Shown: piece by piece, positions 1-64,000 of the stretch | How the letters are laid out: the number at the start of each line of letters is the position of its first letter | How positions within the stretch are numbered: the stretch's first letter is position 1 | From: Oikopleura dioica | Taxonomy: Eukaryota > Animalia > Chordata | Direction: 5' to 3' | NCBI GenBank assembly: GCA_907165135.1 | Contig: OU015566.1 | Coordinates: 248,001-312,000, forward strand | Length of the DNA: 64,000 nucleotides | Program-made: the position numbers and the translations under genes | The notes under the pieces: generated by a model | What the model saw: the letters and a program-made list of their open reading frames with translations, nothing else | What the model was told of the DNA's origin: nothing | Database searches by the model: none

Positions 1-738
1 ATGAAAAGATATAATTTTCGCTATGTTTGATTTAAAAAGAGACAAATGAATTGAGTCAAAAACGTGCCTTCTATGAAATACAGTAAGTTGAGTGAGTTGA
101 ACCTTCACTCGGCGAATTCGGCAGACAAGGCAGACAAGGCGGTCAATGCAAAAAGCACGAAAATTGTCTACTTTTCCAACAGTTTTATTCAATCAAATAT
201 TAAAAGCACAAAGTATGTGTTTCGATAGTAACCTGGCAAAAAAAAAAAATTCATTTCATTCGTTTCTCACTGAAAAATTCAACTTTGAGAAATTTCCATC
301 GAAATTTGATCTTGAATTTCGGTTCAGGCTTATCTTGGGGGACCCAATCGGTAAATAATTCGCAGCAAACATGTCACATCGGCCATGTTCGTTGATATTT
401 TGTGGTTTAAAATTGCTAATTTTACCTTTGATTTGATGATTTTCATGATGTTTGCACTCATCATTAAAAATTTATCTGATTTTATTTCTGGGACACCAGA
501 GAAGAAAATAATATTATTAGATTTTGTTTCTAGAGAAGCAAAAGAAGTCAAAAATTGACATATTATTCAACAGCCTTTTCACAATAGGGCAAAAAAAAAT
601 CTCAAAAAATTCTTAGTCGACACAGTTGGCCCAAAAATAAAAATCGGTTGTATCACTGAAGATAAAGCTAAAAGCTAAAAGAGAAGTGCATTTTAAGGTA
701 ACCAGTGAGATTGCTGTATTATTCAATTAATCCCGGAA

Positions 739-1065
739 CTGGGGTCGGCTTCTGCTCTGCACAGTGTCCAGATTTTGGACTGTGCAGAGCAGAGCAGGGC
801 AGGAGAAACTGACTGCTCTGCACTGCTCTGCACAAGTCAATTGCTTTGCAGGTAAGTTGTGCAGTTCAGAAAAAAATTTTTTCGCGAAATTTTTAAAGTC
901 AAACTAGATTTTTTCAAAGCTAATGTGCATTAAAGAGTCTCAAAAGAGACGCTTTGCGTAGTCAGAGGATAAAAAATCGTCTCTTCCGATAGTTCTTAGA
1001 TTGAAATGTATTTTCGTCATATTTTTTTTTGCAAAAAAACATTCTACAAAAACTGCCGACCCCAG
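739..1065. mobile_element. hAT-type MITE, TIR CTGGGGTCGGC...GCCGACCCCAG
   Basis: 11-bp perfect TIR; identical 8-bp flanks TCCCGGAA at 731-738 and 1066-1073 (an 8-bp TSD is typical of hAT). Confidence 0.85.
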
Positions 1066-2380
1066 TCCCGGAATCAAAACCATGATGCCTGAAAAATTAC
1101 TTGCATTTTTTGTTCTGCCTCAGGGTTTCTGCCTGCAAAAAAGCCATTTTTGCAAACTTTGTGAATTTTCGTTTTAGGAAAATCATCGTCATCGTCAGAA
1201 AAAATCAAAAAAATAGATAAAAATTTTTGATAAAAAACACTTAAGAAAAGAAATTCTTAAAATATTTATTGATTAAATCGAACTACTCTGCAAAATTTCT
1301 TGAAATTTCTCAAGAGGGATGGTAGACGGCGGGTTCCATTCTTTGTGAAGAATCATTCTTTTTTAAGAATACCTGAAACAACGCATAAAAGACAGTCAAA
1401 AGTTCAGAAACAAAATCCTTTTTATGCAAATAACTCAGGAGCGAGTGTGCGCTTCGCGCCAGTTATCAGGGAAACTCCAGAGAGTTTGATATCCAAGAAT
1501 TTTTATATATCCGAAAAACCTATTTTTACCTAATTTTCTCTAGAATATTGAGAAAAAGAATGATTCTTTTAAAAGAATGGAATCCGCCGTCACCCAGAGG
1601 GATGGCGCTTTGCACAAGATTTCTCTTGCGCTCATTATCGAAAAGTCGAATTTGTTTCTCCTTGATAATAACATGAGTGAACAGCTGAGTGTTCAAAATC
1701 TCTAACAATATTGTTTTAAACTTATTACGTCGACATAATTATGAATAAGACAAAAAAGTCGGCGCTGTTTTTTACACTACTTATTCGGCGCGCCGCGCGG
1801 GGCTGAATAATGCTTGGTGGTCGTATAGGCTATGCGTTATTGCTCAAACGTAAGCTAACCATTTGTAAGCTGAAGAATTGAAGGGCAAACTACGAAAAAA
1901 AAACATTTTCGGAAGATAAATAAGCCGAACAGCCAAAGTAAATACAATAAAATCATTTTCTTTTCTTGGTTCTTCCCAAAAAATTAAAGTTTCCAGCTTC
2001 GATCTGGGCCAAATTTGCGAACAACGATTACCCTCTGTAGACCCCTAAGAAACCACGCGAATTTGGAATTAAGAAATTTGGGTGTGCGTCGATCGCTACG
2101 GTCAAAAATGACTCATATCTAGCCAAGAACGCAAGGGTCTGCACTCAAACTCAAATCGCTTGTTGTGTTCAGGAAGTTATTTCGCTAAACATATGCGTCT
2201 ATTGTTTTGTCTGGTGTTTGTTGAGATGAGTATTGGTTTGGTTTGTTTACAATATACAAACATTATCAATTTTCCAAGCCGAAAATTTCTAGAACATTTG
2301 ATATCTATATTTACATTAACTCAATAAATTCAGTTTCTCTATAAATTAAAGAAAGGGTGTATCTTCAGCATCCTCACAAA

Positions 2381-5300
2381 ATGAGGAAAAGAGGAGCAAA
2401 GTGTCAATATGTGATTGCTATTTTCATTTATGGCGTAGGGATAATTTTAAATGAATGATAATAAAACGATTTTATTCAGTTTATCGGTCTCTTGTTTCTT
2501 CATCTTATTACTAATGAGCCGGTTCAATTATCGCCAAATGAAGAAGATCAAATTCAAAATATGATTATTAACGAAATGAAGGAAGAAAACTTGCTCGACA
2601 GAACAATATTTGAAGACCCGAACACTGAAATAAGAACGAACGAATTTGAGAATTGCAATGATGATGAGCCAGATATTTTTCTCAACCTGACGCTTCTCGA
2701 AGAAAATTATCCGGAATTGAGAGGACAACGGCAGAAAATAGAGGGCAAATGTATTTACCCAGGTATAAATTATGGGGTTGGTGGTCGACAATCAAGATTT
2801 TTTTTATCAAAAAAGGCATAAGCGAGACAAAACCAAATTTTTCTTTCTGGAAAAAAATAAGTAAAATCTGCTTAAGTAGTTGGTGGTCGAGAAGATTTTT
2901 TTCGACTTTTTAAAATTTTGATAATATTTTTTGATTCCAAAGACATAAAGACAAAATTTTTCTTCATTTTATGGGGGTTTTGTTGGACACTTTTGCAAGG
3001 ATAATGCTGCACTTTTGTGCAAATTTGTCAAGCCGAGAAAATTTAATAGGAAGAAATAGGGTCTATTTCCAAAATTCAGGATGTTTTTTATAAGAAATCA
3101 ATGGCTTATACAGTTTAATTGACCAAAATGGTAAAACAGGCAAAAAAAAAACGTTTCGATGAGCAAATTTGCCATATTTCGAAAAATTTATCGAGGAGAA
3201 AATTTTAAGGCCCTACGAGGGGACATTTTTTTGAAAACTCTTGCCCTCTTTAGTGGACATTTTTATAGAAATTTTGGACAAAAAATGTCCACAAAAGAGG
3301 AAAATAACGGGAGGGGGTCGAAACTATTCTGCATGCAGAACTATTCTGCAAATAATAGAACTAGTCTGCAAAAAGTAGAACTATTCTGCGTTTTGTAGAA
3401 CTATTCTGTCGAATGCAGAACTATTCTGCAAATGTAGAACTATTCTGCAAAATACAGAACTATTCTGCACAAGTGCAGAACTATTCTGCATTGTGTTGAA
3501 AAGAAGATCTTCATTTATAGACAAAATTTCACTGTTTGGAAGCACGCTGCGGGTAGTGCAAATTCTGGTAGGGAACTCATTTCTGAAGGTGGTCAACTTT
3601 CTCTACTCTCGCGCCTCCTTTGATAAAAGTCGTTTTTCTTAAATGCAGAACTATTCTGCATGTAGAATTATTTCGTCGGAAAATAGTTCTTTTTTCGACA
3701 AAACTATTCTGCATTTTGCAGAACTATTCTGCATGCAGAATAGTTTCGAAGGTTTCCCAAAATAACTGTGGTATTTTTCATAGAAGAGACGTTTTTTCGA
3801 TTCGATATTCTTATAAACGTCTCTTAAAAAATTTCATATAGATAAATAGCCAAAATAATATTTAGTTTGACTTTAATAATTTGAGAAAAATATATTTTTC
3901 TCGGATTATAAGTACATGTATTGTATATTTCTTAATTGATAAAGTATATGTATATAGAGCCCCAAAAAATGAATCCTCAAAATCGTTTTTTACCCAAAGA
4001 ATCCATTTCCGGGGTCAAAATTTTAATATTCCCAAAAAAGATTTTTCAAAAATTCTTGACGGGGGTTCCTTAAAGTATATTATTAGAAAATTTTTCAGAC
4101 TACGGATTTTTTACGAGGGAGCACCCTTTTTTCAGGGTGAGGGAGCGGGAGCACGGACTTTCTACCAGATTTCGGACTCTGGTCGGCGGTCTTGTTTCCT
4201 ACTTGCTCGGCTGGAGACCTTTGGAGTACTGGTGCGAAGTTTTGACTGCGACACAAAGTGGAGTGTGCCTCGTCAAGTTTATCAAACCTATCAAAACCGA
4301 ATCGATCAAATCACTCCTTTGGTTTCAGTTCCTTTCTTGCTCATCCCTTTGGGTTCTCATCCTTTTTCTTAAATTTTTTTTTTGTTTACCAAAAATTCCA
4401 GGGTACTTTTTGTATTTTTTAAGAACCCCCCCCCCCCCTTCAGCTTTTTCTTTCGAAAAATAAAAATTTATAAAAAACACCATATTATTGGTTTTTAATG
4501 CGTCCTTAAGTTAAACTTAATTCAAAAACTTGATAAGAAGAATATTTGACTATTAGTCTCTTGAAGAGAATTCAATATTTTCGCCAAAATAAGGGCTTAT
4601 TTGTCAGTTTTTGGCGAAAAGTCCAATTTCAAATACGTTTTTATGGGTGGAGTAGTCGAGAGAGACCCCCGAAAAATGATGCTAGAAAATCGTTTTTTTG
4701 ACCTGTATAATCAATTTCCGGGGTCAAAATATTATAATTCAGAAGTTTAATTTTTCGAAAAAGCGACCGGGGGGGGGGGTTCCTTAAAAATAATATATTA
4801 TATTCTTACATTTTAATTGTATAAAGTTTTTGATTTTTGGCTTCAATAAGTCTTTTTTTCAGATTTTCCGTACCTTAATCAAATGATCCGCTTCAACAAA
4901 CACCTGAAACCTGCAATCATTCAAGAGCCAAATGCATGTGATTTTCAAGATCCAAGTCTAACTTCGCTCATTTTTGGGATCAAATCAATACCAGGAGCGA
5001 TTCATGAAAGGGAAATTCTGAGAAGAACATGGCTAAGAAAAGATATTTGGAAAAAGATTGGATTCGAAATCAAGATTGTATTTATCACTGGAAACGATAA
5101 AGATCTCGAAGAAGAGGCAAACATCAAAGAAGACTTGCTCATCCTCGATTCTTGGGATCGGAAACGTATCTTGAAATTTTTAAGACTTATAAGACTAGAC
5201 TTGACAGAGACTAAAAAATCTAATGAGATTCTCATTATGAGAAAGAGTCAATTCTCCATTGATAATTTGAGTTTTGACGTGTCCTCATGAGATTTCAGCT

Positions 5301-8300
5301 GAAGATAATACGGTATTATCAAATTAAGGTATTACCTTAATTTTGTATTTTTGGCTTTACTCATCGTTTTTAGCTTAAGGGTGTCAACAACGATTTTCAG
5401 CCAATTTTTGACCCCGGTAGAAGTTGGGTTGTTCAAGATTCTTTATATGTCAAAAGAAAGTTTAAACCCTTTTGAGACGCCTCTTAAAGCCCGATTTTTG
5501 ATTAGTAATCTTGTTAATCCTCTCGTCGACATCAAAAAATTAATAATTATGCTCATAATCTTAGAATAACACATTTTGTTGAAATATTTAAAGTCAAACT
5601 AAATGTTTTTTTGGCTATATCTTTATATGAGATTCTAAAAGAGACGTTTATAAATATATCGAGTCGAAAAAACTTCTCTTCTAAGAAAGATACTATAAAA
5701 AAAGCGTTTCCTTTTTTCGGTGCGCAGATTAGATTCTAGACTAAAAATTGTTGATTTTACAAAAAAAAACGCCAAAGAGCAGGTTTTTGCGGGGGTAGGA
5801 GAATGGCGTTCCTAAAATTAGGAACGGTTCCTAAAATTAGAATGAAGATTTTTCAAGCTTTCAGAAAATATATAGTTTGATATATAAATCGGAAATTAAT
5901 TGCATTAGCAGGCCTATAGAATGTTTCATATCTCAAGTTCTAGATGAGATATTTCAGATCTGAAAAAAGATTTGAAATCCTTGTTAGCTAAATAAAAATA
6001 TATATGTATATGTTTCGCTAGATGAACTGGTACAGTCAGAAAATTTTGGAACTTATGACGCTTGAGGTAGCCGTTTGAGGTAGCAGGGCAAGTGATACAT
6101 GAAAATGATAATGGCGTAAAGGTTTACATGTGAAGCTAAGTTCCACGATGAAGCTTTTTTCATGTATCGCATCCCCTGCTTCTTCAACCGACGCTCAGTA
6201 TCCAAAAACTTTTAGTCTTGAATTTAACCAGCGCACCGATAAATAGGAAACGCTAACTTTATAAAATTTTTCTAAGAAGAGACGTTTTTTTCACTCGGTA
6301 AATTTAAAAGCGTCTCTTTTGGAATAACATATAAAAATATAGTCAAAATAACATATAATATCAAGTTAACCCGATAACGAGAGCGGGAGCACTAAGTGCT
6401 CCCAGAGCTAGTTGTTGCATTGTGATTTTCTTCAATTTTGAAGATAATCGAAAAATTCAAAAAAACTTAGATTCTAGCATCTATTCCTCACTTAGTTTGA
6501 CTTTAAAAAATCTTCATACTCTATATTTAATCCCTATTCTTTACAAAAAAGGAGGAAATTTTTGGAAATTCGTCTCGAGAACTCAATGTTACATAACATT
6601 CATCAAGAGAGCGCGCGTTCTTTTCGCGTTTTTCCTCAGAAAAAAGAGTTCTCAGGAGTTCTAGACCGAGCATTTTTCAAAAATCCGACGAAAGCGCCGT
6701 CTTACAGACCAAGAAAACAAGCAGTTTTGCCCTCTTTTTGCTTAAAATTGTTCTAGATGGCCCGGGTGCACTAACTGCTCCCGCTCTCGTTATCGTATAA
6801 TTTCAAACTCGCGTTATCGGGCTAACAATGATGTTGTCACTGAAAGTTTACTTTATTAAATAAAAAACTTGTAAGACTTTTGAAATTGAAAAAGGGAGCA
6901 AAATGTGGAGTTCCCAAAAGGACAAGTCTTAGTCTATTCTCTTATTGATATAAGTTTCCGACCCCAGTTCGACTTCAAGGAGAGTCTCTTCAATCTTTCC
7001 TTCAAAGACGTTGGTTACCTCAATTTTATCAAAAGGAATTGTCACAATGTAGATTTTGTCTTCAAAGGCGATGATGACGTTCTTATCATTCCTAAAAATC
7101 TAAAGAAGGATCTCGAACTGATACGCGATTCTGAGTTCGAAGCAACAGGATGTCTCAAGATTCCAAAATGGACAAAGCCGATACGTGAACTAGACAGTAA
7201 ATTTCAGGGATGATAACTTGTTGGCGGTGTTATTATTTAGTAGAATATCCTCATAAAATGGAGAAGTCCTTTATCTTTTTTATATACTTAGGCACTCTTT
7301 GGGCTCGCCAATTCTGAGCTTTTGAGGAATAATTTGTAGTTTGGACTGGGCAAAATCAGAGAACAAACTTACCCGAGGGAGATAGGCAGCCTATCATAGG
7401 CTAGGGTTAGTATAGGCCTGAAGGTAACCCTAAGGAACCCTAGACTAGACCCCGGCATTTTTGGACCTAAGGGGCGAAGTAGCCCCGTGGTTGGGGGTTA
7501 TTAGATTTTGTAATTTTCTCCTGCCGAATCTATTTTCTTACTTATCCTCTGAAGAATAAATTTCTCCAGTTATTTTTTGTAGACAATCAGTCGAACATTC
7601 ATCTTCTACGGCGTAGAATCTACACAGTGAAATTCATCTAGAGAAAATAATTGCAAAAAGTCTCCTCGTTCGAAAATTCTCAGAAGATGGTCAAATGGAG
7701 AAAAAGTCTCCTCGTTAAAATTTCGGCGAAATGGGAGAAAAGTCTCCTCGTGACCGCCTACAACCACGCCACGATGGCTCAGTAAAAAATTATAACTTAT
7801 AAATGTCAAAAGTAATCATCCCTGAAAAATACTTTGTTCCGAAGCAAGTTTATCCTGAAGAAAGTTATCCGGATTATTTCTCCGGCTTCGCTTATGTTAC
7901 AACTGGGCGCTTTTCACTCCAAATGGCGAATGTTATCCCAATTGTGCCAGTAACTCCACTTGATGATGCTTACGTTGGCTCCCTTATCGCCGCCTCAAAC
8001 CAAAAGATGAAAATGCTGCATCGATGGATTTTCTGCGAAGGCGTTACAGTCAGGGTTCGAAATCATTTTTTTTTTTAATTTTCTTCAATTTCATTGATCG
8101 CAAATACAAATGTGCAAAATATATACTTATGATAAAATTTTTATTTAATTCGATGCAACAATGCGATTAAACGTGGAAAAAATAATTTTCATCGACGGAA
8201 AAATTAATTCGGAGCTGTTGAAAAGCTAAAAAAGCATGATTCGAAAAAATCGGAAATATTCGTTCTGAAGCCAAATTTTTATCCTAAAGTCAAAAATTTT

Positions 8301-10502
8301 TTTCAATGCCAGATTCGGATTCCTAGTCGAAAAAGAGCTCCTAAAGTGGGGGTCCATTAAAAATTTTGGCAAAGTAAAGAAGGAGATATCGAGCTTTAAG
8401 GGGGTGGTGGTCGAGAATCAGGATTCTTTCAACCTAAAAAACTCAATTTTTTTCAAACAAATTTGTTTTGTTCTCAATCTAAATAAGTTTAAAAGGGTTA
8501 AAATAATGTGGGCGGCTTGGTTTCAGAGAAAACTTTCAAGGGAAAAATGAGGAAATCGAGCGTCAAAGTCGACCTAAAATCGCGTTTTTAGCTAAATCTG
8601 CGCAATATGCGTTCAAGCGTTAAAATAGGATAGGCTTGAAATAATTCATCGGCAAAGACTAAAAAAATTAGGCCGGAAAAATCTGCTAAAAATTTCCTCA
8701 AAGTAGGGCCATTTTCGTGAAAATTTTAAAATGATGGTTTTTTGGGGTGTTGGGCGCCGAGATATTGCCAGAACCTGGTTATGCATTTTCGATGAAAATT
8801 GCAGCAATTTTATGCTTAACTCATACCAAAAGACATCAAAAGGGTGACGGCGGGAGTGAGTCTTTATTCTAGAAACTTTCTCAACTTGCAAAATACAGTC
8901 GGAACAGTAGAAGTGTAACCTGTTTTGGCAATGAATTTTCTACAAGTCAAGCGCGGAGCGCACAGTGTGCGCCGCACACTTGCTCTGGAAATGGTTTAAA
9001 ATGTCATTTTCAATGAATTTTATGTTCTTTTCTTCATGTTCAATTAAGCAGGCTTGGATATAACTTATATCATATAAGGCAGTGTAGTAATGTAGCAATG
9101 TAGCAATTGCTACATGTTGATGTAGCAGGTGTAGCATGAAGCAGCGTTAAAAAACGTGTAGCAAAGGGTAGCTTGCTACATTGCTAAAATTATCTTGGAG
9201 TGAAGATTTTGTTCACTTTAAGAAAATTCTAGAGCAGATTTATTATTATCGACATGACGAGAATACATTTCACAGTAATATATGTCGGAAGAGACGATTT
9301 TTTAGCCTCTCACTATTTTTGACGTCTCTTTTTAGACCTAACAATGCTCATAACCTAAGAAGTAATCTAGTTTGACTTTAGAACTTTGGCGACAAATTCA
9401 ATTTCGATTTCGATTTGGCGATGAATTCGAGGCAATAAAGATTATTATGTAGAAAGTGTAGCGGTTTTCTTTGAGTGGATGTGGCACGTGTATCATGTAC
9501 AGTCGTTACGCACAATTCCGGACACTTTTTTTTCAGCAAAAAGGGCAAAATGTCCGGAATTGTGCGGATTCTAAATGGAAAAAATTTTTGTTTTCAAAAT
9601 GCTTGTTTTTTATTCAAAACGTAAAATTTCGAGAAAAAAGCAGAGAAAACGGCCAGGATCTACCCGTGTCGATGTATAATTCAAACAAAGGCAGTTTTAC
9701 TGTCGATTAATCAAAGCTGGCGCCGGATACAAGGAAGTCAACAATTATTCGACTGTAGCAATCGTTTTTTGAGGGATGTGTAAAAGACCTAGTCTTTTAT
9801 TTTTTTAATAAAAAGACTTATTGCCGAGAGAAAAAAAACTCAGTCTTTGCGCAATGACCAAGTCTTTACAAAGACTTACTCCCGCCGTAAACCCGTCAAA
9901 ATGGTGTTTTCATATATATGGCGAAGCGTACTGGATCTATCTATTAAATGTTAAATAAAGGATATTTATCTAAGGGTGCATAACCAGGTTATGCATTTTC
10001 ATAACTTATGTTGCATAAGTTATGCATGCATAACCTGGGCGCCATACCCCCGTTTTTTGGTCACCCCTCGAAATCCATATTGACGACCCCCTCTTTAAGG
10101 AAGTCAAACGGTTGTCATTTCAAGCTTTTCGGGATCCCGAATGTTTGTATAATTTGAATTTATTTTTTCCCCTCGCGTCTTCATTTGCTGGGCGTTTATC
10201 TTTAGGGGAAGGTTGTCGGGAAATTTTTTATCGACTTTTTAAAATTAAACTTATATTTTTGGATTCACAGATCAAAATCATCGAATTTTTTTTTCAATTT
10301 TCTTTAAGGGTGTCCCTAAGAAAACTTCGATAAAAACTCCAATGTGGCGTCGAACCAAAAGAAAGCAAGCACTTTTCACAATCGATTCAACACTCATTGT
10401 GATTTGCTTCGACTAACAGCTTATCACAAAATCACGGATTACAGTCTTATGGAAACTGTGTTCAACGATCTTCTTACAAGTCAATCTATTTGCCCTTTCT
10501 AA
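2381..10502 (+). CDS. Beta-1,3-galactosyl/GlcNAc-transferase (GT31, B3GNT/B3GALT-like), type II membrane. Exons ~2381-2434, 2480-2762, 4863-5143/5146, 6968-7196, 7813/7825-~8040, ~10321-10502
   Basis: N-terminal TM (VIAIFIYGFIGLLFLHLI) and acidic stem; motifs REILRRTW, IKIVFITG, DLLI-FDFKESLFNLSFKD, FVFKGDDDV (DxD), KYFVPKQVY...YPDYFSG, LDDAYVG, and C-terminal HCDLLRLTAYH. Phases are compatible at 2435-2479 and 2763-4862; the last junction is uncertain. Confidence 0.85.
2960..3310 (+). repeat. ~350-bp dispersed repeat; other copies ~21575-21895 (+) and ~49605-49995 (-)
   Basis: Shared blocks such as AAGAAATCAATGG, CAGTTTAATTGACCAAAA, CGTTTCGATGA and GTCCACAAAAGAGGAAAATA are seen in all three places. 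Confidence 0.75.
3320..3745. repeat. Minisatellite with core AGAACTATTCTGCA (~17-20-bp units) in two blocks, 3320-3490 and 3640-3745
   Basis: Directly visible tandem copies; a related copy lies near 10670-10740. Confidence 0.85.
5585..5760 (+). repeat. Dispersed repeat with internal hairpin AAGAGACGTTT-N~22-AAACGTCTCTT; copies near 895-1000, 3770-3875, 6200-6360, 9230-9380, 58140-58290, 58380-58440, 61000-61290
   Basis: Near-identical blocks, e.g. 5585-5760 versus 61110-61290, occur in both orientations. Confidence 0.75.
6365..6826. mobile_element. MITE nested in the 5152-6967 element
   Basis: GTTAACCCGATAACG at the left versus CGTTATCGGGCTAAC at the right, plus an internal inverted copy GAGAGCGGGAGCA / TGCTCCCGCTCTC; no TSD confirmed. 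Confidence 0.6.
7205..7824. mobile_element. hAT-type MITE occupying a GT31 intron
   Basis: TIR CAGGGATGATAAC / GTAATCATCCCTG (1 mismatch); flanks GTAAATTT and AAAAATAC are consistent with an ancestral TSD GTAAATAC in codons S-K-Y. Confidence 0.8.
7365..7490 (+). repeat. Short repeat with TTAGGG-like tracts and terminal GGGGC-GAA-GCCCC hairpin (Helitron/Helentron-like end); second copy ~55385-55500
   Basis: The two copies share CCCTAGACTAGACCCCGGCAT..GGACCTAAGGGGCGAAG..CCCCGTGG. The superfamily assignment is inference. Confidence 0.55.
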
Positions 10503-11269
10503 TTTCTATTTTATGCGATTATCTTTTACTTTCAAACAGTGTTGTTTTTTAATAAACGCTTTTTATCAACTGAAAAAAAACATCACTAAAAGATTTACGA
10601 CGACAAATTTCCCGCACCGACGAGAATGTGTTCATCGCCTTTACTGCCTTCTAGAGGCGATAAAGGGAGGGTATTCTGCATGCAGAACTATTTTGCTTAG
10701 TATTGAATAAAGATCTTCATTTAGAGACAACATTTCATATAAGCTATGAATTTTAACTTTCGTAGCGGCAAAATGCTAAGTAGGATTATTTTTATTACAA
10801 AAGCAACCCAACAAAATTCACGCAAAACTCACGGTGTTTCCTAACGAAGTGTAAGGACTTCGTCTGTGTAAGAAAATTTGTAACCAGGGTCTGGATTCGC
10901 TTAGCGAATTCGCTCATGAGCGAAGCGAAGCAAAGCGAAGCGAATTCGCTTCGCTTTCGCTTTTTGAAATTTCAATTCGCTTCGCTTTCGCTTTTTACCA
11001 AAAATTTTCGCGAAAATTTCGCTCGAAAGAAATCGTTCCAAGTTTTGAATATTTTGCTTTTTTCTTAGCTTTAGTTAAAACTCAAGTGAAAATTTTGCAT
11101 ATTGAATTGAGCTGGCACTCTAAAGAGCTGCGCTGAGAAGATTTTACTGTTTTCAAAGAAGCCAATATTGACAAGATTATATTGTGAGCTGCGCTGAGCT
11201 GATATGTCCTTCCCAAAAAATCGTTGAACTGAGCTGATGAGTGGTCGCCGCTTGCCAAAGTCGCCGTGA

Positions 11270-11610
11270 CTTCAACAAGTTCAATCCCGGCTTCAACAAA
11301 TTCGATCCTAGCTTTTCAGAAGTCAATCCTGGCCCCTCATACGTCAGTATCGGCTTCTCTGTTGTCAATCATGGTTTCTCTAAAATTGACTTTGGAAAAG
11401 CCAAGATTGAAATTGACGAAAATGATGACTTCCGAGAAGTTGGGATGGACTTCCAATGACCCGGGATTGGCATTGGTGAAGCCATGATTGAAGTCGGTGA
11501 AGCCAGGATTGATGATGTTGATACCAGAATTGATGATGGAGAAGCCACGATTGACATAATATTAATGATATTGAAGTAGACATGATTGAAGTTGGTTAAG
11601 CCAATGTTTA
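11270..11610. repeat. 21-bp minisatellite that reverses orientation mid-array (foldback)
   Basis: Units like TCAATCCTGGCTTC on the left and GAAGCCAGGATTGA on the right; the switch is near 11385. Confidence 0.65.
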
Positions 11611-12201
11611 AGGGGGTCCCCATTGCTTTTGCGAAAGTGGGAATTTTCAAATTCTTTTATAATTTTTCAAATGCTTAGGTAAAGAGGAACAAAAAATATA
11701 TTGATCATTTTTCCGTATCGTCAGGTAAATGTCCCTTAAATTGAGCTTGAAATGGTCATTTGTGCTGTTTTTGCATGGAAACGAAGAAATAATCCCTTTT
11801 TTATAATTGTCTCAGGGCCGCGCATGATACATTTTTAGAGAGCTTTTGAGTTCAGCTATCAATAAATGCCCGAAAAATCGAGTCTAGGCTATGCCTGGAA
11901 GGAAATTCATATGGTCAAAATTTTGAAAATCGTACTTTATGTGAATCATCGTAATTACATAAAACTTTTTTGGACAATTCAACTGTCCTTCATTACATTT
12001 TTAGATCAAGGTTAGTTGTTTCTGAAAATATAGTTTGTTTGAAAAAAAACAATAATTTTGTGGGCTTGAGGCGTGTTCGAAAATATGCGAAAATCGCTAT
12101 TTTTCGCAAGTTAGGCACCTGCCGCGCTCCCTGGCGCCAAAACCGCTTGATTATTTTTTTTCCTAAAAATTACATTTTTAGTTGAGGGATAGATCTACAG
12201 T

Positions 12202-14994
12202 TAGGGTGGTCGCTAAAAAAATGAAACTTTTTTGTTTTCAATGGGAACTCTTTTATTTTTGGGACTATTATAGTATTTTAGGTATAGATTTCAATTTTCG
12301 AAAAAAAAATTTTTTGACGTCACGTGAAGTACTAAAATACAGTACTAAAATCACGTAACTTTTGAGCGAGCCGAGATAAGAAAAAGGTGAAGGCACCATT
12401 AGAAAGAGCATATTGAGTTTAGTAAGGACCAATGAAAAAATTCTTTGGGTTCGGCTTTCTTCCCGTATTTATTTGCCAAAAACTGTATTCTAGCGCTGGA
12501 GGAACCCCGGAGGACCCCACGAAATGGAAGACACCCCGATGGAAGACCAAAAAAAAAATTTTTTTTTATTTAATTATAATTTAATGAATATTCAAAAATA
12601 TTCACCCACGTGACGTCCGGAGGACCCGGAGGACCTCCAAAATGGAAGAAACCTGCTGGAAGAAGAAGCAAAATTTTTTTCTTCTAATTTTTTAAGATTT
12701 ACTAAAAAATGATAACATATTAAAAAAACGTTATGCACGTGACATCTGGAGGACCCGGAGGACCTCCAAAATTGAAGAAATCTGGTGGAGGAAATTTATT
12801 TTTAGGGTCATTTCTGCGAAGATTGACAGAAAGAATAAATATCGCGAATCAACACGAGAAGTAAATAAACTTGTTGAATCAAGTTCTTGAAAGTTTTTGA
12901 AGCCTTTCAACAGTCGGCGACGGAACGCGACCAAACGCGGGGCAAAAGGCGCATCAGCTCCGACTCGCTCAATTCCGAGGGGTTGCCGTCGGTTTGAGAT
13001 GTGTCAAAGTACTCGAGTAACTCAGTTTCAAAGGCGAAATTGATTGTCATGATCTGACGGGCCGAATTCAGTAAGAGATTGACGATGTTCTTGTACTCCA
13101 TCATGTTGAGTCCACCATCTGGATTGCCCACGCCTTCAATGAGGCTTTTGGAGACTGTCACTGAATATAATATTGGATAAGAAGCAGGTACTAAATGATT
13201 CTCACATGATAACAAGGCCAGCGAGTCCGAAAACTCTTCGAGGTCAAGGGTTCCGTCTCCATTTGTATCAATATAGGGCCAGTTTTCTTCTAACTCCTTT
13301 CTGCCTTCAAGCATTTCCTCCTCACTTAAGATAAGCACTTCCCCTAAATCTCCCAAACATTGAGAGACGGACTCAAGGGTGGATACTTGTTTTGCTCTAT
13401 TTTTAATCGCACAGCTGCAAAATATGCGTTTGAGATCATTTTCTTCAATGTTCTCCTTATACGAATTTTATTTTTCATAGTTTTATGATTATAATAATAC
13501 CGCAAAAAGCTCGATGTCTTCGTGATTTTGCCGGGACAAAGTGACCGCATTTAACACGAGATTTGTGATAGTCACGCTCGCGTAGAGCATGACCGATGCC
13601 GTTACGCCCATCTAAAGAAAATAAAAGTTAATACTCAAAGTAAAGAGAAATTAGAAATATCTCTGTTTGAGAAAAAAATTCTTGAACTTGAAGAATATGA
13701 TTTTTTTCGTTTTTCGGTCTCTTTTTATAGCCTTTCTTACGAGAGAAACACGATTGTAAATAAACAAAATTTTGACTTTGACACCATCTAGAAAAAAAAT
13801 TACTAAGAATTATGAGAAAAATCTTCGGTTTTCGAAACGGAAAAATTTTCGCTGTCAATGTCACAGTAATCGCTCGTCGCTTGTGACTGTCTTCTTGTTT
13901 TCGCTTGGCAAAAATGATGAAATTTTGAGGAATAAGGATCCGCCAAAAGTAACGTAACTTTCTTTTTTTTATAAGCATCGGAATCTTTTTGACGAAAATA
14001 AAATAATTCCATTTCCATATTCCAAAATCTGTTTTCCTGGTAAATCGCTCGAAAAACATTTTTAAAGAGGCTGGAACCAACTCGGACGAATTTTGACCAA
14101 TAACTCTTGTTTTTATTATAAAGTTCTCTTTGTTGGTTCCATTTTTCTTCAGAAATTAGACTCTCTGATATCAAGAAGTCTCTTACTTGAGAGACTTGAA
14201 GAGGACATCCCTCATGATCAGACAACACAAAATATTTGAGAAAGAAAAAGTAAAGAAATCTCATACTCTCGCAAAGGCAAGACTATTCTCTGTTCAAAAA
14301 AGCTTGGAAAAAACCGGGAAAAGTGATAATTCAGCAGAATACATGTCTAGTTTTCGCGGTCTCGCAGTCAATTTATTAATTCTCAAGAAGAGAATTCTGT
14401 TATTGCAATGAATCAGTATTACATGTTTTCATTCATTTCGGGATGTCACGTGATCAATGTACTCTGATTTAGAGATGAAGTATATTTAGTAAAAAAATTT
14501 GTTTTTTACATCGTCTTCCATCACAGTCTCTCTTCCAGGAGAAGGTCCTCCAAAAGTCCTCCGGTCAGTCATGTGACACTGTACCACAGTACATAGGATG
14601 AATAAAATTGATATTTTAAAGTATTTTTGTATTTCAAAAAGTTCTCCAGTAAAAAAGTCTTCCAGCAGATAGGGTCCTCCAAGGTCCTCCGGGGCTAGAA
14701 TACAGTTTTTTGTCAAAAAGTACTGGAAGATGATGAAACCCAAAAGATTTTATTTTTTCATCTTAATAAAACGACGATGCTCTTTTCAGTGGCGTGCTCC
14801 ATTCCTCTCTATCTCGTGTCGCTCAGAAAATAGTTTTTTTCGTACTTTTGAAGCTCTCAAAATAGTACTTTTTTCAAAATTTTAAAATTTTTTTTTTGAT
14901 AAATTTATTTCATTCACTTGAAATATCCTTATATCAAAAAATTACTCCTACAGACCTTTTGGATCAAAAGTTGATTTTTTTAGCGACCACCCTA
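12202..14994. mobile_element. Non-autonomous hAT-type element (2.8 kb) carrying an EF-hand gene
   Basis: TIR TAGGGTGGTCGCTAAAAAA / TTTTTTAGCGACCACCCTA; perfect 8-bp TSD TCTACAGT (12194-12201, 14995-15002); inverted subterminal GGAGGACC repeats at 12480-12790 and 14520-14700. Confidence 0.85.
12907..14264 (-). CDS. EF-hand calcium-binding protein, possibly secreted (~284 aa; exons 14264-13959 and 13455-12907)
   Basis: Canonical loop DTNGDGTLDLEE and two degenerate loops; hydrophobic N-terminus MRFLYFFFLKYFVLS; phase-0 GT-AG intron 13456-13958. Confidence 0.65.
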
Positions 14995-15469
14995 TCTACA
15001 GTAGGGTCGGAAATTTCGGGGCCATGACCGCGGGCGGCTCTGATATTTTTTGGGTTACTAAATAGGAGGTACTCTTCCAGAAAAAACACATGGCCCTCGC
15101 TTAACCCATCATCGGCAAGCAAATTTTAACCCATTTTTGAGAATGGCTTTTTTCATTTTAATAATGTATTTAAGTTACTTTTAATGCTTTTTAATGCGTG
15201 TCAAATCAAAAAATAAGGATCAAAAATAATAATTAACCCATTTTCGGCAAGGGAAAATTAACCTATTTTCAAAAATTTTCATTTTTCTTTAAAAAATGAT
15301 ATTTTTATAATAAAAATGCAATTTTATGCACAAAAATTCAATAAAAATTAATAAGACACCCATTTTAAGGGCTAAAATTGTATTAAATTTCTGAAAATTG
15401 CCCTTGCCCGACCTTCCATCCTCTTTTCTTCGTTTTTCGCTCCTTTTTCTCCCTTTTCTCTTCTTCCTC

Positions 15470-15720
15470 CTCTTTTTTTCGGCGGCGCGCAACGAGCGCG
15501 CCTCTTGGCCAATCAAAGCCGGGCAGAGCCTCGAGAGCTCGCTTTCAGCGCCTCGCTCGCCGGTCTGGACGGTGGTGGTGCAGCGGCTCGCAGCGCTGAG
15601 CGCGCGTTAGCGCGCTGCGCTGCACACGCGCTTATGCGTAGGCGTAGGCGTTCTAGGCGTAGGTTCGCGCGCATAAGCGAACTTTTTTCTGCGGGCCACC
15701 TCAGTCTCCGGACTCACGCC
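15470..15720 (+). promoter_or_regulatory. GC-rich CCAAT-containing candidate promoter of the transposase
   Basis: GGCCAATCA motif in a CpG-rich patch upstream of the transposase; function is inferred. Confidence 0.4.
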
Positions 15721-16834
15721 GCCCGTCTCCCCTAATTTCCCCCCCTTTTTTCAATAAACTCTTTGAGTTAATTATTAAAAGGGTTAATTATTTTTTTAAC
15801 CGAGGTCAGTCCGGTGACCCGACTAATCTTTCGGCAGGCAGCCCCTTGAGCAAGGGTGCAGGAAGTAAATGCACCCGATTGGACACCCCTAGGCCACCCT
15901 CACCGGATAGATACTCCTGAAAAATGGAGGTGCGTGGGGGGTAGGGCACGAGCGAAATTTCGCATTTTGCAGTATTGCCCGCAACCCAAGCCCAAGTCCC
16001 ACACTATTCCGGCAATCCCGACTCCTGATGCCACCGGACCTCTGGCATCAGGGCCCTAAGGGCCAGCAGAGGTATCTGCCCCCAGGCGAGGCCGCTGCCC
16101 TCTTGTGGAGTGAGGGCGTCCCCCCCAGACAGGAGTAACACCACCTTCGGCATGGTGCCTGAACGCTGGGAGAAAGGGGAAACTACGCGGATAACCTGGG
16201 GGAGGGGGGATACTCTGGTTCTAAGGGTTCGAGTCGGGGGACAGGGTTCCGGGGAGACGGGTCATGACGGTTTGTTTTTTGAATCTTGTTTTTATGCGTT
16301 AATTTAAAGCATAAATATATCGTCGTTTATGAAATGATTATATATTTTACTTTAATATGCATCTAAGCAAATCAAAAAATAATCGTCAGGGATTGTTTAG
16401 CTATTTATTTCGGTTGTTTAACCACTGAAATCGAATTTTAAGAGAGCCCCACTCTTAGAATTGTCGATGAAATAAATGGCTGGCATGACCAAATAGGCAC
16501 TCAAATCATTATTCAAGAAGAATGATCGTTAGGTTAAGATTTTCATTAGTTTTTATTGTCGATCATTCATAAAGACCGAAAGGAAAAGTTGATCAATAAA
16601 ATTATTTTCATTTTTGACAGAAGATCACTAATAAAAAGACAGAAGAGACCAGAAGAACTCCAGGAGCAGATGTATTTTAAGAATTTTTTTTTAAATCATC
16701 AGCATCAAAGACTCTTTCATTTTGTTTCATTTTTTTTTCACCGTAGAAGTTATTTTTATTTTTTGTGCATTCAGACGCAAATTTTTGCTTGTTTAATAAC
16801 GAGTACTCTTTTCAGAAATCTTGAACTTGTAGCA

Positions 16835-19394
16835 ATGTTCGTTGAATCCGCCTCGATTGAAGACTTCTCGGTTGTTGCTGTCGAAATCTCTGAAGAGATT
16901 GGAATGGAGTATATTTGCGAGCTTGCCGGGCGATCCCCCACAGAACTTGCAGCAGATGTTGCGGTAAAAACTTCGTCGGAGCTCCAATCGGTTGCCAGAG
17001 CGATTTGCAACGCACTTGCTCAGGACTCACCTAAAGGTCAAAGATTTACTATAATTTCTTATTCACATAAATTTCCATTTAGGTTTCGACTTCGATTTCC
17101 CGTTGAATAGTCACCACGGCGAAAAGAAAAAGGCATACGATCGTAATGTTGGCGTTCTTCGAAAGGCGATTCGTCATCTTCCTGAAGATGGAGCTGTAAG
17201 ACTGATTCGCGTTTCAGTTGACAAAGAGCCTTCTCAAACAAGAAAACGCAAAATGACTATGACGTGAGATCTTCCCGCTGGCAATGAGCTCACCATCGAT
17301 TCATTCGCTTTTCTCGAAGAGAAACTGAACAAACACCAGCTCAACGCGATTCTCATGATTTCGAACGCACGATCTTCATCATTTCGCGAGCTTCAGCTAA
17401 GAAAAGTTGCCGAGATTTGTAACGAAACATTGCCATCCCTCGATGAAGAAGAGAAATTGTTCTCTCAACTCGATGAAGTTGTTATTTCTCAGCCGACTTC
17501 TTCATATTCACAAGAGCTGCCAAAAGAAAAACCTGCTTCTGTCATCAACCGAATCGATCTGAAAGAAAGCTGCTTGCTTTTGAGCACCGAGAAGAATATT
17601 TCACCTGCTGTCATTAACGAAGTCATTGATGAAATTTGCGAGAACATCCCTGATGCAAACATTGAGCCATTTACGGACCGATCTCTGCGAAATCATCTTC
17701 CGCTTGTCCAGCCACTTCAACATCAACAAGAAATCGTCTTTATTGAAGATGCAACAAGTTTGTCGATTGGCCTGGATAGCACAACCATCAGTGGGAACGA
17801 GTACAGCACATTAACGATCTTGTCAAGTGACGGTGACTCGCTTTTTTGGGATATCAAGAAGGTTGCTGACCATTCTGGCGCTACAGAGCAGTTCACCTCG
17901 AAGATGAAAGAATATCCTGAAGCTATCCAACGACTGATCGCTGAAAAAACTCAAAGCCTTCACAGCGACAGGGCTCCAGCTGCAGTGAAAAGTGTGGAGA
18001 TTATCAGAAAATCCCTTGACGAAGTCTTCGCTCGAGATCGCGTTCACGTCCCTTGCAGCATGCACATCCCCTTGAACTGCGAAAAGGGTCTTCGAGCTTC
18101 GTTACCAAAGGATATCCTCGAACAAGTGTCCCTTCTGGAGAAAGTTTTATCATCTCATCGACTTCACCAAACTAAATCCTCCAGAGGAGCAGCCTTTTTG
18201 ACATTCTTAAAAGCGAAAACGATGGAATCCGACGATGTTCTTCCTGAATCTCTTTCACTTTACTCAAATGTGAGATTTTCTGTCTTTGCGAAGAACCTCG
18301 AGAACGTCCTGATCAATCTGCCTTATGTTGAAGAGTTCTTGTCACGAGAAGGCCACAAAACAAGTTCCAAGTTCATTGCGGACAACAAACAGAGGTTCCA
18401 GGTCGAACTTCTCGCGGCGATTTACGTCTACAAAAACATCGTTGCTCCTTGGTGGGACAAAGTTCGAGCAAAATGCGATGTTACCTTTTACGAGACGCTA
18501 AAAGAAGAGCTTGACCTCACTTTCGACGGAATCGTCAGTGCTGCTAGTCCATTCATCGCAGTGAGGAGCAAGAACAAGAATCTCATGTTGCAGGATGAAA
18601 CAGAATCCGTTTTATTCAAGGCAGTCGCTGAATCCATCCAGCAGAAGAACTTCAAAGAAGTAAATGACGCGATCAAGTCAAAGGCAGAAATTGTGAAAAA
18701 TGTGTTCCATAGATTCCGGATTCAAGACGACACGACTCCTCTCATCGGTGAAGTTACATGGACGAATCAACTTGCCGAAATGGTAAGAGACAATAATTTT
18801 GTTCACAAGTAGTAACTTAAATGATTTAGTCGATGGGTGCTCTTAAGCGGATTTATGGCTATCGATTCAATCTTGACCCTGAAAATCTCGCTCTTGCTGG
18901 CAAGTCAAAGTACAACCGACCGATTTCTTTCTGGCGTGAACGCGATGCCTCCAAAATCCAGCAAGCTTTCAAACGCGGGACGCTCAAACGGCTCACAGAT
19001 GCTCGCAAACGACGCAAAGAATCTGCGGATGCAGCCGATATTGAAGCCAAGATCAAACGGCAGAAAGAGTACAAGAAGGAACAAGAGCGAGAAACAAAAC
19101 TCCTTGCAGTGATTTACGATTACATCCCAATGAATCTCGATTCGGTAACTAATAAAAATTTTCAAAAATTTTACCAAAGTTATTAAGGATCACTTCAAAG
19201 CAATGAAAAAATCGTTTGATCGAAAAGCACAAGACAAGACCATAGCGAAAGAATTCCGTGCTCTGTGCGTTCAGAAAATGCGTGAATGCTTCGACTTACC
19301 ACAGAATCAACAAGCCGGGGAATGGGAAGACAAAAATCCTTCGAGTAAAGAGATTGATGCTTACAATGCTTACCTGCTGATCTTTAGAAAATAA
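16835..19394 (+). pseudogene. hAT transposase (~807 aa). Exons 16835-17036, 17083-18782, 18830-19144, 19188-19394; one in-frame TGA at 17265-17267
   Basis: Catalytic-type motifs LSIGLDSTT, SDRAP, CSMH (CxxH) and TNQLAE; three 43-47-bp GT-AG introns join the ORF pieces in frame. Confidence 0.8.
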
Positions 19395-20467
19395 ACAAAG
19401 ATAACTAGAATTGATGGTCTTTTCTTCTTATTAATCGTTTTTGTCTTTTTCAGGGAAGTGATTTTTTAATATGCCATTCTTAAAGTTGAGAAAATCAATA
19501 AAATTACAAATTTATGTTGCTTTTTCTTGATTAATGCATTTATAAGGAAATTATGGAAAGAATCGTAACTTTGGAAAGTAGATTTTTTTCTTTTCAAAAT
19601 AATATTGATTTTTTTTTCCTATTATGGGTTATGAATGTATTTTATAAAAGATTATTAATTTTTACAGGTAAAAAAATGCATTAAAAGAACTTCAAAACAT
19701 TAATTTCGTATAAAACAGACTTTTTTCATGAGCAGGTTAAATATTTTTCGGCAATGATCGGTTAAAAAGCAAATTTATTTAAAAAAAAAATGGTTTGTAC
19801 GCATAAAAAAGGGAGATAAACAATAAAAATGCATAATTTTAGTGTAAAAAGGCCATTTCCAAAATAGGTTAAAATTTGCTTGGCGATGTTGGGTTAAGCG
19901 AGGGCCATGTGTATTTTCTGGAAGAGTACCTCCCATAGAGTAACCCAAAAAAATATCGGCCCCGCCCGCGCTCATGGCCCCGAAATTTCCGACCCTAATG
20001 TAGAGTGAAAGTTTTAAGAAAATTGAGTACACTTTAATTTTCCGTGAGAATCCCTAGTTATAAACATTTTTTATCGTCCAACAAATTCAACAAGTATAAA
20101 AGCAGAATTGATTAACTTCTCAATACACGTGCTCCAATCATTTGACCACGGAGTTTGACCCCCTGTAATTCCCGTTGTAGTAATCTGTTTGACTAGAATT
20201 TTGAAATGTAAGCTGATAGAATGAAAACGAACCAATTTGTGAAGTTTCGAGTGAAAACTCAAAAATGGTGGCGTTTTGCGCCAGATTTCTCTTTCGCTCT
20301 CTGCTGGAAAATCGAAACGGACTTTTCAATTTTCAATGGTTCATTTTTATAGAACAGAGTAAAAGCTTTCTAGTAATCCATTTACGAGCTTTTTAACTCG
20401 ACGAAAATTAGAGCCAAAAGTCCTAAGCGCTATTTTATACACTTTGAATTTCGCGCGCCGAATTGTG

Positions 20468-20714
20468 GACATAACGGAGCGTTGTACGACGTCAAAATTT
20501 GGCGAACTTATACCTCATTATTTGTCTACATTTTCAATTGTTGAGATAATTAGTAGATTTTGGCAGAATGTTTTCGGTTTGTTACCATCTTCAGTGCCTG
20601 TTGAAGTGAAACTGCCAAAATCTACTAATAATCTCAACAATTGAAAACGTAGACAAATAATGCGGTTTAAGTTGGCCAAATTTTGACGTCGTACAACGCT
20701 CCATAAGTTATGTC
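20468..20714. mobile_element. Foldback MITE with ~90-bp arms and 45-bp spacer
   Basis: 20476-20566 is a near-perfect reverse complement of 20612-20702. Confidence 0.85.
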
Positions 20715-20732
20715 ACATAACTATTGTCCACA

Positions 20733-20965
20733 TGCAACTGGCTAGTTGCCGACCTGAGCTGCCGACGAGGAATACAACTTTTATCTGCACTCCTAACCAT
20801 TCCCAGATATCTTCTCTAAGCCATGTTTTTCGGATATATTCTCTGGCAGTTGACTCAGGCATCGTCTAGATTCCAAAAATGACTGAAGTTCTGCTTGAGG
20901 CAGATCAGAGTTCCAAATGAGCGGCGCAATTTCGAAGCGGGGAAATTTGAGTTCTCACTGTAGAT
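20733..20965 (-). pseudogene. Fragment of a second GT31 glycosyltransferase paralog
   Basis: Minus strand reads SVIFGI*TMPESTAREYIRKTWLREDIWEWLGVQIKVVFLVG, aligning with SLIFGIKSIPGAIHEREILRRTWLRKDIWKKIGFEIKIVFITG at ~4960-5090; contains a stop. Confidence 0.75.
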
Positions 20966-22745
20966 TGCGATTACTTTTTACGTCAATTATCCCCGTAAAT
21001 TCTACGTGTTTATCAGAAAAAAAGAGTAAGAAAAAGCATTTATCTCGTGAATACATCTTACAAAATACCTTTTAGCAAGCAAATTTGACAGAAATTCACA
21101 AAGATGGCTTATTGAGCGAATTTCATTAATTTTCGCGAAATTCAAAAAAAGGGCCGAATTGTGCGGGACCAAATTGTGCGAGTCAACTGTATAGGGTTCG
21201 AAGGGATTCTGCGCAGAGATCTGTCCGATATGCGTTCCAACGTGAAAAAAAACAATTTTGAAGCTTCATATTGTGGGGTCATCCTTGATTTTTACAAGCA
21301 AATTTTCTTGGTAAAAAACTTTCTTCGCTCGAGTTTCAACGCTTAAACGCATTTCGCGCAGATTTCTACGCAGACCAGTGGTCTCAGACCACCTTCGAAG
21401 CTCGAACTCCAACTTTACTTTATCAAAATTTGAATTGAACCCTCATTTTTCGGGCTCTTTTCGATGAAAAATTTGAATCTTACATTAAAAAATTTTCGGC
21501 CTCAGAGCAAAATTTTCTTCGCTTACGGATTCCCGGAGTTATCTTATTATCTGATTGTTTTTAGAAAAAATAAAGTTTTTCTCCTCTTTTCTGGACCCGA
21601 ATTTTGTTGACATTTTCTTCATTTTAAGGGGCTTTTGTGGGACATTTTTCCAAGGGTAATATTCCACTTTTATGGATATTTATTCAGCTGAGAAAATTTA
21701 AGAAGAAGAAATAAGGTGTTTTTTTCAAAGAAATCAATGGGTTTTACATTGTAAAATTTACAGTTTCATTCACCAAAAATAGTAAAAAAGGCATAAAAAG
21801 CGTTTCAATGATGAAATTTGGGAATTTTTGTGGACTATTTTTTCGAAAATTTGAGACAAAAAGTGTCCACAAAAGAGGAAAATAGCTGTAAATTGATTTT
21901 TGGGTGTTTATTTATCCCCTGTTTAATTAAACCCTTTATATGTCAATTTTCGATGACATTGAAAAGTCGAAAAAGTTACGATTTTCACGCTTAGTACAAT
22001 AAACATGCATTTCTGTCATTTTCAAAGACGAAAATACATGAAAATGATCCTCAGATCACGTGGAATCTAAAAATCCCACAAAAAGATCCGTTATTAAGAT
22101 TTGAAATTCCGGGGAAGGACCCCTTCGTCGTAATTATATATAAAATAATTATAAGTGGACTTAATGTAAACATTGCTTCCGGTAGGAAGCATGTTTTTTA
22201 TTATCTTATAATAACAGGATCATCAGATGAGCATCTGATCCGCATGCTGCCTCGTCAACTTTCGAGTTACGTAGAAGATGATAGTCATCGGCTTATGCCA
22301 TGCTTCATCAAATTCTAAATAGAACGGATAGATCAGGTAAATGAAATAAACCGATGAATCCTCGCTCTATTCAACCAACACTCCTATTGACCGACGAGTT
22401 CAAACGAGCGAAGAGTTAGAATGAGCGCGAGTCCAAGTGAGAGAAAAGTCCAAATGAGTGCGCTCCGAGATAATTCTCGAGAAGAAATATGACCCTTCGA
22501 AAAACCGTCTGACTTTTCGAGAACTGAGCTGTGCGCGCGCTGATTGGCCGCGCTTGTCAGCTGCCTCTGCCACGGCCATTCAGAACGCGCGCAGCTCTTC
22601 AGAAGAAAAGTTATTTTTTTTACTGTATAAATTTAGAGAAAATTTAATCAAAGAGAAGAATTTAATAAGAGAATCACTTTAAATGAAGCTCTAATTCTGG
22701 TTATTATTAAAATTGCTAAACTGATAAATTTCAGCGTGTTTTTTG

Positions 22746-22844
22746 TCGGTTTTTGTCGAAAACATTCCTTACGAAGCGACGGAAGTGCAGATTAGAGACA
22801 TCTTCAGCGAAGTTGGAGAGGTTTATGATAGAGAAACGGGCAAA
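22746..22844 (+). pseudogene. CSTF2: CstF-64 RRM fragment
   Basis: [33 protein letters not shown] matches CSTF2 [24 protein letters not shown]...VYDRETGK with an internal deletion. Confidence 0.8.
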
Positions 22845-22947
22845 GACACTCGATGGTGGTGATGACTCCTTCAACACTTTCTTCTCCGAAACCAGCGCTG
22901 GCCTCCGAGCTGTCTTCGTCGAACTCGAACCCACCGTCGTCGATGAG
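22843..22947 (+). pseudogene. TUBA: Alpha-tubulin fragment (~aa 40-77)
   Basis: [35 protein letters not shown] matches alpha-tubulin, with KHV deleted. Confidence 0.9.
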
Positions 22948-23772
22948 GTAAGTTCTTGATTTCTACACAAGTTTAGAAAAAGTATGACTGCCTTCCCTGG
23001 CTTTCAAGCAGGCAAATACTAACACCAATTCTTTCAGTCCCTTCGCTCAAGGCGAGTCCGATTTTCACGCTCAACTTCAATCTCTTATCGACTACCTAAC
23101 GAACGCCGTTTCATAAGTGGACGAAAAATTAGCGCTGCTTGTAATTCACAATTTGTGTTACGCGACGCAGTCCAAAACCCGAACAACAGAAGCCAAAGGT
23201 AAACTAACGGAATGTTTCTTTGAAATAAAATGTCACTTTGATTTTTCTCTTTGATTGAGCACTTTGCTATTTCCCCGAAATCGTTAACTACTCGTATTAA
23301 AGAATGTTCAAGCCTCGTTTCGATAAAGCCTTCCATTTTTTTTAACAAGTTTATCAATTTTGAAAGTACCAAAGATAACCTTTTCTGATTACATCTTTTA
23401 GACCTGGGACGAAGCGTCATCGCCAGCTCAGAATTACGTCGTGAGAAAGAGAGAACCAATTATCGCCGCAAGTTCGAGCTCGTATGATTCTGTCTCCTCA
23501 TTATTCACGTAAGTTTTCCTGATTTTACTTTTGCTTTCATGAGTCTTCGGCTCAGGAATAGGATCAAAGATTGATCGACAATTTGTGAAAAAAAGAAACG
23601 CTCGTTTGTGTCATAAGATTTCCCCCCTTTTTTTTGCGTTCTGATTGACGCTTTTAAAGCGAGCATGTTTCCTTCTCGATTCTAACTCATTTTTTCAGGT
23701 TGATAACGAGACCATCTACGATTCTGACGACGAAGCCTGGACATCGAGCGGTCTTCTTACAACAACGTTAAC

Positions 23773-23820
23773 TACGCTCCCGTCATCTCTGCTGAGAAGG
23801 CCTACCACGAGCAGCTCTCC
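23773..23820 (+). pseudogene. TUBA: Second alpha-tubulin fragment (~aa 272-287)
   Basis: YAPVISAEKAYHEQLS is identical to the alpha-tubulin sequence. Confidence 0.85.
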
Positions 23821-24014
23821 AAATGAAAAAATCAAAGAAAAATTTATGTTTGTGTTCTGTTTGTTCTGTATTGTTGATTGTCTTTTTGTCCTGTATTGTT
23901 GGTTGTTCTGTTTTGTTGTGTTGTTGATTGTGTTGTTGATTGCGTTAGGATTCTAGGTGTAGAAGTAATGGTGAAGGTCAGGCGCACCTGCCCTTAGGAA
24001 GAAAAACCTACGCG

Positions 24015-24284
24015 TGTCACGAACGGTAGGGCAGAAGCCAACCGTTGCTCATACGCGAGCGTGTAAACTCGAGGTGAAAACTTAGTTAGAGAAACTCAAG
24101 AACTTCACTTCACGGGATAACTTTATTATTCAGGTTTGTTCAGTTCAAGTGGAGACGCAACTTCCTTCATCATCACACGTGCTGTTTCACCGACTCCTTC
24201 GTGACTGCTGGAGCATCTGGTTGAACCCGTGCTGTTTGTTTGATAAATTGTTGTACTAGAATAAACAGTTTTACGCATATTTCA
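24015..24284 (+). mobile_element. Possible solo LTR
   Basis: TG...CA ends, AATAAA ~20 nt from the 3' end, 4-bp flanks CGCG / CGTG; it interrupts a GT-rich tract. Confidence 0.35.
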
Positions 24285-24516
24285 CGTGTATTGACGAGGG
24301 TGTTAAGTTTGTGCAGGTCAGGTTTATCGTTGTGTTTTTGTTGTGTTTTTGTTTGTGTTTTTTGTTGAAAAATTTATGTTTTGTGTTTTGAAGGATGATC
24401 CTAAGGGGTAATTATCCAAGCTACCCTTACCCTAACCCTAAAAATTCTAGAGATATCTAGAATTACTCTTCGCGGGTTAAACAAAGTGACATTCGGGACT
24501 AACTCTTTTCTTTTAG

Positions 24517-27336
24517 GATTTCGAAGCGTGGGCCCCGTCGGACCACTCGATCCTCTGCCCCGGGCGTGGCCACCCAGGCCACTGCCCCGGGCGAGGCCAC
24601 CCAACAGCCATCACCCTCAGACGTGACCGAGCTCACCCAACAGCCGAAAGCCTCAGACGCGGCCGAGCCCACCCAACAGCCACAAGCCTCAGACGCGGCC
24701 GAGGCCACCCAACAGCCACAAGCCTCTGACGCGGCTAAAGCCACCCAACAGTCACAAGCCTCCGACGCGGCCGAGGCCACCCAACAGCCACAAGCCTCAG
24801 ACGCGGCCGAAGCCACCCAACAGTCACAAGCCTCAGACGCGGCAGAGGCCACCCAACAGCCAACACCCTCAGACGCGGCCGAGCTCACCCAACAGCCACA
24901 AGCCTCAGACGCGGCCGAGGCCACCCAACAGCCACAAGCCTCAGACGCGGCCGAGGCCACCCAACAGCCACAAGCCTCAGACGCGGCAGAGGCCACCCAA
25001 CAGTCACAAGCCTCAGACGCGGCCGACGTCAGCCAACAGCCAAAAGCCGCTGCCCCAAAGAAAGGAGGTGAGTTTAAAAGGGAGGGGTAGGAGGTTAGAT
25101 AAGGGTGGGACGGTGGGTCAACAATAGTTCGCCACCCAGAAGAAGGGAGGGTAGGGTCGGCTGGTTATGTCCGATCTAGAAAGCAGGACAGCCAGTGACT
25201 CTATCTCTCTCATTTTTCGGGTGGTATTTAAGGAATTAGTTACACAAATAAGGGTGGGACGGTGGGACCACAATAGCTCGCCACCCAGAAGAAGGGAGGA
25301 TAGGGTCGGCTGGTTATGTCCGATCTAGGAAGCAGGACAGCCAGTGACTCTATCTCTCTCATTTTCGGGTGGTTCTAAGGGATAAGTTACACAAATAAGA
25401 GTGGGACGGTGGGACCACAATAGCTCGCCACCCAGAAGAAGGGAGGATAGGGTCGGCTGGTTATGTCCGATCTAGGAAGCAGGACAGCCAGTGACTCTAT
25501 CTCTCTCATTTTCGGGTGGTTCTAAGGGATAAGTTATATAATAAGGGTGGGACGGTGGGACCACAATAGCTCGCCACCCAGAAGAAGGGAGGATAGGGTC
25601 GGCTGGTTATGTCCGATCTAGGAAGCAGGACAGCCAGTGACTCTATCTCTCTCATTTTCGGGTGGTTCTAAGGGATAAGTTACATAATAAGGGTGGGACT
25701 GTGGGACCGCAATAGCTCGCCACCCAGAAGAAGGGAGGATAGGGTCGGCTGGTTATGTCTACTCTAGAAAGCAAGACAGCCAGTGATTCTATCTCTCCCT
25801 TTTTCGGGTGGTAGCTAGGGATAGAATAAGGATGGACCCGAAAAAGGGATAGATAGAATTACTGACTGTCTTGCTTTCTAGAGTAGACATAACCAACCGA
25901 CCCTACCCTCCCTTATCCTTAATCATTAATTAGTCTATCATCAACTAACGGTTTTTAGGTACCTTCGGCGGGCAGAAACGAGTTCCGGCGCACATCCAAA
26001 CCCAAGTGGATACACGTCTTGCGGGCGAAAAGTTCCCCGACTTCTCCGCCCGCTTTCACGACATTGTGAAAGTGTGCCTGTGTTTCGCTAACACCTGGCT
26101 AAAATGCCAAAATACCGCACACCGACTCACTATCTTGCACCTCACGCACGATGACTACGAAAAGGGAAAGGTGACGGACAAGGTACTTTTTAAACCAACG
26201 CTTCTTATTTAACATCATTTCTAGGCGTATAATCGCTCCATTTTACGCTACATCGGGACGTTCTCGAGCAAGCAGCTAGGGTCATGGGACAGGGTGCTGT
26301 CGGCAGGAGTGAAGATGACTGTCCCCCATCTTCCCTGCTTCGAGCCATCCTGCGACGCGCGGTCCGACAGCGTTTCCCTCCACACTGTATCATCTGGCGA
26401 CGAAACGGTAGTGTCGGCCGACAACAACTGGCTTGATATCGAAATGGAGGAGGAGCCAACCGAGTTCAGTCCAGGAAAGGGCCTCATATTAGGTAAGCCT
26501 ACTTTTCTTTCAGAAATTTATTGAAATTTATAGAAATCCGCAAGGATAGAGCTCCCAAAGACCGACATGTGCACAACTGGCTACCCTACCACCTAATCTC
26601 AATCTCCTACAAAGACGAGCACGATGAAACACGAATCTGGACACAAAGCTGGAAGGCCTTCCTCAAACTCAACCCTGAACAGGGAATGAACAAAGACCTA
26701 AGGAAAGGGGTGGAGAAGCTGAACAACACAATACACACGAAAAGCTTCTTGCCATGGCGCCGCTCTCTGTACATCGCTCAATGTCACTCGTAAGGAAAGT
26801 ATTTTACCACACCTCTAATATATATTCTAGCTATCTACTGCGCAAGTCGCGCAGAGCAAAGCGCCAGAACCTGAAAGAAGAGCTGGAAGGCGCGCGGGGT
26901 CTCAGCTTTGGTCGGTGGATGTAAGTAATATTTCAAGTTAATCAATTCTTATTCTTTAATTCAGGTCGAACGCTGTCGTCCTCAGCGACGCAGGGGAGAA
27001 GATAGACGAGTGGAACACCAGATTTGAGTGGGAAGCGGCATTCGCCGCTTCAATACGAGAATTCCAGGCGGATACGCTACAAAAACGCAGCGGGTTGGGA
27101 AGCGGCTCCAAGTACAGTGTCGTCATCGTAAGTTTATCAGATTCTTTTCAAATAAATGTGTTTTCTAGAGGTCGAAAAGGCAAGGACCCGGCCCGTGCAA
27201 GAAGAAAGGTCCGTCCAAGACGAAACGACCTGCCCCCTCCAAGACGAAGCGACCCGGCCCCTCGAAGACGAAGCGACCCGGCCCCTCGAAGACAAGACGA
27301 CCCGGCCCCGCTACGAAGAAAGCGAAGAAATCTTGA
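24517..27336 (+). CDS. Unknown multi-exon protein. Exons 24517-25067, 25959-26182, 26225-26492, 26534-26789, 26831-26920, 26965-27127, 27169-27336; 5' exon not located
   Basis: All junctions are GT-AG and phase-compatible; five introns are 41-44 bp; N-terminal 12-aa repeats and a C-terminal basic PSKTKRPG repeat tail. No domain recognised. Confidence 0.75.
24596..25030 (+). repeat. 36-bp coding minisatellite, ~12 copies (ATQQPQASDAAE)
   Basis: Directly visible in the DNA and the translation. Confidence 0.95.
25098..25912. repeat. Five tandem ~146-149-bp repeats followed by an inverted partial copy (intronic)
   Basis: Unit starts at ~25101, 25250, 25397, 25543 and 25689; 25836-25912 is the reverse complement of ~25733-25808. 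Confidence 0.95.
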
Positions 27337-27911
27337 CTGTCCTCCCCCCTTTTCTTCTCTCTCAATACAAGAGACAGTACAAGAAATTCAAAATCAAACG
27401 ATTAATAATTGTTTGATATGTAGTTTACTGTTTTTTGCAAGTGTTGGCAATGTATGCAGGCAAGTTGTTGATAGAAATGCTCATAATTGAAAAGAATTCA
27501 GTCGAAATCAATTTTAAGGATAGAAAATAAAATTTATTTTAATTTCAATACAGTTGATACAGAATAAGATGTTGTAAATACGGAATACATTTGATATTCA
27601 CGAGAAAAAACCGAATTTTGCAGGTAAAATTGTGACATTTTAAAGGAAGAATCACCCGAAGTCACAATCACAATATTCTTAATGATTGAGTTTCATTTTA
27701 TCAAGAAGTAGGCAGATGCGATCAATACGACAGATAAAAAAACATATGTTTCATTTCAAAGTTCAATTTTCAAGTAAACTTCGGCTTTGAAAGCTTAACC
27801 CAAATTTTGTTTCATTTTGACTTTGTGATGAGGAAGGAGAAGCTGTTACAGTTAAATTGAGGTCAGTATCCAAAAGAGGGCGTTGAGAGCACGAGGTTTC
27901 CCGCTGAGAGC

Positions 27912-28457
27912 TTACTTCATCTTAGTCACGTAAACACTGCAGGTGAGGAGCTTAGTTAGATTGTATCCGCTCTTTCTGAAACTACTTTGATTTTCGTGCT
28001 GTATTTCAACCAGTTTGGGAATGTCAGACCAGTTTGGAATGTTTTCCAGGAACTCTTTTTTAGTAGACTTGTTCTTTATCAAATGTGGCTCGATCGGGAG
28101 TCCAGTCGAAATTTGAGGCCAATGAAATCTGTATCGAGAGTCAGGATCTTCAGTCAAAATATTCTCCATGAGAAATCCAAAATCGATTTTGATCCGAAAG
28201 ACTGGTGAAATCACATCGAAGATATCTTCAATGAGATTGTTCAAATCAAAATCTTTGTTAATAAGCAATCTCAAATGAGCCGTTTCGACGACTCGTCCTG
28301 GTTTTGGAGGAGGAATGATAAGCCTGTTGTGTAGCTGACCAACTCTCTCTGTCTGTCTAAAGTAATCAAGCTCCTCTTCTTCAAGTGGTAGATGAATTCC
28401 ACCGTATTCTTTACGAAGTGCTTCTAAATCTGCTCTTTCTGATGGATAAAAAGGCAT
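27912..28457 (-). CDS. Polinton ORF (~181 aa), candidate stand-alone terminal-protein-like domain
   Basis: FRIKIDFGFLM...RYRFHWP...PHLI...SGYNLTKLLTCSVYVTK resembles the FKINxSFGFIL..RYF...VxK region at the N-terminus of many Polinton pPolBs (recalled similarity, not searched). Confidence 0.55.
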   Translation of the reverse strand: MPFYPSERADLEALRKEYGGIHLPLEEEELDYFRQTERVGQLHNRLIIPPPKPGRVVETAHLRLLINKDFDLNNLIEDIFDVISPVFRIKIDFGFLMENILTEDPDSRYRFHWPQISTGLPIEPHLIKNKSTKKEFLENIPNWSDIPKLVEIQHENQSSFRKSGYNLTKLLTCSVYVTKMK

Positions 28458-28520
28458 TTTATAAGAAAGTACCGAGAAAAATTGATTTATATTCACCCAA
28501 ATTTATTCACTTGGAACAGA

Positions 28521-31500
28521 TTAAAGGATTTCCCCGTTGAGGGTCAGTGGTTTACATGTGACGCCGTCCGACATGACTCGAAGCTTTACAAAAATATTCG
28601 AGAGAACTTTCTTTTCGATGGAAATTCGTTTCACAATATTGTCGTTAGTCGAGCGTAACATGCGAACTTTGCATGTGTTACTAGTGGTTACAGTTTCATT
28701 TAGACAATCAAGAAATTCTTGAAGTTTGAGCTCGTGATTGTGAGGAACTCCTTTCGTTGATCGCTTTGTCTGTTTGTTTTCTTCATCATAGCCAAAGTAC
28801 ATCTTGTTTCCAAGACAAACAAGTGCGCCATTATTCGTTTGCCATTCCGCTTAAAAAACTTGGTATCTATTCGAAACATCAGCAAACCTTTAAGAAGTCC
28901 AGGAGTTTTGTGATTTAGAGTTGTATCTTCAAGGACAATCCATTTATGCCAAACTTGTAGAAATTCGTCCATGAGTTCTTCCCGAACACAAGGTAGTAAA
29001 GCGGCTTCCATCTGTGACCTTGTTGTTTTACCGTCCGTTCCGCTTCGAGTGAACGCTAAAATATGATTATAAGTGACAGAAAATATAAACTTACATATTG
29101 CCAAACTGTCTGTATCGCAATAGTTCAGCTTGTAGGATCCAGGTCTCAGGTATTTGTGAAGAAATTTATAAACAAAGGAGAGAAAGTGAAGTTTCGAGTT
29201 TTGAAGAATAGCCACACCAAGAACAGTTGGCTTGTCATCTTTGATGCGTAACTTGTCGAAAATGACTTCGGAAATTTCATACTCACCGTTTTCTTGAGAG
29301 AGTGTCTCATGAGATTTAAATGTTGGCTTTATAATTGACTTTTTCAGTTGCTTATCATTGTTAAATTTGGTATTTGGTCGGTCGACCTGTTCGATGGCTT
29401 TACCGAAACCACCGCAATTGCCAATCGTTTTAAATGCAAGAGCAAGAGCAGTATTCTTGTCATCAAGAGCATTGACTCGACCATGAGTAATATTGTCAGC
29501 ATAATCACTTAGACTTTTAGTTGCTCGAAATTGGGTGAAAGATTGAATGTTAGTTACTTCTAAGCCTAGGTCAAGATAAAATTTCACTAATGTTGTCAAG
29601 AGAAACATACTCTTACCATTATATGTTTGTACGACCGTTTCTTGATCGCATTTGCTTCCGGTTTTTTCAAATTGAGCTTTCATATAAGGACTCAAATGCT
29701 CGTTTGTGATTTTCATTCGCTGAATCACTGGCGGAAAATTTATGTACGAGATTTGATCAAAGACCTCTTTCGGACAAGAAACATCCGCTACAATAAATCC
29801 ATATATCTCGTCATTTCGAATGCCGTCGAGAATGCTCTTTTCGGACTCTTTGAGTTTAAATATCCGACCCCAGTATTTTGAAACACGGTCGACATAATAT
29901 CTATTACGACGATGGATCCATTCACATTCGCGCATAATATGAACAGTCCCTTTTCTGGACAAAATGCGCTTTTTCTTCTCAAACTCATGGTCAGCCTGAC
30001 CTGGATTGCAATCAACGCAGTATTGATGAAAATAACAACCTAAGAACTCAAAATAGTGATGTTTTCCATCAACACAAGCGTAGCCATCAATTTTATAATT
30101 AAGAACCTGATGCTCACCCCTGAAATATTGATGTTCGAGTCTGAGTCGCTCACCATTAGCTTGAACCAACAAGGGGCTGAATTCATCAATATATGTGAGC
30201 CACTGGAGTGCGGCAAGAGAGTTATCTGTCGTCATGATCGATTTGCGGAAGACGGAATTGTCGATTTTTTGCCATCGTATACCTTATTATATAGTGAGGT
30301 CAGAAATCAAAGAAGCTTTACCTGGGGTGGATGGTAGCAACATTTTTTGAGCGAAGAGGTACAAGGCATTGAAGTCGAAAAAGACTATCTTTGTGAACGG
30401 ATCCCCATTCGGCGCAAACTTTGCATTTTCCGGAGCATCCACGTCGGGTCGAAGTTCAGTATAGCGAGAGTAGACGTTCACAGGACCACCAATTATATTA
30501 TCACGTAAGAGTTTGTGTTCCTTGTGATAATTTCGGTGGAACGAAACTATATAAATGTCATGAAAGTCAACAAGAATATCTTACATGTAAGCGGGGAATT
30601 CTTCGAGTAACCTTCAAAAACACACGCCATCGCAAATTTGGGCAAGCTCATACAGAAAGAAGGGTCAATTTTAAAAGTCTCGAAAAATAATTTGAATTGA
30701 TTGTCAATTGCTTTCGCAAAAGGGGTGACATCTGTCAAATTGTAGTGTTTGAGCCAATGACCCATAGAATAATTTTGATCTCGTCTTTGATTTCTATAAA
30801 ACTCAGATCTGAAAAGTTCATAATCTTCCTCAGAGATTTCCTTATTCTTGAGACTAGAAAAAAATTCATCTCTTGGAGGGAAATTTTTATCGTTCATGAT
30901 ATCAAAGACGCTGCGATATTTTTCATATGGCCAAATCGCTTTTCCTTCCTCGACTCCTCCTTGCTTGAGATATCCAGCCAAATCAGTTGGAGTGCTGAAT
31001 AGTTTGGCATCCTTGAATTGATATGTTGGCGTTGACATTGAGAAATAATGAGTGCCTTTTTTAATACTAGTGAATTTTGACCCATACTTTTTCATAAGAA
31101 TGGGTATAAGGTAGGGACTTAAAACTTTCAAATCAAATTTAGCACTATTGAAACCGTAAATGTCCATTTTCGCATAGTTTGTGAGCTCTCGTCGCAGATA
31201 TCGAACTTTCATCTTTCGCTCGGCATTGACTAGAAACTGGTCAGCAATTTTCTTGTTTCTAAATTACCTGAGTTGATATCGATGTTTTTGAGATTCTGGA
31301 TTGCATCTTTTAGCTCAGAGGGAAGATACGTTTCTTCAGAGACAGCAAGGTCTTCAATTTCGTCGACAAATTTTTGAACAAGTTGTTTCGCGGCATCATT
31401 TTCATCACTCCGCCTTATCAAGAACCGCTGGTATCCAAAATTACTCCCGATTGCGATGGAAAGAAGTCGAAGTTCCGAATGAACAGTTGTTGACTTGGTC

Positions 31501-32453
31501 GTTTCCTCAATCGGTCTCTCCATCGTTTCGATGTCAAACGTAACTAGATTTTTGAATTTTCAAAAAATCTCACAATAAAGCTTACCGAATCTTGTCTTTC
31601 TGAACTTTCTCATCTCAGAAGACAGGAAACCAGCTTGAATCGCCTCCTCGATTGGATTTATTGAGACCCCGTAAGCTCGCTGGGTTGGAGTAATTTTTTT
31701 GACACGAGCCTTACATTTCAAATCATGTTTTTTAAACAACGTCTCAAAATATGTTTCAAATCCACATTTCGGATTCAAACATTTGTAAAATGTTGCTAAA
31801 TTATTCATGTTGAAAATAAATCTGAGGGTTAGCGCGTTTTCGGACATAAGCTCGTCTTTGTCAACAATAAAGTTGAGAGTCCGCGTAGAGTCATCGGCTC
31901 GAAATGTTTGCAAGAGCTCTAATTTGACTTGTGAACGCTGGTCAGGCAGATGAGACGTGCCCAAAGAGAAAAAATTTGTCTCCGCATTCAATTTTTTCGC
32001 ATATTTTGATAATTCCCTCGAAAAGACTTGATCCGGTCCATCGAATAAACTTAATCCCTGAATTTTAAACGAAAAATCATTTATGTTCTTGAGTCTGCCT
32101 TTTCTGTCCAATTTACTGAGAAAAATGTCGAAAGAATAAAGGTAAAAATATGACTCGCCTTCTTCAACAAATTTTTGCGATTTTTTAACAACCACATCGT
32201 CAACTAAAACAAGTTTTATCGATTTTTTACATTTAGACTTCACTCTAAGGATTTCAAGTTGATAAAAGTCTAAAATTGGTTCCGTGGCAAGAGAAGAGCT
32301 ATTTACTGATAGATGGTAAATATGGGAAATGAACTGTCGATGAGCTAATTTTCCGTCCTTAAAAAGTTTGGTGTAATCCTCTGTGCATCGCTGAAGCTCT
32401 CCGAGAGTTATCCATGGATTTAACCCAGGAAAAAAGAGATTATACCTTTTCAT
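28521..32453 (-). CDS. POLB: Protein-primed family B DNA polymerase, 1232 aa after removing 6 introns (31544-31585, 31230-31267, 30547-30584, 30283-30321, 29056-29094, 28850-28887)
   Basis: Exo I VTFDIET, Exo II FNSAKFD, IIGGPV, pol A DFNALY, pol B KTIGNCGGFG, pol C YCDTDS, TPGLLKAE and STKGV; the spliced length of 3699 nt is in frame. Confidence 0.95.
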
Positions 32454-32494
32454 GCTTGAGACTTGACGCTCACTCTTTTTATAACAACGTTGAC

Positions 32495-32554
32495 TTGCGC
32501 CACCAGCTCAACCAAATTCTAAAAAGTCAATTTTGCGCCACCAGCTCAACCAAA
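32495..32554. promoter_or_regulatory. Perfect 22-bp direct repeat upstream of pPolB
   Basis: TTGCGCCACCAGCTCAACCAAA at 32495-32516 and 32533-32554. Confidence 0.6.
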
Positions 32555-32612
32555 CTCGATTTCGCGACTATTTCCTGCAAATAAACAAAACAAAAATTAT
32601 TTCAATGGACGT

Positions 32613-33092
32613 CTATTGAATCTCAACTGAGTAGAATGAAACAAGCATGAAAACAGGGTAACCAGTTTGGATAGAAACGGCCAGTTCGAAGCCCTGTCGT
32701 CGCAGGCGGGATCGGCGGCGTGGAGTTCGATCAACAAGGAGAACCGCGGAGTCGACGACAGTAAGATGGAAATTTTCTTGCTCGGCGATGCGGGTGCAAA
32801 GTCGTCCGTCCAGGTCATTAAACTCGTCGCTACCAATTACGACGTCCATCGTATAGGGATGAAGAGCTCCAAGCCGAAATCGGACAAGCTGGAGAACGCC
32901 ATCATCGTTCTTGACGCAGTAGAAACCTTTGTAGCTAGTCAGCCAAGGATGTGTCTCAGCGGCGGTGTAAATCAATTCCAGAAAAAAGCGTAGCTGAGGA
33001 ATGGGGTGTGTTCGAGCCGTTTCCATCCGAAAGTCAAGGTCAGGCTGATCGTTACCGGGTTGCTCAACTTCCAGATCGCTATCAGAATCCAT
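32613..33092 (-). CDS. Polinton accessory protein (159 aa), paralog of 34099-34602
   Basis: Clean ATG ORF; shares PWL..Y.G...V..G..QL..F...IGSD and a C-terminal YS motif with 34099-34602. Confidence 0.8.
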   Translation of the reverse strand: MDSDSDLEVEQPGNDQPDLDFRMETARTHPIPQLRFFLELIYTAAETHPWLTSYKGFYCVKNDDGVLQLVRFRLGALHPYTMDVVIGSDEFNDLDGRLCTRIAEQENFHLTVVDSAVLLVDRTPRRRSRLRRQGFELAVSIQTGYPVFMLVSFYSVEIQ

Positions 33093-33297
33093 CTTCTTAA
33101 TCTTTCTCGATTTTCGGACTAAGTCTTTGAGCTTTTCGAAAAAAAAATTTTGCTGTCTTCTTTTCCTTCAGCTCAGCCTTTTTATTTTCAACTCAATTTC
33201 TAGCGCCTCGAATTCTGAAAAGCGCGCCGCGAGTCTGAGCGCCATCGGGGAAATGAGATAAATCCGGGATCAGGGTGAATTGTGAGTATAATTGAAA

Positions 33298-33902
33298 ATG
33301 TCAACTATTGACTATCAATTAAAACCCCTCCCAGAGACTGAAATTGTTCTTTTTTGTCTCGGCTGCGACAGAAAAAATACAGACAACTACCAAGTCGATT
33401 ATCTGGAGCCCGATGATGACATAGAAGACAAAGCTTTTAGCGTTTGGCTGGTATGCGAATTCTGCGCGAAGGAAATAACAATCGCCTTTACTCCTGAGGA
33501 ATGGAACCTTTTCGCCAGTCAGGCTGACAAACAAGAAGACCAATACTTTTCGAGAGTTTCAGCAGTCGCATTTTGCAAAACCTATTTGCTTTCGGATTGC
33601 TACGGTGACTTGTTTATCAAAGCTCAACAACGAAAAATGGCTCGACGAGAAATTGACAAAGATGAGGAAAAAGTTTGTATCTTTTGCCACGAAGATGATG
33701 TCAAAATGGTATTTCTTCCGATTTTCAGCATTCTTCTAATTATTTTTAGATTTCTAGTCCCTGCAAGCATTTTTATTGTGAAAAATGCTATGCGAAACAT
33801 CGCGAAATATCTCCACGAAAAGATGACTGTGCGTTCTGCAGAATTCCATTTCGATACACCCGATTCTCCGACATTGTCGCTGAAAAAAGAAGAAACGACT
33901 AA
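33298..33902 (+). CDS. C3HC4 RING-finger protein with N-terminal CxxC/CxxC zinc ribbon (187 aa; intron 33709-33749)
   Basis: Spliced sequence CIFCHEDDVKMISSPCKHFYCEKC...CAFCRIPF. Confidence 0.9.
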
Positions 33903-34098
33903 AAGATCTTTTCGCTTTCACTTTTCTGTCCATGTGCACCTAGGCAATCTGTTTTCAATAAAAGAAAGTGCATGAAATTGAAGGTGCGTGTAATTTGCAG
34001 GTGACATATGACCTTAGTGAGGCGCTAGAACTCAAGCTCTGATATAAGCGAAGGTTTGAAACAAGAATCATCAAAAATTGAAATAAGTCTTTTTCGAA

Positions 34099-34602
34099 AT
34101 GGAAATCAACAATCAAAACGAGTTGGCCCCTTCTTATGATGACGTTCTGAATGAAGAATATGAGGCCCAGCAGCGAGAAAATGAATTTTCATTATTTCAA
34201 ATCCCCGGCTTAAAACGAAAAATGAAAAATTTTGCCAGAAAAAGCGTCACAGTTCCATGGCTCTATGACTACCGAGGATATATTATTGTCGGACGGTCTG
34301 AGAATGGTACTGTCCAGTTGTTGCAGTTTTTGGAAGGACTGCAAAATTCGCGCATGATGACAGCGACGATCGGGTCAGATGCCGACATCGACATTTCTGG
34401 GACGCCAGTTTTTGCAATGGGATCGCTGCCAGATGCTAGAAAAATGAATATCGTCAGCGTTAACGACTTCATTGCAATCACCGACGATAGGCTGCTCCAA
34501 ACAATGGAGCTTGAGAATGAAGGAACTCAGCTTGCGATTACAATGGACGACGACGGAGAACTTCACTACAATATGGTACGAATCTACTCAATTACTCTGT
34601 AA
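34099..34602 (+). CDS. Polinton accessory protein (167 aa), paralog of 32613-33092
   Basis: Clean ATG ORF with the similarity noted above. Confidence 0.8.
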   Translation: MEINNQNELAPSYDDVLNEEYEAQQRENEFSLFQIPGLKRKMKNFARKSVTVPWLYDYRGYIIVGRSENGTVQLLQFLEGLQNSRMMTATIGSDADIDISGTPVFAMGSLPDARKMNIVSVNDFIAITDDRLLQTMELENEGTQLAITMDDDGELHYNMVRIYSITL

Positions 34603-34762
34603 TTCTTTCACTACTGTTCATTCTCGATTGTTGAGAATTTTTCCTGCTCTTTCATTTTCTTTCTTTGTTTTGACTCATGCAAACAATCTTTATTGAAATA
34701 AAAGTCCTTTTTTCACTGCAATAACTGTTTATTTTTTTTTTGAGGCAAAGTGGATGGGCAGT

Positions 34763-35676
34763 CTAATATTTTTTAAGGCTGTGATTGATGGACAGGGTAG
34801 TCGGTTGTTTTCGTTGGCGAACTGCTCGAGCTAGAATGTTTGTTAGTTCAATTTCCTTTTCTTGTGTTTTTCTACCTTGCTGCTCAACGGATGGCTGGGC
34901 GCGAGTGTTTGTTGACGCGAGTGTGGACGTTCGAACTGAAGCGTTCCACGGAGGTCGGCAGGCGATTTGTGATGCTTTCGGTTGGGACAAGCGAGCGGAA
35001 GATTTCTTTTGTGCGGAAGCGGAAGGAAGTGCGCGTGCGGTAGTTTGAATGCGAGGAGTAGTCATATTTCGTGATGTGGAAGATGTTCCAGCGAGAGAGA
35101 TTGGCGTAGAATTGCGTGCTGCGGAAGTTTGCGAGGTAGTTCCAGTCGAAGACGCAGCAGAAGCATTTGCTCGTGGACCGGTCGTGGAGAGGTCAATTGG
35201 TAAGTCGAAGGAGTTGTCCCACTCAAGTTCAGGCACGCCAGTCTGAGTTTGCGCTAAAAATAAGAATTATTATGAGCTGGTTCGAAAAAATATCTCAAAC
35301 CTTGTGGCTGCTGGGAGATCGTTTGCTGAGAAGAAGGACGCAGAGCTTCTTGTCGATGAGCTTCTTGTTGGGTAGCGCTGGAATGCTGTGCTTCTGGTTG
35401 ATGAGTAGCAGGTCTTGTTGAGGTTTTCACGACGACGATGGCTGAATAATAATGTCAATAACACGATAGCAAATTATATTTATTTTGTATGAAATCAAAT
35501 ACCTTGAATAATAAGACGAAAGACGAAATAAAGCCAGATGAGGATGATTACAATTATCGCAACTTCTTTAGAAAAGAACTTGATTAAACAGTCTTTACTT
35601 GGCTCAAAAAATTGTCTAATAAAGATTCTAACAGATTTTTGAACCCTTATCCTGAGTACGAGACACAAAAAATCAT
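34763..35676 (-). CDS. Single-pass membrane protein C (~253 aa; introns 35616-35659, 35442-35502, 35254-35300)
   Basis: MIFCVSQFFEPSKDCLIKFFSKE, TM VAIIVIILIWLYFVFRLIIQAIVVV, then an S/T-rich tail; phases are compatible. Confidence 0.65.
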
Positions 35677-36124
35677 GTCTCTATCGCCATCGTTTCCCTG
35701 AGGACTTGTTGTCGTTTCCAGACCTGTTGGCATCGTTGGTTTAGGCGACATCGTTGTTGGTGGTCTTCGACCCATCATTCTTTTGTCTCTCTCTTAAAAT
35801 TATAAGAAAATAAACTATAAGAGAGTGTCCTTTTTAGCAGATATGAAGAACTTGGAAGAAAGGCACACGATCGAAGAGCTGGCAGATAGTCAGATGAGTA
35901 GAAACGCTGGTAACTTGGAGGATTGAAAGGATGGCACACGGTAGAAGCGCTGGCGGACGGAAGAGATGAGTGGAAGCGCTGGCAACTAGGAAGAAGGCAC
36001 ACAGGAGGCTGAAGATGATATCAGACTGATTGTTTATGATTTTGGAAGCTTACATGAGTTATTGAGGTCTAGATGTCTTCTGGAAGATGTGTAGGTCGTG
36101 AGATGACCAGGTCTATGTTAAGTT

Positions 36125-36422
36125 TTAGTAAAATGGTTTGATTGATTTGGATGACTTACTTCGCTTTGGAGTGGCTGGCTTCTTTTTGGTGATCAAAGCA
36201 ATGAGAATTACCATCAGAAGAAAGCAAGCTCCGACAGCGGACAAGCTTGCGATCTGGAGAATGGAGTCCACGTCGACTTTTTCTTCCATCGACTCTTGAG
36301 AAAATAAGTAAAGTATATTCTCTTGTGATCTCTAAGTTACCTCGACAGGCACAGAGGGCGCCAACTTCTTCTTCAGAAACGTAATCGAATCTGTATTGAG
36401 CGTAAAAGTCGCAGTTTTCCAT
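36125..36422 (-). CDS. Small single-pass membrane protein B (>=83 aa; intron 36295-36340)
   Basis: Cys-containing N-terminus, TM ILQIASLSAVGACFLLMVILIALI, then TKKKPATPKRSK. A 5' exon may be missing. Confidence 0.65.
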
Positions 36423-36516
36423 GATTCGAGGTTCAGTCTTAGAATTGAAAGAAAATTAGAAGTTTCTCTATTCCGTCAATTATCGTTCTAATCTACAATC
36501 AAATTTCTTTCTTGTC

Positions 36517-37126
36517 CTAAACTTCTTCTATTCGGGATTGCTCTTCCTTCTTCTTTGCTCGCCAGAGACGATTCAATCGCATCCAGTCCGGTCCAGGAGT
36601 CCAATTCTCATCTTTCTTCTTTTTTGTCGTGACTTGCTCTCGGATCTCTTCGTCGTTCTTTGATCGTTCATTCTTGACATCAGGCTTTTTGTCTTTTGTC
36701 TTCAACTCTTCTTCGCTTCTGTTATCTTTGTTAAATTGTTAGTTGGAGTCAAATTGTCTAAAATTACCTTTGGGATCCTTCCTATCTCGAGAAAGAGTCG
36801 ATCTGCAGCAGTCTGTGATTGATCTTCTTATTCGCATTTCGTATTTTTTGTAAATCATGAAGAAAAACCAAAGCGTAGAAGTAACTGCCGCTGGAAATTA
36901 TTTTTAAATATTTGGAATTGATAATTAAATGTTCTTCAGTACCTGTGAAAACGGCTTGTTTTAACCAACTGAAGTTGGTTGCTTCAATTGGGTCCGCTTG
37001 ATTGTTAACAGTTGTTAACTCGGTGACCAACTCACATGGGGAGACAGAGGATGTGCTTGTCGATTCGGTCGGAATTTTGGTCGTAGCAACTTCTCCTCCG
37101 GAGAGATTTATGGGAAATCGAGTCAT
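36517..37126 (-). CDS. Single-pass membrane protein A (171 aa; introns 36891-36942, 36726-36767)
   Basis: S/T-rich N-terminus, TM AVFTAAVTSTLWFFFMIY, then KKYEMRIRRSITDCCR and a charged tail. Confidence 0.7.
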
Positions 37127-37537
37127 CTGAATTTCAAAAATGATATATCTCCATAAGCAAGAAATAATTTAAAGAAGAACTTGAAGATTCATTCAATTGA
37201 AGTAAAAGCAAATATGAGACTTAATTCAGAAATAAATTTTAATAAAGATAGTCGTAAACGACTAGGTTTCTTACAACTAGTATAATTGAAAAACTTAAGG
37301 TGATTTCTCTTAGTTTTCTCTTATCTTCAATCTTTTTCTCTGTTTTCGAATTCTATGAAAAGTCTTGTGCATGAACTTGCAGCGAGTGAAGTGTGTGCTT
37401 GAAATGAGCCTGCCCCTGAGCAGGCGCCTCACTGATTCGCCCGTTCAACCCCCGCTCGCGAGAACCTAGCCTGAGAGAGGCGCGCTCACCGCAGGTCTAG
37501 CCACGCTGGCGCCAAAAAAAAACGCAATCAAAGCAGA

Positions 37538-38002
37538 ATGAGAGAATTCAAATCCGAGCGCCCCTTGACCTCGTGGGAGCGCGCGACCATCAAAGCCGCT
37601 ATCGACGCAAATCTCGACTCAGTTTCCGACCTTATCAAAGGTATTTTACTCCTTGGAATTGCACAAGTTCATCATCTTTTAGCAGAGAAAGAATACAAAA
37701 AGGATGTGAACTTAGTCACGCAAATGATGTTGAAGATGAAAATAACCGACGAAACAATGGAAGTTGAAACTCGATCCTTTCTTCTGGAATTCATCAAAGG
37801 TAGTTTTACTTCCGGCTTTAATGAATTTATGACTTTTCTAGCAGAAGAATTCAAGAAGGACGTCGAAAAAGCAACGATAATGATGGAGCAGATGACGATT
37901 AGCGAAGGAACAATGGAATGGACGAGTCTTCTTGAGAAAATGGAGATCGATAGCGAGGACGAAACTATGGAATACGATCAGATGGACGCAATGGAAGAGT
38001 AA
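37538..38002 (+). CDS. Polinton accessory protein (154 aa) with internal K(K)DV...MM..M.I.(D/E).TME repeats
   Basis: Clean ATG ORF after a GC-rich bidirectional intergenic region containing GCGCCAAA. Confidence 0.8.
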   Translation: MREFKSERPLTSWERATIKAAIDANLDSVSDLIKGILLLGIAQVHHLLAEKEYKKDVNLVTQMMLKMKITDETMEVETRSFLLEFIKGSFTSGFNEFMTFLAEEFKKDVEKATIMMEQMTISEGTMEWTSLLEKMEIDSEDETMEYDQMDAMEE

Positions 38003-38306
38003 TTTATTCACAGATATCTCCACCTTTTGATTGATAAAGCCTTATTGAAAACTTTCTTTTATTGAAAGAAACTCTTTGATAGATAAATTCTCATTGATAA
38101 TGTATTTCTACCGTCTCAAAACTAGCCATGACTGATAACCTGCCTTTTATCCCACTTCAAGTGCCAAATTTTGTTCAAGCTTCAAATTTTCTGCGCTATA
38201 TTTCGTAACAGTTCCAAATCTAACCTGCCAGTAATATATGACAAAATAAACTCGTTAAATATCAATCCATTGTGTTTTATTAAACACCTACAGGAGATAG
38301 AGCAAA

Positions 38307-38552
38307 TCAAACCCAAGAATCTTGAGGAGACAAAGCAGGATCAGAATCAGTAACAACGATCGAGGCTCTTTTCGCAGTCGATTTCTTCTTTGCTTTCATC
38401 TTCCAAATCTTAATTACCATCCAGCAGTAAGCAGCAAGCGCGAGTACAACTAGGGTTGTAGCAGCTTTGTTCTGACTGATGATTTCTTCCTTGATTTTGC
38501 AAATCAAGTCGAGAAAAGTAAATTCATCTGAGACTGGTGCGCTGCGATTCAT
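38307..38552 (-). CDS. Small single-pass membrane protein D (81 aa)
   Basis: TM AATTLVVLALAAYCWMVIKIW followed by KMKAKKKSTAKR. Confidence 0.65.
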   Translation of the reverse strand: MNRSAPVSDEFTFLDLICKIKEEIISQNKAATTLVVLALAAYCWMVIKIWKMKAKKKSTAKRASIVVTDSDPALSPQDSWV

Positions 38553-38719
38553 TTTTTTTTAAGAATGATATTTTCGAGCTATCAAGCTCATTTTTATGCC
38601 CTTGATCAATGCTTCAAACCAGTGCTAGAAAAAACAACGGAAGTTCACCAAAGCATGTTTATTGAAAGAAATAATCACCGGAAGTAAAGCAACAGGAAAG
38701 TTTGCAAAAAGGAAGAAAT

Positions 38720-40270
38720 TTAAAGTTCGGTAAAGGTTTTTTCTGGCGTCACGTTGGCGGGAGGATCTTCTTCGTCTTCCATCATCTCGGCGGTTTCATC
38801 GATGAATTCAGCAGTTTCTCGCGTGATCAGTCCCATGGAGAGTGCTGTATCCAAGGTCTCCCCTAAAAGGTACGGCGATAAACAGGCATCGATTATGGTA
38901 TCAGGAGTACCTCCTCTTGACGGATTCTCCAGCTCCGATTGCAGCTGTCGGATTTCTTCTGCTCTCGCTTGCGCGTCGTTTTCATCGACGATCTGCTGGA
39001 ATTGTTCGGCGTCCAAGGAGCCAAAGGTATCATCAGCGTACGCAATGTCGATTGCTAAATTATTGTTAGACAAGGATTTAAAAGTTCAAACTACCTGGGA
39101 CAACTTGATCATCATCGTCAGAGGAAGGATCTCCGGTCAAATCAACTTGATTAAAGTTAACATAAGCTTCAATAAAAAAGATTTACTTGTTGTGATTGCT
39201 GAAGCCATCATTTGTTGAGTGGTAATTGGTCGGAATACGGGAACCGTAGGTGATCGAATAACAGATGACCGTCCAGCCGGAGAAGGAAACTCAAATGGTG
39301 GAGGACGAGGAGAGTCAAATGGAGGAGGCGTCGGCGGTGGCGTGTACATCGAAGCTCGGCTTGTGGAAGGTTGGCACATGTCCCAGGTCGTTTGGGTCCA
39401 GAGTTGATTTTTTTGCGATTTTGGTCGAGCCGCCCATTCTTCCTCGCTATCCGGTCCAGTCTCAGCTCCGCTATCATCGTTGTTTTCATCTACGTCGTTT
39501 TCCTCAGCTGAGACACCCACTCCAGCTATACCGTTATCTTCAGCAGCGATAACCTCTCTCGCAGCGTCTGCCTCGTCGTTGATCTCGGCGTCATTATCGC
39601 TTCCAATGTCAGTTTCATCATCATCTTCAAGCTGATCAAACTGGTCGACTTTCTGTCGTTTTTGTTCTGACTCATCAGTTTCGAATAATTTTCGTTTGAC
39701 AGCTAAAAAACAGTTCTGAAATCGCTTTTAAAATAAATTTTACCTCTCGTTTTTTGTGGAGTTGTTGGATGGTAGGTTTCCTCATCGTCTTCAAGCTGAT
39801 CAAACTGGTCGACTTTCTGTCGTTTTTGTTTTGGCTCATCAGTTTCGAATAATTGTCGTTTGGCAGCTAAAAAACCAGTTCTGAAATTGCTTTAAAAATA
39901 AATTTTACCTCTCGTTTTTGGTGGAGTTGTTGGATAGTAGGTTTCATCATCAGAATCATCTTCGGAGGAGGAAGCTGCGCTGGAATCGTCAATGTCAATT
40001 TCACCGTCTGAGTTCTCAATCATGTCTTCGAGTCTTGCCACAAGGGGCACGTCAAAGTCCAAATGATCCAGTAGTCCGCCTTGATATAAATAAGTATTTG
40101 AAAAGACTCAAGAATAACTTACGAACTCGTCGAAGATAGGTCTCTTTATCGACCGCCATAGTGTATTGGTCTCTGATCGTGGTCCAAAGTGCTTCGAGAA
40201 GGAGTATAAATTGGTTGGTAAGGTTGTAAGCTTGAGCAATGCCGTCGGGATTCGAGGGAAGATCGAACAT
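38720..40270 (-). CDS. Acidic/disordered 447-aa protein with tandem TPxK + KRxLF modules (introns 40080-40122, 39867-39908, 39703-39743, 39146-39186, 39055-39094)
   Basis: Five 40-43-bp GT-AG introns join the pieces to 1344 nt in frame. Confidence 0.8.
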
Positions 40271-41144
40271 CTTTTAAAATCTAGTTTTGATATTTGATGA
40301 AATTCCCTCATCTTGTTCCGGTTTTATCGGCGGGATCAGCGCGCTAACAACTTGCGCCGCACTCGTTCGCGTGCGCCGCCCCTTCCGCCGGAAGTAAACG
40401 TATCAAAATACAATCCTGTTTCAACGCACAAATGTTTTAATCCGGAGGAACAAACGAATTGGCATTCAAATGTTGAAGTCAATTTTACCTTCAAAAACTG
40501 GACTAAGTCAATTATACCTTCAAGACTTGCGTGATGCCAATGATACCTCTCAAGAATGGCCAGATCCCAATAATACAAATCAGATCTGATCCAAATTATA
40601 CCTCAGACAACAGCTCTGATCCAAATAATACCTACTAACGATCAACTTTATTACGTCAAATTACAGCAAGAGTCAGAACAAGCTTATGGCAGAAAACATC
40701 ATGATATTCATCTTGTTTCATTTCATTTATTAAGAAAAATAATTTTTGTTAACTCTGTCATTTTGATGTGTCTGATTCTACTGTTGTTCGATTATTTATA
40801 CAGAGCCGGCGCTGCTCTCAAATTTTCAGCTTGACTTATCATCCGAAACTATCTTTACCCATGACTTACCATTCACCCATGAAGTTGAAAATTTATGTCA
40901 GCAAACCTTAGTTGAAAATCAACAAAAACTGTTTCCGAAAATCTAAGTCTGTAAATCCGATCTCGTTATTTGAAATTTGCTAACCAAAAAAGCTGAAATA
41001 CCAATTTTTAAACAATTTTTATTCACACCGACACATAATGGAGCAGAAATTAAAAGTAATCGAAGCAGGTAAGACAGATTTGTTGACACCGATATGAAAA
41101 GAAGTAGAAATTTGGAGTTAACGGAGTAGGGAAGACAGATTTAT

Positions 41145-41651
41145 TTATGCGGAAGTTCCGGAGCGTGGCGGTGGAGCAACAACTTGATTGTCTCCGTCAA
41201 TGTAAATTGTTCCTGTTTGCTCGGGCTGCGTTATAACATCATCGTCAGGCGTCGTGCCCAAGTTCCATCCAAGAATTGATGTTGATTTGAAGACATTTTC
41301 TTGACCGCAAACGGGACAGTCATGAGATGGCTCTTTTTCAGGTTGAAACGGCGAAGCGTACCGGAAAATGTACGCTTTTGGCTCATTTCTAATCTGCTCA
41401 GACAGTGTCTGAAGAGCCTCGCGTTCGATCTCGACCAGAAGCTCCTTCTTAGTGTGGCGAAACTCGAGCAGATGAAGGAACTCAACCTCGAGTTCATGTT
41501 TAGTTCGAATAGGCAGACGGAGCTCAATCTCTTCTCCTGAGAATCCATCAGGAAAGAAATTATCTGCATTTGAGATCACTGCCGCGTCAATGTAGAAAAC
41601 TCCTCCTTTGTTTGCGGTGTGAAAATCAAAGTTTTTAATTGTAACGATCAT
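41145..41651 (-). CDS. Polinton paralog family member 1
   Basis: MIVTIKNFDF...GGVFYID motif shared with the next two ORFs. Confidence 0.8.
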   Translation of the reverse strand: MIVTIKNFDFHTANKGGVFYIDAAVISNADNFFPDGFSGEEIELRLPIRTKHELEVEFLHLLEFRHTKKELLVEIEREALQTLSEQIRNEPKAYIFRYASPFQPEKEPSHDCPVCGQENVFKSTSILGWNLGTTPDDDVITQPEQTGTIYIDGDNQVVAPPPRSGTSA

Positions 41652-41953
41652 TTTGCGAATGAGAGAAGAATCATTTTTGCTCCTGAAGTTCAAATGCACT
41701 GGCTAACCAGTGCTCTTTTTCTAGCCTTGTGACCGCCTTTCCGCTTCCTATGCTTATAAACAAAAGATCCTGCTTCAAAGAACAACAAAAAGATTAATCA
41801 CCGACATTTATTTTCACCGAAAAATATTTACAAAGCAAAGCACCACAGTATAAAAGTAAAGAAAAGGAAGCGTCACAGTCATTCTAAAAAAGTACAGAAA
41901 AGCAAAGCACCACAAATAAAGACTAGAAAGTTTCAAAAGTTGTATCTGTAGAT

Positions 41954-42307
41954 TCAGCACTTGGTAGCCGCCCATTTGTCAATATCGGCCATCAGTATGG
42001 ACAATTCTCTGTTGGATTCTTTTTTTCCAGCTTCTTTTTCTTCCAAAGTAAGAGGGTCTTCAAGACAGCGTATTTGCACAGGCTTTTTTGAGTTGCATAA
42101 TTCCGTTAGAAGACGAGATTCCATCTCAACCTCTTGCTTGGTTGAGACTGTTATCTGGACATGGAACCTGAATTCGTCAACCAAAACAGGACAAGTATCG
42201 TCGATAAGCGGGTTGCAGATGGCATCAATGTGGAAAACTCCTCCACAACCGTTCTCTTCAAAATTGAAGGCTTCAATTTGAAAAAAATGTTCTTTGGATT
42301 GAGTCAT
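41954..42307 (-). CDS. Polinton paralog family member 2
   Basis: FQIEAFNF...GGVFHIDA...TKQEVE matches member 1. Confidence 0.75.
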   Translation of the reverse strand: MTQSKEHFFQIEAFNFEENGCGGVFHIDAICNPLIDDTCPVLVDEFRFHVQITVSTKQEVEMESRLLTELCNSKKPVQIRCLEDPLTLEEKEAGKKESNRELSILMADIDKWAATKC

Positions 42308-42528
42308 TTTTTGTTGAGAATGAGATCACTTAGAAATTCTACTATGAGAGTCAAAAGCGCTGGAAAAATCAGCGCCTGCTTTGGATCACTGAGTCTGCTC
42401 GAGCGGAACTTTGCGTCTTCAATGTTTATAAATAAAGAAACCTGCTCGAAAGAACGACAAGGAAGTAAAAAAACACCAAAGTTTATTACTCGAGTAAAGA
42501 AGCAGAAAACGATCAGAAAACGAAAAGA

Positions 42529-43125
42529 TTAGATGGACATTGGTTGTTCGGAAGTCGGCTGAATTGGAGTTGACTGAGTTGGAATTGGCTGGATGGGAGA
42601 TGGCTGGATTGTAGTTGACTGAATTGGAGTTGACTGCATCGGAGTTGGCTGGATCGGAGATGACTGGATTGGAGTTGACTGCATCGGAGTTGGCTGGATC
42701 GGAGATGACTGGATTGGAGTTGGCTGAATAGTAGTTTGCTGGATGGGAGATGGCTGGATTGTAGTTGAGTGCATCGGAGTTGGCTGGACGGGAAATGACT
42801 GAATCGGGGTTGGCTGAATCGGAAGTCGACTGAATCGGAAAGTGTACGAAGCGGGGATATTGTGCTCTCTTTCCCAGTCGGATTGCTTTGACTCGGAAGT
42901 AAGGTTGACGGACGCAGGTTGATGAGATTCTGTGAAGGACAGAAGAGTAGCGAACGTTTCAGAAATTTCAGCTGCAGTCTTTTCAAACATTCTCAAGTTG
43001 ATTTCTGAAGCAGGTTGGGTGTAGTCGAAATGAGTCTCAAAGCCTGGAATATAAGTTCCCTTGACTTTGAAAAATCCGCCTCCGTTGTGTGATCGAAAAG
43101 TGAAAGATTTAATCGTGACAAACAT
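42529..43125 (-). CDS. Polinton paralog family member 3, with C-terminal 5-aa (15-bp) QPTPI-type repeats
   Basis: MFVTIKSFTF...GGGFFKV; repeat array ~42545-42830. Confidence 0.8.
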   Translation of the reverse strand: MFVTIKSFTFRSHNGGGFFKVKGTYIPGFETHFDYTQPASEINLRMFEKTAAEISETFATLLSFTESHQPASVNLTSESKQSDWEREHNIPASYTFRFSRLPIQPTPIQSFPVQPTPMHSTTIQPSPIQQTTIQPTPIQSSPIQPTPMQSTPIQSSPIQPTPMQSTPIQSTTIQPSPIQPIPTQSTPIQPTSEQPMSI

Positions 43126-43226
43126 CTTTTTGAGAATGACGAAAACGACCAAATCAAGTCCAGAAGTGCTAAAGCACTGGTTAGTCAGTGCATCTTTTAC
43201 TACCAGTGATTCTTTTATGTTTACCT

Positions 43227-44535
43227 TTACAATAACGTTTTTTCGACTTGTTTATGTTCGTCAATCGTAAGTTTGACAGACACAATCGACCATATAACAA
43301 TGTGATAGTCATCGTCGTCATCTAGTGGTTTGTTGAAATCAAATGTGAAGGAGAGCCATCCTTGTGATATTTCCTCGCCCTCAAATTCATGAGCGAAAAT
43401 TGCATTGCTCTTGTACGCATCCATGGATGTCACATAAGACAAGTTGCTTTGAGAGATTCTTCCAAGAGCATTTTGAAATTTCCAATAAGGGAGAATTGGA
43501 TACTGATTCGTGATTTTCTAGGAATATGATAAATTTTTTTATTCTTCTATGTTATCTTACCTGAGGATATCCATGGAGCGACTGCCCGTTTAATGTAACG
43601 TTTATTTGCGTAAGATCCTGATGAAAACTGAAATTTGTGGACTCAAAAGCATCCGATCCAAACAAGGCATCTGTTTTGATGAGTCCAAAGAACATGTACG
43701 CGGGTGTATTTCCACCAGTAACATTGAGCAGCTGAACTTGCTTACGACCTTTTGGTAAAGCCATTGTCTTTATCATAGTGTCATTAAATTTGTAGGAGAT
43801 CGGTTTCGATTTGATTCTCGCAAAATGATTTCTCAAGCTTGGAGAGGACACATATTCAACCATTGCATAGGCATCTGTTATTTTGAGAGCTTCTCCAGCC
43901 GGCAACTTATCATTTGGGTCGCTTCCAATAAAAATTGTAGAGAACTCATGCTTTAAACGGTAGAGCGTCAGTGATAGATCAGTGTTGAGAGGAAGAGGTT
44001 TATTTTCAAGGAAGAATCCGTGAGTAGGTAAGAAGATGAGTTCGTAAACATAATTCCCATCAGAGTTGACAAAGCAGCCTGGTCTCCTACCGTCTCTGAT
44101 TTCTTCCTTAGCCGCATCAGTTGCAAGTGTCTCAAAATTGTACTCGTCGTAGTACCCCTCGATCTGGAAAGCAGTCATCACATATTGAGGATCATAGTTT
44201 GTCAGCTTTGTCAGATAATCAGCGAGCATATAATGCGCGCTAAGATAACAGTTAGCCATATTTATGAACACAAACTCTTACTTTGAATTGGAATTATCAA
44301 TTATTTGAGAATTCACGGCAACTTCTGTTTTTCCAAACTGTTTGCTTGCGAATCCATTGCAGGGGATGTAGTTCTTGTCCAGTTCGATCGTAAAATGAAT
44401 CGCAATGTTGTTTTTGACGAGAAAAAGATTTGGATCCGCATCGAAGTGGAAATGAAGACGACCGGTCAAACTATCTACCTCTCTTGGATAGTGACGCTTG
44501 ACGACTTTCTGGTCGTAATACTCAACTTCTATCAT
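43227..44535 (-). CDS. PY: Major capsid protein (double jelly roll), 407 aa; introns 44240-44281 and 43518-43560
   Basis: Polinton PY-like motifs: F..D...L, NGFASKQF..V.VNSQ, YL..LTNY, LPLNTDLSLTLYR, PAYMFFGL, NFSFH, V.LNG. Confidence 0.88.
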
Positions 44536-44585
44536 AATTTCAGTCTAAATGGATAAAATTTGAAGATCGTTTTCACCAATTTTAA

Positions 44586-45005
44586 TCACCAAATATGAGA
44601 GAGTTTGTCAAAAAGGAGTTGATCGTTTTCAGAAAGATTTTTAGAAAAGATAGAGGAGAGTTTTTTCAGAGAATAAAGGGAGCGAAAGATAACATAGAAA
44701 CAAACGTAGAAACCACAGTAAAATGACGCATCTGACTGAATTCTTTTATAAAAATATCTTTTTCGATCACCAAAAAAGTCGGTTAACTCTTTTGGATATT
44801 TTCCTAGTTTCAAACTATCAAAAATCTCGATTTTTGACTTTTCAAGACGAATTGCTATCCAGTGAGAACCTTTTGACTTTTCTGGTGAAAGATTAACAAC
44901 TAGAAAAGCAGGATATTCATAAAGAGAAGGTAATGTATCAATAGAGAAAACACCAAGGAAATTTTCTACACGTTCTAAACGTTTAGCAATATAGTAAGAG
45001 TTCAT
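44586..45005 (-). CDS. PRO: Adenain-like cysteine maturation protease (139 aa)
   Basis: VVN...GSHW, FDS, IQS...CGFY (H/D/Q/C catalytic residues). Confidence 0.92.
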   Translation of the reverse strand: MNSYYIAKRLERVENFLGVFSIDTLPSLYEYPAFLVVNLSPEKSKGSHWIAIRLEKSKIEIFDSLKLGKYPKELTDFFGDRKRYFYKRIQSDASFYCGFYVCFYVIFRSLYSLKKLSSIFSKNLSENDQLLFDKLSHIW

Positions 45006-45217
45006 GCTCTTTTCTTTTTGGACGACTTCTTTGACTTTTTCAAGTCTTTTGTTGTAAAATTTCTTTTTTTCTTTGGTTTTGAGGAAGGTTTTTTTCTTGC
45101 TGGAGTGAGTTTGAGTTTGGTTGGAGCTTTTTTTGATTTTCTTTTTCCTGCGCCCGACTGAGATTTGGGAAACCATTTTTTTGGTCGACTTTCGAGCGCG
45201 GAAATAATGGTTTTCAT
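45002..45217 (-). CDS. Small highly basic protein (71 aa), candidate virion core protein
   Basis: Very K-rich; QSGAG motif of the QxGxG type; positioned between the minor capsid candidate and the protease. Confidence 0.6.
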   Translation of the reverse strand: MKTIISALESRPKKWFPKSQSGAGKRKSKKAPTKLKLTPARKKPSSKPKKKRNFTTKDLKKSKKSSKKKRA

Positions 45218-45576
45218 TCTCTTGTTTTAATCTCGATCTGGAGAGAAAAGTGTTGGACAACGTGTTCTTCGCCTAAGTCGATTGAGAATCTCGTATCCCG
45301 CCAGTTATATACGTTCAAGGGGAAGAAAAGGGAGCGTTGGTCGGGAAAATGGCACCACCTATCGTTTGGACGGAGTTGACCCATCTGCAGCGTATTAGGT
45401 TGACCATAACAAGAAGCAATCGAGTTAAATTCAATGAAACAAATGTCAACGTCACGTGGAGTGGTCATGAGATTACAGACAGCGCTTACAATTTGAACAC
45501 AGTATTCTTCGTTGTTATCAAATAAAATTTCAGGAACTTTTAGTTCCTTGCTTCTTCCGAAAAGATTCAATATCAT
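45214..45576 (-). CDS. Probable minor capsid (penton, single jelly roll) protein, 120 aa
   Basis: Beta-strand-rich, FFPLNVY...RFSI motif; typical position next to INT and PRO. The assignment is inference. Confidence 0.5.
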   Translation of the reverse strand: MILNLFGRSKELKVPEILFDNNEEYCVQIVSAVCNLMTTPRDVDICFIEFNSIASCYGQPNTLQMGQLRPNDRWCHFPDQRSLFFPLNVYNWRDTRFSIDLGEEHVVQHFSLQIEIKTRE

Positions 45577-45582
45577 TGGCGA

Positions 45583-46839
45583 CTAGATTGAGTTCAAATA
45601 ATACTTTATTCGAGGTTGACGATTTCCTTCTTCGTCAGCAATTTTATACCAAACTATACCAGCTCTTTGACGGATGTCTGTGATGATGTAAACTTCGTCT
45701 GACCAATTTTGGGTGTATCCTTTTTCGAAAAGTTCTTTTTTCTTTTTTACTCTCACTACGTTGCCAACTTTAAGTCTGGGCTTGACTTTCAAGTCAATGT
45801 CGGGATAAAGTCGAGTGAAAACCTGTGCTCTATTTTTTGGTGAGACTTGGTTTGGAGCCATGCCAATGGAACGATGAGGAGTTGAGTTATACCCTTTTGT
45901 TATTGCCGGGAGAACATCAATCCATGTTTTTGTCTTCTTAGTTTTCATGAAAAGATGAATACGTTTCCTGAAGGTTTGAATCGCACGTTCTGCTATCGCC
46001 GCCTTCATTTTACTTTTGATACTATAGTGATGCATTCCATAACGATCCAGAATTTTTCGCACATTTGAGTTGTAAAATTCCAGACCTTCATCTGTAATCA
46101 AAGAATTCGGCCACTCCAGAAAATCTTGAAATATATCGTTGAGAGCATTTGCCACATCCTTTCCAGATTTTGTTTTGAGTGGTCTTGTCCAAACATAGCG
46201 TGAAAAACAGTCAATGATGAGAAGAATAAAAACGTGATGTCGATTAGAGTATTTGAGTTTCTGGTAATCAATAAGATCACCCTGGAATATTTTGAACTGA
46301 GTGTCAACAATAAATCGTCGACGAGGAAATCGCTTTTTGGAAATACGACGATGGGTACTCGACACTTTACTCTTCCTGAGAAATTCCGCTACTTTCGCTG
46401 AGAACGCTGGAGCGCTTGCCACGTTTTCGTGAAGGGCTTGAATCTGATCCTCCAGAGCTGACTTCTTCGGAGCTTGGACTTTCGGATGAGTTTGAATTTC
46501 TTCTTTGCTTCGATTTTTTTGATTTTTCGTCTGAGCTGACGTATTCGGTACTGGATTCGCTTGAGGTTGAAGGACGTCTTCGCTTATTCTTTTTTGATTT
46601 TGATTTCTCGTTCTCGGAACTGTCGTCTTCCGAAGACGCTTCGCTTGAGGTTGACTGTCGTCTTCGCTTCTTTGTTTTCTTTTTTGATTTCTTGTCGACA
46701 CTTGACTTCTTGTTCCGCTTTCTGGATCTTGACCTTTCAACCTCCGACTCTGACGAGTCTTCGGTAAAACTGTCGCATCTAATCTTTGATTTGACTCTGG
46801 TTGATTCAACTGTTTTGCACGGCGGGTTTTTCTTCGCAT
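45583..46839 (-). CDS. INT: Retroviral-like (rve) DDE integrase of Polinton type
   Basis: FQGDLID, IDCFSRY, ITDEGLEF, IAERAIQT, YNSTPHRSIGMAP; basic N-terminal extension. Confidence 0.95.
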   Translation of the reverse strand: MRRKTRRAKQLNQPESNQRLDATVLPKTRQSRRLKGQDPESGTRSQVSTRNQKRKQRSEDDSQPQAKRLRKTTVPRTRNQNQKRISEDVLQPQANPVPNTSAQTKNQKNRSKEEIQTHPKVQAPKKSALEDQIQALHENVASAPAFSAKVAEFLRKSKVSSTHRRISKKRFPRRRFIVDTQFKIFQGDLIDYQKLKYSNRHHVFILLIIDCFSRYVWTRPLKTKSGKDVANALNDIFQDFLEWPNSLITDEGLEFYNSNVRKILDRYGMHHYSIKSKMKAAIAERAIQTFRKRIHLFMKTKKTKTWIDVLPAITKGYNSTPHRSIGMAPNQVSPKNRAQVFTRLYPDIDLKVKPRLKVGNVVRVKKKKELFEKGYTQNWSDEVYIITDIRQRAGIVWYKIADEEGNRQPRIKYYLNSI

Positions 46840-47590
46840 CTTTCTTTTCAACTGCCTCGAAAGTATTGTCTCTGTCGATTATATCGAAATTTTGCTTAAA
46901 ATCGTTGTATGGTACGATGCAAGCCTTCATTCCGCTAACTGAGAAGACAACTGGATAATCGGAGAATATATCCGTATACAGTCGATAGCTTGAGGCATGG
47001 CCTCGAGGTGATTGATCCAGAAACATGTACGGATACTGCTTATTCTTGTTCTCTTCCGTCGCTCTTTTGTAAGCTTTTAGAAGTCCAGCTTGACTACAAG
47101 CACGTTTGTTAACTGTTCCATCAAGACAGTTTCTACAGAGAAATGTCGCGTTACAGTTGAGCTTGATATTTCGTCCGAATTTTCCCTGGGCATAGTTATT
47201 TTGAGTCATTATCATCACGTTTAGATTTTTCTTTCCACTTGTAACTCGAAAAAGATGATCAATTGCCTGACTTTGAATTGCTTCCTCGTACAAATCATCA
47301 AGTACAATTGTTGAGTGTGAGGGAATCTCGTCAATTTCTTCTTGAGAAGGCAGACCAACCCTGTAACTAACAGGGATACCAAGATCATCCCATTGGACAG
47401 GCTTATCTTCAAGAAAACAAGGATAAAAATAGACAACACGTTTTGTTTTCTTCTGAAAAATATCTCTGTGTTGTAAAACTTGCTTTGCTAGATAGGTCTT
47501 TCCAGCTCCTGATGATCCGCTCAAAAGAATTCTGTAAGGATAGGCAAACCGCATATCTGGTAAAATTTCTCCATTTATTATCGTACTCAT
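46367..47590 (-). CDS. ATP: A32/FtsK-like DNA packaging ATPase with S/K/R-rich C-terminal tail (407 aa)
   Basis: Walker A GSSGAGKT, Walker B IVLDD, LF...S...NLNV...TQN. Confidence 0.93.
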   Translation of the reverse strand: MSTIINGEILPDMRFAYPYRILLSGSSGAGKTYLAKQVLQHRDIFQKKTKRVVYFYPCFLEDKPVQWDDLGIPVSYRVGLPSQEEIDEIPSHSTIVLDDLYEEAIQSQAIDHLFRVTSGKKNLNVMIMTQNNYAQGKFGRNIKLNCNATFLCRNCLDGTVNKRACSQAGLLKAYKRATEENKNKQYPYMFLDQSPRGHASSYRLYTDIFSDYPVVFSVSGMKACIVPYNDFKQNFDIIDRDNTFEAVEKKDAKKNPPCKTVESTRVKSKIRCDSFTEDSSESEVERSRSRKRNKKSSVDKKSKKKTKKRRRQSTSSEASSEDDSSENEKSKSKKNKRRRPSTSSESSTEYVSSDEKSKKSKQRRNSNSSESPSSEEVSSGGSDSSPSRKRGKRSSVLSESSGISQEE

Positions 47591-47743
47591 TTTCTCTTTT
47601 GCTTCAATTTTATTTCGCTCATCCTTTTTATTTATAAAATAAAGCGTTGGATAGGAATTTAAAATAATCAAAAATGAAATTTTATTTGGATAATTTACGG
47701 ATATACAACGGAACTTATTGATTACGAAAAAAATTAACATTGA

Positions 47744-47828
47744 ACTTCCGGCTATTATTTATCAACTGCACTTCCGGCCAGAAAATACGTGTTTCCGGTC
47801 CGGAAATACTTGTTTCCGGACCGGAAGT
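47744..47828. promoter_or_regulatory. Cluster of six CCGGAA (ETS-type) cores upstream of the ATPase
   Basis: ACTTCCGG twice, TTCCGGTCCGGAA, TTCCGGACCGGAAGT within 85 bp. Confidence 0.5.
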
Positions 47829-50392
47829 ACTTGTTTACATTAAATCCTCCATTAATCATTTGATATATAATTACGACGCCCCTTCAAAATGTGCGTTCAA
47901 GCGTTAACAGCAAATTTAATCTTGAGACGTGTTTAGAACCAAAAATACGGGGTTTTTTTTCGCAAGCTTCAATGAAATACCTTAGAATTGCCTTGCTTGG
48001 CCTGTACCAAGTTAATTACATTTTCTACCATCACTTATCCCTGCAGTGCGCCTAAGAATACAGCGCCCATCTTTCCCTTTTGCCTCTGAAGCGGCCAAAA
48101 GAAAGCGTGCTGATGGCACAGCGGATGAGTCAGCGCACTCAAGGGATCCCTGATGGTAGAAAACAGGCTTCATTGCTTCATTTAGAACTCTGAAGCAGCT
48201 CGGGACAAAGACAGATCCCTGAGTTCGACGGGAGAGCGGCTAGAGATCGCAGCCACAGCCCCGGAAGATATGACCCAGGGCGGCACCATATCCCAGTTCG
48301 CCCAGCATTCAAGGAGCCCTATCGCGCTGAGGAGATTCGAGGTCGGAGCAGGGAACGCTACACCTCAAGGCGACGCTCGACTGATGGTTCATCCTTGGAA
48401 AGGTACGTGGATAGGGATGACTATCTTCGAGATCGCTACGGAGACATCTATGGCTCGCGCCCTAACGATGATCCCTGCCCTCTCGCTTGCGAAAGACAAC
48501 ACAGGGACACTCGACGCGCTGGAGGCCACGGTGGCAATTGCCGACATTTTGAGCGGCCGCCACAGAACCGCCAGGAAGACCGGCAAGAGACTGGTACAAT
48601 GAAAGAGGGCCTAAGAGAGGATATGGAAGGCAGTTCCTCAATAAAAACCGGCCTCAAAATGATTGGCCTTACCGAGGTCCTCGCGAGGAAAATTTCCAGG
48701 GTAGACAATCAAATATGAATATATTTACCATAAGGCTCCCCACGATTTTCGATTTTTAGAATTTTGATACATCTGAATAAAAATTTAAAAATCAAGCTTT
48801 TAGAGTTGTCTAAGGGTCGCATTATACAATCGTATTATCATTTTTCGGAAATTGAGAAAACTGAGATACACGTCACTAGATTTGCTTTAAATCTTTCAGG
48901 TCATTTGGGATTAAGTTCCCTTTCTGTGATTTGGGGTAAGGTGGGGTGAATGAATGTTTGATTTTTTCTTGAATAAAAACATGTTATTATTTGTCAAGAA
49001 ATCTGTCGCCATCAAGATGCATCAGGATTCATCAAGAATCACCAGAAAATATCGAAAATATCAAAAAATAGAAAAAAACAAAAAAAAATATTTTTTTTTG
49101 CTTTGACTGTTTTTTTTATTATATTTGCCTTAAGGCGATTGTGTGTGCCCATCTTTGTGCCAATCAAGATATTTTTTCAATAAAAGACGAAAGATATAAA
49201 GAAAAAGACATTTTTCTTGCAATTTTCGATTAGTTTCTTTTTCTTCGTATCCTTAAGATAATTCCTTGAAGGCAATGTTCTGAGGCAATTTCGTGCCCAA
49301 GTGTCACACGCAAAGAAGTTGAAATTAAATTTTTTTCTAGAACAACGAAATAGGAAGCCATAACAGCGAAAATCAATAAATTCGCTTTAATTTTCGTTGA
49401 TTTGATTCAATTTGAGTCAAAAAACTTAACGTAAAAATCTAACAGATTTGCTCCTGTCCCATTTTCTCAGCTAAAAATCTTCAATTTTTCTTCCTCAGAA
49501 TTGATATTCTCTTTTTCTATCGAAATACCGCTGACTTTGACTTTAATGTCCAAACTTTGGACTCCAAAGTTTCTTGATTCTCGCAGTAATCGAAAAGGTA
49601 CAATTATTTACTCTTTTTTGGACATTTTTTGTCCCAAATTTTCATAAAATATCCACAAAAGTGGGCAAGAGTCTTCAAAAAATGTCTCACCGTAGGAGCT
49701 TAAAATTTTTTCTTCGATAAATTTTTCTTCAAAAATTGCAAATTTCATCATCGAAACGCTTTATTTTGCCTTTTTTACCATTTTTGGTCAATTAAACAGA
49801 ATAAGCCATTGATTTCTTACAAAAAAAACCTGATTTTTGTAAAAACACCCTTTTTTCCTTCAAACTTAACGGCTGGACAAATGTCCACAAAAGTGGAACA
49901 TTATCCTTGCAAAAGTGTCCCATGAAAACCCCTCAAAATGGAGAAAATGTCCACAAAAATGGGGTCCACAAAAGAGGAAAAAAACTTTAACAAAATGTTC
50001 CGAGAAAAATTCGGCAGGCTGCCTAAATGTTTATCACATTCATGCCTTTCTAAGTAATTTTCATTTCGGGCGCGTTTGCCGAAACTTTTATCCGTACTAA
50101 CCTACACACCAGAGGACATTGAAAAACCGAAAAATATCCGAATTTTACGCTAAGTAAAATTTACATGCATTTTCGAAATCTTTGAAGGCTTATATTTAAG
50201 GAAAGATGTTTGAAAAGGGGTCATATGTAGGGCCCACGCTCAAAAAATAGCTACCCGAAATAGTGCTCGTATGATTTTCAAAATAAGATATGTAAAACAA
50301 CTGTAATAAACAAGCATTTTTATCCTTTCTGACCCCGTTTCTATAGTGCAAAGAAACGCGTATGAAATTTCCAGAAAATGGCGATTTCTTAA

Positions 50393-50781
50393 GGGGGTCG
50401 ACGAGAATCGGGATTTTTTCAACCAAAATTCCGGAAAAACTAGCTTTGAATGAATAATTCTGATTGGTAAGGTGAGTAGAAAAGGGTTTGAAGAATACAG
50501 CGGCGAAAATAAGAAAAAAAATTGTCCAAAAAAAAAGGGCGTAATCGTGTCTCAAAGTGGACCCCAAATCGCAATTTTGGCAATTTTTCGATTTTTTCGC
50601 TATTTTTTTTCTACCACATTTGGTAATAAAGTGCAAGAAATTTCTGCAAACTCCCGCGAAACTCGTTGCCGCTCTATTCTAAATACCCTTCTGTTCTCAC
50701 CTGATAAGTCAAAATATGTTTACAGAATCGGATTTTTCGGGAAAATTGGTTTAAAAATTCCGATTCTCGTCGACCCGCTCC
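50393..50781. mobile_element. MITE with TTAA TSD and purine-start TIR (Kolobok-like)
   Basis: TTAA|GGGGGTCGACGAGAATCGG ... CCGATTCTCGTCGACCCGCTCC|TTAA. Confidence 0.7.
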
Positions 50782-51006
50782 TTAACATAAAATCGAAATT
50801 TTTCTTAATTAAAGTTGGTCCAATAAAAAAAAGCTAGAGACCAAAAATGCTCCCTTTTTTATCAAGGAATGTAATAATATTATCAAAATTTCAAATATTA
50901 TCAAGTAAATAAAAATCTCCACGACCACCATCTCAAAGTAGTTAAAAGCTACTTGCGTCAGTTTTATATAAAAAATGGGAGTGTTTAATAATGGAGAGTT
51001 TTCAAA

Positions 51007-51440
51007 TAGGGTTGGCCAAAAAAATCGAAGGTGTTTCGACCAACACATTTCACATCTCATCCGAAGCGCCGTTTTTGAAGATCATTTTGATATATAAATG
51101 AAATCGGTCGCACAACGGGAAGGCATTGAAAAAAATATTTTTTGAAAATTTCGATTTTTTCGATTTTTAACAATAAAACCATTATTTAATGAGTCATTTC
51201 TTTCGATCAGTCATGCTGACGTCAGCATAAATCATGTAAGAATGTTCTTCAGCGTCAGTTCTTTCAATCAAGTACGTACATGATCTATTTCCAAAATGAA
51301 ATTAGGGTCAGACTACTCTTTTAAGTCTAAGAACATGAAAAAATCAGTTTTTGGTAGTTTTTCGAATCTTTCGGGCCGTCTCAGCCCCGTTCCTTGATGT
51401 CTAAATTTAAGGGGCTTGCCGATTTTTTCGGCCAACCCTA
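51007..51440. mobile_element. hAT-type MITE, TIR TAGGGTTGGCC
   Basis: TAGGGTTGGCCAAAAAAATC / GATTTTTTCGGCCAACCCTA; flanks TTTTCAAA / TTTTTCAA. Confidence 0.75.
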
Positions 51441-51598
51441 TTTTTCAATAATTCGAAACCGTCAAAACCTTTCTAATAAATATTTATTACAGCTTTTTTA
51501 GGTATAAGAATAGAATAATTTTTGTTTAACACTTTTGGTTAAAAATTATTTTCCTTTACAGAATATTTTTGTTTGGCATTTTGAACAGTTTTCGCACT

Positions 51599-53280
51599 CT
51601 ATCTTAGGTTATTTTGGGCTTCTTCAACTGCACTAATGAATTTTTCAACGAATTGAGGAGAGTAACCTCCGGCGACGAAATCGAAGTAGTATCGTCTGTA
51701 GAGTTCTTTTATCAAGTCGATTGGTATTTCTACGAATCCTTGGGCTTCGTGATGAAACCAGCCGGAATCGGGGTCTGGGCCGCCGTAACGAGGGGCGAGC
51801 TCGAGAATGCCGGTTAGGCCCTGCTTGTCCAGGACCCAAGGCCATTCTTCTTCTGATAGACGGCCGTGGATGATGTATTCGTAGTCCATCGCACACTAGA
51901 AAATATCCTTAAATTGAAAAATGCGACAAATAATTCGAATATCTCGGAAAATTTTTTTTCGGAAATTTGATTCGCTTGTCGGTTGAATCTCGACGCCTGA
52001 TTTGCCAAAAAATCTGATCAAAGTTGTTGGTCGAAATTGACGCTTTTTTGCCAGTTTTTTGCGCATAAATTGCAGGTTTCAGCACTTTACGAGTCTCGAA
52101 TGAAATTCATTCATGTTGTTCAATGTCATTCATTATGTTTTTGCTATTTATTCTGCGAGCTCCCATAAAATCTAAGTGTGTTCATGTTATGGCTGATAAA
52201 AGCTATCAAAACACAACCGTCGGGCAACCGTTGAACTAAGTATACGACAGCGGATGGTCGAAAAAAGAGCAACTTACAAAATGACAACATTCGTCTTGAG
52301 CTTTCCAATGTTGATTCATTGCCGTGTCGTTTGTGTCGTGAACCAGCATTCGCAGCCATTTTTCAAGCGAGACTTTGAATTTTTGCGGGGAGGGTGGGCC
52401 AGGCTCTTTTTGGGCTTTCTCGACGTAGGAGTTGAATTGTCTGTTGTTTGCTTCATGCTTAGGATCATCTGGGTAGTACTGGATTTTGTCTCTCCAGCCT
52501 TAAAGAAGATTGAGACTTAAGGGGCTCCCCTCCTTATTTTTACGGTATAAATTTTACCTGATCTTGCCCTCGTAAATGGATCCCTCGTGTTTATGTATCT
52601 CTTCTCTTTTCCTTGCAACAGCGCAGCATGCTTGACTGTATGAAATCTCGGAACAAAGCCATACAAAGCCTCCGGATAAAAGACGTTTTTATTCGAGTCA
52701 TCCTCAAGCACGACGCCTTTTGCGGCCATTTCTTCTCTTGTCTGGGAAAGTTTTGCGAGGGCGATTTGCCAGTTGGATGTCCCCGCTTTGGGAGGGAGGC
52801 AAATCAGGAAGTCTTTTTTGACTTTTGGGGAGTCGGCATGGCGTAGCGCGAAAACACTGAAATTTGGCTCTAAACTTGACCTTTTTCCTTTGAATATATA
52901 TTTGGAGCCGAATTTATCATTCCATTTGATCGGAGCCATCGAATCAAATCGCTTCCAAGAAAATGGATCCTTCGGTTCAGCGCCTGGTTCAACATATAAA
53001 CCCTCAATTAATCTGTGAAAGTCCAGTAGATCCTCAATCGTGTTATTTTTATCGGCCGCCATTGCATAAAGATGTTGTCGATATGTACAAGCAAGGTTCT
53101 TGACCAAATAACGGCGATTCATTCGATTCTCGACCGACTCTAAAAAAGGTCCCTGAAATTTCTTGCGGGAATTGTTAGCTTACCGCTTTGTTCTTCCTGT
53201 TCTGTAAGAAACGGTTTTGAAACTGGAGGGGAGGCTGCATATTCCCACGTGACCACCCAATTGAAGTAAACAAGCAATAT
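51599..53280 (-). CDS. Carbohydrate sulfotransferase (Sulfotransfer_2, CHST8-14-like). Exons ~53280-53184, 53140-52558, 52498-52278, 51895-51599; 5' exon not located
   Basis: 5'-PSB CLPPKAGTSNW, 3'-PB RDPFTRARSGWRDK, HWKAQDECCHFC, LYRRYYFDF..GY. Confidence 0.9.
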
Positions 53281-53653
53281 CTAAATATAAACAAAGAAAT
53301 AACCGGAAAAAATTCTTTGTTTTCTGATAAAAATAAATGCAGAATTTTCAAATTTTCGGGATTCCCTCCCGATTTGTAAATTTCATCAAGAGCTTTTGTG
53401 TGGTACATTTTTAAAATCCTCATTGTCTTTGGATCATTTCAATATATTATGTCAAGGGGTGAACGTCACGTGATACGCCGGGGCGAAGCTTTGAAAGTGC
53501 CTTATTTTAATAAAAAAAAAACTTAGAAAAAATTTGCCAAATTTTCGACTTTTCGAAGTCATAGGAATAAGGAAAGCTCAAATGAAGCTGAAAAAAATAG
53601 TTTTGATGAAAGATTTTGCCAGTTTGAGGCGCTAAAGAGCATAAAAAGCGTCG

Positions 53654-54150
53654 CCGGTGAAAGTAATTCGTTGCAACGAATTATTCGTTGCCCGAACGAA
53701 TTATTTTCAAGGGTAAACAGCTATTTTCCGTAAAAATAATTCGTTTAAAACGAATAATTCGTGATGGTTACCGAATAATTCGTTAGGGTTACCGAATTAT
53801 TCGTTTTGAAAGGCTGTCCTCCGGCTAGGTTCGCAACTCGATTTTTCATAAAAAAACCTGACTACAGGCGCGGCTGAAAGAAAGACAGCATACTCAAAAA
53901 GGAGCTTATCTCTGAAATCAGGCGCGGAGCGCATACATAACCTGATTTAAGCAGTTAGGTAGCGGTTATGCTAGGTACGGGTTAGGGTTAGGTTTATGGG
54001 TTAGGATTAGGGTCAGGCTTGAAAAGAAAAACAAACGAATTATTCGCTTTAAAAAACGAATTATTCGTTGGAAACAACGAATTATTCGGTATGTAACGAA
54101 TTATTCGTTAGGAAACCGAATTATTCGTCCCAACGAATTATTTTCACCGG
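53654..54150. mobile_element. MITE with many ACGAATTATTCGTT subrepeats and a TTAGGG-like tract
   Basis: CCGGTGAAAGTAATTCGTTG / CAACGAATTATTTTCACCGG ends. Confidence 0.65.
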
Positions 54151-54404
54151 TTACCATAAAAAGTCCTCAAAATGGCAAAAATCAGTCGAAAAAGTTTTTG
54201 TGAAGACAAATTCTATTGAAATGTTCTGGCCTGAATCGGAGTCTGTACGAGTGTTGCCGCTAGTACTCGTGCTTTGGTTAGACTGTTTTATTATAAAAAC
54301 GGAGAGCAAAGGAGCATTCAGGAACAGCTGACTGAACGGAACAGTCAGCTGGGTGCACAGGAAATATCGCATAGATCGAGCTACTTATAGGCTTTGATTG
54401 ATTA

Positions 54405-54590
54405 GTGGACATTTCAAGGAAAAGGGACATTTCTAGAAAGCGGACATTTCAAGAAAAAGAGACATTACAAGCAAAAAATATATTTCTTGAAATGTCTACT
54501 TTCTTTAAATGTCTGTTTTGATTGAAATATCCTCTTTTCTTGAAATGTCTTTTCATATTGAAATGGCCCTTTTTCTTGAAATGTACTTTT
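54405..54590. repeat. ~19-bp GGACATTTCAAGAA subrepeats arranged as a foldback; second copy ~57215-57390
   Basis: Plus-orientation units are followed by TTCTTGAAATGTC units in both places. Confidence 0.75.
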
Positions 54591-54962
54591 TACTTTTTCT
54601 AATTTTAATTGTTGCACATACTCAAAACTTAAAATATCTGACCCCCTACTCAGAGCGAAAATTGAAAACTTTGAAAAACATAAAAATTCAAGTTCTTGAT
54701 TTATTCATGGTCACTGATGATTCCTCAAATAAAAAATCGCATTGATGAGATGATATACCCCAAATTTGCACTAAAAGATGAAAAAAATTTAGGGAAAACA
54801 TTCAATCAACTGGTCCTAAAGCGATCAAAAATTTTTGTTGAGTTTATTTTCTGGGATACCCGCTAGAAGCATCAAATTATCGTTGAATCTTCCAGATGCG
54901 CGTCGTTTCCTACGGTTTTGGGGGTTTCCGCAAATTCATGCATTATTTTATACGGTAAAAAC

Positions 54963-55728
54963 CGTAGTATGGAAAAATGTTTCGGTAAAAGCGACCGAAA
55001 TATTAATCACTTTCAAGGGGTCAAATGTGATAAATATTTCGGCAGGCAGCCGAAAGAATTATACAAATAAGACTCATTTTTAGGAAAAATATTTCGGTAC
55101 GAGCCGAAATAAAAATCAGAAATTGATGTCTTTTGAGCAATAAAGTTTCGGCTGGTTTTTCCATTCTCATCCTGATTTGCGCTGGTGTGTGCATTGAATG
55201 AGTTTGCCTTATCAGTTCTTCACCTCAAAAATCTCGAGTAATTTTCTGTTCTCATTTTCCGAAGATCATTTGTCGGGGTTCATTCTTCATTTCACGAAAA
55301 TGGAGGAACTCGATGAATAAAAATTATAATCTTAGTATTTGCTAAAATAAAGGTTAGGGTTAGGGGGCACCTGCAAAAATGACGGAACAAATTACCCGAG
55401 AGGGATAGGCTAGGGTTAGTTAGGGTTACTGAAGGTAACCCTAAGTAACCCTAGACTAGACCCCGGCATCTTAGGACCTAAGGGGCGAAGCCCCGTGGTC
55501 AGAGGAACTCAGATTCCTTGATTTCTGTCATCTCGCCCCCTTTTTTTGCCGAAATTTTATTGCTAGAAACGAATTTGAAAGTGAAAAAGATTTCGGTAGC
55601 ATGCCGAAACATTTTTGCTCAAAAAGTGGAAAAAAAGTGAAAAAAGTTTCGGCTATTACCGAAATATTAATCAGAAAATAAGCTCACCATATTTCGGGAG
55701 TTTTACCGAAACATTTTTCCATACTACC
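54963..55728. mobile_element. hAT-type MITE
   Basis: TIR GTAGTATGGAAAAATGTTTCGGTAAAA; perfect 8-bp TSD GTAAAAAC (54955-54962, 55729-55736). Confidence 0.8.
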
Positions 55729-56432
55729 GTAAAAACTGAGTCTTAGGCAGAGTTCGAAATTTTCAAAAACATCCCAGCTCCCATAATTTTGAAAACGCCA
55801 GCTCTCATCAGCTAACGAGATTCTGAAAGCTTCAGCTTCCAGCTCCCACTAGCTCCCAAAAAAGTGGGAGCTGGTGGGACCTGTGTGAGCTGGCTCCCGA
55901 AATTCCATTTTTATCGAAATAATTAAACTCAAACTTGATTCAGATTAATGTTGTTCAAAACACAAGAGACTCAAAAGAAACATAAAATAATTTCGAAAGT
56001 AAAAAAACGTCTCTTCTGAAAAAATTACGCCGATAATTACATTATTATTAGGATTATGGATTTCTAGAATGAGTTATCGCATGGAAATAGATGTTTTTTA
56101 GAAACAAAATAACTTTTAAACAAAACATATGTGTGTCTAGACAAAGGGAGCAGTGGTCGGTTTTCGCTCATTCGCGGGCATATTTTCCGATATAAATTCA
56201 CTTCTGTGATTCGACAAGTTTTTCTTATTTCAATGTCACTAGCGACAAAATCATTTAAAATCTTTAATATTATTTTTAATATTAGTTAAGTTTCATACCC
56301 CAAATCATTCGATTTCGAAGCTTTTCCATCATTCTCATTGGTTTAAAAAAACAGACCAACGACACGACCAAAAGGCCGACTCGACCCGACCCGACCATGA
56401 CTTTGGCCATTTCAAAGGTGAGCCGGACGGTG

Positions 56433-56644
56433 CCGGTACCGAAAATTTGGTACCCGGTACCAAAGTCAAGCATTTTTTCCGAGTCATCAAAAAACTAGTA
56501 TCCGCTCCGCGGCTGAAGTGCAAGCATACTTCATTTATTGACCGAATACACCTTTTAAAATCAATTTCGGCTCGTTATCCTAGATTTTTTTTAGTGCCGA
56601 GTACCAGAAATTTGGTACCGGGTACCAATTTTGGATTGGTACCG
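56433..56644. repeat. Inverted repeat rich in GGTACC, flanked by CCGAC repeats
   Basis: CCGGTACCGAAAATTTGGTACCCGGTACCAAA versus its near reverse complement at ~56610-56644. Confidence 0.65.
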
Positions 56645-58474
56645 GCAACGTCCGCCCCCGTTTCAAAGTAGCCCGACCCGACCCGACATTGAAAAAGGGT
56701 GGTCGATGCCGACCCTAGGCTGGCACCCTCAGCCAACCGTCTAGGGAGGGCAGTGCCCACTGGGCACCAACCAAGGTCGGAAATTTAGGTTTTCGAATAA
56801 AGATAATTCAAAAATGATGGTCTTAGATGGTAAACAAGAAGAAAAATTTCAATCAAGGAAAAAGCCGACCGGGGGTTCTTAAGAGATGTTTTCACTATCT
56901 TAGACTGTCATCGAGAAGATGTATAGACTTTTTTGATGCTCTCGACCTGGCATATCTAAAATCGAAATTAAATTTTTTGCAATGTTCTCACACAACTCCT
57001 TAATCAAAATTCACTTTACTTTGAATCTGAGAGAAAGTTTTTTAACAGATTATACGCCTGCCTTACTTACAATGGAGGTTTTGAATCATCAAAAAGCATA
57101 TTTGAAACATTTTATTAAAAAAATTTTTTTCAAAATTTTTAAATTTTTGGTCTGAGTGGGGGAAAGCAGTTATTTTTCTGCGACACCTCAACAATGAAAT
57201 TAATGAAATCAAATGGGGACATTTCAAGAAAAGGGGACATTTCAATCGAAATAGGCATTTCAAGTAAAGTGGACATTTCAAGAGCAACGGACATTTCAAG
57301 GAAACCAGACATTTCAATAGTTTCTTGAAATGACCACTTTCTTGAAATGTCCGTTTTCTTGAAATGTCTACTTTTCTTGAAATGTCCACTAATCGCTTTA
57401 ATTGACAGGCTGCATCTGAGCCAGAATATCTCACCATAATCCTTGAATAGATCAGATGCCTGTACTAGAGATTGTAGAGTAGGGATCAAGAAAGGACTTA
57501 ATAATAAGAAAGGGGGAATAGATAAAAGGGAAAAAAAGTAGTTTGGGGACTATCATTGTCTTAAGAGCTATTTTAAGAAGCGATTCCCTTTATCAAATTT
57601 AATTTCCATACTAGACATTGCTCATTAAGAAACGAGCTTTCAAATACGCCCCTTATCTTTAAGATATCTTAGCCCGCAAAAGTAGTTCGACCTCAAAATT
57701 GGCGAAATCGGGGGGTGATCCCTTAATTCGGCGAAATCTTAGGTAAACTTACGGTTAAAATTCCTATAAAAATATATTTGTCTTGGGTCGCGATTTTCTT
57801 CGATCTTTCTTCATATTTCGATGCTCTTATTAATAATTCGTTTTTTTCCATTTTCTGTCGTTCCTTAAATTTTCTTTGACAAAAAATCAATTAGGGTCTA
57901 GAAAATCGAACTCAGCCAGCGGGGCGAGCACGTTATAAAAAAGGATTGACTTGCTTTTACAATTAAGCCCCTCGATTTCGGTCAGAGGATCATCTTCAGT
58001 GCAGAGAATTAAATTTACAGATAAAATAACCCAAATATAACTACCAGTGTTTGAAATAATACTCAAAACTAAAATGAGCGAGTGAGCGCGAGCAGACCAA
58101 AATCTAAGAGCTACAAATTTGCTCCCAATTCGAAAATTTTTTTGAAAATCAACAATTTTAAGTCTAGAATTTACGCACCGAAGAATAGGAAATACTCACT
58201 TTATAGTATTATTCTTAGAAGAGACGTTTTTCGACTTTATATATTTTTACACGTGAATAATACGTCCAGTTAACAAAATTTTATCTAGTTTGATTTTAAT
58301 AATTTCAGAAAAATGTGTATGTCTCAGATTATTAGCATAATTATAAATAAGGATAAATTATCATGGATAATGCGTCTGCGCAGATTTATATTAGAAGAGA
58401 CGTTTTTTGATTAGATATTCGTATAAATGTGTCTTCTGAAATTTTATATAAATAAATGGACAAAAATTTACTTA

Positions 58475-58688
58475 CCATCTCGTACCCCTCCAGTGCGCCT
58501 GATGATCGTAGATCGTCCGATTTTGCATCGGACGGAAGGGCAGGTTCCAATTTTGAAGGATGCACGCTCGACAAATCAGTGCACAGCATTAATCGGGCGC
58601 AGGATTTCAATTTTGAACCTCATCTTCCGCTTTATGGGAAATCTGACGATCTACCGATCATCAGGCGCAATGGAGGGATACGAGATGG
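58475..58688. mobile_element. MITE with TA flanks (Tc1/mariner-like)
   Basis: ~45-bp TIR CCATCTCGTACCCCTCCAGTGCGCCTGATGATCG...; TA on both sides. Confidence 0.7.
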
Positions 58689-59269
58689 TAGATTAGGTTT
58701 TATAATTTCAAAAGAACGAATTTATCTTTTATTCTGAAGATTTGCAAATAAGAAAATATTGAAGTGTATTCTCATGAGAAATTTATAAATTTAACCTTTT
58801 GAAATCCTTAAAAATGATCACCAGGATAATTACGACGGTTGTAAATTAAGAACTTTTAAAAAAGGTCCTTCTTCTTGGCGCGGTGATAGTAATCAAAAAA
58901 TATTGATTTTTCTAGAATACAATAATAATTATAAAAATTCATAAACAATGAATTAGTTTTGAATAAGACAAGAGTTCGCAATCATCTCTTAATTTCCTCG
59001 CGTTAAACCCACAGCTTAAATCTTCCAAGGGCTAGGGAAGGAGCTGGTTTTAATGGCACTGTTAAGAAAAGCGTCTTTTCTCGCACTGAAATTTGATAAT
59101 GAGAATTTTCAAAGCCCCGTCATATTATAAAAGCCAAACTTTTACCTCCAACGTAGCAAATCCAAAAATTTTGAATCCGGATTGGCAGTCTATCTTAGTA
59201 AGCTAAGACCCTTAAAAAATTTCGAACTCTACGGGTGTCGATATTGGCAGCGGGTTTCAGTTATCCTGT

Positions 59270-62200
59270 ATGTCTTCCTTCTTTAGTGATCTTTATTCTG
59301 GTGCTATTTCGTGGAAGAATAAAGCGTTCCGCCTGGTTTTTGAGCGATTCGAGCAAGTGCGATACTCGGCTCTTCGCATAAAACACATCGCAAACAATTC
59401 GATCGTCTTGCCTTCCCGTTCAGATGTTGAGTCAGATTTAAACGACTGCGGCGCAAAAATTTTGGACTCCAACAAATCATCGTTAAAAGAAAAAGTTATC
59501 TCAGAGTGTTTGCTAGCGATTCATGATTGTATTCGAATGAATGATTATCCATGTGATGTATTTACAGTTGAAACGTATGATGGGTTTTTGGTTGAAATTC
59601 ATCGACTCAGAAATGTGGGAAAACCAGCAGTGCTCCTTCAACATGGGATTCTTGGAGATTCGGGTCATTGGGTTTCTGCCGGACCAGAACATGGGCTCGG
59701 TAAGTTCAAAAATTAAATTATTTTCGACTTCAAATAATCTCCCTAAAGGAGTAAAAATTTTAACTGCGTTTTTAAGCGTATCGACTTTTCGATGAAGGCT
59801 ACGATGTTTATCTTGGAAATTCTCGAGGCAACAATTACAGTCGTCGTCATAAGGATCTCTGCCACAGAGTTCGAAATCAGGCAGAAATTCGCTCATGCTC
59901 CTAAAATAAGAAGCTCCTTGTTTGATAATCAAATAGATCAAGCACTGCCATCAAATACAGTTGTAATTATGGAAGTTCTGGATAATTTTTTTCGCCTTAT
60001 TTGCTCAAAAATGTCCCAAATTTCGATACATGGCCCCGAAAAAAATGTTCCACCCAAGTCGCTTAAAATTTTTGTCAGCAGCTAAAAAATGATTATTTTT
60101 TTGAGAAAGAACTCGATTTATTTTGATGTACAAAATTTTCATAAAATCTGTATTGCTTAAAATCCTACAAATACGAATTTTATCAATAATTTTAAAATCA
60201 AACTTTAACATTTTAATTGCTTAAATCATTTAGATGAGACATTGTTATTATCCAAGAGGAAAATTAAAGTCTCTTTCGGATGAAAAGTTTTGATTCTTTA
60301 TACATATATTTCAGATTTTAGACCAAAAATTGAAAGTGTTAAAAAATATGAGAATGATCATTTTCATAGCATTTATTCAGAATTCCAAAGCGAATAAAAA
60401 CAGAAATTGATCTTCCATAACTGTTTTTGCAATTGTTTCTCTAATTTGAAGTTAAATTGGGAGCTCCTTATTTGGGGGGTACTGAATTGTGCCGCCCTGC
60501 ATCGCCCGGTCCGAAACCATCCGGCTCTCATCCGACCCAACTATGAGTCATAGTCTATGACCTAGGAAACTGTTCTGAACAAGAGCTAGGGTTGAGTCTT
60601 CGAAGTGGATGGCTTCATCCGATGCTCAAACCTAAACCCAAATCCGCACCTCAATCCAAATCGAAGCTAAAACCCAAATCCGGGCCCTAACCAAGAACCC
60701 AAAAACAAACCAAAATGGTGCATTTGGCAGGTGGGGTCAGCAATAACATTTTGGCCGGCTAAGGTTTAGTAAACTTTCAGTGACAACATCATCGTTGCCT
60801 GATTATTATAAAGAGGTGATCAAGAAAGTATAAATAGGCATTCGTTTAAATGATAGAGCTAGACGTTTATGTTTTCTTCTTCGAAAATCTTCGGAATCAA
60901 AGATTAATAAATTCTTAGGAAATTATAAAACTAAATCTAGGTAAATTTTTTGGCATTTATTTTATTTCGAATAACAGAAGAGACCTTCAAAAATAAATCG
61001 AATCGAAAAACGTCTCTTCTAATATAATCTGTGCCGTATCCCAATTAATCGTTATGCAGCATAGTCTCTGGTCATAATCTGAGATAAATACATTTTGCTG
61101 AAATTATTGAAATCAAACTAGATGTAATTTTGGCCATATTTTTGCATATTGTTTTAAAAGAGACGTTTATAAATATATCTAGCAGAAAAAACGTCTCTTC
61201 TAAAGAAAATACTAAAAAGAAAGCGTTTCCCATTTTTCGGTGGGCAGATAAGATTCTAGACTAAAAATTGTTGATTTTCAAAAAATTTTTTTAAATTGGG
61301 AGCTCCCAATTTACTCAATGCTTCGGAAACCTCAGCTCCTGCTCCCAAAAAAGGCAATTTTGATATGAATATGTCAGAATAACTAAGTTGACATAAAAAT
61401 CAAAATACCCGCTTTTGAAAGACAAAATATCTTCGAATCCGGCGAGACCGGGCGACGCTAGGCGGTGCACGGCGGCACAATTCAGTGGTCCCCCTTATTT
61501 ACCTCTCCTAGATTACGAACTCTGTTCGGCCCAGACAAGGATCGGGAATTTTGGCGGTGGACCTTCAACGATGTTGCAAAGTTTGAGATTCCGGCGATGA
61601 TTAAAAAAATCTGCAAGATTGCGAAGCAAGATAAGATCTGGTACATCGCGCACAGCCAAGGAACGTTGTTGATGTTTGTAAACCAAGAAGGCGAAGACCA
61701 GGAGACGAAGAAAAGACTTCATGGAATCATTGCTCTCGCTCCGATTTTGTCATTGAAAAATGTCAAGGGCGCCTGGAAATCTTTGATCAGTCATTCAAAA
61801 TCATTTATGAAAAATGGAGTCACTCAAAAATACTTGGATTGCGAGTTTTTACAGGAAGAGTTGTTTTTTTTTATTATTGCCTTTAATTTGGGTAAAACCA
61901 GTTTTTGGAAAATTTAATTTTGGAGAAGTTAGTAGAGAAACGATTAGTGAGGATAAAATAATTTAGGAACAATTAGTGGGGATAAAACTATTTTGAAACG
62001 AGTAATTTGGGAAGAACTAATTTTTGAAATGATTTTATGGAGAAGGGTTTTGATTGGCCGGTAGGCCAAATACGGCAATCTTATTGGTCATCCAAAAATG
62101 GTCTTTAGAGATTTGGATTTCCAATATAGGTCGGTCCTAGATCATTTTATAAAAATTAATCGTTTAAGAATTCATTTTTCCTTAATTAATCGTTTCAAAA

Positions 62201-64000
62201 CTCATTTCTCCAAAATTAAATTTTCCGAAAATTGTTTTAGACCTTTAATTTAACGTGGTTATGAATATTTTGATTTTTTGATCCTGTTTTTAGCTCCGAA
62301 ATATGAAAGCAGAATAATTATACTTTATCCAGGTCGGGATAATCCGAGTCAGCAGTATTTTATAAGTTTTAAAGAAAGCTCAGACGCTGGGCTTTCCAAC
62401 GCGCCTATTTTTGAGCCATTTCGAGTGAACCCCGACGCCCAAAAAACCGATGGAACAGTTCAAGTGCCTAATTCGGAACTTCAGGTCTCATAAATTGCCT
62501 TGCGGGCATGACCCACACCAGTAGATATTGTGCCCAAATAAACGCTCAGCTTCTGGGCTTTCTAAAACTGTATCATAAGACCCCTAAACAAAGCAAGAAA
62601 AATGGGCCAAATTTTCATCTTTTAACCCTACGGATACCCGACCAAAAAAAAGGACCTGAATGGAAAAATTTAAGGCTTAGCTATCTTCTGGACATGATCA
62701 AATTTTAAATATCAAATGTCAAATGTGAACAAATATCGTTTTTCGATATGCGGGTAGGGGTTAAGATGGATAACCACTGTAGTAAATAACCTTTCAGTTG
62801 AATTTTCTGTCTGAAATTTCCGGAATTGTACGCTCACAAAATTTTTCCGAGTTCCCTCAAATCTCCGGAATTGTCCATTTTGCTTGAGTCATATCTAATT
62901 ATATGATGTACTCAAATTTAGATTATTCTTGAAACAATATGTAAAGATTTTAAAAAAATAGTTTCAACTCAAACTGAAGGGAACAAAACTTGCCCGATAT
63001 CTCACTAAAATCGGCAAAAATTCTCCATTGATTCTGAAAGCATGGGGTACGGGCATCGCTCAAGAATTCGCGTCTCACTATGTCAACTTCAACCACAGGC
63101 GATATGTGCAAGAGAGATTGCCTGTGTTTCTTTCACATTCTCCTTCTGGAACAAGTCTGAGGAATGTTGTTCATTTCGGCCAGAATATTGGTAAAAAAAG
63201 GATGGCGAAACTCGACTATGGACCAAAAGGGAATCAATTGGTAAGATTCATATCGCGGACATCCCCAACGGGTTTTTCCAAAATTGTCTCGGAGGAACCG
63301 TATACCCTTGCATAGATATTGACCAAAGCATGAACAAAAGCGATTTTTCGACAAAAAGACGGCTTCGTGTATGATACACTTTCTGACATTTTTGATTTGA
63401 CTCGATATTGACTGAAAAATATCACTTTCTCTGAAAAAGGAAAAACGTTTCTTTAAAAACCTACTCGTGGGTCGATATCCGTACAGAGAGAGCAAAAAAA
63501 TCAGTTTTATCGATTTTTTTCTAATAGACATCTTTTTGGTAACTTCAGAAATCCCCAATTATAGCATGGTTCAGGTAACGGTTCCGGTTAAATAGCGACA
63601 GGACGTTGTTGCCAAGAATTGGAAGATCATTTTTACCTCGACCTTTTTTAGTTTATCTCATTTTTGATCTAGAAGGCCCCAACATCGTGCGCAATCAATT
63701 GGTCATTATTTTCTTCAGGAGTACAACAAGGATAGTCCTCCTTTCTATGACTGGTCAAAAATCGACCTGCCTATCCATCTTTTCGTCGGAAGTTCCGATT
63801 GGATTGCAACCGTTAAAGATGTTCAGCAAACGCGACCAAATCTACGAAATTCTACTTTAACAATTATTGAAGACTTCGATCATCTCGACTTTATCTGGGG
63901 AAAAACAGCAAAAGAAGATTTGCATCCAAAAATCATTCAGATTCTTAAAAAGGTGGCGGGCGGCTCTGTTTGCCATTTTGCGAAAGGCGTTCGCAAATTA
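59270..64000 (+). CDS. Acid lipase (lysosomal/gastric lipase family), 3' end beyond the window. Exons 59270-59699, 59777-~59856, ~61525-~61860, possible ~62484-62565, ~63040-63240, 63719-64000
   Basis: VETYDGF, LLQHGILG, GYDVYLGNSRGNNYS, AHSQG (catalytic Ser), HSPSGTS, SDWIA (Asp), DHLDFIWG (His). Confidence 0.92.
59865..61524. mobile_element. hAT-type TIR element occupying a lipase intron
   Basis: TIR CAGAGTTCGAAATC / GATTACGAACTCTG (1 mismatch); degenerate 8-bp TSD CTCTGCCA / TTCGGCCC. Confidence 0.8.
60474..61493. mobile_element. Nested TIR element inside 59865-61524
   Basis: ACTGAATTGTGCCGCC...TCGCCCGGTC at the left and its reverse complement at ~61446-61487; flanking duplication CTTATTT. 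Confidence 0.7.

What the first reader, a model, noticed from the sequence alone, without database searches (positions are those of the whole stretch)
12194..15002. Pack-type hAT element carrying a complete two-exon EF-hand gene
Seen: perfect TIRs and TSD enclose ~0.6-kb inverted subterminal arms and a ~1.6-kb cargo with an uninterrupted spliced ORF of ~284 aa, including its intron. Inference: DNA-level capture and recent mobilisation of a whole gene, a route for amplifying secreted Ca-binding proteins.
Basis: partly seen in the sequence, partly recalled or inferred. Interest (0 to 1): 0.75.

Follow-up and report, generated by a model that had tools for sequence, protein, structure and literature searches.

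The report
Single-copy hAT-type transposon carrying orphan gene
A small cut-and-paste (hAT-type) transposon in the tunicate Oikopleura dioica really does enclose a complete spliced gene for a calcium-binding-like protein, but element and gene each occur once in the genome and no donor gene exists, so capture and amplification are not shown.

Summary
The structure is real; the interpretation goes too far. The window is Oikopleura dioica OKI2018_I69 chr1, about 260 kb from the scaffold start.

**What is there**
- A 2,793-bp element (12202-14994) has perfect 21-bp TIRs (TAGGGTGG...) and a perfect 8-bp TSD (TCTACAGT).
- Its ~600-bp inverted arms are diverged and carry GGAGGACC subterminal repeats. 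It has no transposase, so it is a non-autonomous hAT-type element.
- The unique 1.6-kb core holds the annotated gene chr1.g9: three exons, two 45-nt GT-AG introns, 204 aa (not two exons and ~284 aa).
- The protein has one canonical EF-hand loop, and the exons show clear codon periodicity.

**What is not supported**
- Element, cargo DNA and protein are each single-copy in the 64-Mb assembly, with no parental gene and no amplification.
- An exhaustive search of 1.84 billion proteins finds only generic EF-hand matches.
- The matching TSD shows the unit moved as one piece. "Captured from a host gene", "recent", "secreted" and "amplifying" are not shown.

Earlier notes of this scan record TAGGG...CCCTA hAT-type elements and hATs with passenger genes elsewhere in this genome, but not this element.

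The parts
12194..12201 (.). left target-site duplication TCTACAGT
   Evidence: Identical to 14995-15002. This 8-mer is native to left-flank repeat family A: other copies carry it once.
12202..12222 (+). left terminal inverted repeat, 21 bp, begins TAGGG
   Evidence: 21/21 complementary to 14974-14994.
12202..12801 (+). left subterminal arm, with three ~60-nt repeat units holding GGAGGACC (12480-12795; the two at 12557-12793 form a 129-nt tandem pair)
   Evidence: GGAGGACC occurs 5x forward here, 3x reverse in the right arm, and nowhere else in the 64-kb window.
12802..14394 (.). unique internal segment (cargo), ~1.6 kb
   Evidence: No second copy in the 64.3-Mb assembly. No Rfam hit of note.
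12907..13160 (-). exon 3 plus stop codon of gene chr1.g9
   Evidence: Translation equals residues 122-204 of P0001.
13161..13205 (-). intron 2, 45 nt, GTGAG...TTCAG, in frame and stop-free
   Evidence: GC about 0.29 for the stretch measured one base off, against 0.42-0.51 in exons.
13206..13455 (-). exon 2, holds the canonical EF-hand loop (protein residues 100-112)
13456..13500 (-). intron 1, 45 nt, GT...AG, GC 0.16
13501..13611 (-). exon 1: start codon, hydrophobic N-terminus; an AG acceptor-like site directly precedes the ATG
13612..14394 (-). AT-rich upstream region of the gene inside the element, no coding signal
   Evidence: No codon periodicity. ORFs here have no Pfam support and no convincing relatives in the genome, best E 1e-4 over about 60 residues.
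14395..14994 (-). right subterminal arm, inverted counterpart of the left arm
   Evidence: It is 71% identical over 268 nt to a 443-bp MITE on another chromosome.
14974..14994 (-). right terminal inverted repeat
14995..15002 (.). right target-site duplication TCTACAGT; its last T is also the first base of the neighbouring element's TIR

Best explanation
Shown: a 2.8-kb non-autonomous DNA transposon of the hAT type (TAGGG...CCCTA ends, 8-bp target duplication, arrays of subterminal repeats, no transposase) sits in a transposon-rich stretch of O. dioica chr1. It lies exactly at the junction of two other repeats. The matching target duplication shows it arrived as one piece. Between its arms lies a unique 1.6-kb segment with the annotated gene chr1.g9. 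That gene is a compositionally genuine three-exon gene for a 204-aa lineage-restricted protein with a hydrophobic N-terminus and one canonical EF-hand loop. Inferred: a hAT transposase supplied in trans bound the TAGGGTGG termini and the GGAGGACC repeats and moved everything between the two outer ends by cut-and-paste. The cargo most likely was ordinary chromosomal DNA lying between two family ends that were then mobilised together. This is the 'neighbouring insertions' route proposed for Pack-type elements. Because cut-and-paste vacates the donor site, a single copy without a parental gene is what this route predicts. The result is relocation of a gene, not duplication or amplification. The protein would act as an ordinary small Ca-binding or Ca-sensing protein unrelated to transposition.
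For: TIR and TSD are perfect, and the arms are homologous over ~600 nt. The subterminal motif is confined to the two arms, in opposite orientation. A related cargo-free 443-bp element has its own perfect 8-bp TSD, GTTATGAT, and the TIR pattern has only about eight ends genome-wide. hAT transposase genes (PF05699) are present in this genome, with 8-bp TSDs and termini CAGGGTG, which differ from TAGGGTG in the first base only. Other copies of the left-flank repeat carry TCTACAGT once, so they serve as paralogous empty sites. The gene model equals the public annotation Oidioi.mRNA.OKI2018_I69.chr1.g9.t1 exon by exon. Exons show codon periodicity (chi-square p 1e-6, GC3 0.57 against 0.32 in the rest of the element), with AT-rich 45-nt GT-AG introns. 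The EF-hand loop matches the PROSITE-type pattern. Element, cargo and protein are single-copy. The mechanism is taken from PMC8903248, section 9.
Against: No donor site, empty site or second copy could be examined, so the origin of the cargo is inference only. No inner TIR remnants mark a fusion of two elements. No partner element with the same subterminal repeats exists in the assembly. The TSD does not fit the hAT target preference nTnnnnAn. The protein has no full-length relative anywhere, which a normal host gene would usually have in the other sequenced O. dioica lineages. Other hAT elements of this genome are reported to carry their own passenger genes (earlier scan notes, untested here). 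No expression data are available.
Confidence: 0.5

Rival explanations
1. Pack-type transduplication: the element copied a host EF-hand gene by gap repair or template switching. The parental gene has since been lost or has diverged beyond recognition.
For: Non-autonomous TIR element with a unique gene-bearing core and a cargo-free relative. The gene looks host-like in composition and introns.
Against: No parental copy and no other copy of element or cargo in the assembly. No relatives in 1.84 billion representative proteins beyond generic EF-hand pairs.
Confidence: 0.2
2. The gene belongs to the element. This would be an internally deleted derivative of an autonomous hAT that carried an accessory gene besides its transposase, and the deletion kept the accessory gene.
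For: Earlier notes of this scan describe O. dioica hAT elements with conserved extra genes (s1-534414, s1-343573; not tested here). The protein is an orphan, as transposon-borne genes often are. An arm 71% like this element's lies 3.5 kb from a relic hAT dimerisation domain on another scaffold.
Against: No other element in the genome carries a related gene. An EF-hand protein with a hydrophobic N-terminus has no obvious role in transposition. No transposase remnant lies in the cargo.
Confidence: 0.22
3. The open reading frame is a gene-prediction artefact in transposon DNA and makes no protein.
For: Pfam scores are below cut-off. Structure models have low confidence: AlphaFold2 pLDDT 40, Atlas 0.48. 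There are no homologues and no expression data.
Against: Codon periodicity p 1e-6 is confined to the exons. The EF-hand loop is canonical. Two GT-AG introns of 45 nt are far more AT-rich than the exons.
Confidence: 0.07
4. A resident gene flanked by two independent insertions of related elements; the unit never moved as a whole.
For: The two arms are only about 60-70% alike.
Against: The outer ends carry identical 8-bp duplications of a site that occurs once in other copies of the flanking repeat. There are no inner TIRs.
Confidence: 0.03

Closest known systems
Pack-TYPE transposons, in particular Pack-hAT of maize (Gisby & Catoni 2022, PMC8903248)
   Same: A non-autonomous class II element with TIRs and a TSD whose internal, less-repeated DNA is coding. 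Cargo-free relatives exist. The proposed acquisition route is mobilisation of two neighbouring ends together.
   Different: Described in plants, usually with gene fragments that have an identifiable donor gene and with several copies. Here the host is an animal, the gene is whole with its introns, there is one copy, and no donor exists.
hAT-mediated capture and amplification of histone H3 in Dothideomycete fungi (Dhillon et al. 2019, PMC6710886)
   Same: A hAT element carrying a complete host-type gene.
   Different: There the original H3 gene persists and the captured copy is amplified to hundreds of copies inside a complete hAT. Here there is no original, no amplification and no transposase.
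TAGGG...CCCTA, 8-bp-TSD hAT-type elements of O. dioica noted elsewhere in this scan (s1-330333), and the 443-bp MITE at L029:4213-4655
   Same: The same terminal motif and TSD length. The MITE shares 71% identity with the arm.
   Different: Those are short elements without a gene. This one holds 1.6 kb of unique DNA with a gene.
Small EF-hand Ca-binding proteins (calmodulin-like, CaBP and neuronal calcium sensor types)
   Same: One canonical 12-residue Ca-binding loop flanked by helices and paired with a second, degenerate loop. The best PDB matches are EF-hand domains.
   Different: Only about residues 80-150 match. No family-level relative was found. The hydrophobic N-terminus and the C-terminal half are unmatched.

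Membership tests
hAT superfamily (non-autonomous member) | 8-bp target-site duplication | tested here: met
   TCTACAGT on both sides. The relative on C1 has GTTATGAT.
hAT superfamily (non-autonomous member) | short TIRs beginning with the YARNG motif (established knowledge of hAT termini) | tested here: met
   21-bp TIR beginning TAGGG. The PF05699-bearing elements of this genome begin CAGGGTG.
hAT superfamily (non-autonomous member) | a hAT transposase (BED/RNase-H-like/dimerisation domain) in an autonomous relative sharing the termini | tested here: inconclusive
   hAT dimerisation domains are present in the genome, but on elements with different TIRs. An arm like this element's lies 3.5 kb from a relic hAT domain. 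No element shares the GGAGGACC repeats.
hAT superfamily (non-autonomous member) | target preference nTnnnnAn | tested here: not met
   TCTACAGT has C at position 2 and G at position 7. This is a weak statistical feature, and the C1 relative's TSD fits it.
Pack-TYPE (Pack-hAT) | non-autonomous class II element with TIR and TSD | tested here: met
   no transposase-like ORF in the element.
Pack-TYPE (Pack-hAT) | internal DNA captured from a coding gene, meaning a donor gene can be identified (definition in PMC8903248) | tested here: not met
   No other match to the cargo DNA or the protein in the assembly, and none in the protein databases.
Pack-TYPE (Pack-hAT) | transduplication: captured DNA present at more than one locus | tested here: not met
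   Single copy.
EF-hand proteins | canonical 12-residue Ca-binding loop (D-x-[DNS]-x-[DNS]-G-...-[DE]) | tested here: met
   Residues 100-112 match the PROSITE-type pattern.
EF-hand proteins | score above the Pfam gathering threshold | tested here: not met
   Best is EF-hand_7 at 24.6 bits against a cut-off of 30.
EF-hand proteins | calcium binding | not testable with these tools
   Needs a binding assay.

The most novel reading that the evidence does not exclude
The only genomic copy of a functional, lineage-restricted gene resides inside a mobile hAT element. The gene has therefore been relocated, not duplicated, by cut-and-paste transposition. This would be a concrete mechanism contributing to the extreme gene-order scrambling reported between O. 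dioica lineages.
Probability: 0.25. Interest if true: 0.6.

Novelty: new member of a known kind. Interest (0 to 1): 0.33.

Why it matters
Whole-gene cargo in non-autonomous DNA transposons is well documented in plants and in some fungi but rarely in animals. A clean case in the very compact, fast-rearranging O. dioica genome would show that cut-and-paste elements can move entire genes there. As it stands this is a single, unamplified copy carrying an orphan gene of unproven expression. It is a neat anatomical example and a testable lead, not evidence for a gene-amplifying route.

Tried and rejected
- **Neighbouring element as autonomous partner (15002-19997).** Its TIR (TAGGGTCGGAAATTTC...) shares only the first six bases and it lacks the GGAGGACC repeats. 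Its 485-aa ORF and relatives have no Pfam, NCBIfam or PDB-sequence match, even as a profile.
- **Inner TIRs marking a fusion of two MITEs.** There are only two TAGGGT hexamers, both on the + strand, which is within chance for this window.
- **Continuation of the left-flank repeat beyond the neighbouring element, to order the insertions.** Not significant: score 18 against a null of 13.8 +/- 1.9, null maximum 21.
- **Structure of the protein.** The single-sequence AlphaFold2 model has pLDDT 40, so no fold search was run. The protein-atlas search gave only generic EF-hand neighbours below 0.9.
- **Metagenome scan for relatives.** Blank.
- **Upstream ORFs in the cargo.** No Pfam support and no convincing relatives in the genome.
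- **Rfam and tandem repeats.** Nothing of note.
- **Joined spliced model.** No search was run with a self-joined spliced model; exons were searched by reference and the database protein P0001 was used by id. One script concatenated the exon stretches for an internal check and printed only a length, a match flag and GC values. With one boundary a base off the check failed. I rely on the exon-by-exon checks.

Full report
**Identity of the DNA.** The window is G000:C4:248001-312000 of a 64.28-Mb assembly in 19 contigs. The word search returned one protein, named Oidioi.mRNA.OKI2018_I69.chr1.g9.t1 [Oikopleura dioica]. The published OKI2018_I69 assembly is 64.3 Mbp in 19 scaffolds (PMC8008620). The finding therefore lies about 260 kb from the start of chr1 of the Okinawan O. 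dioica, at only the ninth annotated gene. I infer from the gene number and the repeats found that this is a gene-poor, transposon-rich stretch.

**Check of the observation.**
- TCTACAGT occurs at 12194-12201 and again at 14995-15002.
- Directly inside these lie 21 bases that are perfectly complementary, 12202-12222 and 14974-14994, beginning TAGGGTGGTCGC.
- By my arithmetic, a 21-nt perfect inverted repeat within 5 kb, abutted by an 8-nt direct repeat, is expected about 1e-9 times in 64 kb.
- The two ~600-nt arms are homologous in inverted orientation but old. The global alignment score is 137.5, against 3.8 +/- 7.8 for shuffles and -15 to 8.5 for equal-length cargo controls, with 58-66 identical columns per 100. 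BLAST reports only 178 nt at 70% plus the TIR.
- The arms hold repeated ~60-nt units. The core GGAGGACC occurs five times forward in the left arm, three times reversed in the right arm, and nowhere else in the 64-kb window.
- No ORF in the element resembles a transposase.

**The gene.** On the minus strand the coding sequence has three exons.

| Feature | Coordinates | Note |
|---|---|---|
| Exon 1 | 13611-13501 | start codon |
| Intron 1 | 13500-13456 | 45 nt, GT-AG |
| Exon 2 | 13455-13206 | holds the EF-hand loop |
| Intron 2 | 13205-13161 | 45 nt, GT-AG, in frame, no stop |
| Exon 3 | 13160-12910 | stop at 12909-12907 |

Each exon's translation is found in the annotated 204-aa protein P0001, at residues 1-37, 38-120 and 122-204. 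The split codon gives residue 121. The model is thus three exons and 204 aa, not two exons and ~284 aa.

The exons have coding character. GC by codon position is 0.50/0.35/0.57 (chi-square p 1e-6). The upstream 789 nt (13612-14400) and both arms show no periodicity. The introns are far more AT-rich than the exons. An AG acceptor-like site lies directly before the ATG, which fits leader trans-splicing or an upstream exon; this is inference.

Pfam finds only sub-threshold EF-hand matches (EF-hand_7, 24.6 bits against a cut-off of 30). Residues 100-112 do fit the canonical loop pattern, and a degenerate partner loop follows near residue 133. PDB sequence matches are EF-hand domains over about residues 70-150. 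Residues 7-25 have a mean hydropathy of 1.62, borderline for a signal peptide or anchor, and the protein starts MG...S. Secretion is therefore possible but not shown. The AlphaFold2 model is unusable (pLDDT 40).

**Copies and relatives.**
- The whole element, searched against its own genome, matches only itself plus a 260-nt stretch at 71% on another chromosome.
- The protein matches only its own locus, even at E <= 10.
- The subterminal repeat unit occurs only in this element genome-wide.
- The exhaustive HMMER search of 1.84 billion representative proteins returns the protein itself. The other 67 hits all have their best match within about residues 30-195, mostly 80-150, and are mostly long multi-EF-hand proteins. 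No full-length relative appears.
- A metagenome scan was blank.

The gene is thus an orphan with a generic EF-hand core. There is no parental gene and no amplification.

**The transposon family.** The 71% match on C1 is a 443-bp element with TIRs TAGGGTGGC(A/G)CGCAAAAAAA and its own perfect 8-bp TSD, GTTATGAT. It is a cargo-free relative. The TIR pattern has 13 hits, about eight distinct ends, in the genome.

hAT dimerisation domains (PF05699) occur nine times in the genome. The seven-copy family has 23-bp TIRs beginning CAGGGTG and an 8-bp TSD. Its termini differ from this element's in the first base only over the first seven. On C3 an arm 71% like this element's right arm, with a decayed TIR, lies 3.5 kb downstream of a relic hAT domain. 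This is a lead to the autonomous ancestor, not proof.

The 8-bp TSD, the YARNG-type terminus and the subterminal repeats support the hAT assignment. A matching transposase was not found, and the TSD does not fit nTnnnnAn.

**Insertion site.** The left flank (11608-12201) belongs to a repeat family whose other copies run straight through a single TCTACAGT or TCTACAAT and continue for about 100 nt. These act as paralogous empty sites for the left side.

The right flank is the terminus of a different 5-kb TIR element (15002-19997, TIR TAGGGTCGGAAATTTCGGGGCC). Its first T is the last base of the TSD. The element therefore sits exactly at the junction of two repeats. The missing continuation of the left repeat was not found beyond the neighbour, so the order of the two insertions is unresolved. 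This matters for "recent": the only evidence of youth is 29 + 29 intact bases.

**Mechanism.**
- Shown: the 2.8-kb unit inserted as one piece.
- Inferred: a hAT transposase acting in trans on the outer termini moved it.
- Inferred: the unique core was acquired when two family ends flanking chromosomal DNA were mobilised together, the model summarised for Pack-type elements in PMC8903248.
- Inferred: because cut-and-paste vacates the donor site, a single copy without a parent is what this route predicts, which is relocation rather than duplication.

The main rivals are transduplication with loss of the parent, and an element-borne accessory gene retained in a deletion derivative. Earlier scan notes report passenger genes in O. 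dioica hATs; I did not test them. I cannot separate these three without other O. dioica genomes. "Two independent insertions" is excluded by the TSD. "Spurious ORF" is unlikely given the codon periodicity.

**Comparison with known systems.** The element works like a Pack-hAT (PMC8903248). It also recalls the hAT that captured histone H3 in fungi (PMC6710886). It fails two defining Pack-type features tested here, an identifiable donor gene and more than one copy. I therefore file it as a non-autonomous hAT-type element with a whole-gene cargo of unresolved origin: a new member of a known kind.

**Limits.**
- No other O. dioica genome, RNA-seq or population data were reachable.
- No search used a self-joined spliced sequence. 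Exons were searched by reference and the database protein was used by id.
- One script concatenated the exons internally for a check that printed only a length, a match flag and GC values. The check failed because one boundary was a base off, and the conclusions rest.

Noticed in passing
window 15002-19997: A 5-kb TIR element abuts the finding. Its TIR is TAGGGTCGGAAATTTCGGGGCC, present at 15002 and inverted at 19997. It has a 485-aa ORF (17355-18812) and a 117-aa ORF, with no Pfam, NCBIfam or PDB-sequence match even as a family profile. By eye, its TIR matches about 15 of 22 positions of the PF05699-bearing hAT family's TIR. Here its two flanking 8-mers differ (ATCTACAG / ATGTAGAG).
   Followed up: partly
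L038/L044 (C1:6501302-6506271), L042/L039 (C1:11605951-11607305), L040/L043 (C4:759465-763842): Other copies of that 5-kb element have clean 8-bp TSDs. Two copies at different loci share the same TSD, GTTTACAT, and the third has CCTTACAA, which suggests a TTACA-type target preference.
   Followed up: partly
L031:994-6931 and L032:3233-9171 (C4:376493-382430 and C4:391232-397170): Two 99.98%-identical hAT copies lie in inverted orientation about 9 kb apart. Their flanking 8-mers are exchanged: X...rc(Z) at one copy and rc(X)...Z at the other, with X = TGCTCCAG and Z = TCCCTGTT. This is the signature of an inversion by recombination between two transposon copies, which is relevant to genome scrambling in O. 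dioica.
   Followed up: partly
L029:4213-4655 (C1:7310212-7310654): A 443-bp MITE with TSD GTTATGAT and TIR TAGGGTGGC(A/G)CGC.... Only its right half resembles the arms of the gene-carrying element; its left half does not.
   Followed up: yes
L027:5827-6009 and 9519-9849 (C3, a 2.9-Mb scaffold): A relic hAT dimerisation domain lies 3.5 kb upstream of an arm 71% like the finding's right arm, which ends in a decayed TIR. This may be the remains of the family's autonomous element. Several related TIR ends (TAGGGTGGTCGCACAAAA) cluster on this scaffold.
   Followed up: partly
window 11608-12201: The left flank belongs to a repeat family with dozens of partial copies. In other copies the family ends about 100 nt past the insertion site, at ...GGGGACCCCCTTAA. 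That tail is missing from this window.
   Followed up: partly
window 13803-14264 (minus strand): A 153-aa ORF lies upstream of the EF-hand gene inside the cargo. It has no Pfam match, no periodicity and only chance-level matches in the genome, so it is probably not coding.
   Followed up: yes

Follow-up and report, generated by a model that had tools for sequence, protein, structure and literature searches.

The stretch of DNA that we analysed (the window; 64,000 nucleotides of Oikopleura dioica, positions 248,001 to 312,000 of contig OU015566.1) contains one integrated Maverick/Polinton of 25,753 nt at positions 22126..47878, lying between two perfect copies of a 6-bp target duplication, CCCCTT (22120-22125 and 47879-47884). 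Like animal Mavericks/Polintons, the element carries pPolB, a retroviral-type (rve) integrase, a packaging-type ATPase, a protease candidate, a double-jelly-roll major capsid protein (MCP) and terminal inverted repeats, and the closest homologues that bear names are gene models of Oikopleura dioica. Unlike in usual animal Polintons, no mCP was identified, and the terminal repeats are short and imperfect. Long, near-identical repeats are the usual Maverick/Polinton trait, whereas the repeats here (22126..22198 on the plus strand and 47804..47878 on the minus strand) span about 75 nt at 80% likeness, with the outermost 16 nt identical. Such repeats fit an old, possibly immobile insertion. The original prediction had placed a near-intact Maverick/Polinton at 27912-47590; the class was right, and the true start, at 22126, lies approximately 6 kb further left.

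The pPolB gene (28521..32453, minus strand), whose homologues P0005-P0009 carry PF03175, comprises seven exons separated by six GT-AG segments of 42, 38, 38, 39, 39 and 38 nt, all in phase 1 (introns 1-3 at 31544-31585, 31230-31267 and 30547-30584; introns 4-6 at 30283-30321, 29056-29094 and 28850-28887; minus strand). Read without these segments, with an X at each break, the gene yields 1232 codons and no internal stop, and its exonuclease and polymerase motifs lie within exons. Motif B contains an additional residue and shows F in place of Y, features also present in P0001, P0024, P0025 and P0173. The O. dioica gene model P0002 is identical to exon 5 over the aligned part. A single-ORF relative of 1230 aa from ENA contigs (P0008, 35% identity; four members of its cluster have this length) crosses all six junctions with 0-3 gap columns per 25, and with none at introns 1, 2 and 6; the gene models P0003 and P0004 (46% identity) have 0-1 gap columns at the junctions. 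PDB sequence searches with pPolB returned zero matches, and Pfam and PHROGs assign no name to the window's own pPolB or MCP. An intronless ORF of 181 aa (27912..28457, minus strand) resembles the N-terminal part of full-length pPolBs, with a weak best match of E 7e-4 among 281 proteins, and is likely a detached terminal-protein-like domain.

The MCP gene (43227..44535, minus strand) contains two segments of 42 and 43 nt, at 44240-44281 (phase 2) and 43518-43560 (phase 0), without which it reads as 407 aa with no internal stop. Eight single-ORF relatives (380-399 aa, 40-44% identity) cross both junctions with zero insertions. We assign the fold through a homologue, P0233, which is 41% identical to the window's MCP. 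The first MCP model had a pLDDT of 39 and was unusable; a deeper alignment gave a P0233 model with a pLDDT of 87, which matched the MCPs of PBCV-1, an iridovirus and mavirus at Foldseek E values of 1e-14 to 1e-12. The predicted structure thereby identifies the window's protein, by way of P0233, as a double-jelly-roll capsid protein, and the Atlas neighbours of P0018 also back this identity.

The remaining core genes that we could recognize are single ORFs. The integrase (45583..46878, minus strand, stop to stop) is retroviral-like (PF00665, E 3e-10), and the packaging-type ATPase (46367..47590, minus strand) has Walker A/B motifs, weak P-loop matches and a long Ser/Lys-rich tail. The candidate for PRO (44586..45005, minus strand) has H, D, Q and C motifs, a pattern that we take to be the signature of an adenovirus-type cysteine protease; it had zero library matches, and a PDB sequence search was likewise empty. 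Integrase, ATPase and PRO are intronless, as the original prediction had stated. It had also listed mCP and a core protein as intronless, neither of which could be identified: candidate ORFs gave no informative match in domain libraries or the Atlas. Three small paralogous ORFs behind MCP (41148..43182, minus strand) are candidates without an mCP match, and the ORF behind MCP had no usable Atlas match.

Several accessory genes are also interrupted. A RING-finger gene (33298..33902, plus strand; PF13920, E 8e-6 on exon 2) has a 41-nt intron inside the RING (33709-33749, plus strand), the removal of which leaves 187 aa with no internal stop. A gene for an acidic protein (38720..40270, minus strand) has five phase-1 introns of 40-43 nt (40080-40122, 39867-39908, 39703-39743, 39146-39186 and 39055-39094, minus strand), of which introns 2 and 3 stem from an exon duplication. 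Three predicted membrane genes on the minus strand were modelled by hand: gene D (34763..35778; four candidate introns of 44, 61, 47 and 45 nt), gene B (36069..36422; 46 and 47 nt) and gene A (36517..37126; 52 and 42 nt). A small gene with a duplicated unit (37538..38002, plus strand) has two in-frame, stop-free intron candidates of 42 nt, which are uncertain. The left arm (approximately 22200..27500, plus strand) holds accessory genes without a known family, tandem arrays of 36 nt and 147 nt, and five GT-AG candidates of 41-44 nt (26183-26224, 26493-26533, 26790-26830, 26921-26964 and 27128-27168).

Taken as a whole, the original prediction is partly confirmed. Its spliced lengths for pPolB (six introns, 1232 aa) and MCP (two introns, 407 aa) are exact, with stop-free read-through and joins that are collinear in single-ORF relatives and, for MCP, gap-free; one intron in the RING gene and five in the acidic gene also hold, the latter reading through without a stop at exactly 447 aa. 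It had described every break as 38-43 bp long, which is true of the 14 introns in these four genes. In the three membrane genes, for which it had given six introns, we counted eight hand-picked candidates of 42-61 nt, one of which falls within 38-43 nt. These counts and sizes, together with the span of the element and the naming of mCP and a core protein, are the points on which it was not confirmed.

We looked at where the proteins of the element's relatives end. Intron-blind gene callers run into introns, so such ends mark donor sites; the relatives' sites are accordingly placed from protein ends rather than from the relatives' DNA. In relatives with 35-70% identity, raw gene calls break off at the window's intron sites. 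Among 159 pPolB relatives, ends fell at intron 5 in seven, at intron 3 in four and at intron 4 in four, with a run-on residue (C, S or G) of the kind that a GT donor in phase 1 yields. Ends that were offset or without a clear donor-type run-on were left uncounted (two of six at intron 3, two of six at intron 4, one of eight at intron 5 and three at intron 6). All seven ends at intron 5, from proteins of 35-62% identity, directly follow a DTDS motif. Among 48 MCP relatives, nine (47-89% identity) stop at intron 2, where the run-on residue is Val, and ten others end near residue 381, a site absent from the window; several proteins of 30-35% identity start just past intron 1. Gene models and clusters add to this picture: exon fragments of the CBY15127.1/AAS21407.1 cluster (O. 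dioica, approximately 60%) are bounded at pPolB introns 1, 4 and 5, the P0053 cluster (JGI/ENA, 64%) stops at pPolB intron 3, and exon fragments of the CBY10622.1 cluster (O. dioica, approximately 50%) mark both MCP introns. In all, four of the pPolB sites and both MCP sites recur in further O. dioica families. The public O. dioica models CAG5101819.1, CBY15127.1, AAS21407.1 and CBY10622.1 already join exons at the window's junctions. Contig scans for relatives found none in viral_contigs with pPolB exon 5 or in metagenome_contigs with MCP exon 2.

The same relatives show how far the sharing extends. Between 59 and 121 of the 159 pPolB relatives cross each site without an insertion; most are therefore intronless at any one site, and sharing is confined to part of the clade. 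Because single-ORF relatives cross the junctions nearly free of gaps, the segments are insertions relative to intronless relatives. In a FastTree phylogeny of the 109 of 162 proteins kept by coverage, the window's family falls in a clade of 16 rows (SH 99), within which intron-5 ends occur on three branches. A small gene behind pPolB is split in a diverged family and whole in the window, so intron sites also turn over.

We also examined sister copies. The DNA-type runs X2, X4 and X5 leave none of the 30 bins of 28050-48040 empty, and contigs that are approximately 82-85% alike keep the pPolB segments. One of them (X4 record 14, approximately 82% alike) spans introns 1-4 with its length kept (2086 versus 2092 nt); in other contigs the match to the window breaks off at the acceptor of intron 1, at that of intron 6, or within the first few bases of intron 5. 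Exact removal of an intron was seen at none of the 15 joints listed, of 47 in all. The pattern that would have spoken against introns, variable indels unrelated to GT-AG boundaries, did not appear: in diverged contigs the segments are kept, and the departures from the window lie at or within a few bases of splice ends. Among the pPolB exon variants listed, 15 of 17 are synonymous third-position changes, a count that rests on 40 listed differences of 3036. A second, near-identical gene set is represented by P0220 and by P0221, which has an MCP at 99%.

Since intron sites are common to distant families and sister copies keep the segments, these comparisons place the introns with the lineage and not with decay of a single copy. 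The reading that we favour, with good confidence, is that this O. dioica Maverick/Polinton has short GT-AG segments in its polymerase, capsid and accessory genes that are common to distant relatives and are very likely inherited spliceosomal introns, which the host very likely removes by splicing. Polintons replicate from DNA to DNA and are therefore spared the loss of introns that retroelements undergo, and their genes, when in the nucleus, are exposed to the spliceosome of the host. Transcription of the element's genes would be nuclear, by host RNA polymerase II, and excision of the 38-61-nt introns would fall to the major spliceosome of the host. With pPolB copying DNA to DNA and the integrase inserting the product, the cycle would have no RNA step, and gained introns would pass to daughter copies. 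The introns were probably gained singly, while the lineage resided for a long time in hosts whose introns turn over quickly; gain and loss would account for the different sites of sub-lineages. According to the accessible part of one study (PMC4122922), intron lengths in O. dioica have their peak at 47 nt and new positions account for 76% of its introns, which makes the fast turnover of this host a possible source of the element's introns. Sites common to families at approximately 50-60% identity, and some common to relatives at approximately 35%, support the proposal of a lineage intronized in a host whose introns are tiny. It is possible that parallel gain at favoured sites, instead of inheritance, explains the sharing.

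We considered whether the introns, though real, arose only once the element had integrated, in an aged copy that became immobile or was co-opted by the host, such that the lineage does not move with them. The short, 80%-alike terminal repeats would suit such a history, neither an empty site nor a fresh insertion was seen, and the gene set of P0220 and P0221 could be a segmental duplicate. This account is nevertheless unlikely, as identical sites recur in families at 50-60% identity, at least seven separate pPolB gene models exist within one O. dioica assembly, and the element retains the full set of genes for mobility, between target duplications that match perfectly. The suggestion that the element may still be functional stands in part: coding constraint and the near-identical second gene set favour it, and the state of the terminal repeats speaks against it.

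RNA data bear on splicing itself and also on a different proposal, that the inherited introns are mostly retained and that splicing is a gate keeping the element off except in some cells. There is a precedent in the Drosophila P element, in which splicing gates activity by cell type. Four RNA runs with the same species label (X9, X10, X6 and X8; 4-59% of each run read) gave 15, 25, 1 and 0 partial reads and no joints; the junctions were uncovered, and no spliced read was found in these runs. The 41 reads come from diverged relatives, most of them less than 95% alike. One further record, X12 record 3, which is RNA by guess only, has pieces 579 nt apart across MCP intron 2, for which 582 nt is expected unspliced and 539 nt spliced. 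If it is mRNA, it keeps MCP intron 2, and it appears unspliced there; since it spans two genes, it fits DNA or precursor RNA. Retention would also matter for the proteins, as seven of the eight core introns would add a stop or shift the frame. On the other side, X12 may be DNA and the splice ends look ordinary, and we regard such a gate as quite unlikely.

In favour of ordinary, inherited spliceosomal introns, the segments share the features of the U2 type: they are GT-AG, AT-rich and of host-like size, and their removal restores collinearity. Group I or II self-splicing introns, which measure hundreds of nt, had zero Rfam matches in 21500-48500, and the segments are only 38-61 nt long. An introner (an intron-making transposon) could have produced a burst of introns after integration, as reported for dinoflagellate polinton-like elements in the accessible text of PMC11957031, and the size range in the core genes is narrow (38-43 nt). 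We consider this very unlikely, given that the 29 introns and candidates are as a set unlike one another (mean likeness of 0.34, compared with 0.32 when shuffled) and have no consistent flanking duplication among them. A single duplicated pair is the exception; apart from it, the element contains no set of similar introns in many copies, which is the introner trait, and no single introner burst is visible. Old introners may have diverged past recognition.

It is extremely unlikely that this is a decayed pseudo-element in which random insertions mimic introns: a single break may be bridged by chance (a random point on the minus strand is bridged by a 38-43-nt GT-AG segment of set frame in 16% of cases, and in 3% with canonical-looking ends), but all eight core breaks are bridged (chance approximately 5e-7 under the loose rule), the joins match intronless relatives, intron sites are conserved and variation is synonymous.

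The modelled introns also show a phase bias, 20 of the 24 being in phase 1. This excess over the supply of AG| and G| sites has P values of 8e-5 and 5e-4, respectively, or 3e-4 and 1e-3 without duplicated introns, in a count that includes hand-chosen accessory models. We treat the bias, as yet unexplained, as a lead.

These introns distinguish the element from known systems. The accessible text of a study of vertebrate Mavericks reports 134 intact elements with zero introns (PMC8097293), and the available part of a nematode study describes Polintons with intronless core genes and intron-bearing cargo (bioRxiv 10.1101/2022.07.12.499685). The cargo of the nematode elements, so far as that text describes it, lies near one end, and the left arm here is similar. 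In vertebrate Mavericks and a C. plicata element, core genes are reported to be intronless, whereas here pPolB has six introns and MCP two, common across families. The intronless core, as given in the accessible part of PMC8097293, is a reported trait and not a defining gene, and this element departs from it. Dinoflagellate maverick-polinton-like elements contain introners, mostly inserted after integration (PMC11957031, accessible text); like the present element, they have spliceosomal-type introns inside full-length polinton-like elements. As described there, however, those introns are multi-copy and transposon-derived, whereas the introns here are unrelated in sequence, conserved in position across families and found in an animal host. 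The latent giant endogenous Punuivirus of Chlamydomonas has host-type GT-AG introns in 61 of 506 genes, checked by RNA, according to the available part of its report (bioRxiv 10.64898/2026.10.09.758095). It resembles the present element as an integrated DNA virus with host-type GT-AG introns compatible with reactivation; on the same partial text, its introns are enriched in latency genes and its MCP has a group I intron, whereas here replication and capsid genes carry the spliceosomal-type ones.

In the excerpts available to us, endogenous viruses are assumed to be intron-free (PMC10120064), PLVs are described with group I introns (PMC12220804), some intron-bearing transcripts in PLV regions are taken as host genes or domestication (PMC10675990), and O. 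dioica repeats are said to include Mavericks (PMC5240408). The accessible parts of PMC10748475, PMC11296320, PMC8502044 and bioRxiv 10.1101/809541 are silent on introns in Polinton core genes. A literature search that lay outside Repbase, the founding Polinton papers and the supplement to the O. dioica genome gave no publication in which core genes of animal Polintons contain spliceosomal introns. The public O. dioica models are unnamed or fused automated calls, and we found no literature treating them as an intron-bearing Polinton. What is new here is that a lineage of animal Polintons has short introns in pPolB and MCP and passes them on; public gene models already contain the junctions.

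That introns are conserved in pPolB and MCP implies that the genes are transcribed in the nucleus and depend on a spliceosome able to process introns of 40 nt, a dependence that would limit host range. The orthologous sites form a set in which one can follow how a mobile genome gains and loses introns, and O. dioica, with fast intron turnover and easy culture, suits such work. The expectation that ORF-based screens misread the element was borne out by its relatives, the raw gene calls of which are fragments ending at introns; intron-bearing Polinton lineages would be missed or counted as fossils. A broader reading, for and against which we see the case as evenly balanced, is that a large, undescribed Polinton clade, spanning O. 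dioica records and metagenome contigs, has pPolB and MCP introns that predate the divergence of its families to approximately 35% protein identity, is still mobile or packaged with them, undergoes intron gain and loss, follows a strong phase-1 rule and, as part of the same joint reading, is largely invisible because surveys use prokaryotic gene finders. A clade of 52 rows (support 96) encloses the 16-row clade, and the raw calls in it break off at further sites that recur. Of 44 raw calls inside the 52-row clade, 2 extend to the C-terminus, compared with 40 of 49 outgroup rows, a contrast that is a lead only and is biased because distant matches need length to score. Several of the recurring stops fall at identical protein length, in clusters with contigs of 11-16 kb.

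The modelled introns of the element, short GT-AG segments that are probably spliceosomal, show a strong phase bias. Phase 1 accounts for 20 of the 24, including all six in the gene for the protein-primed family B DNA polymerase (pPolB; 28521-32453, minus strand) and all five in the 447-aa gene (38720-40270, minus strand). The second intron of the latter is, at 39868-39907, the sole match of a 211-nt contig from X12, a sequencing run taken as RNA only by guess; the two differ at 8 of 40 nt, and the match may be due to chance.

Directly behind pPolB lies an ORF on the same strand (27912-28457). Searched against 281 proteins, it showed weak similarity to many outgroup pPolBs of full length, at their residues ~50-200 and with a best E value of 7e-4. 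Judging from sequence similarity, this ORF is likely to be an N-terminal, terminal-protein-like domain that was detached from pPolB and relocated downstream. The same order, pPolB followed by an ORF of this type, was found in the relatives P0001 and P0173. These two, together with P0024 and P0025, also share with the window a pPolB motif B (29380-29420, minus strand) that contains one extra residue and has Phe where Tyr is usual, features that are absent from the homologues P0003-P0008. A wider clade of pPolBs and major capsid proteins (MCPs) from ENA contigs (P0028, P0032, P0033, P0068, P0070, P0023 and relatives) ends at recurring sites with donor-like run-ons, in polymerase motif B and near MCP residue 381; these sites are missing from the window.

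Gene order may vary among copies. One contig of the DNA-type run X4 joins window positions 28078 and 41170 on opposite strands, which suggests an element copy with a different arrangement. Behind MCP, three small paralogous ORFs (41148-43182, minus strand) match one another with E values of 5e-4 to 2e-7, and a 15-nt tandem array forms the end of the first. At 46367-46878 (minus strand), the ATPase and integrase ORFs overlap in different frames for ~510 nt, the former with its Ser/Lys-rich tail and the latter with its 5' part. The left arm carries repeats at 24503-25919, comprising a GC-rich, coding 36-nt array and four to five copies of a 147-nt repeat that terminate in an 84-nt hairpin.

Outside the element, a Pfam search of a 514-aa ORF (17268-18812) returned no match. 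This ORF is enclosed by inverted repeats of 150-200 nt each (about 15000-15200 and 19800-20000), and together they possibly represent another DNA transposon. The host-side flanks also contain a split lipase gene (PF04083; 59216-63315).
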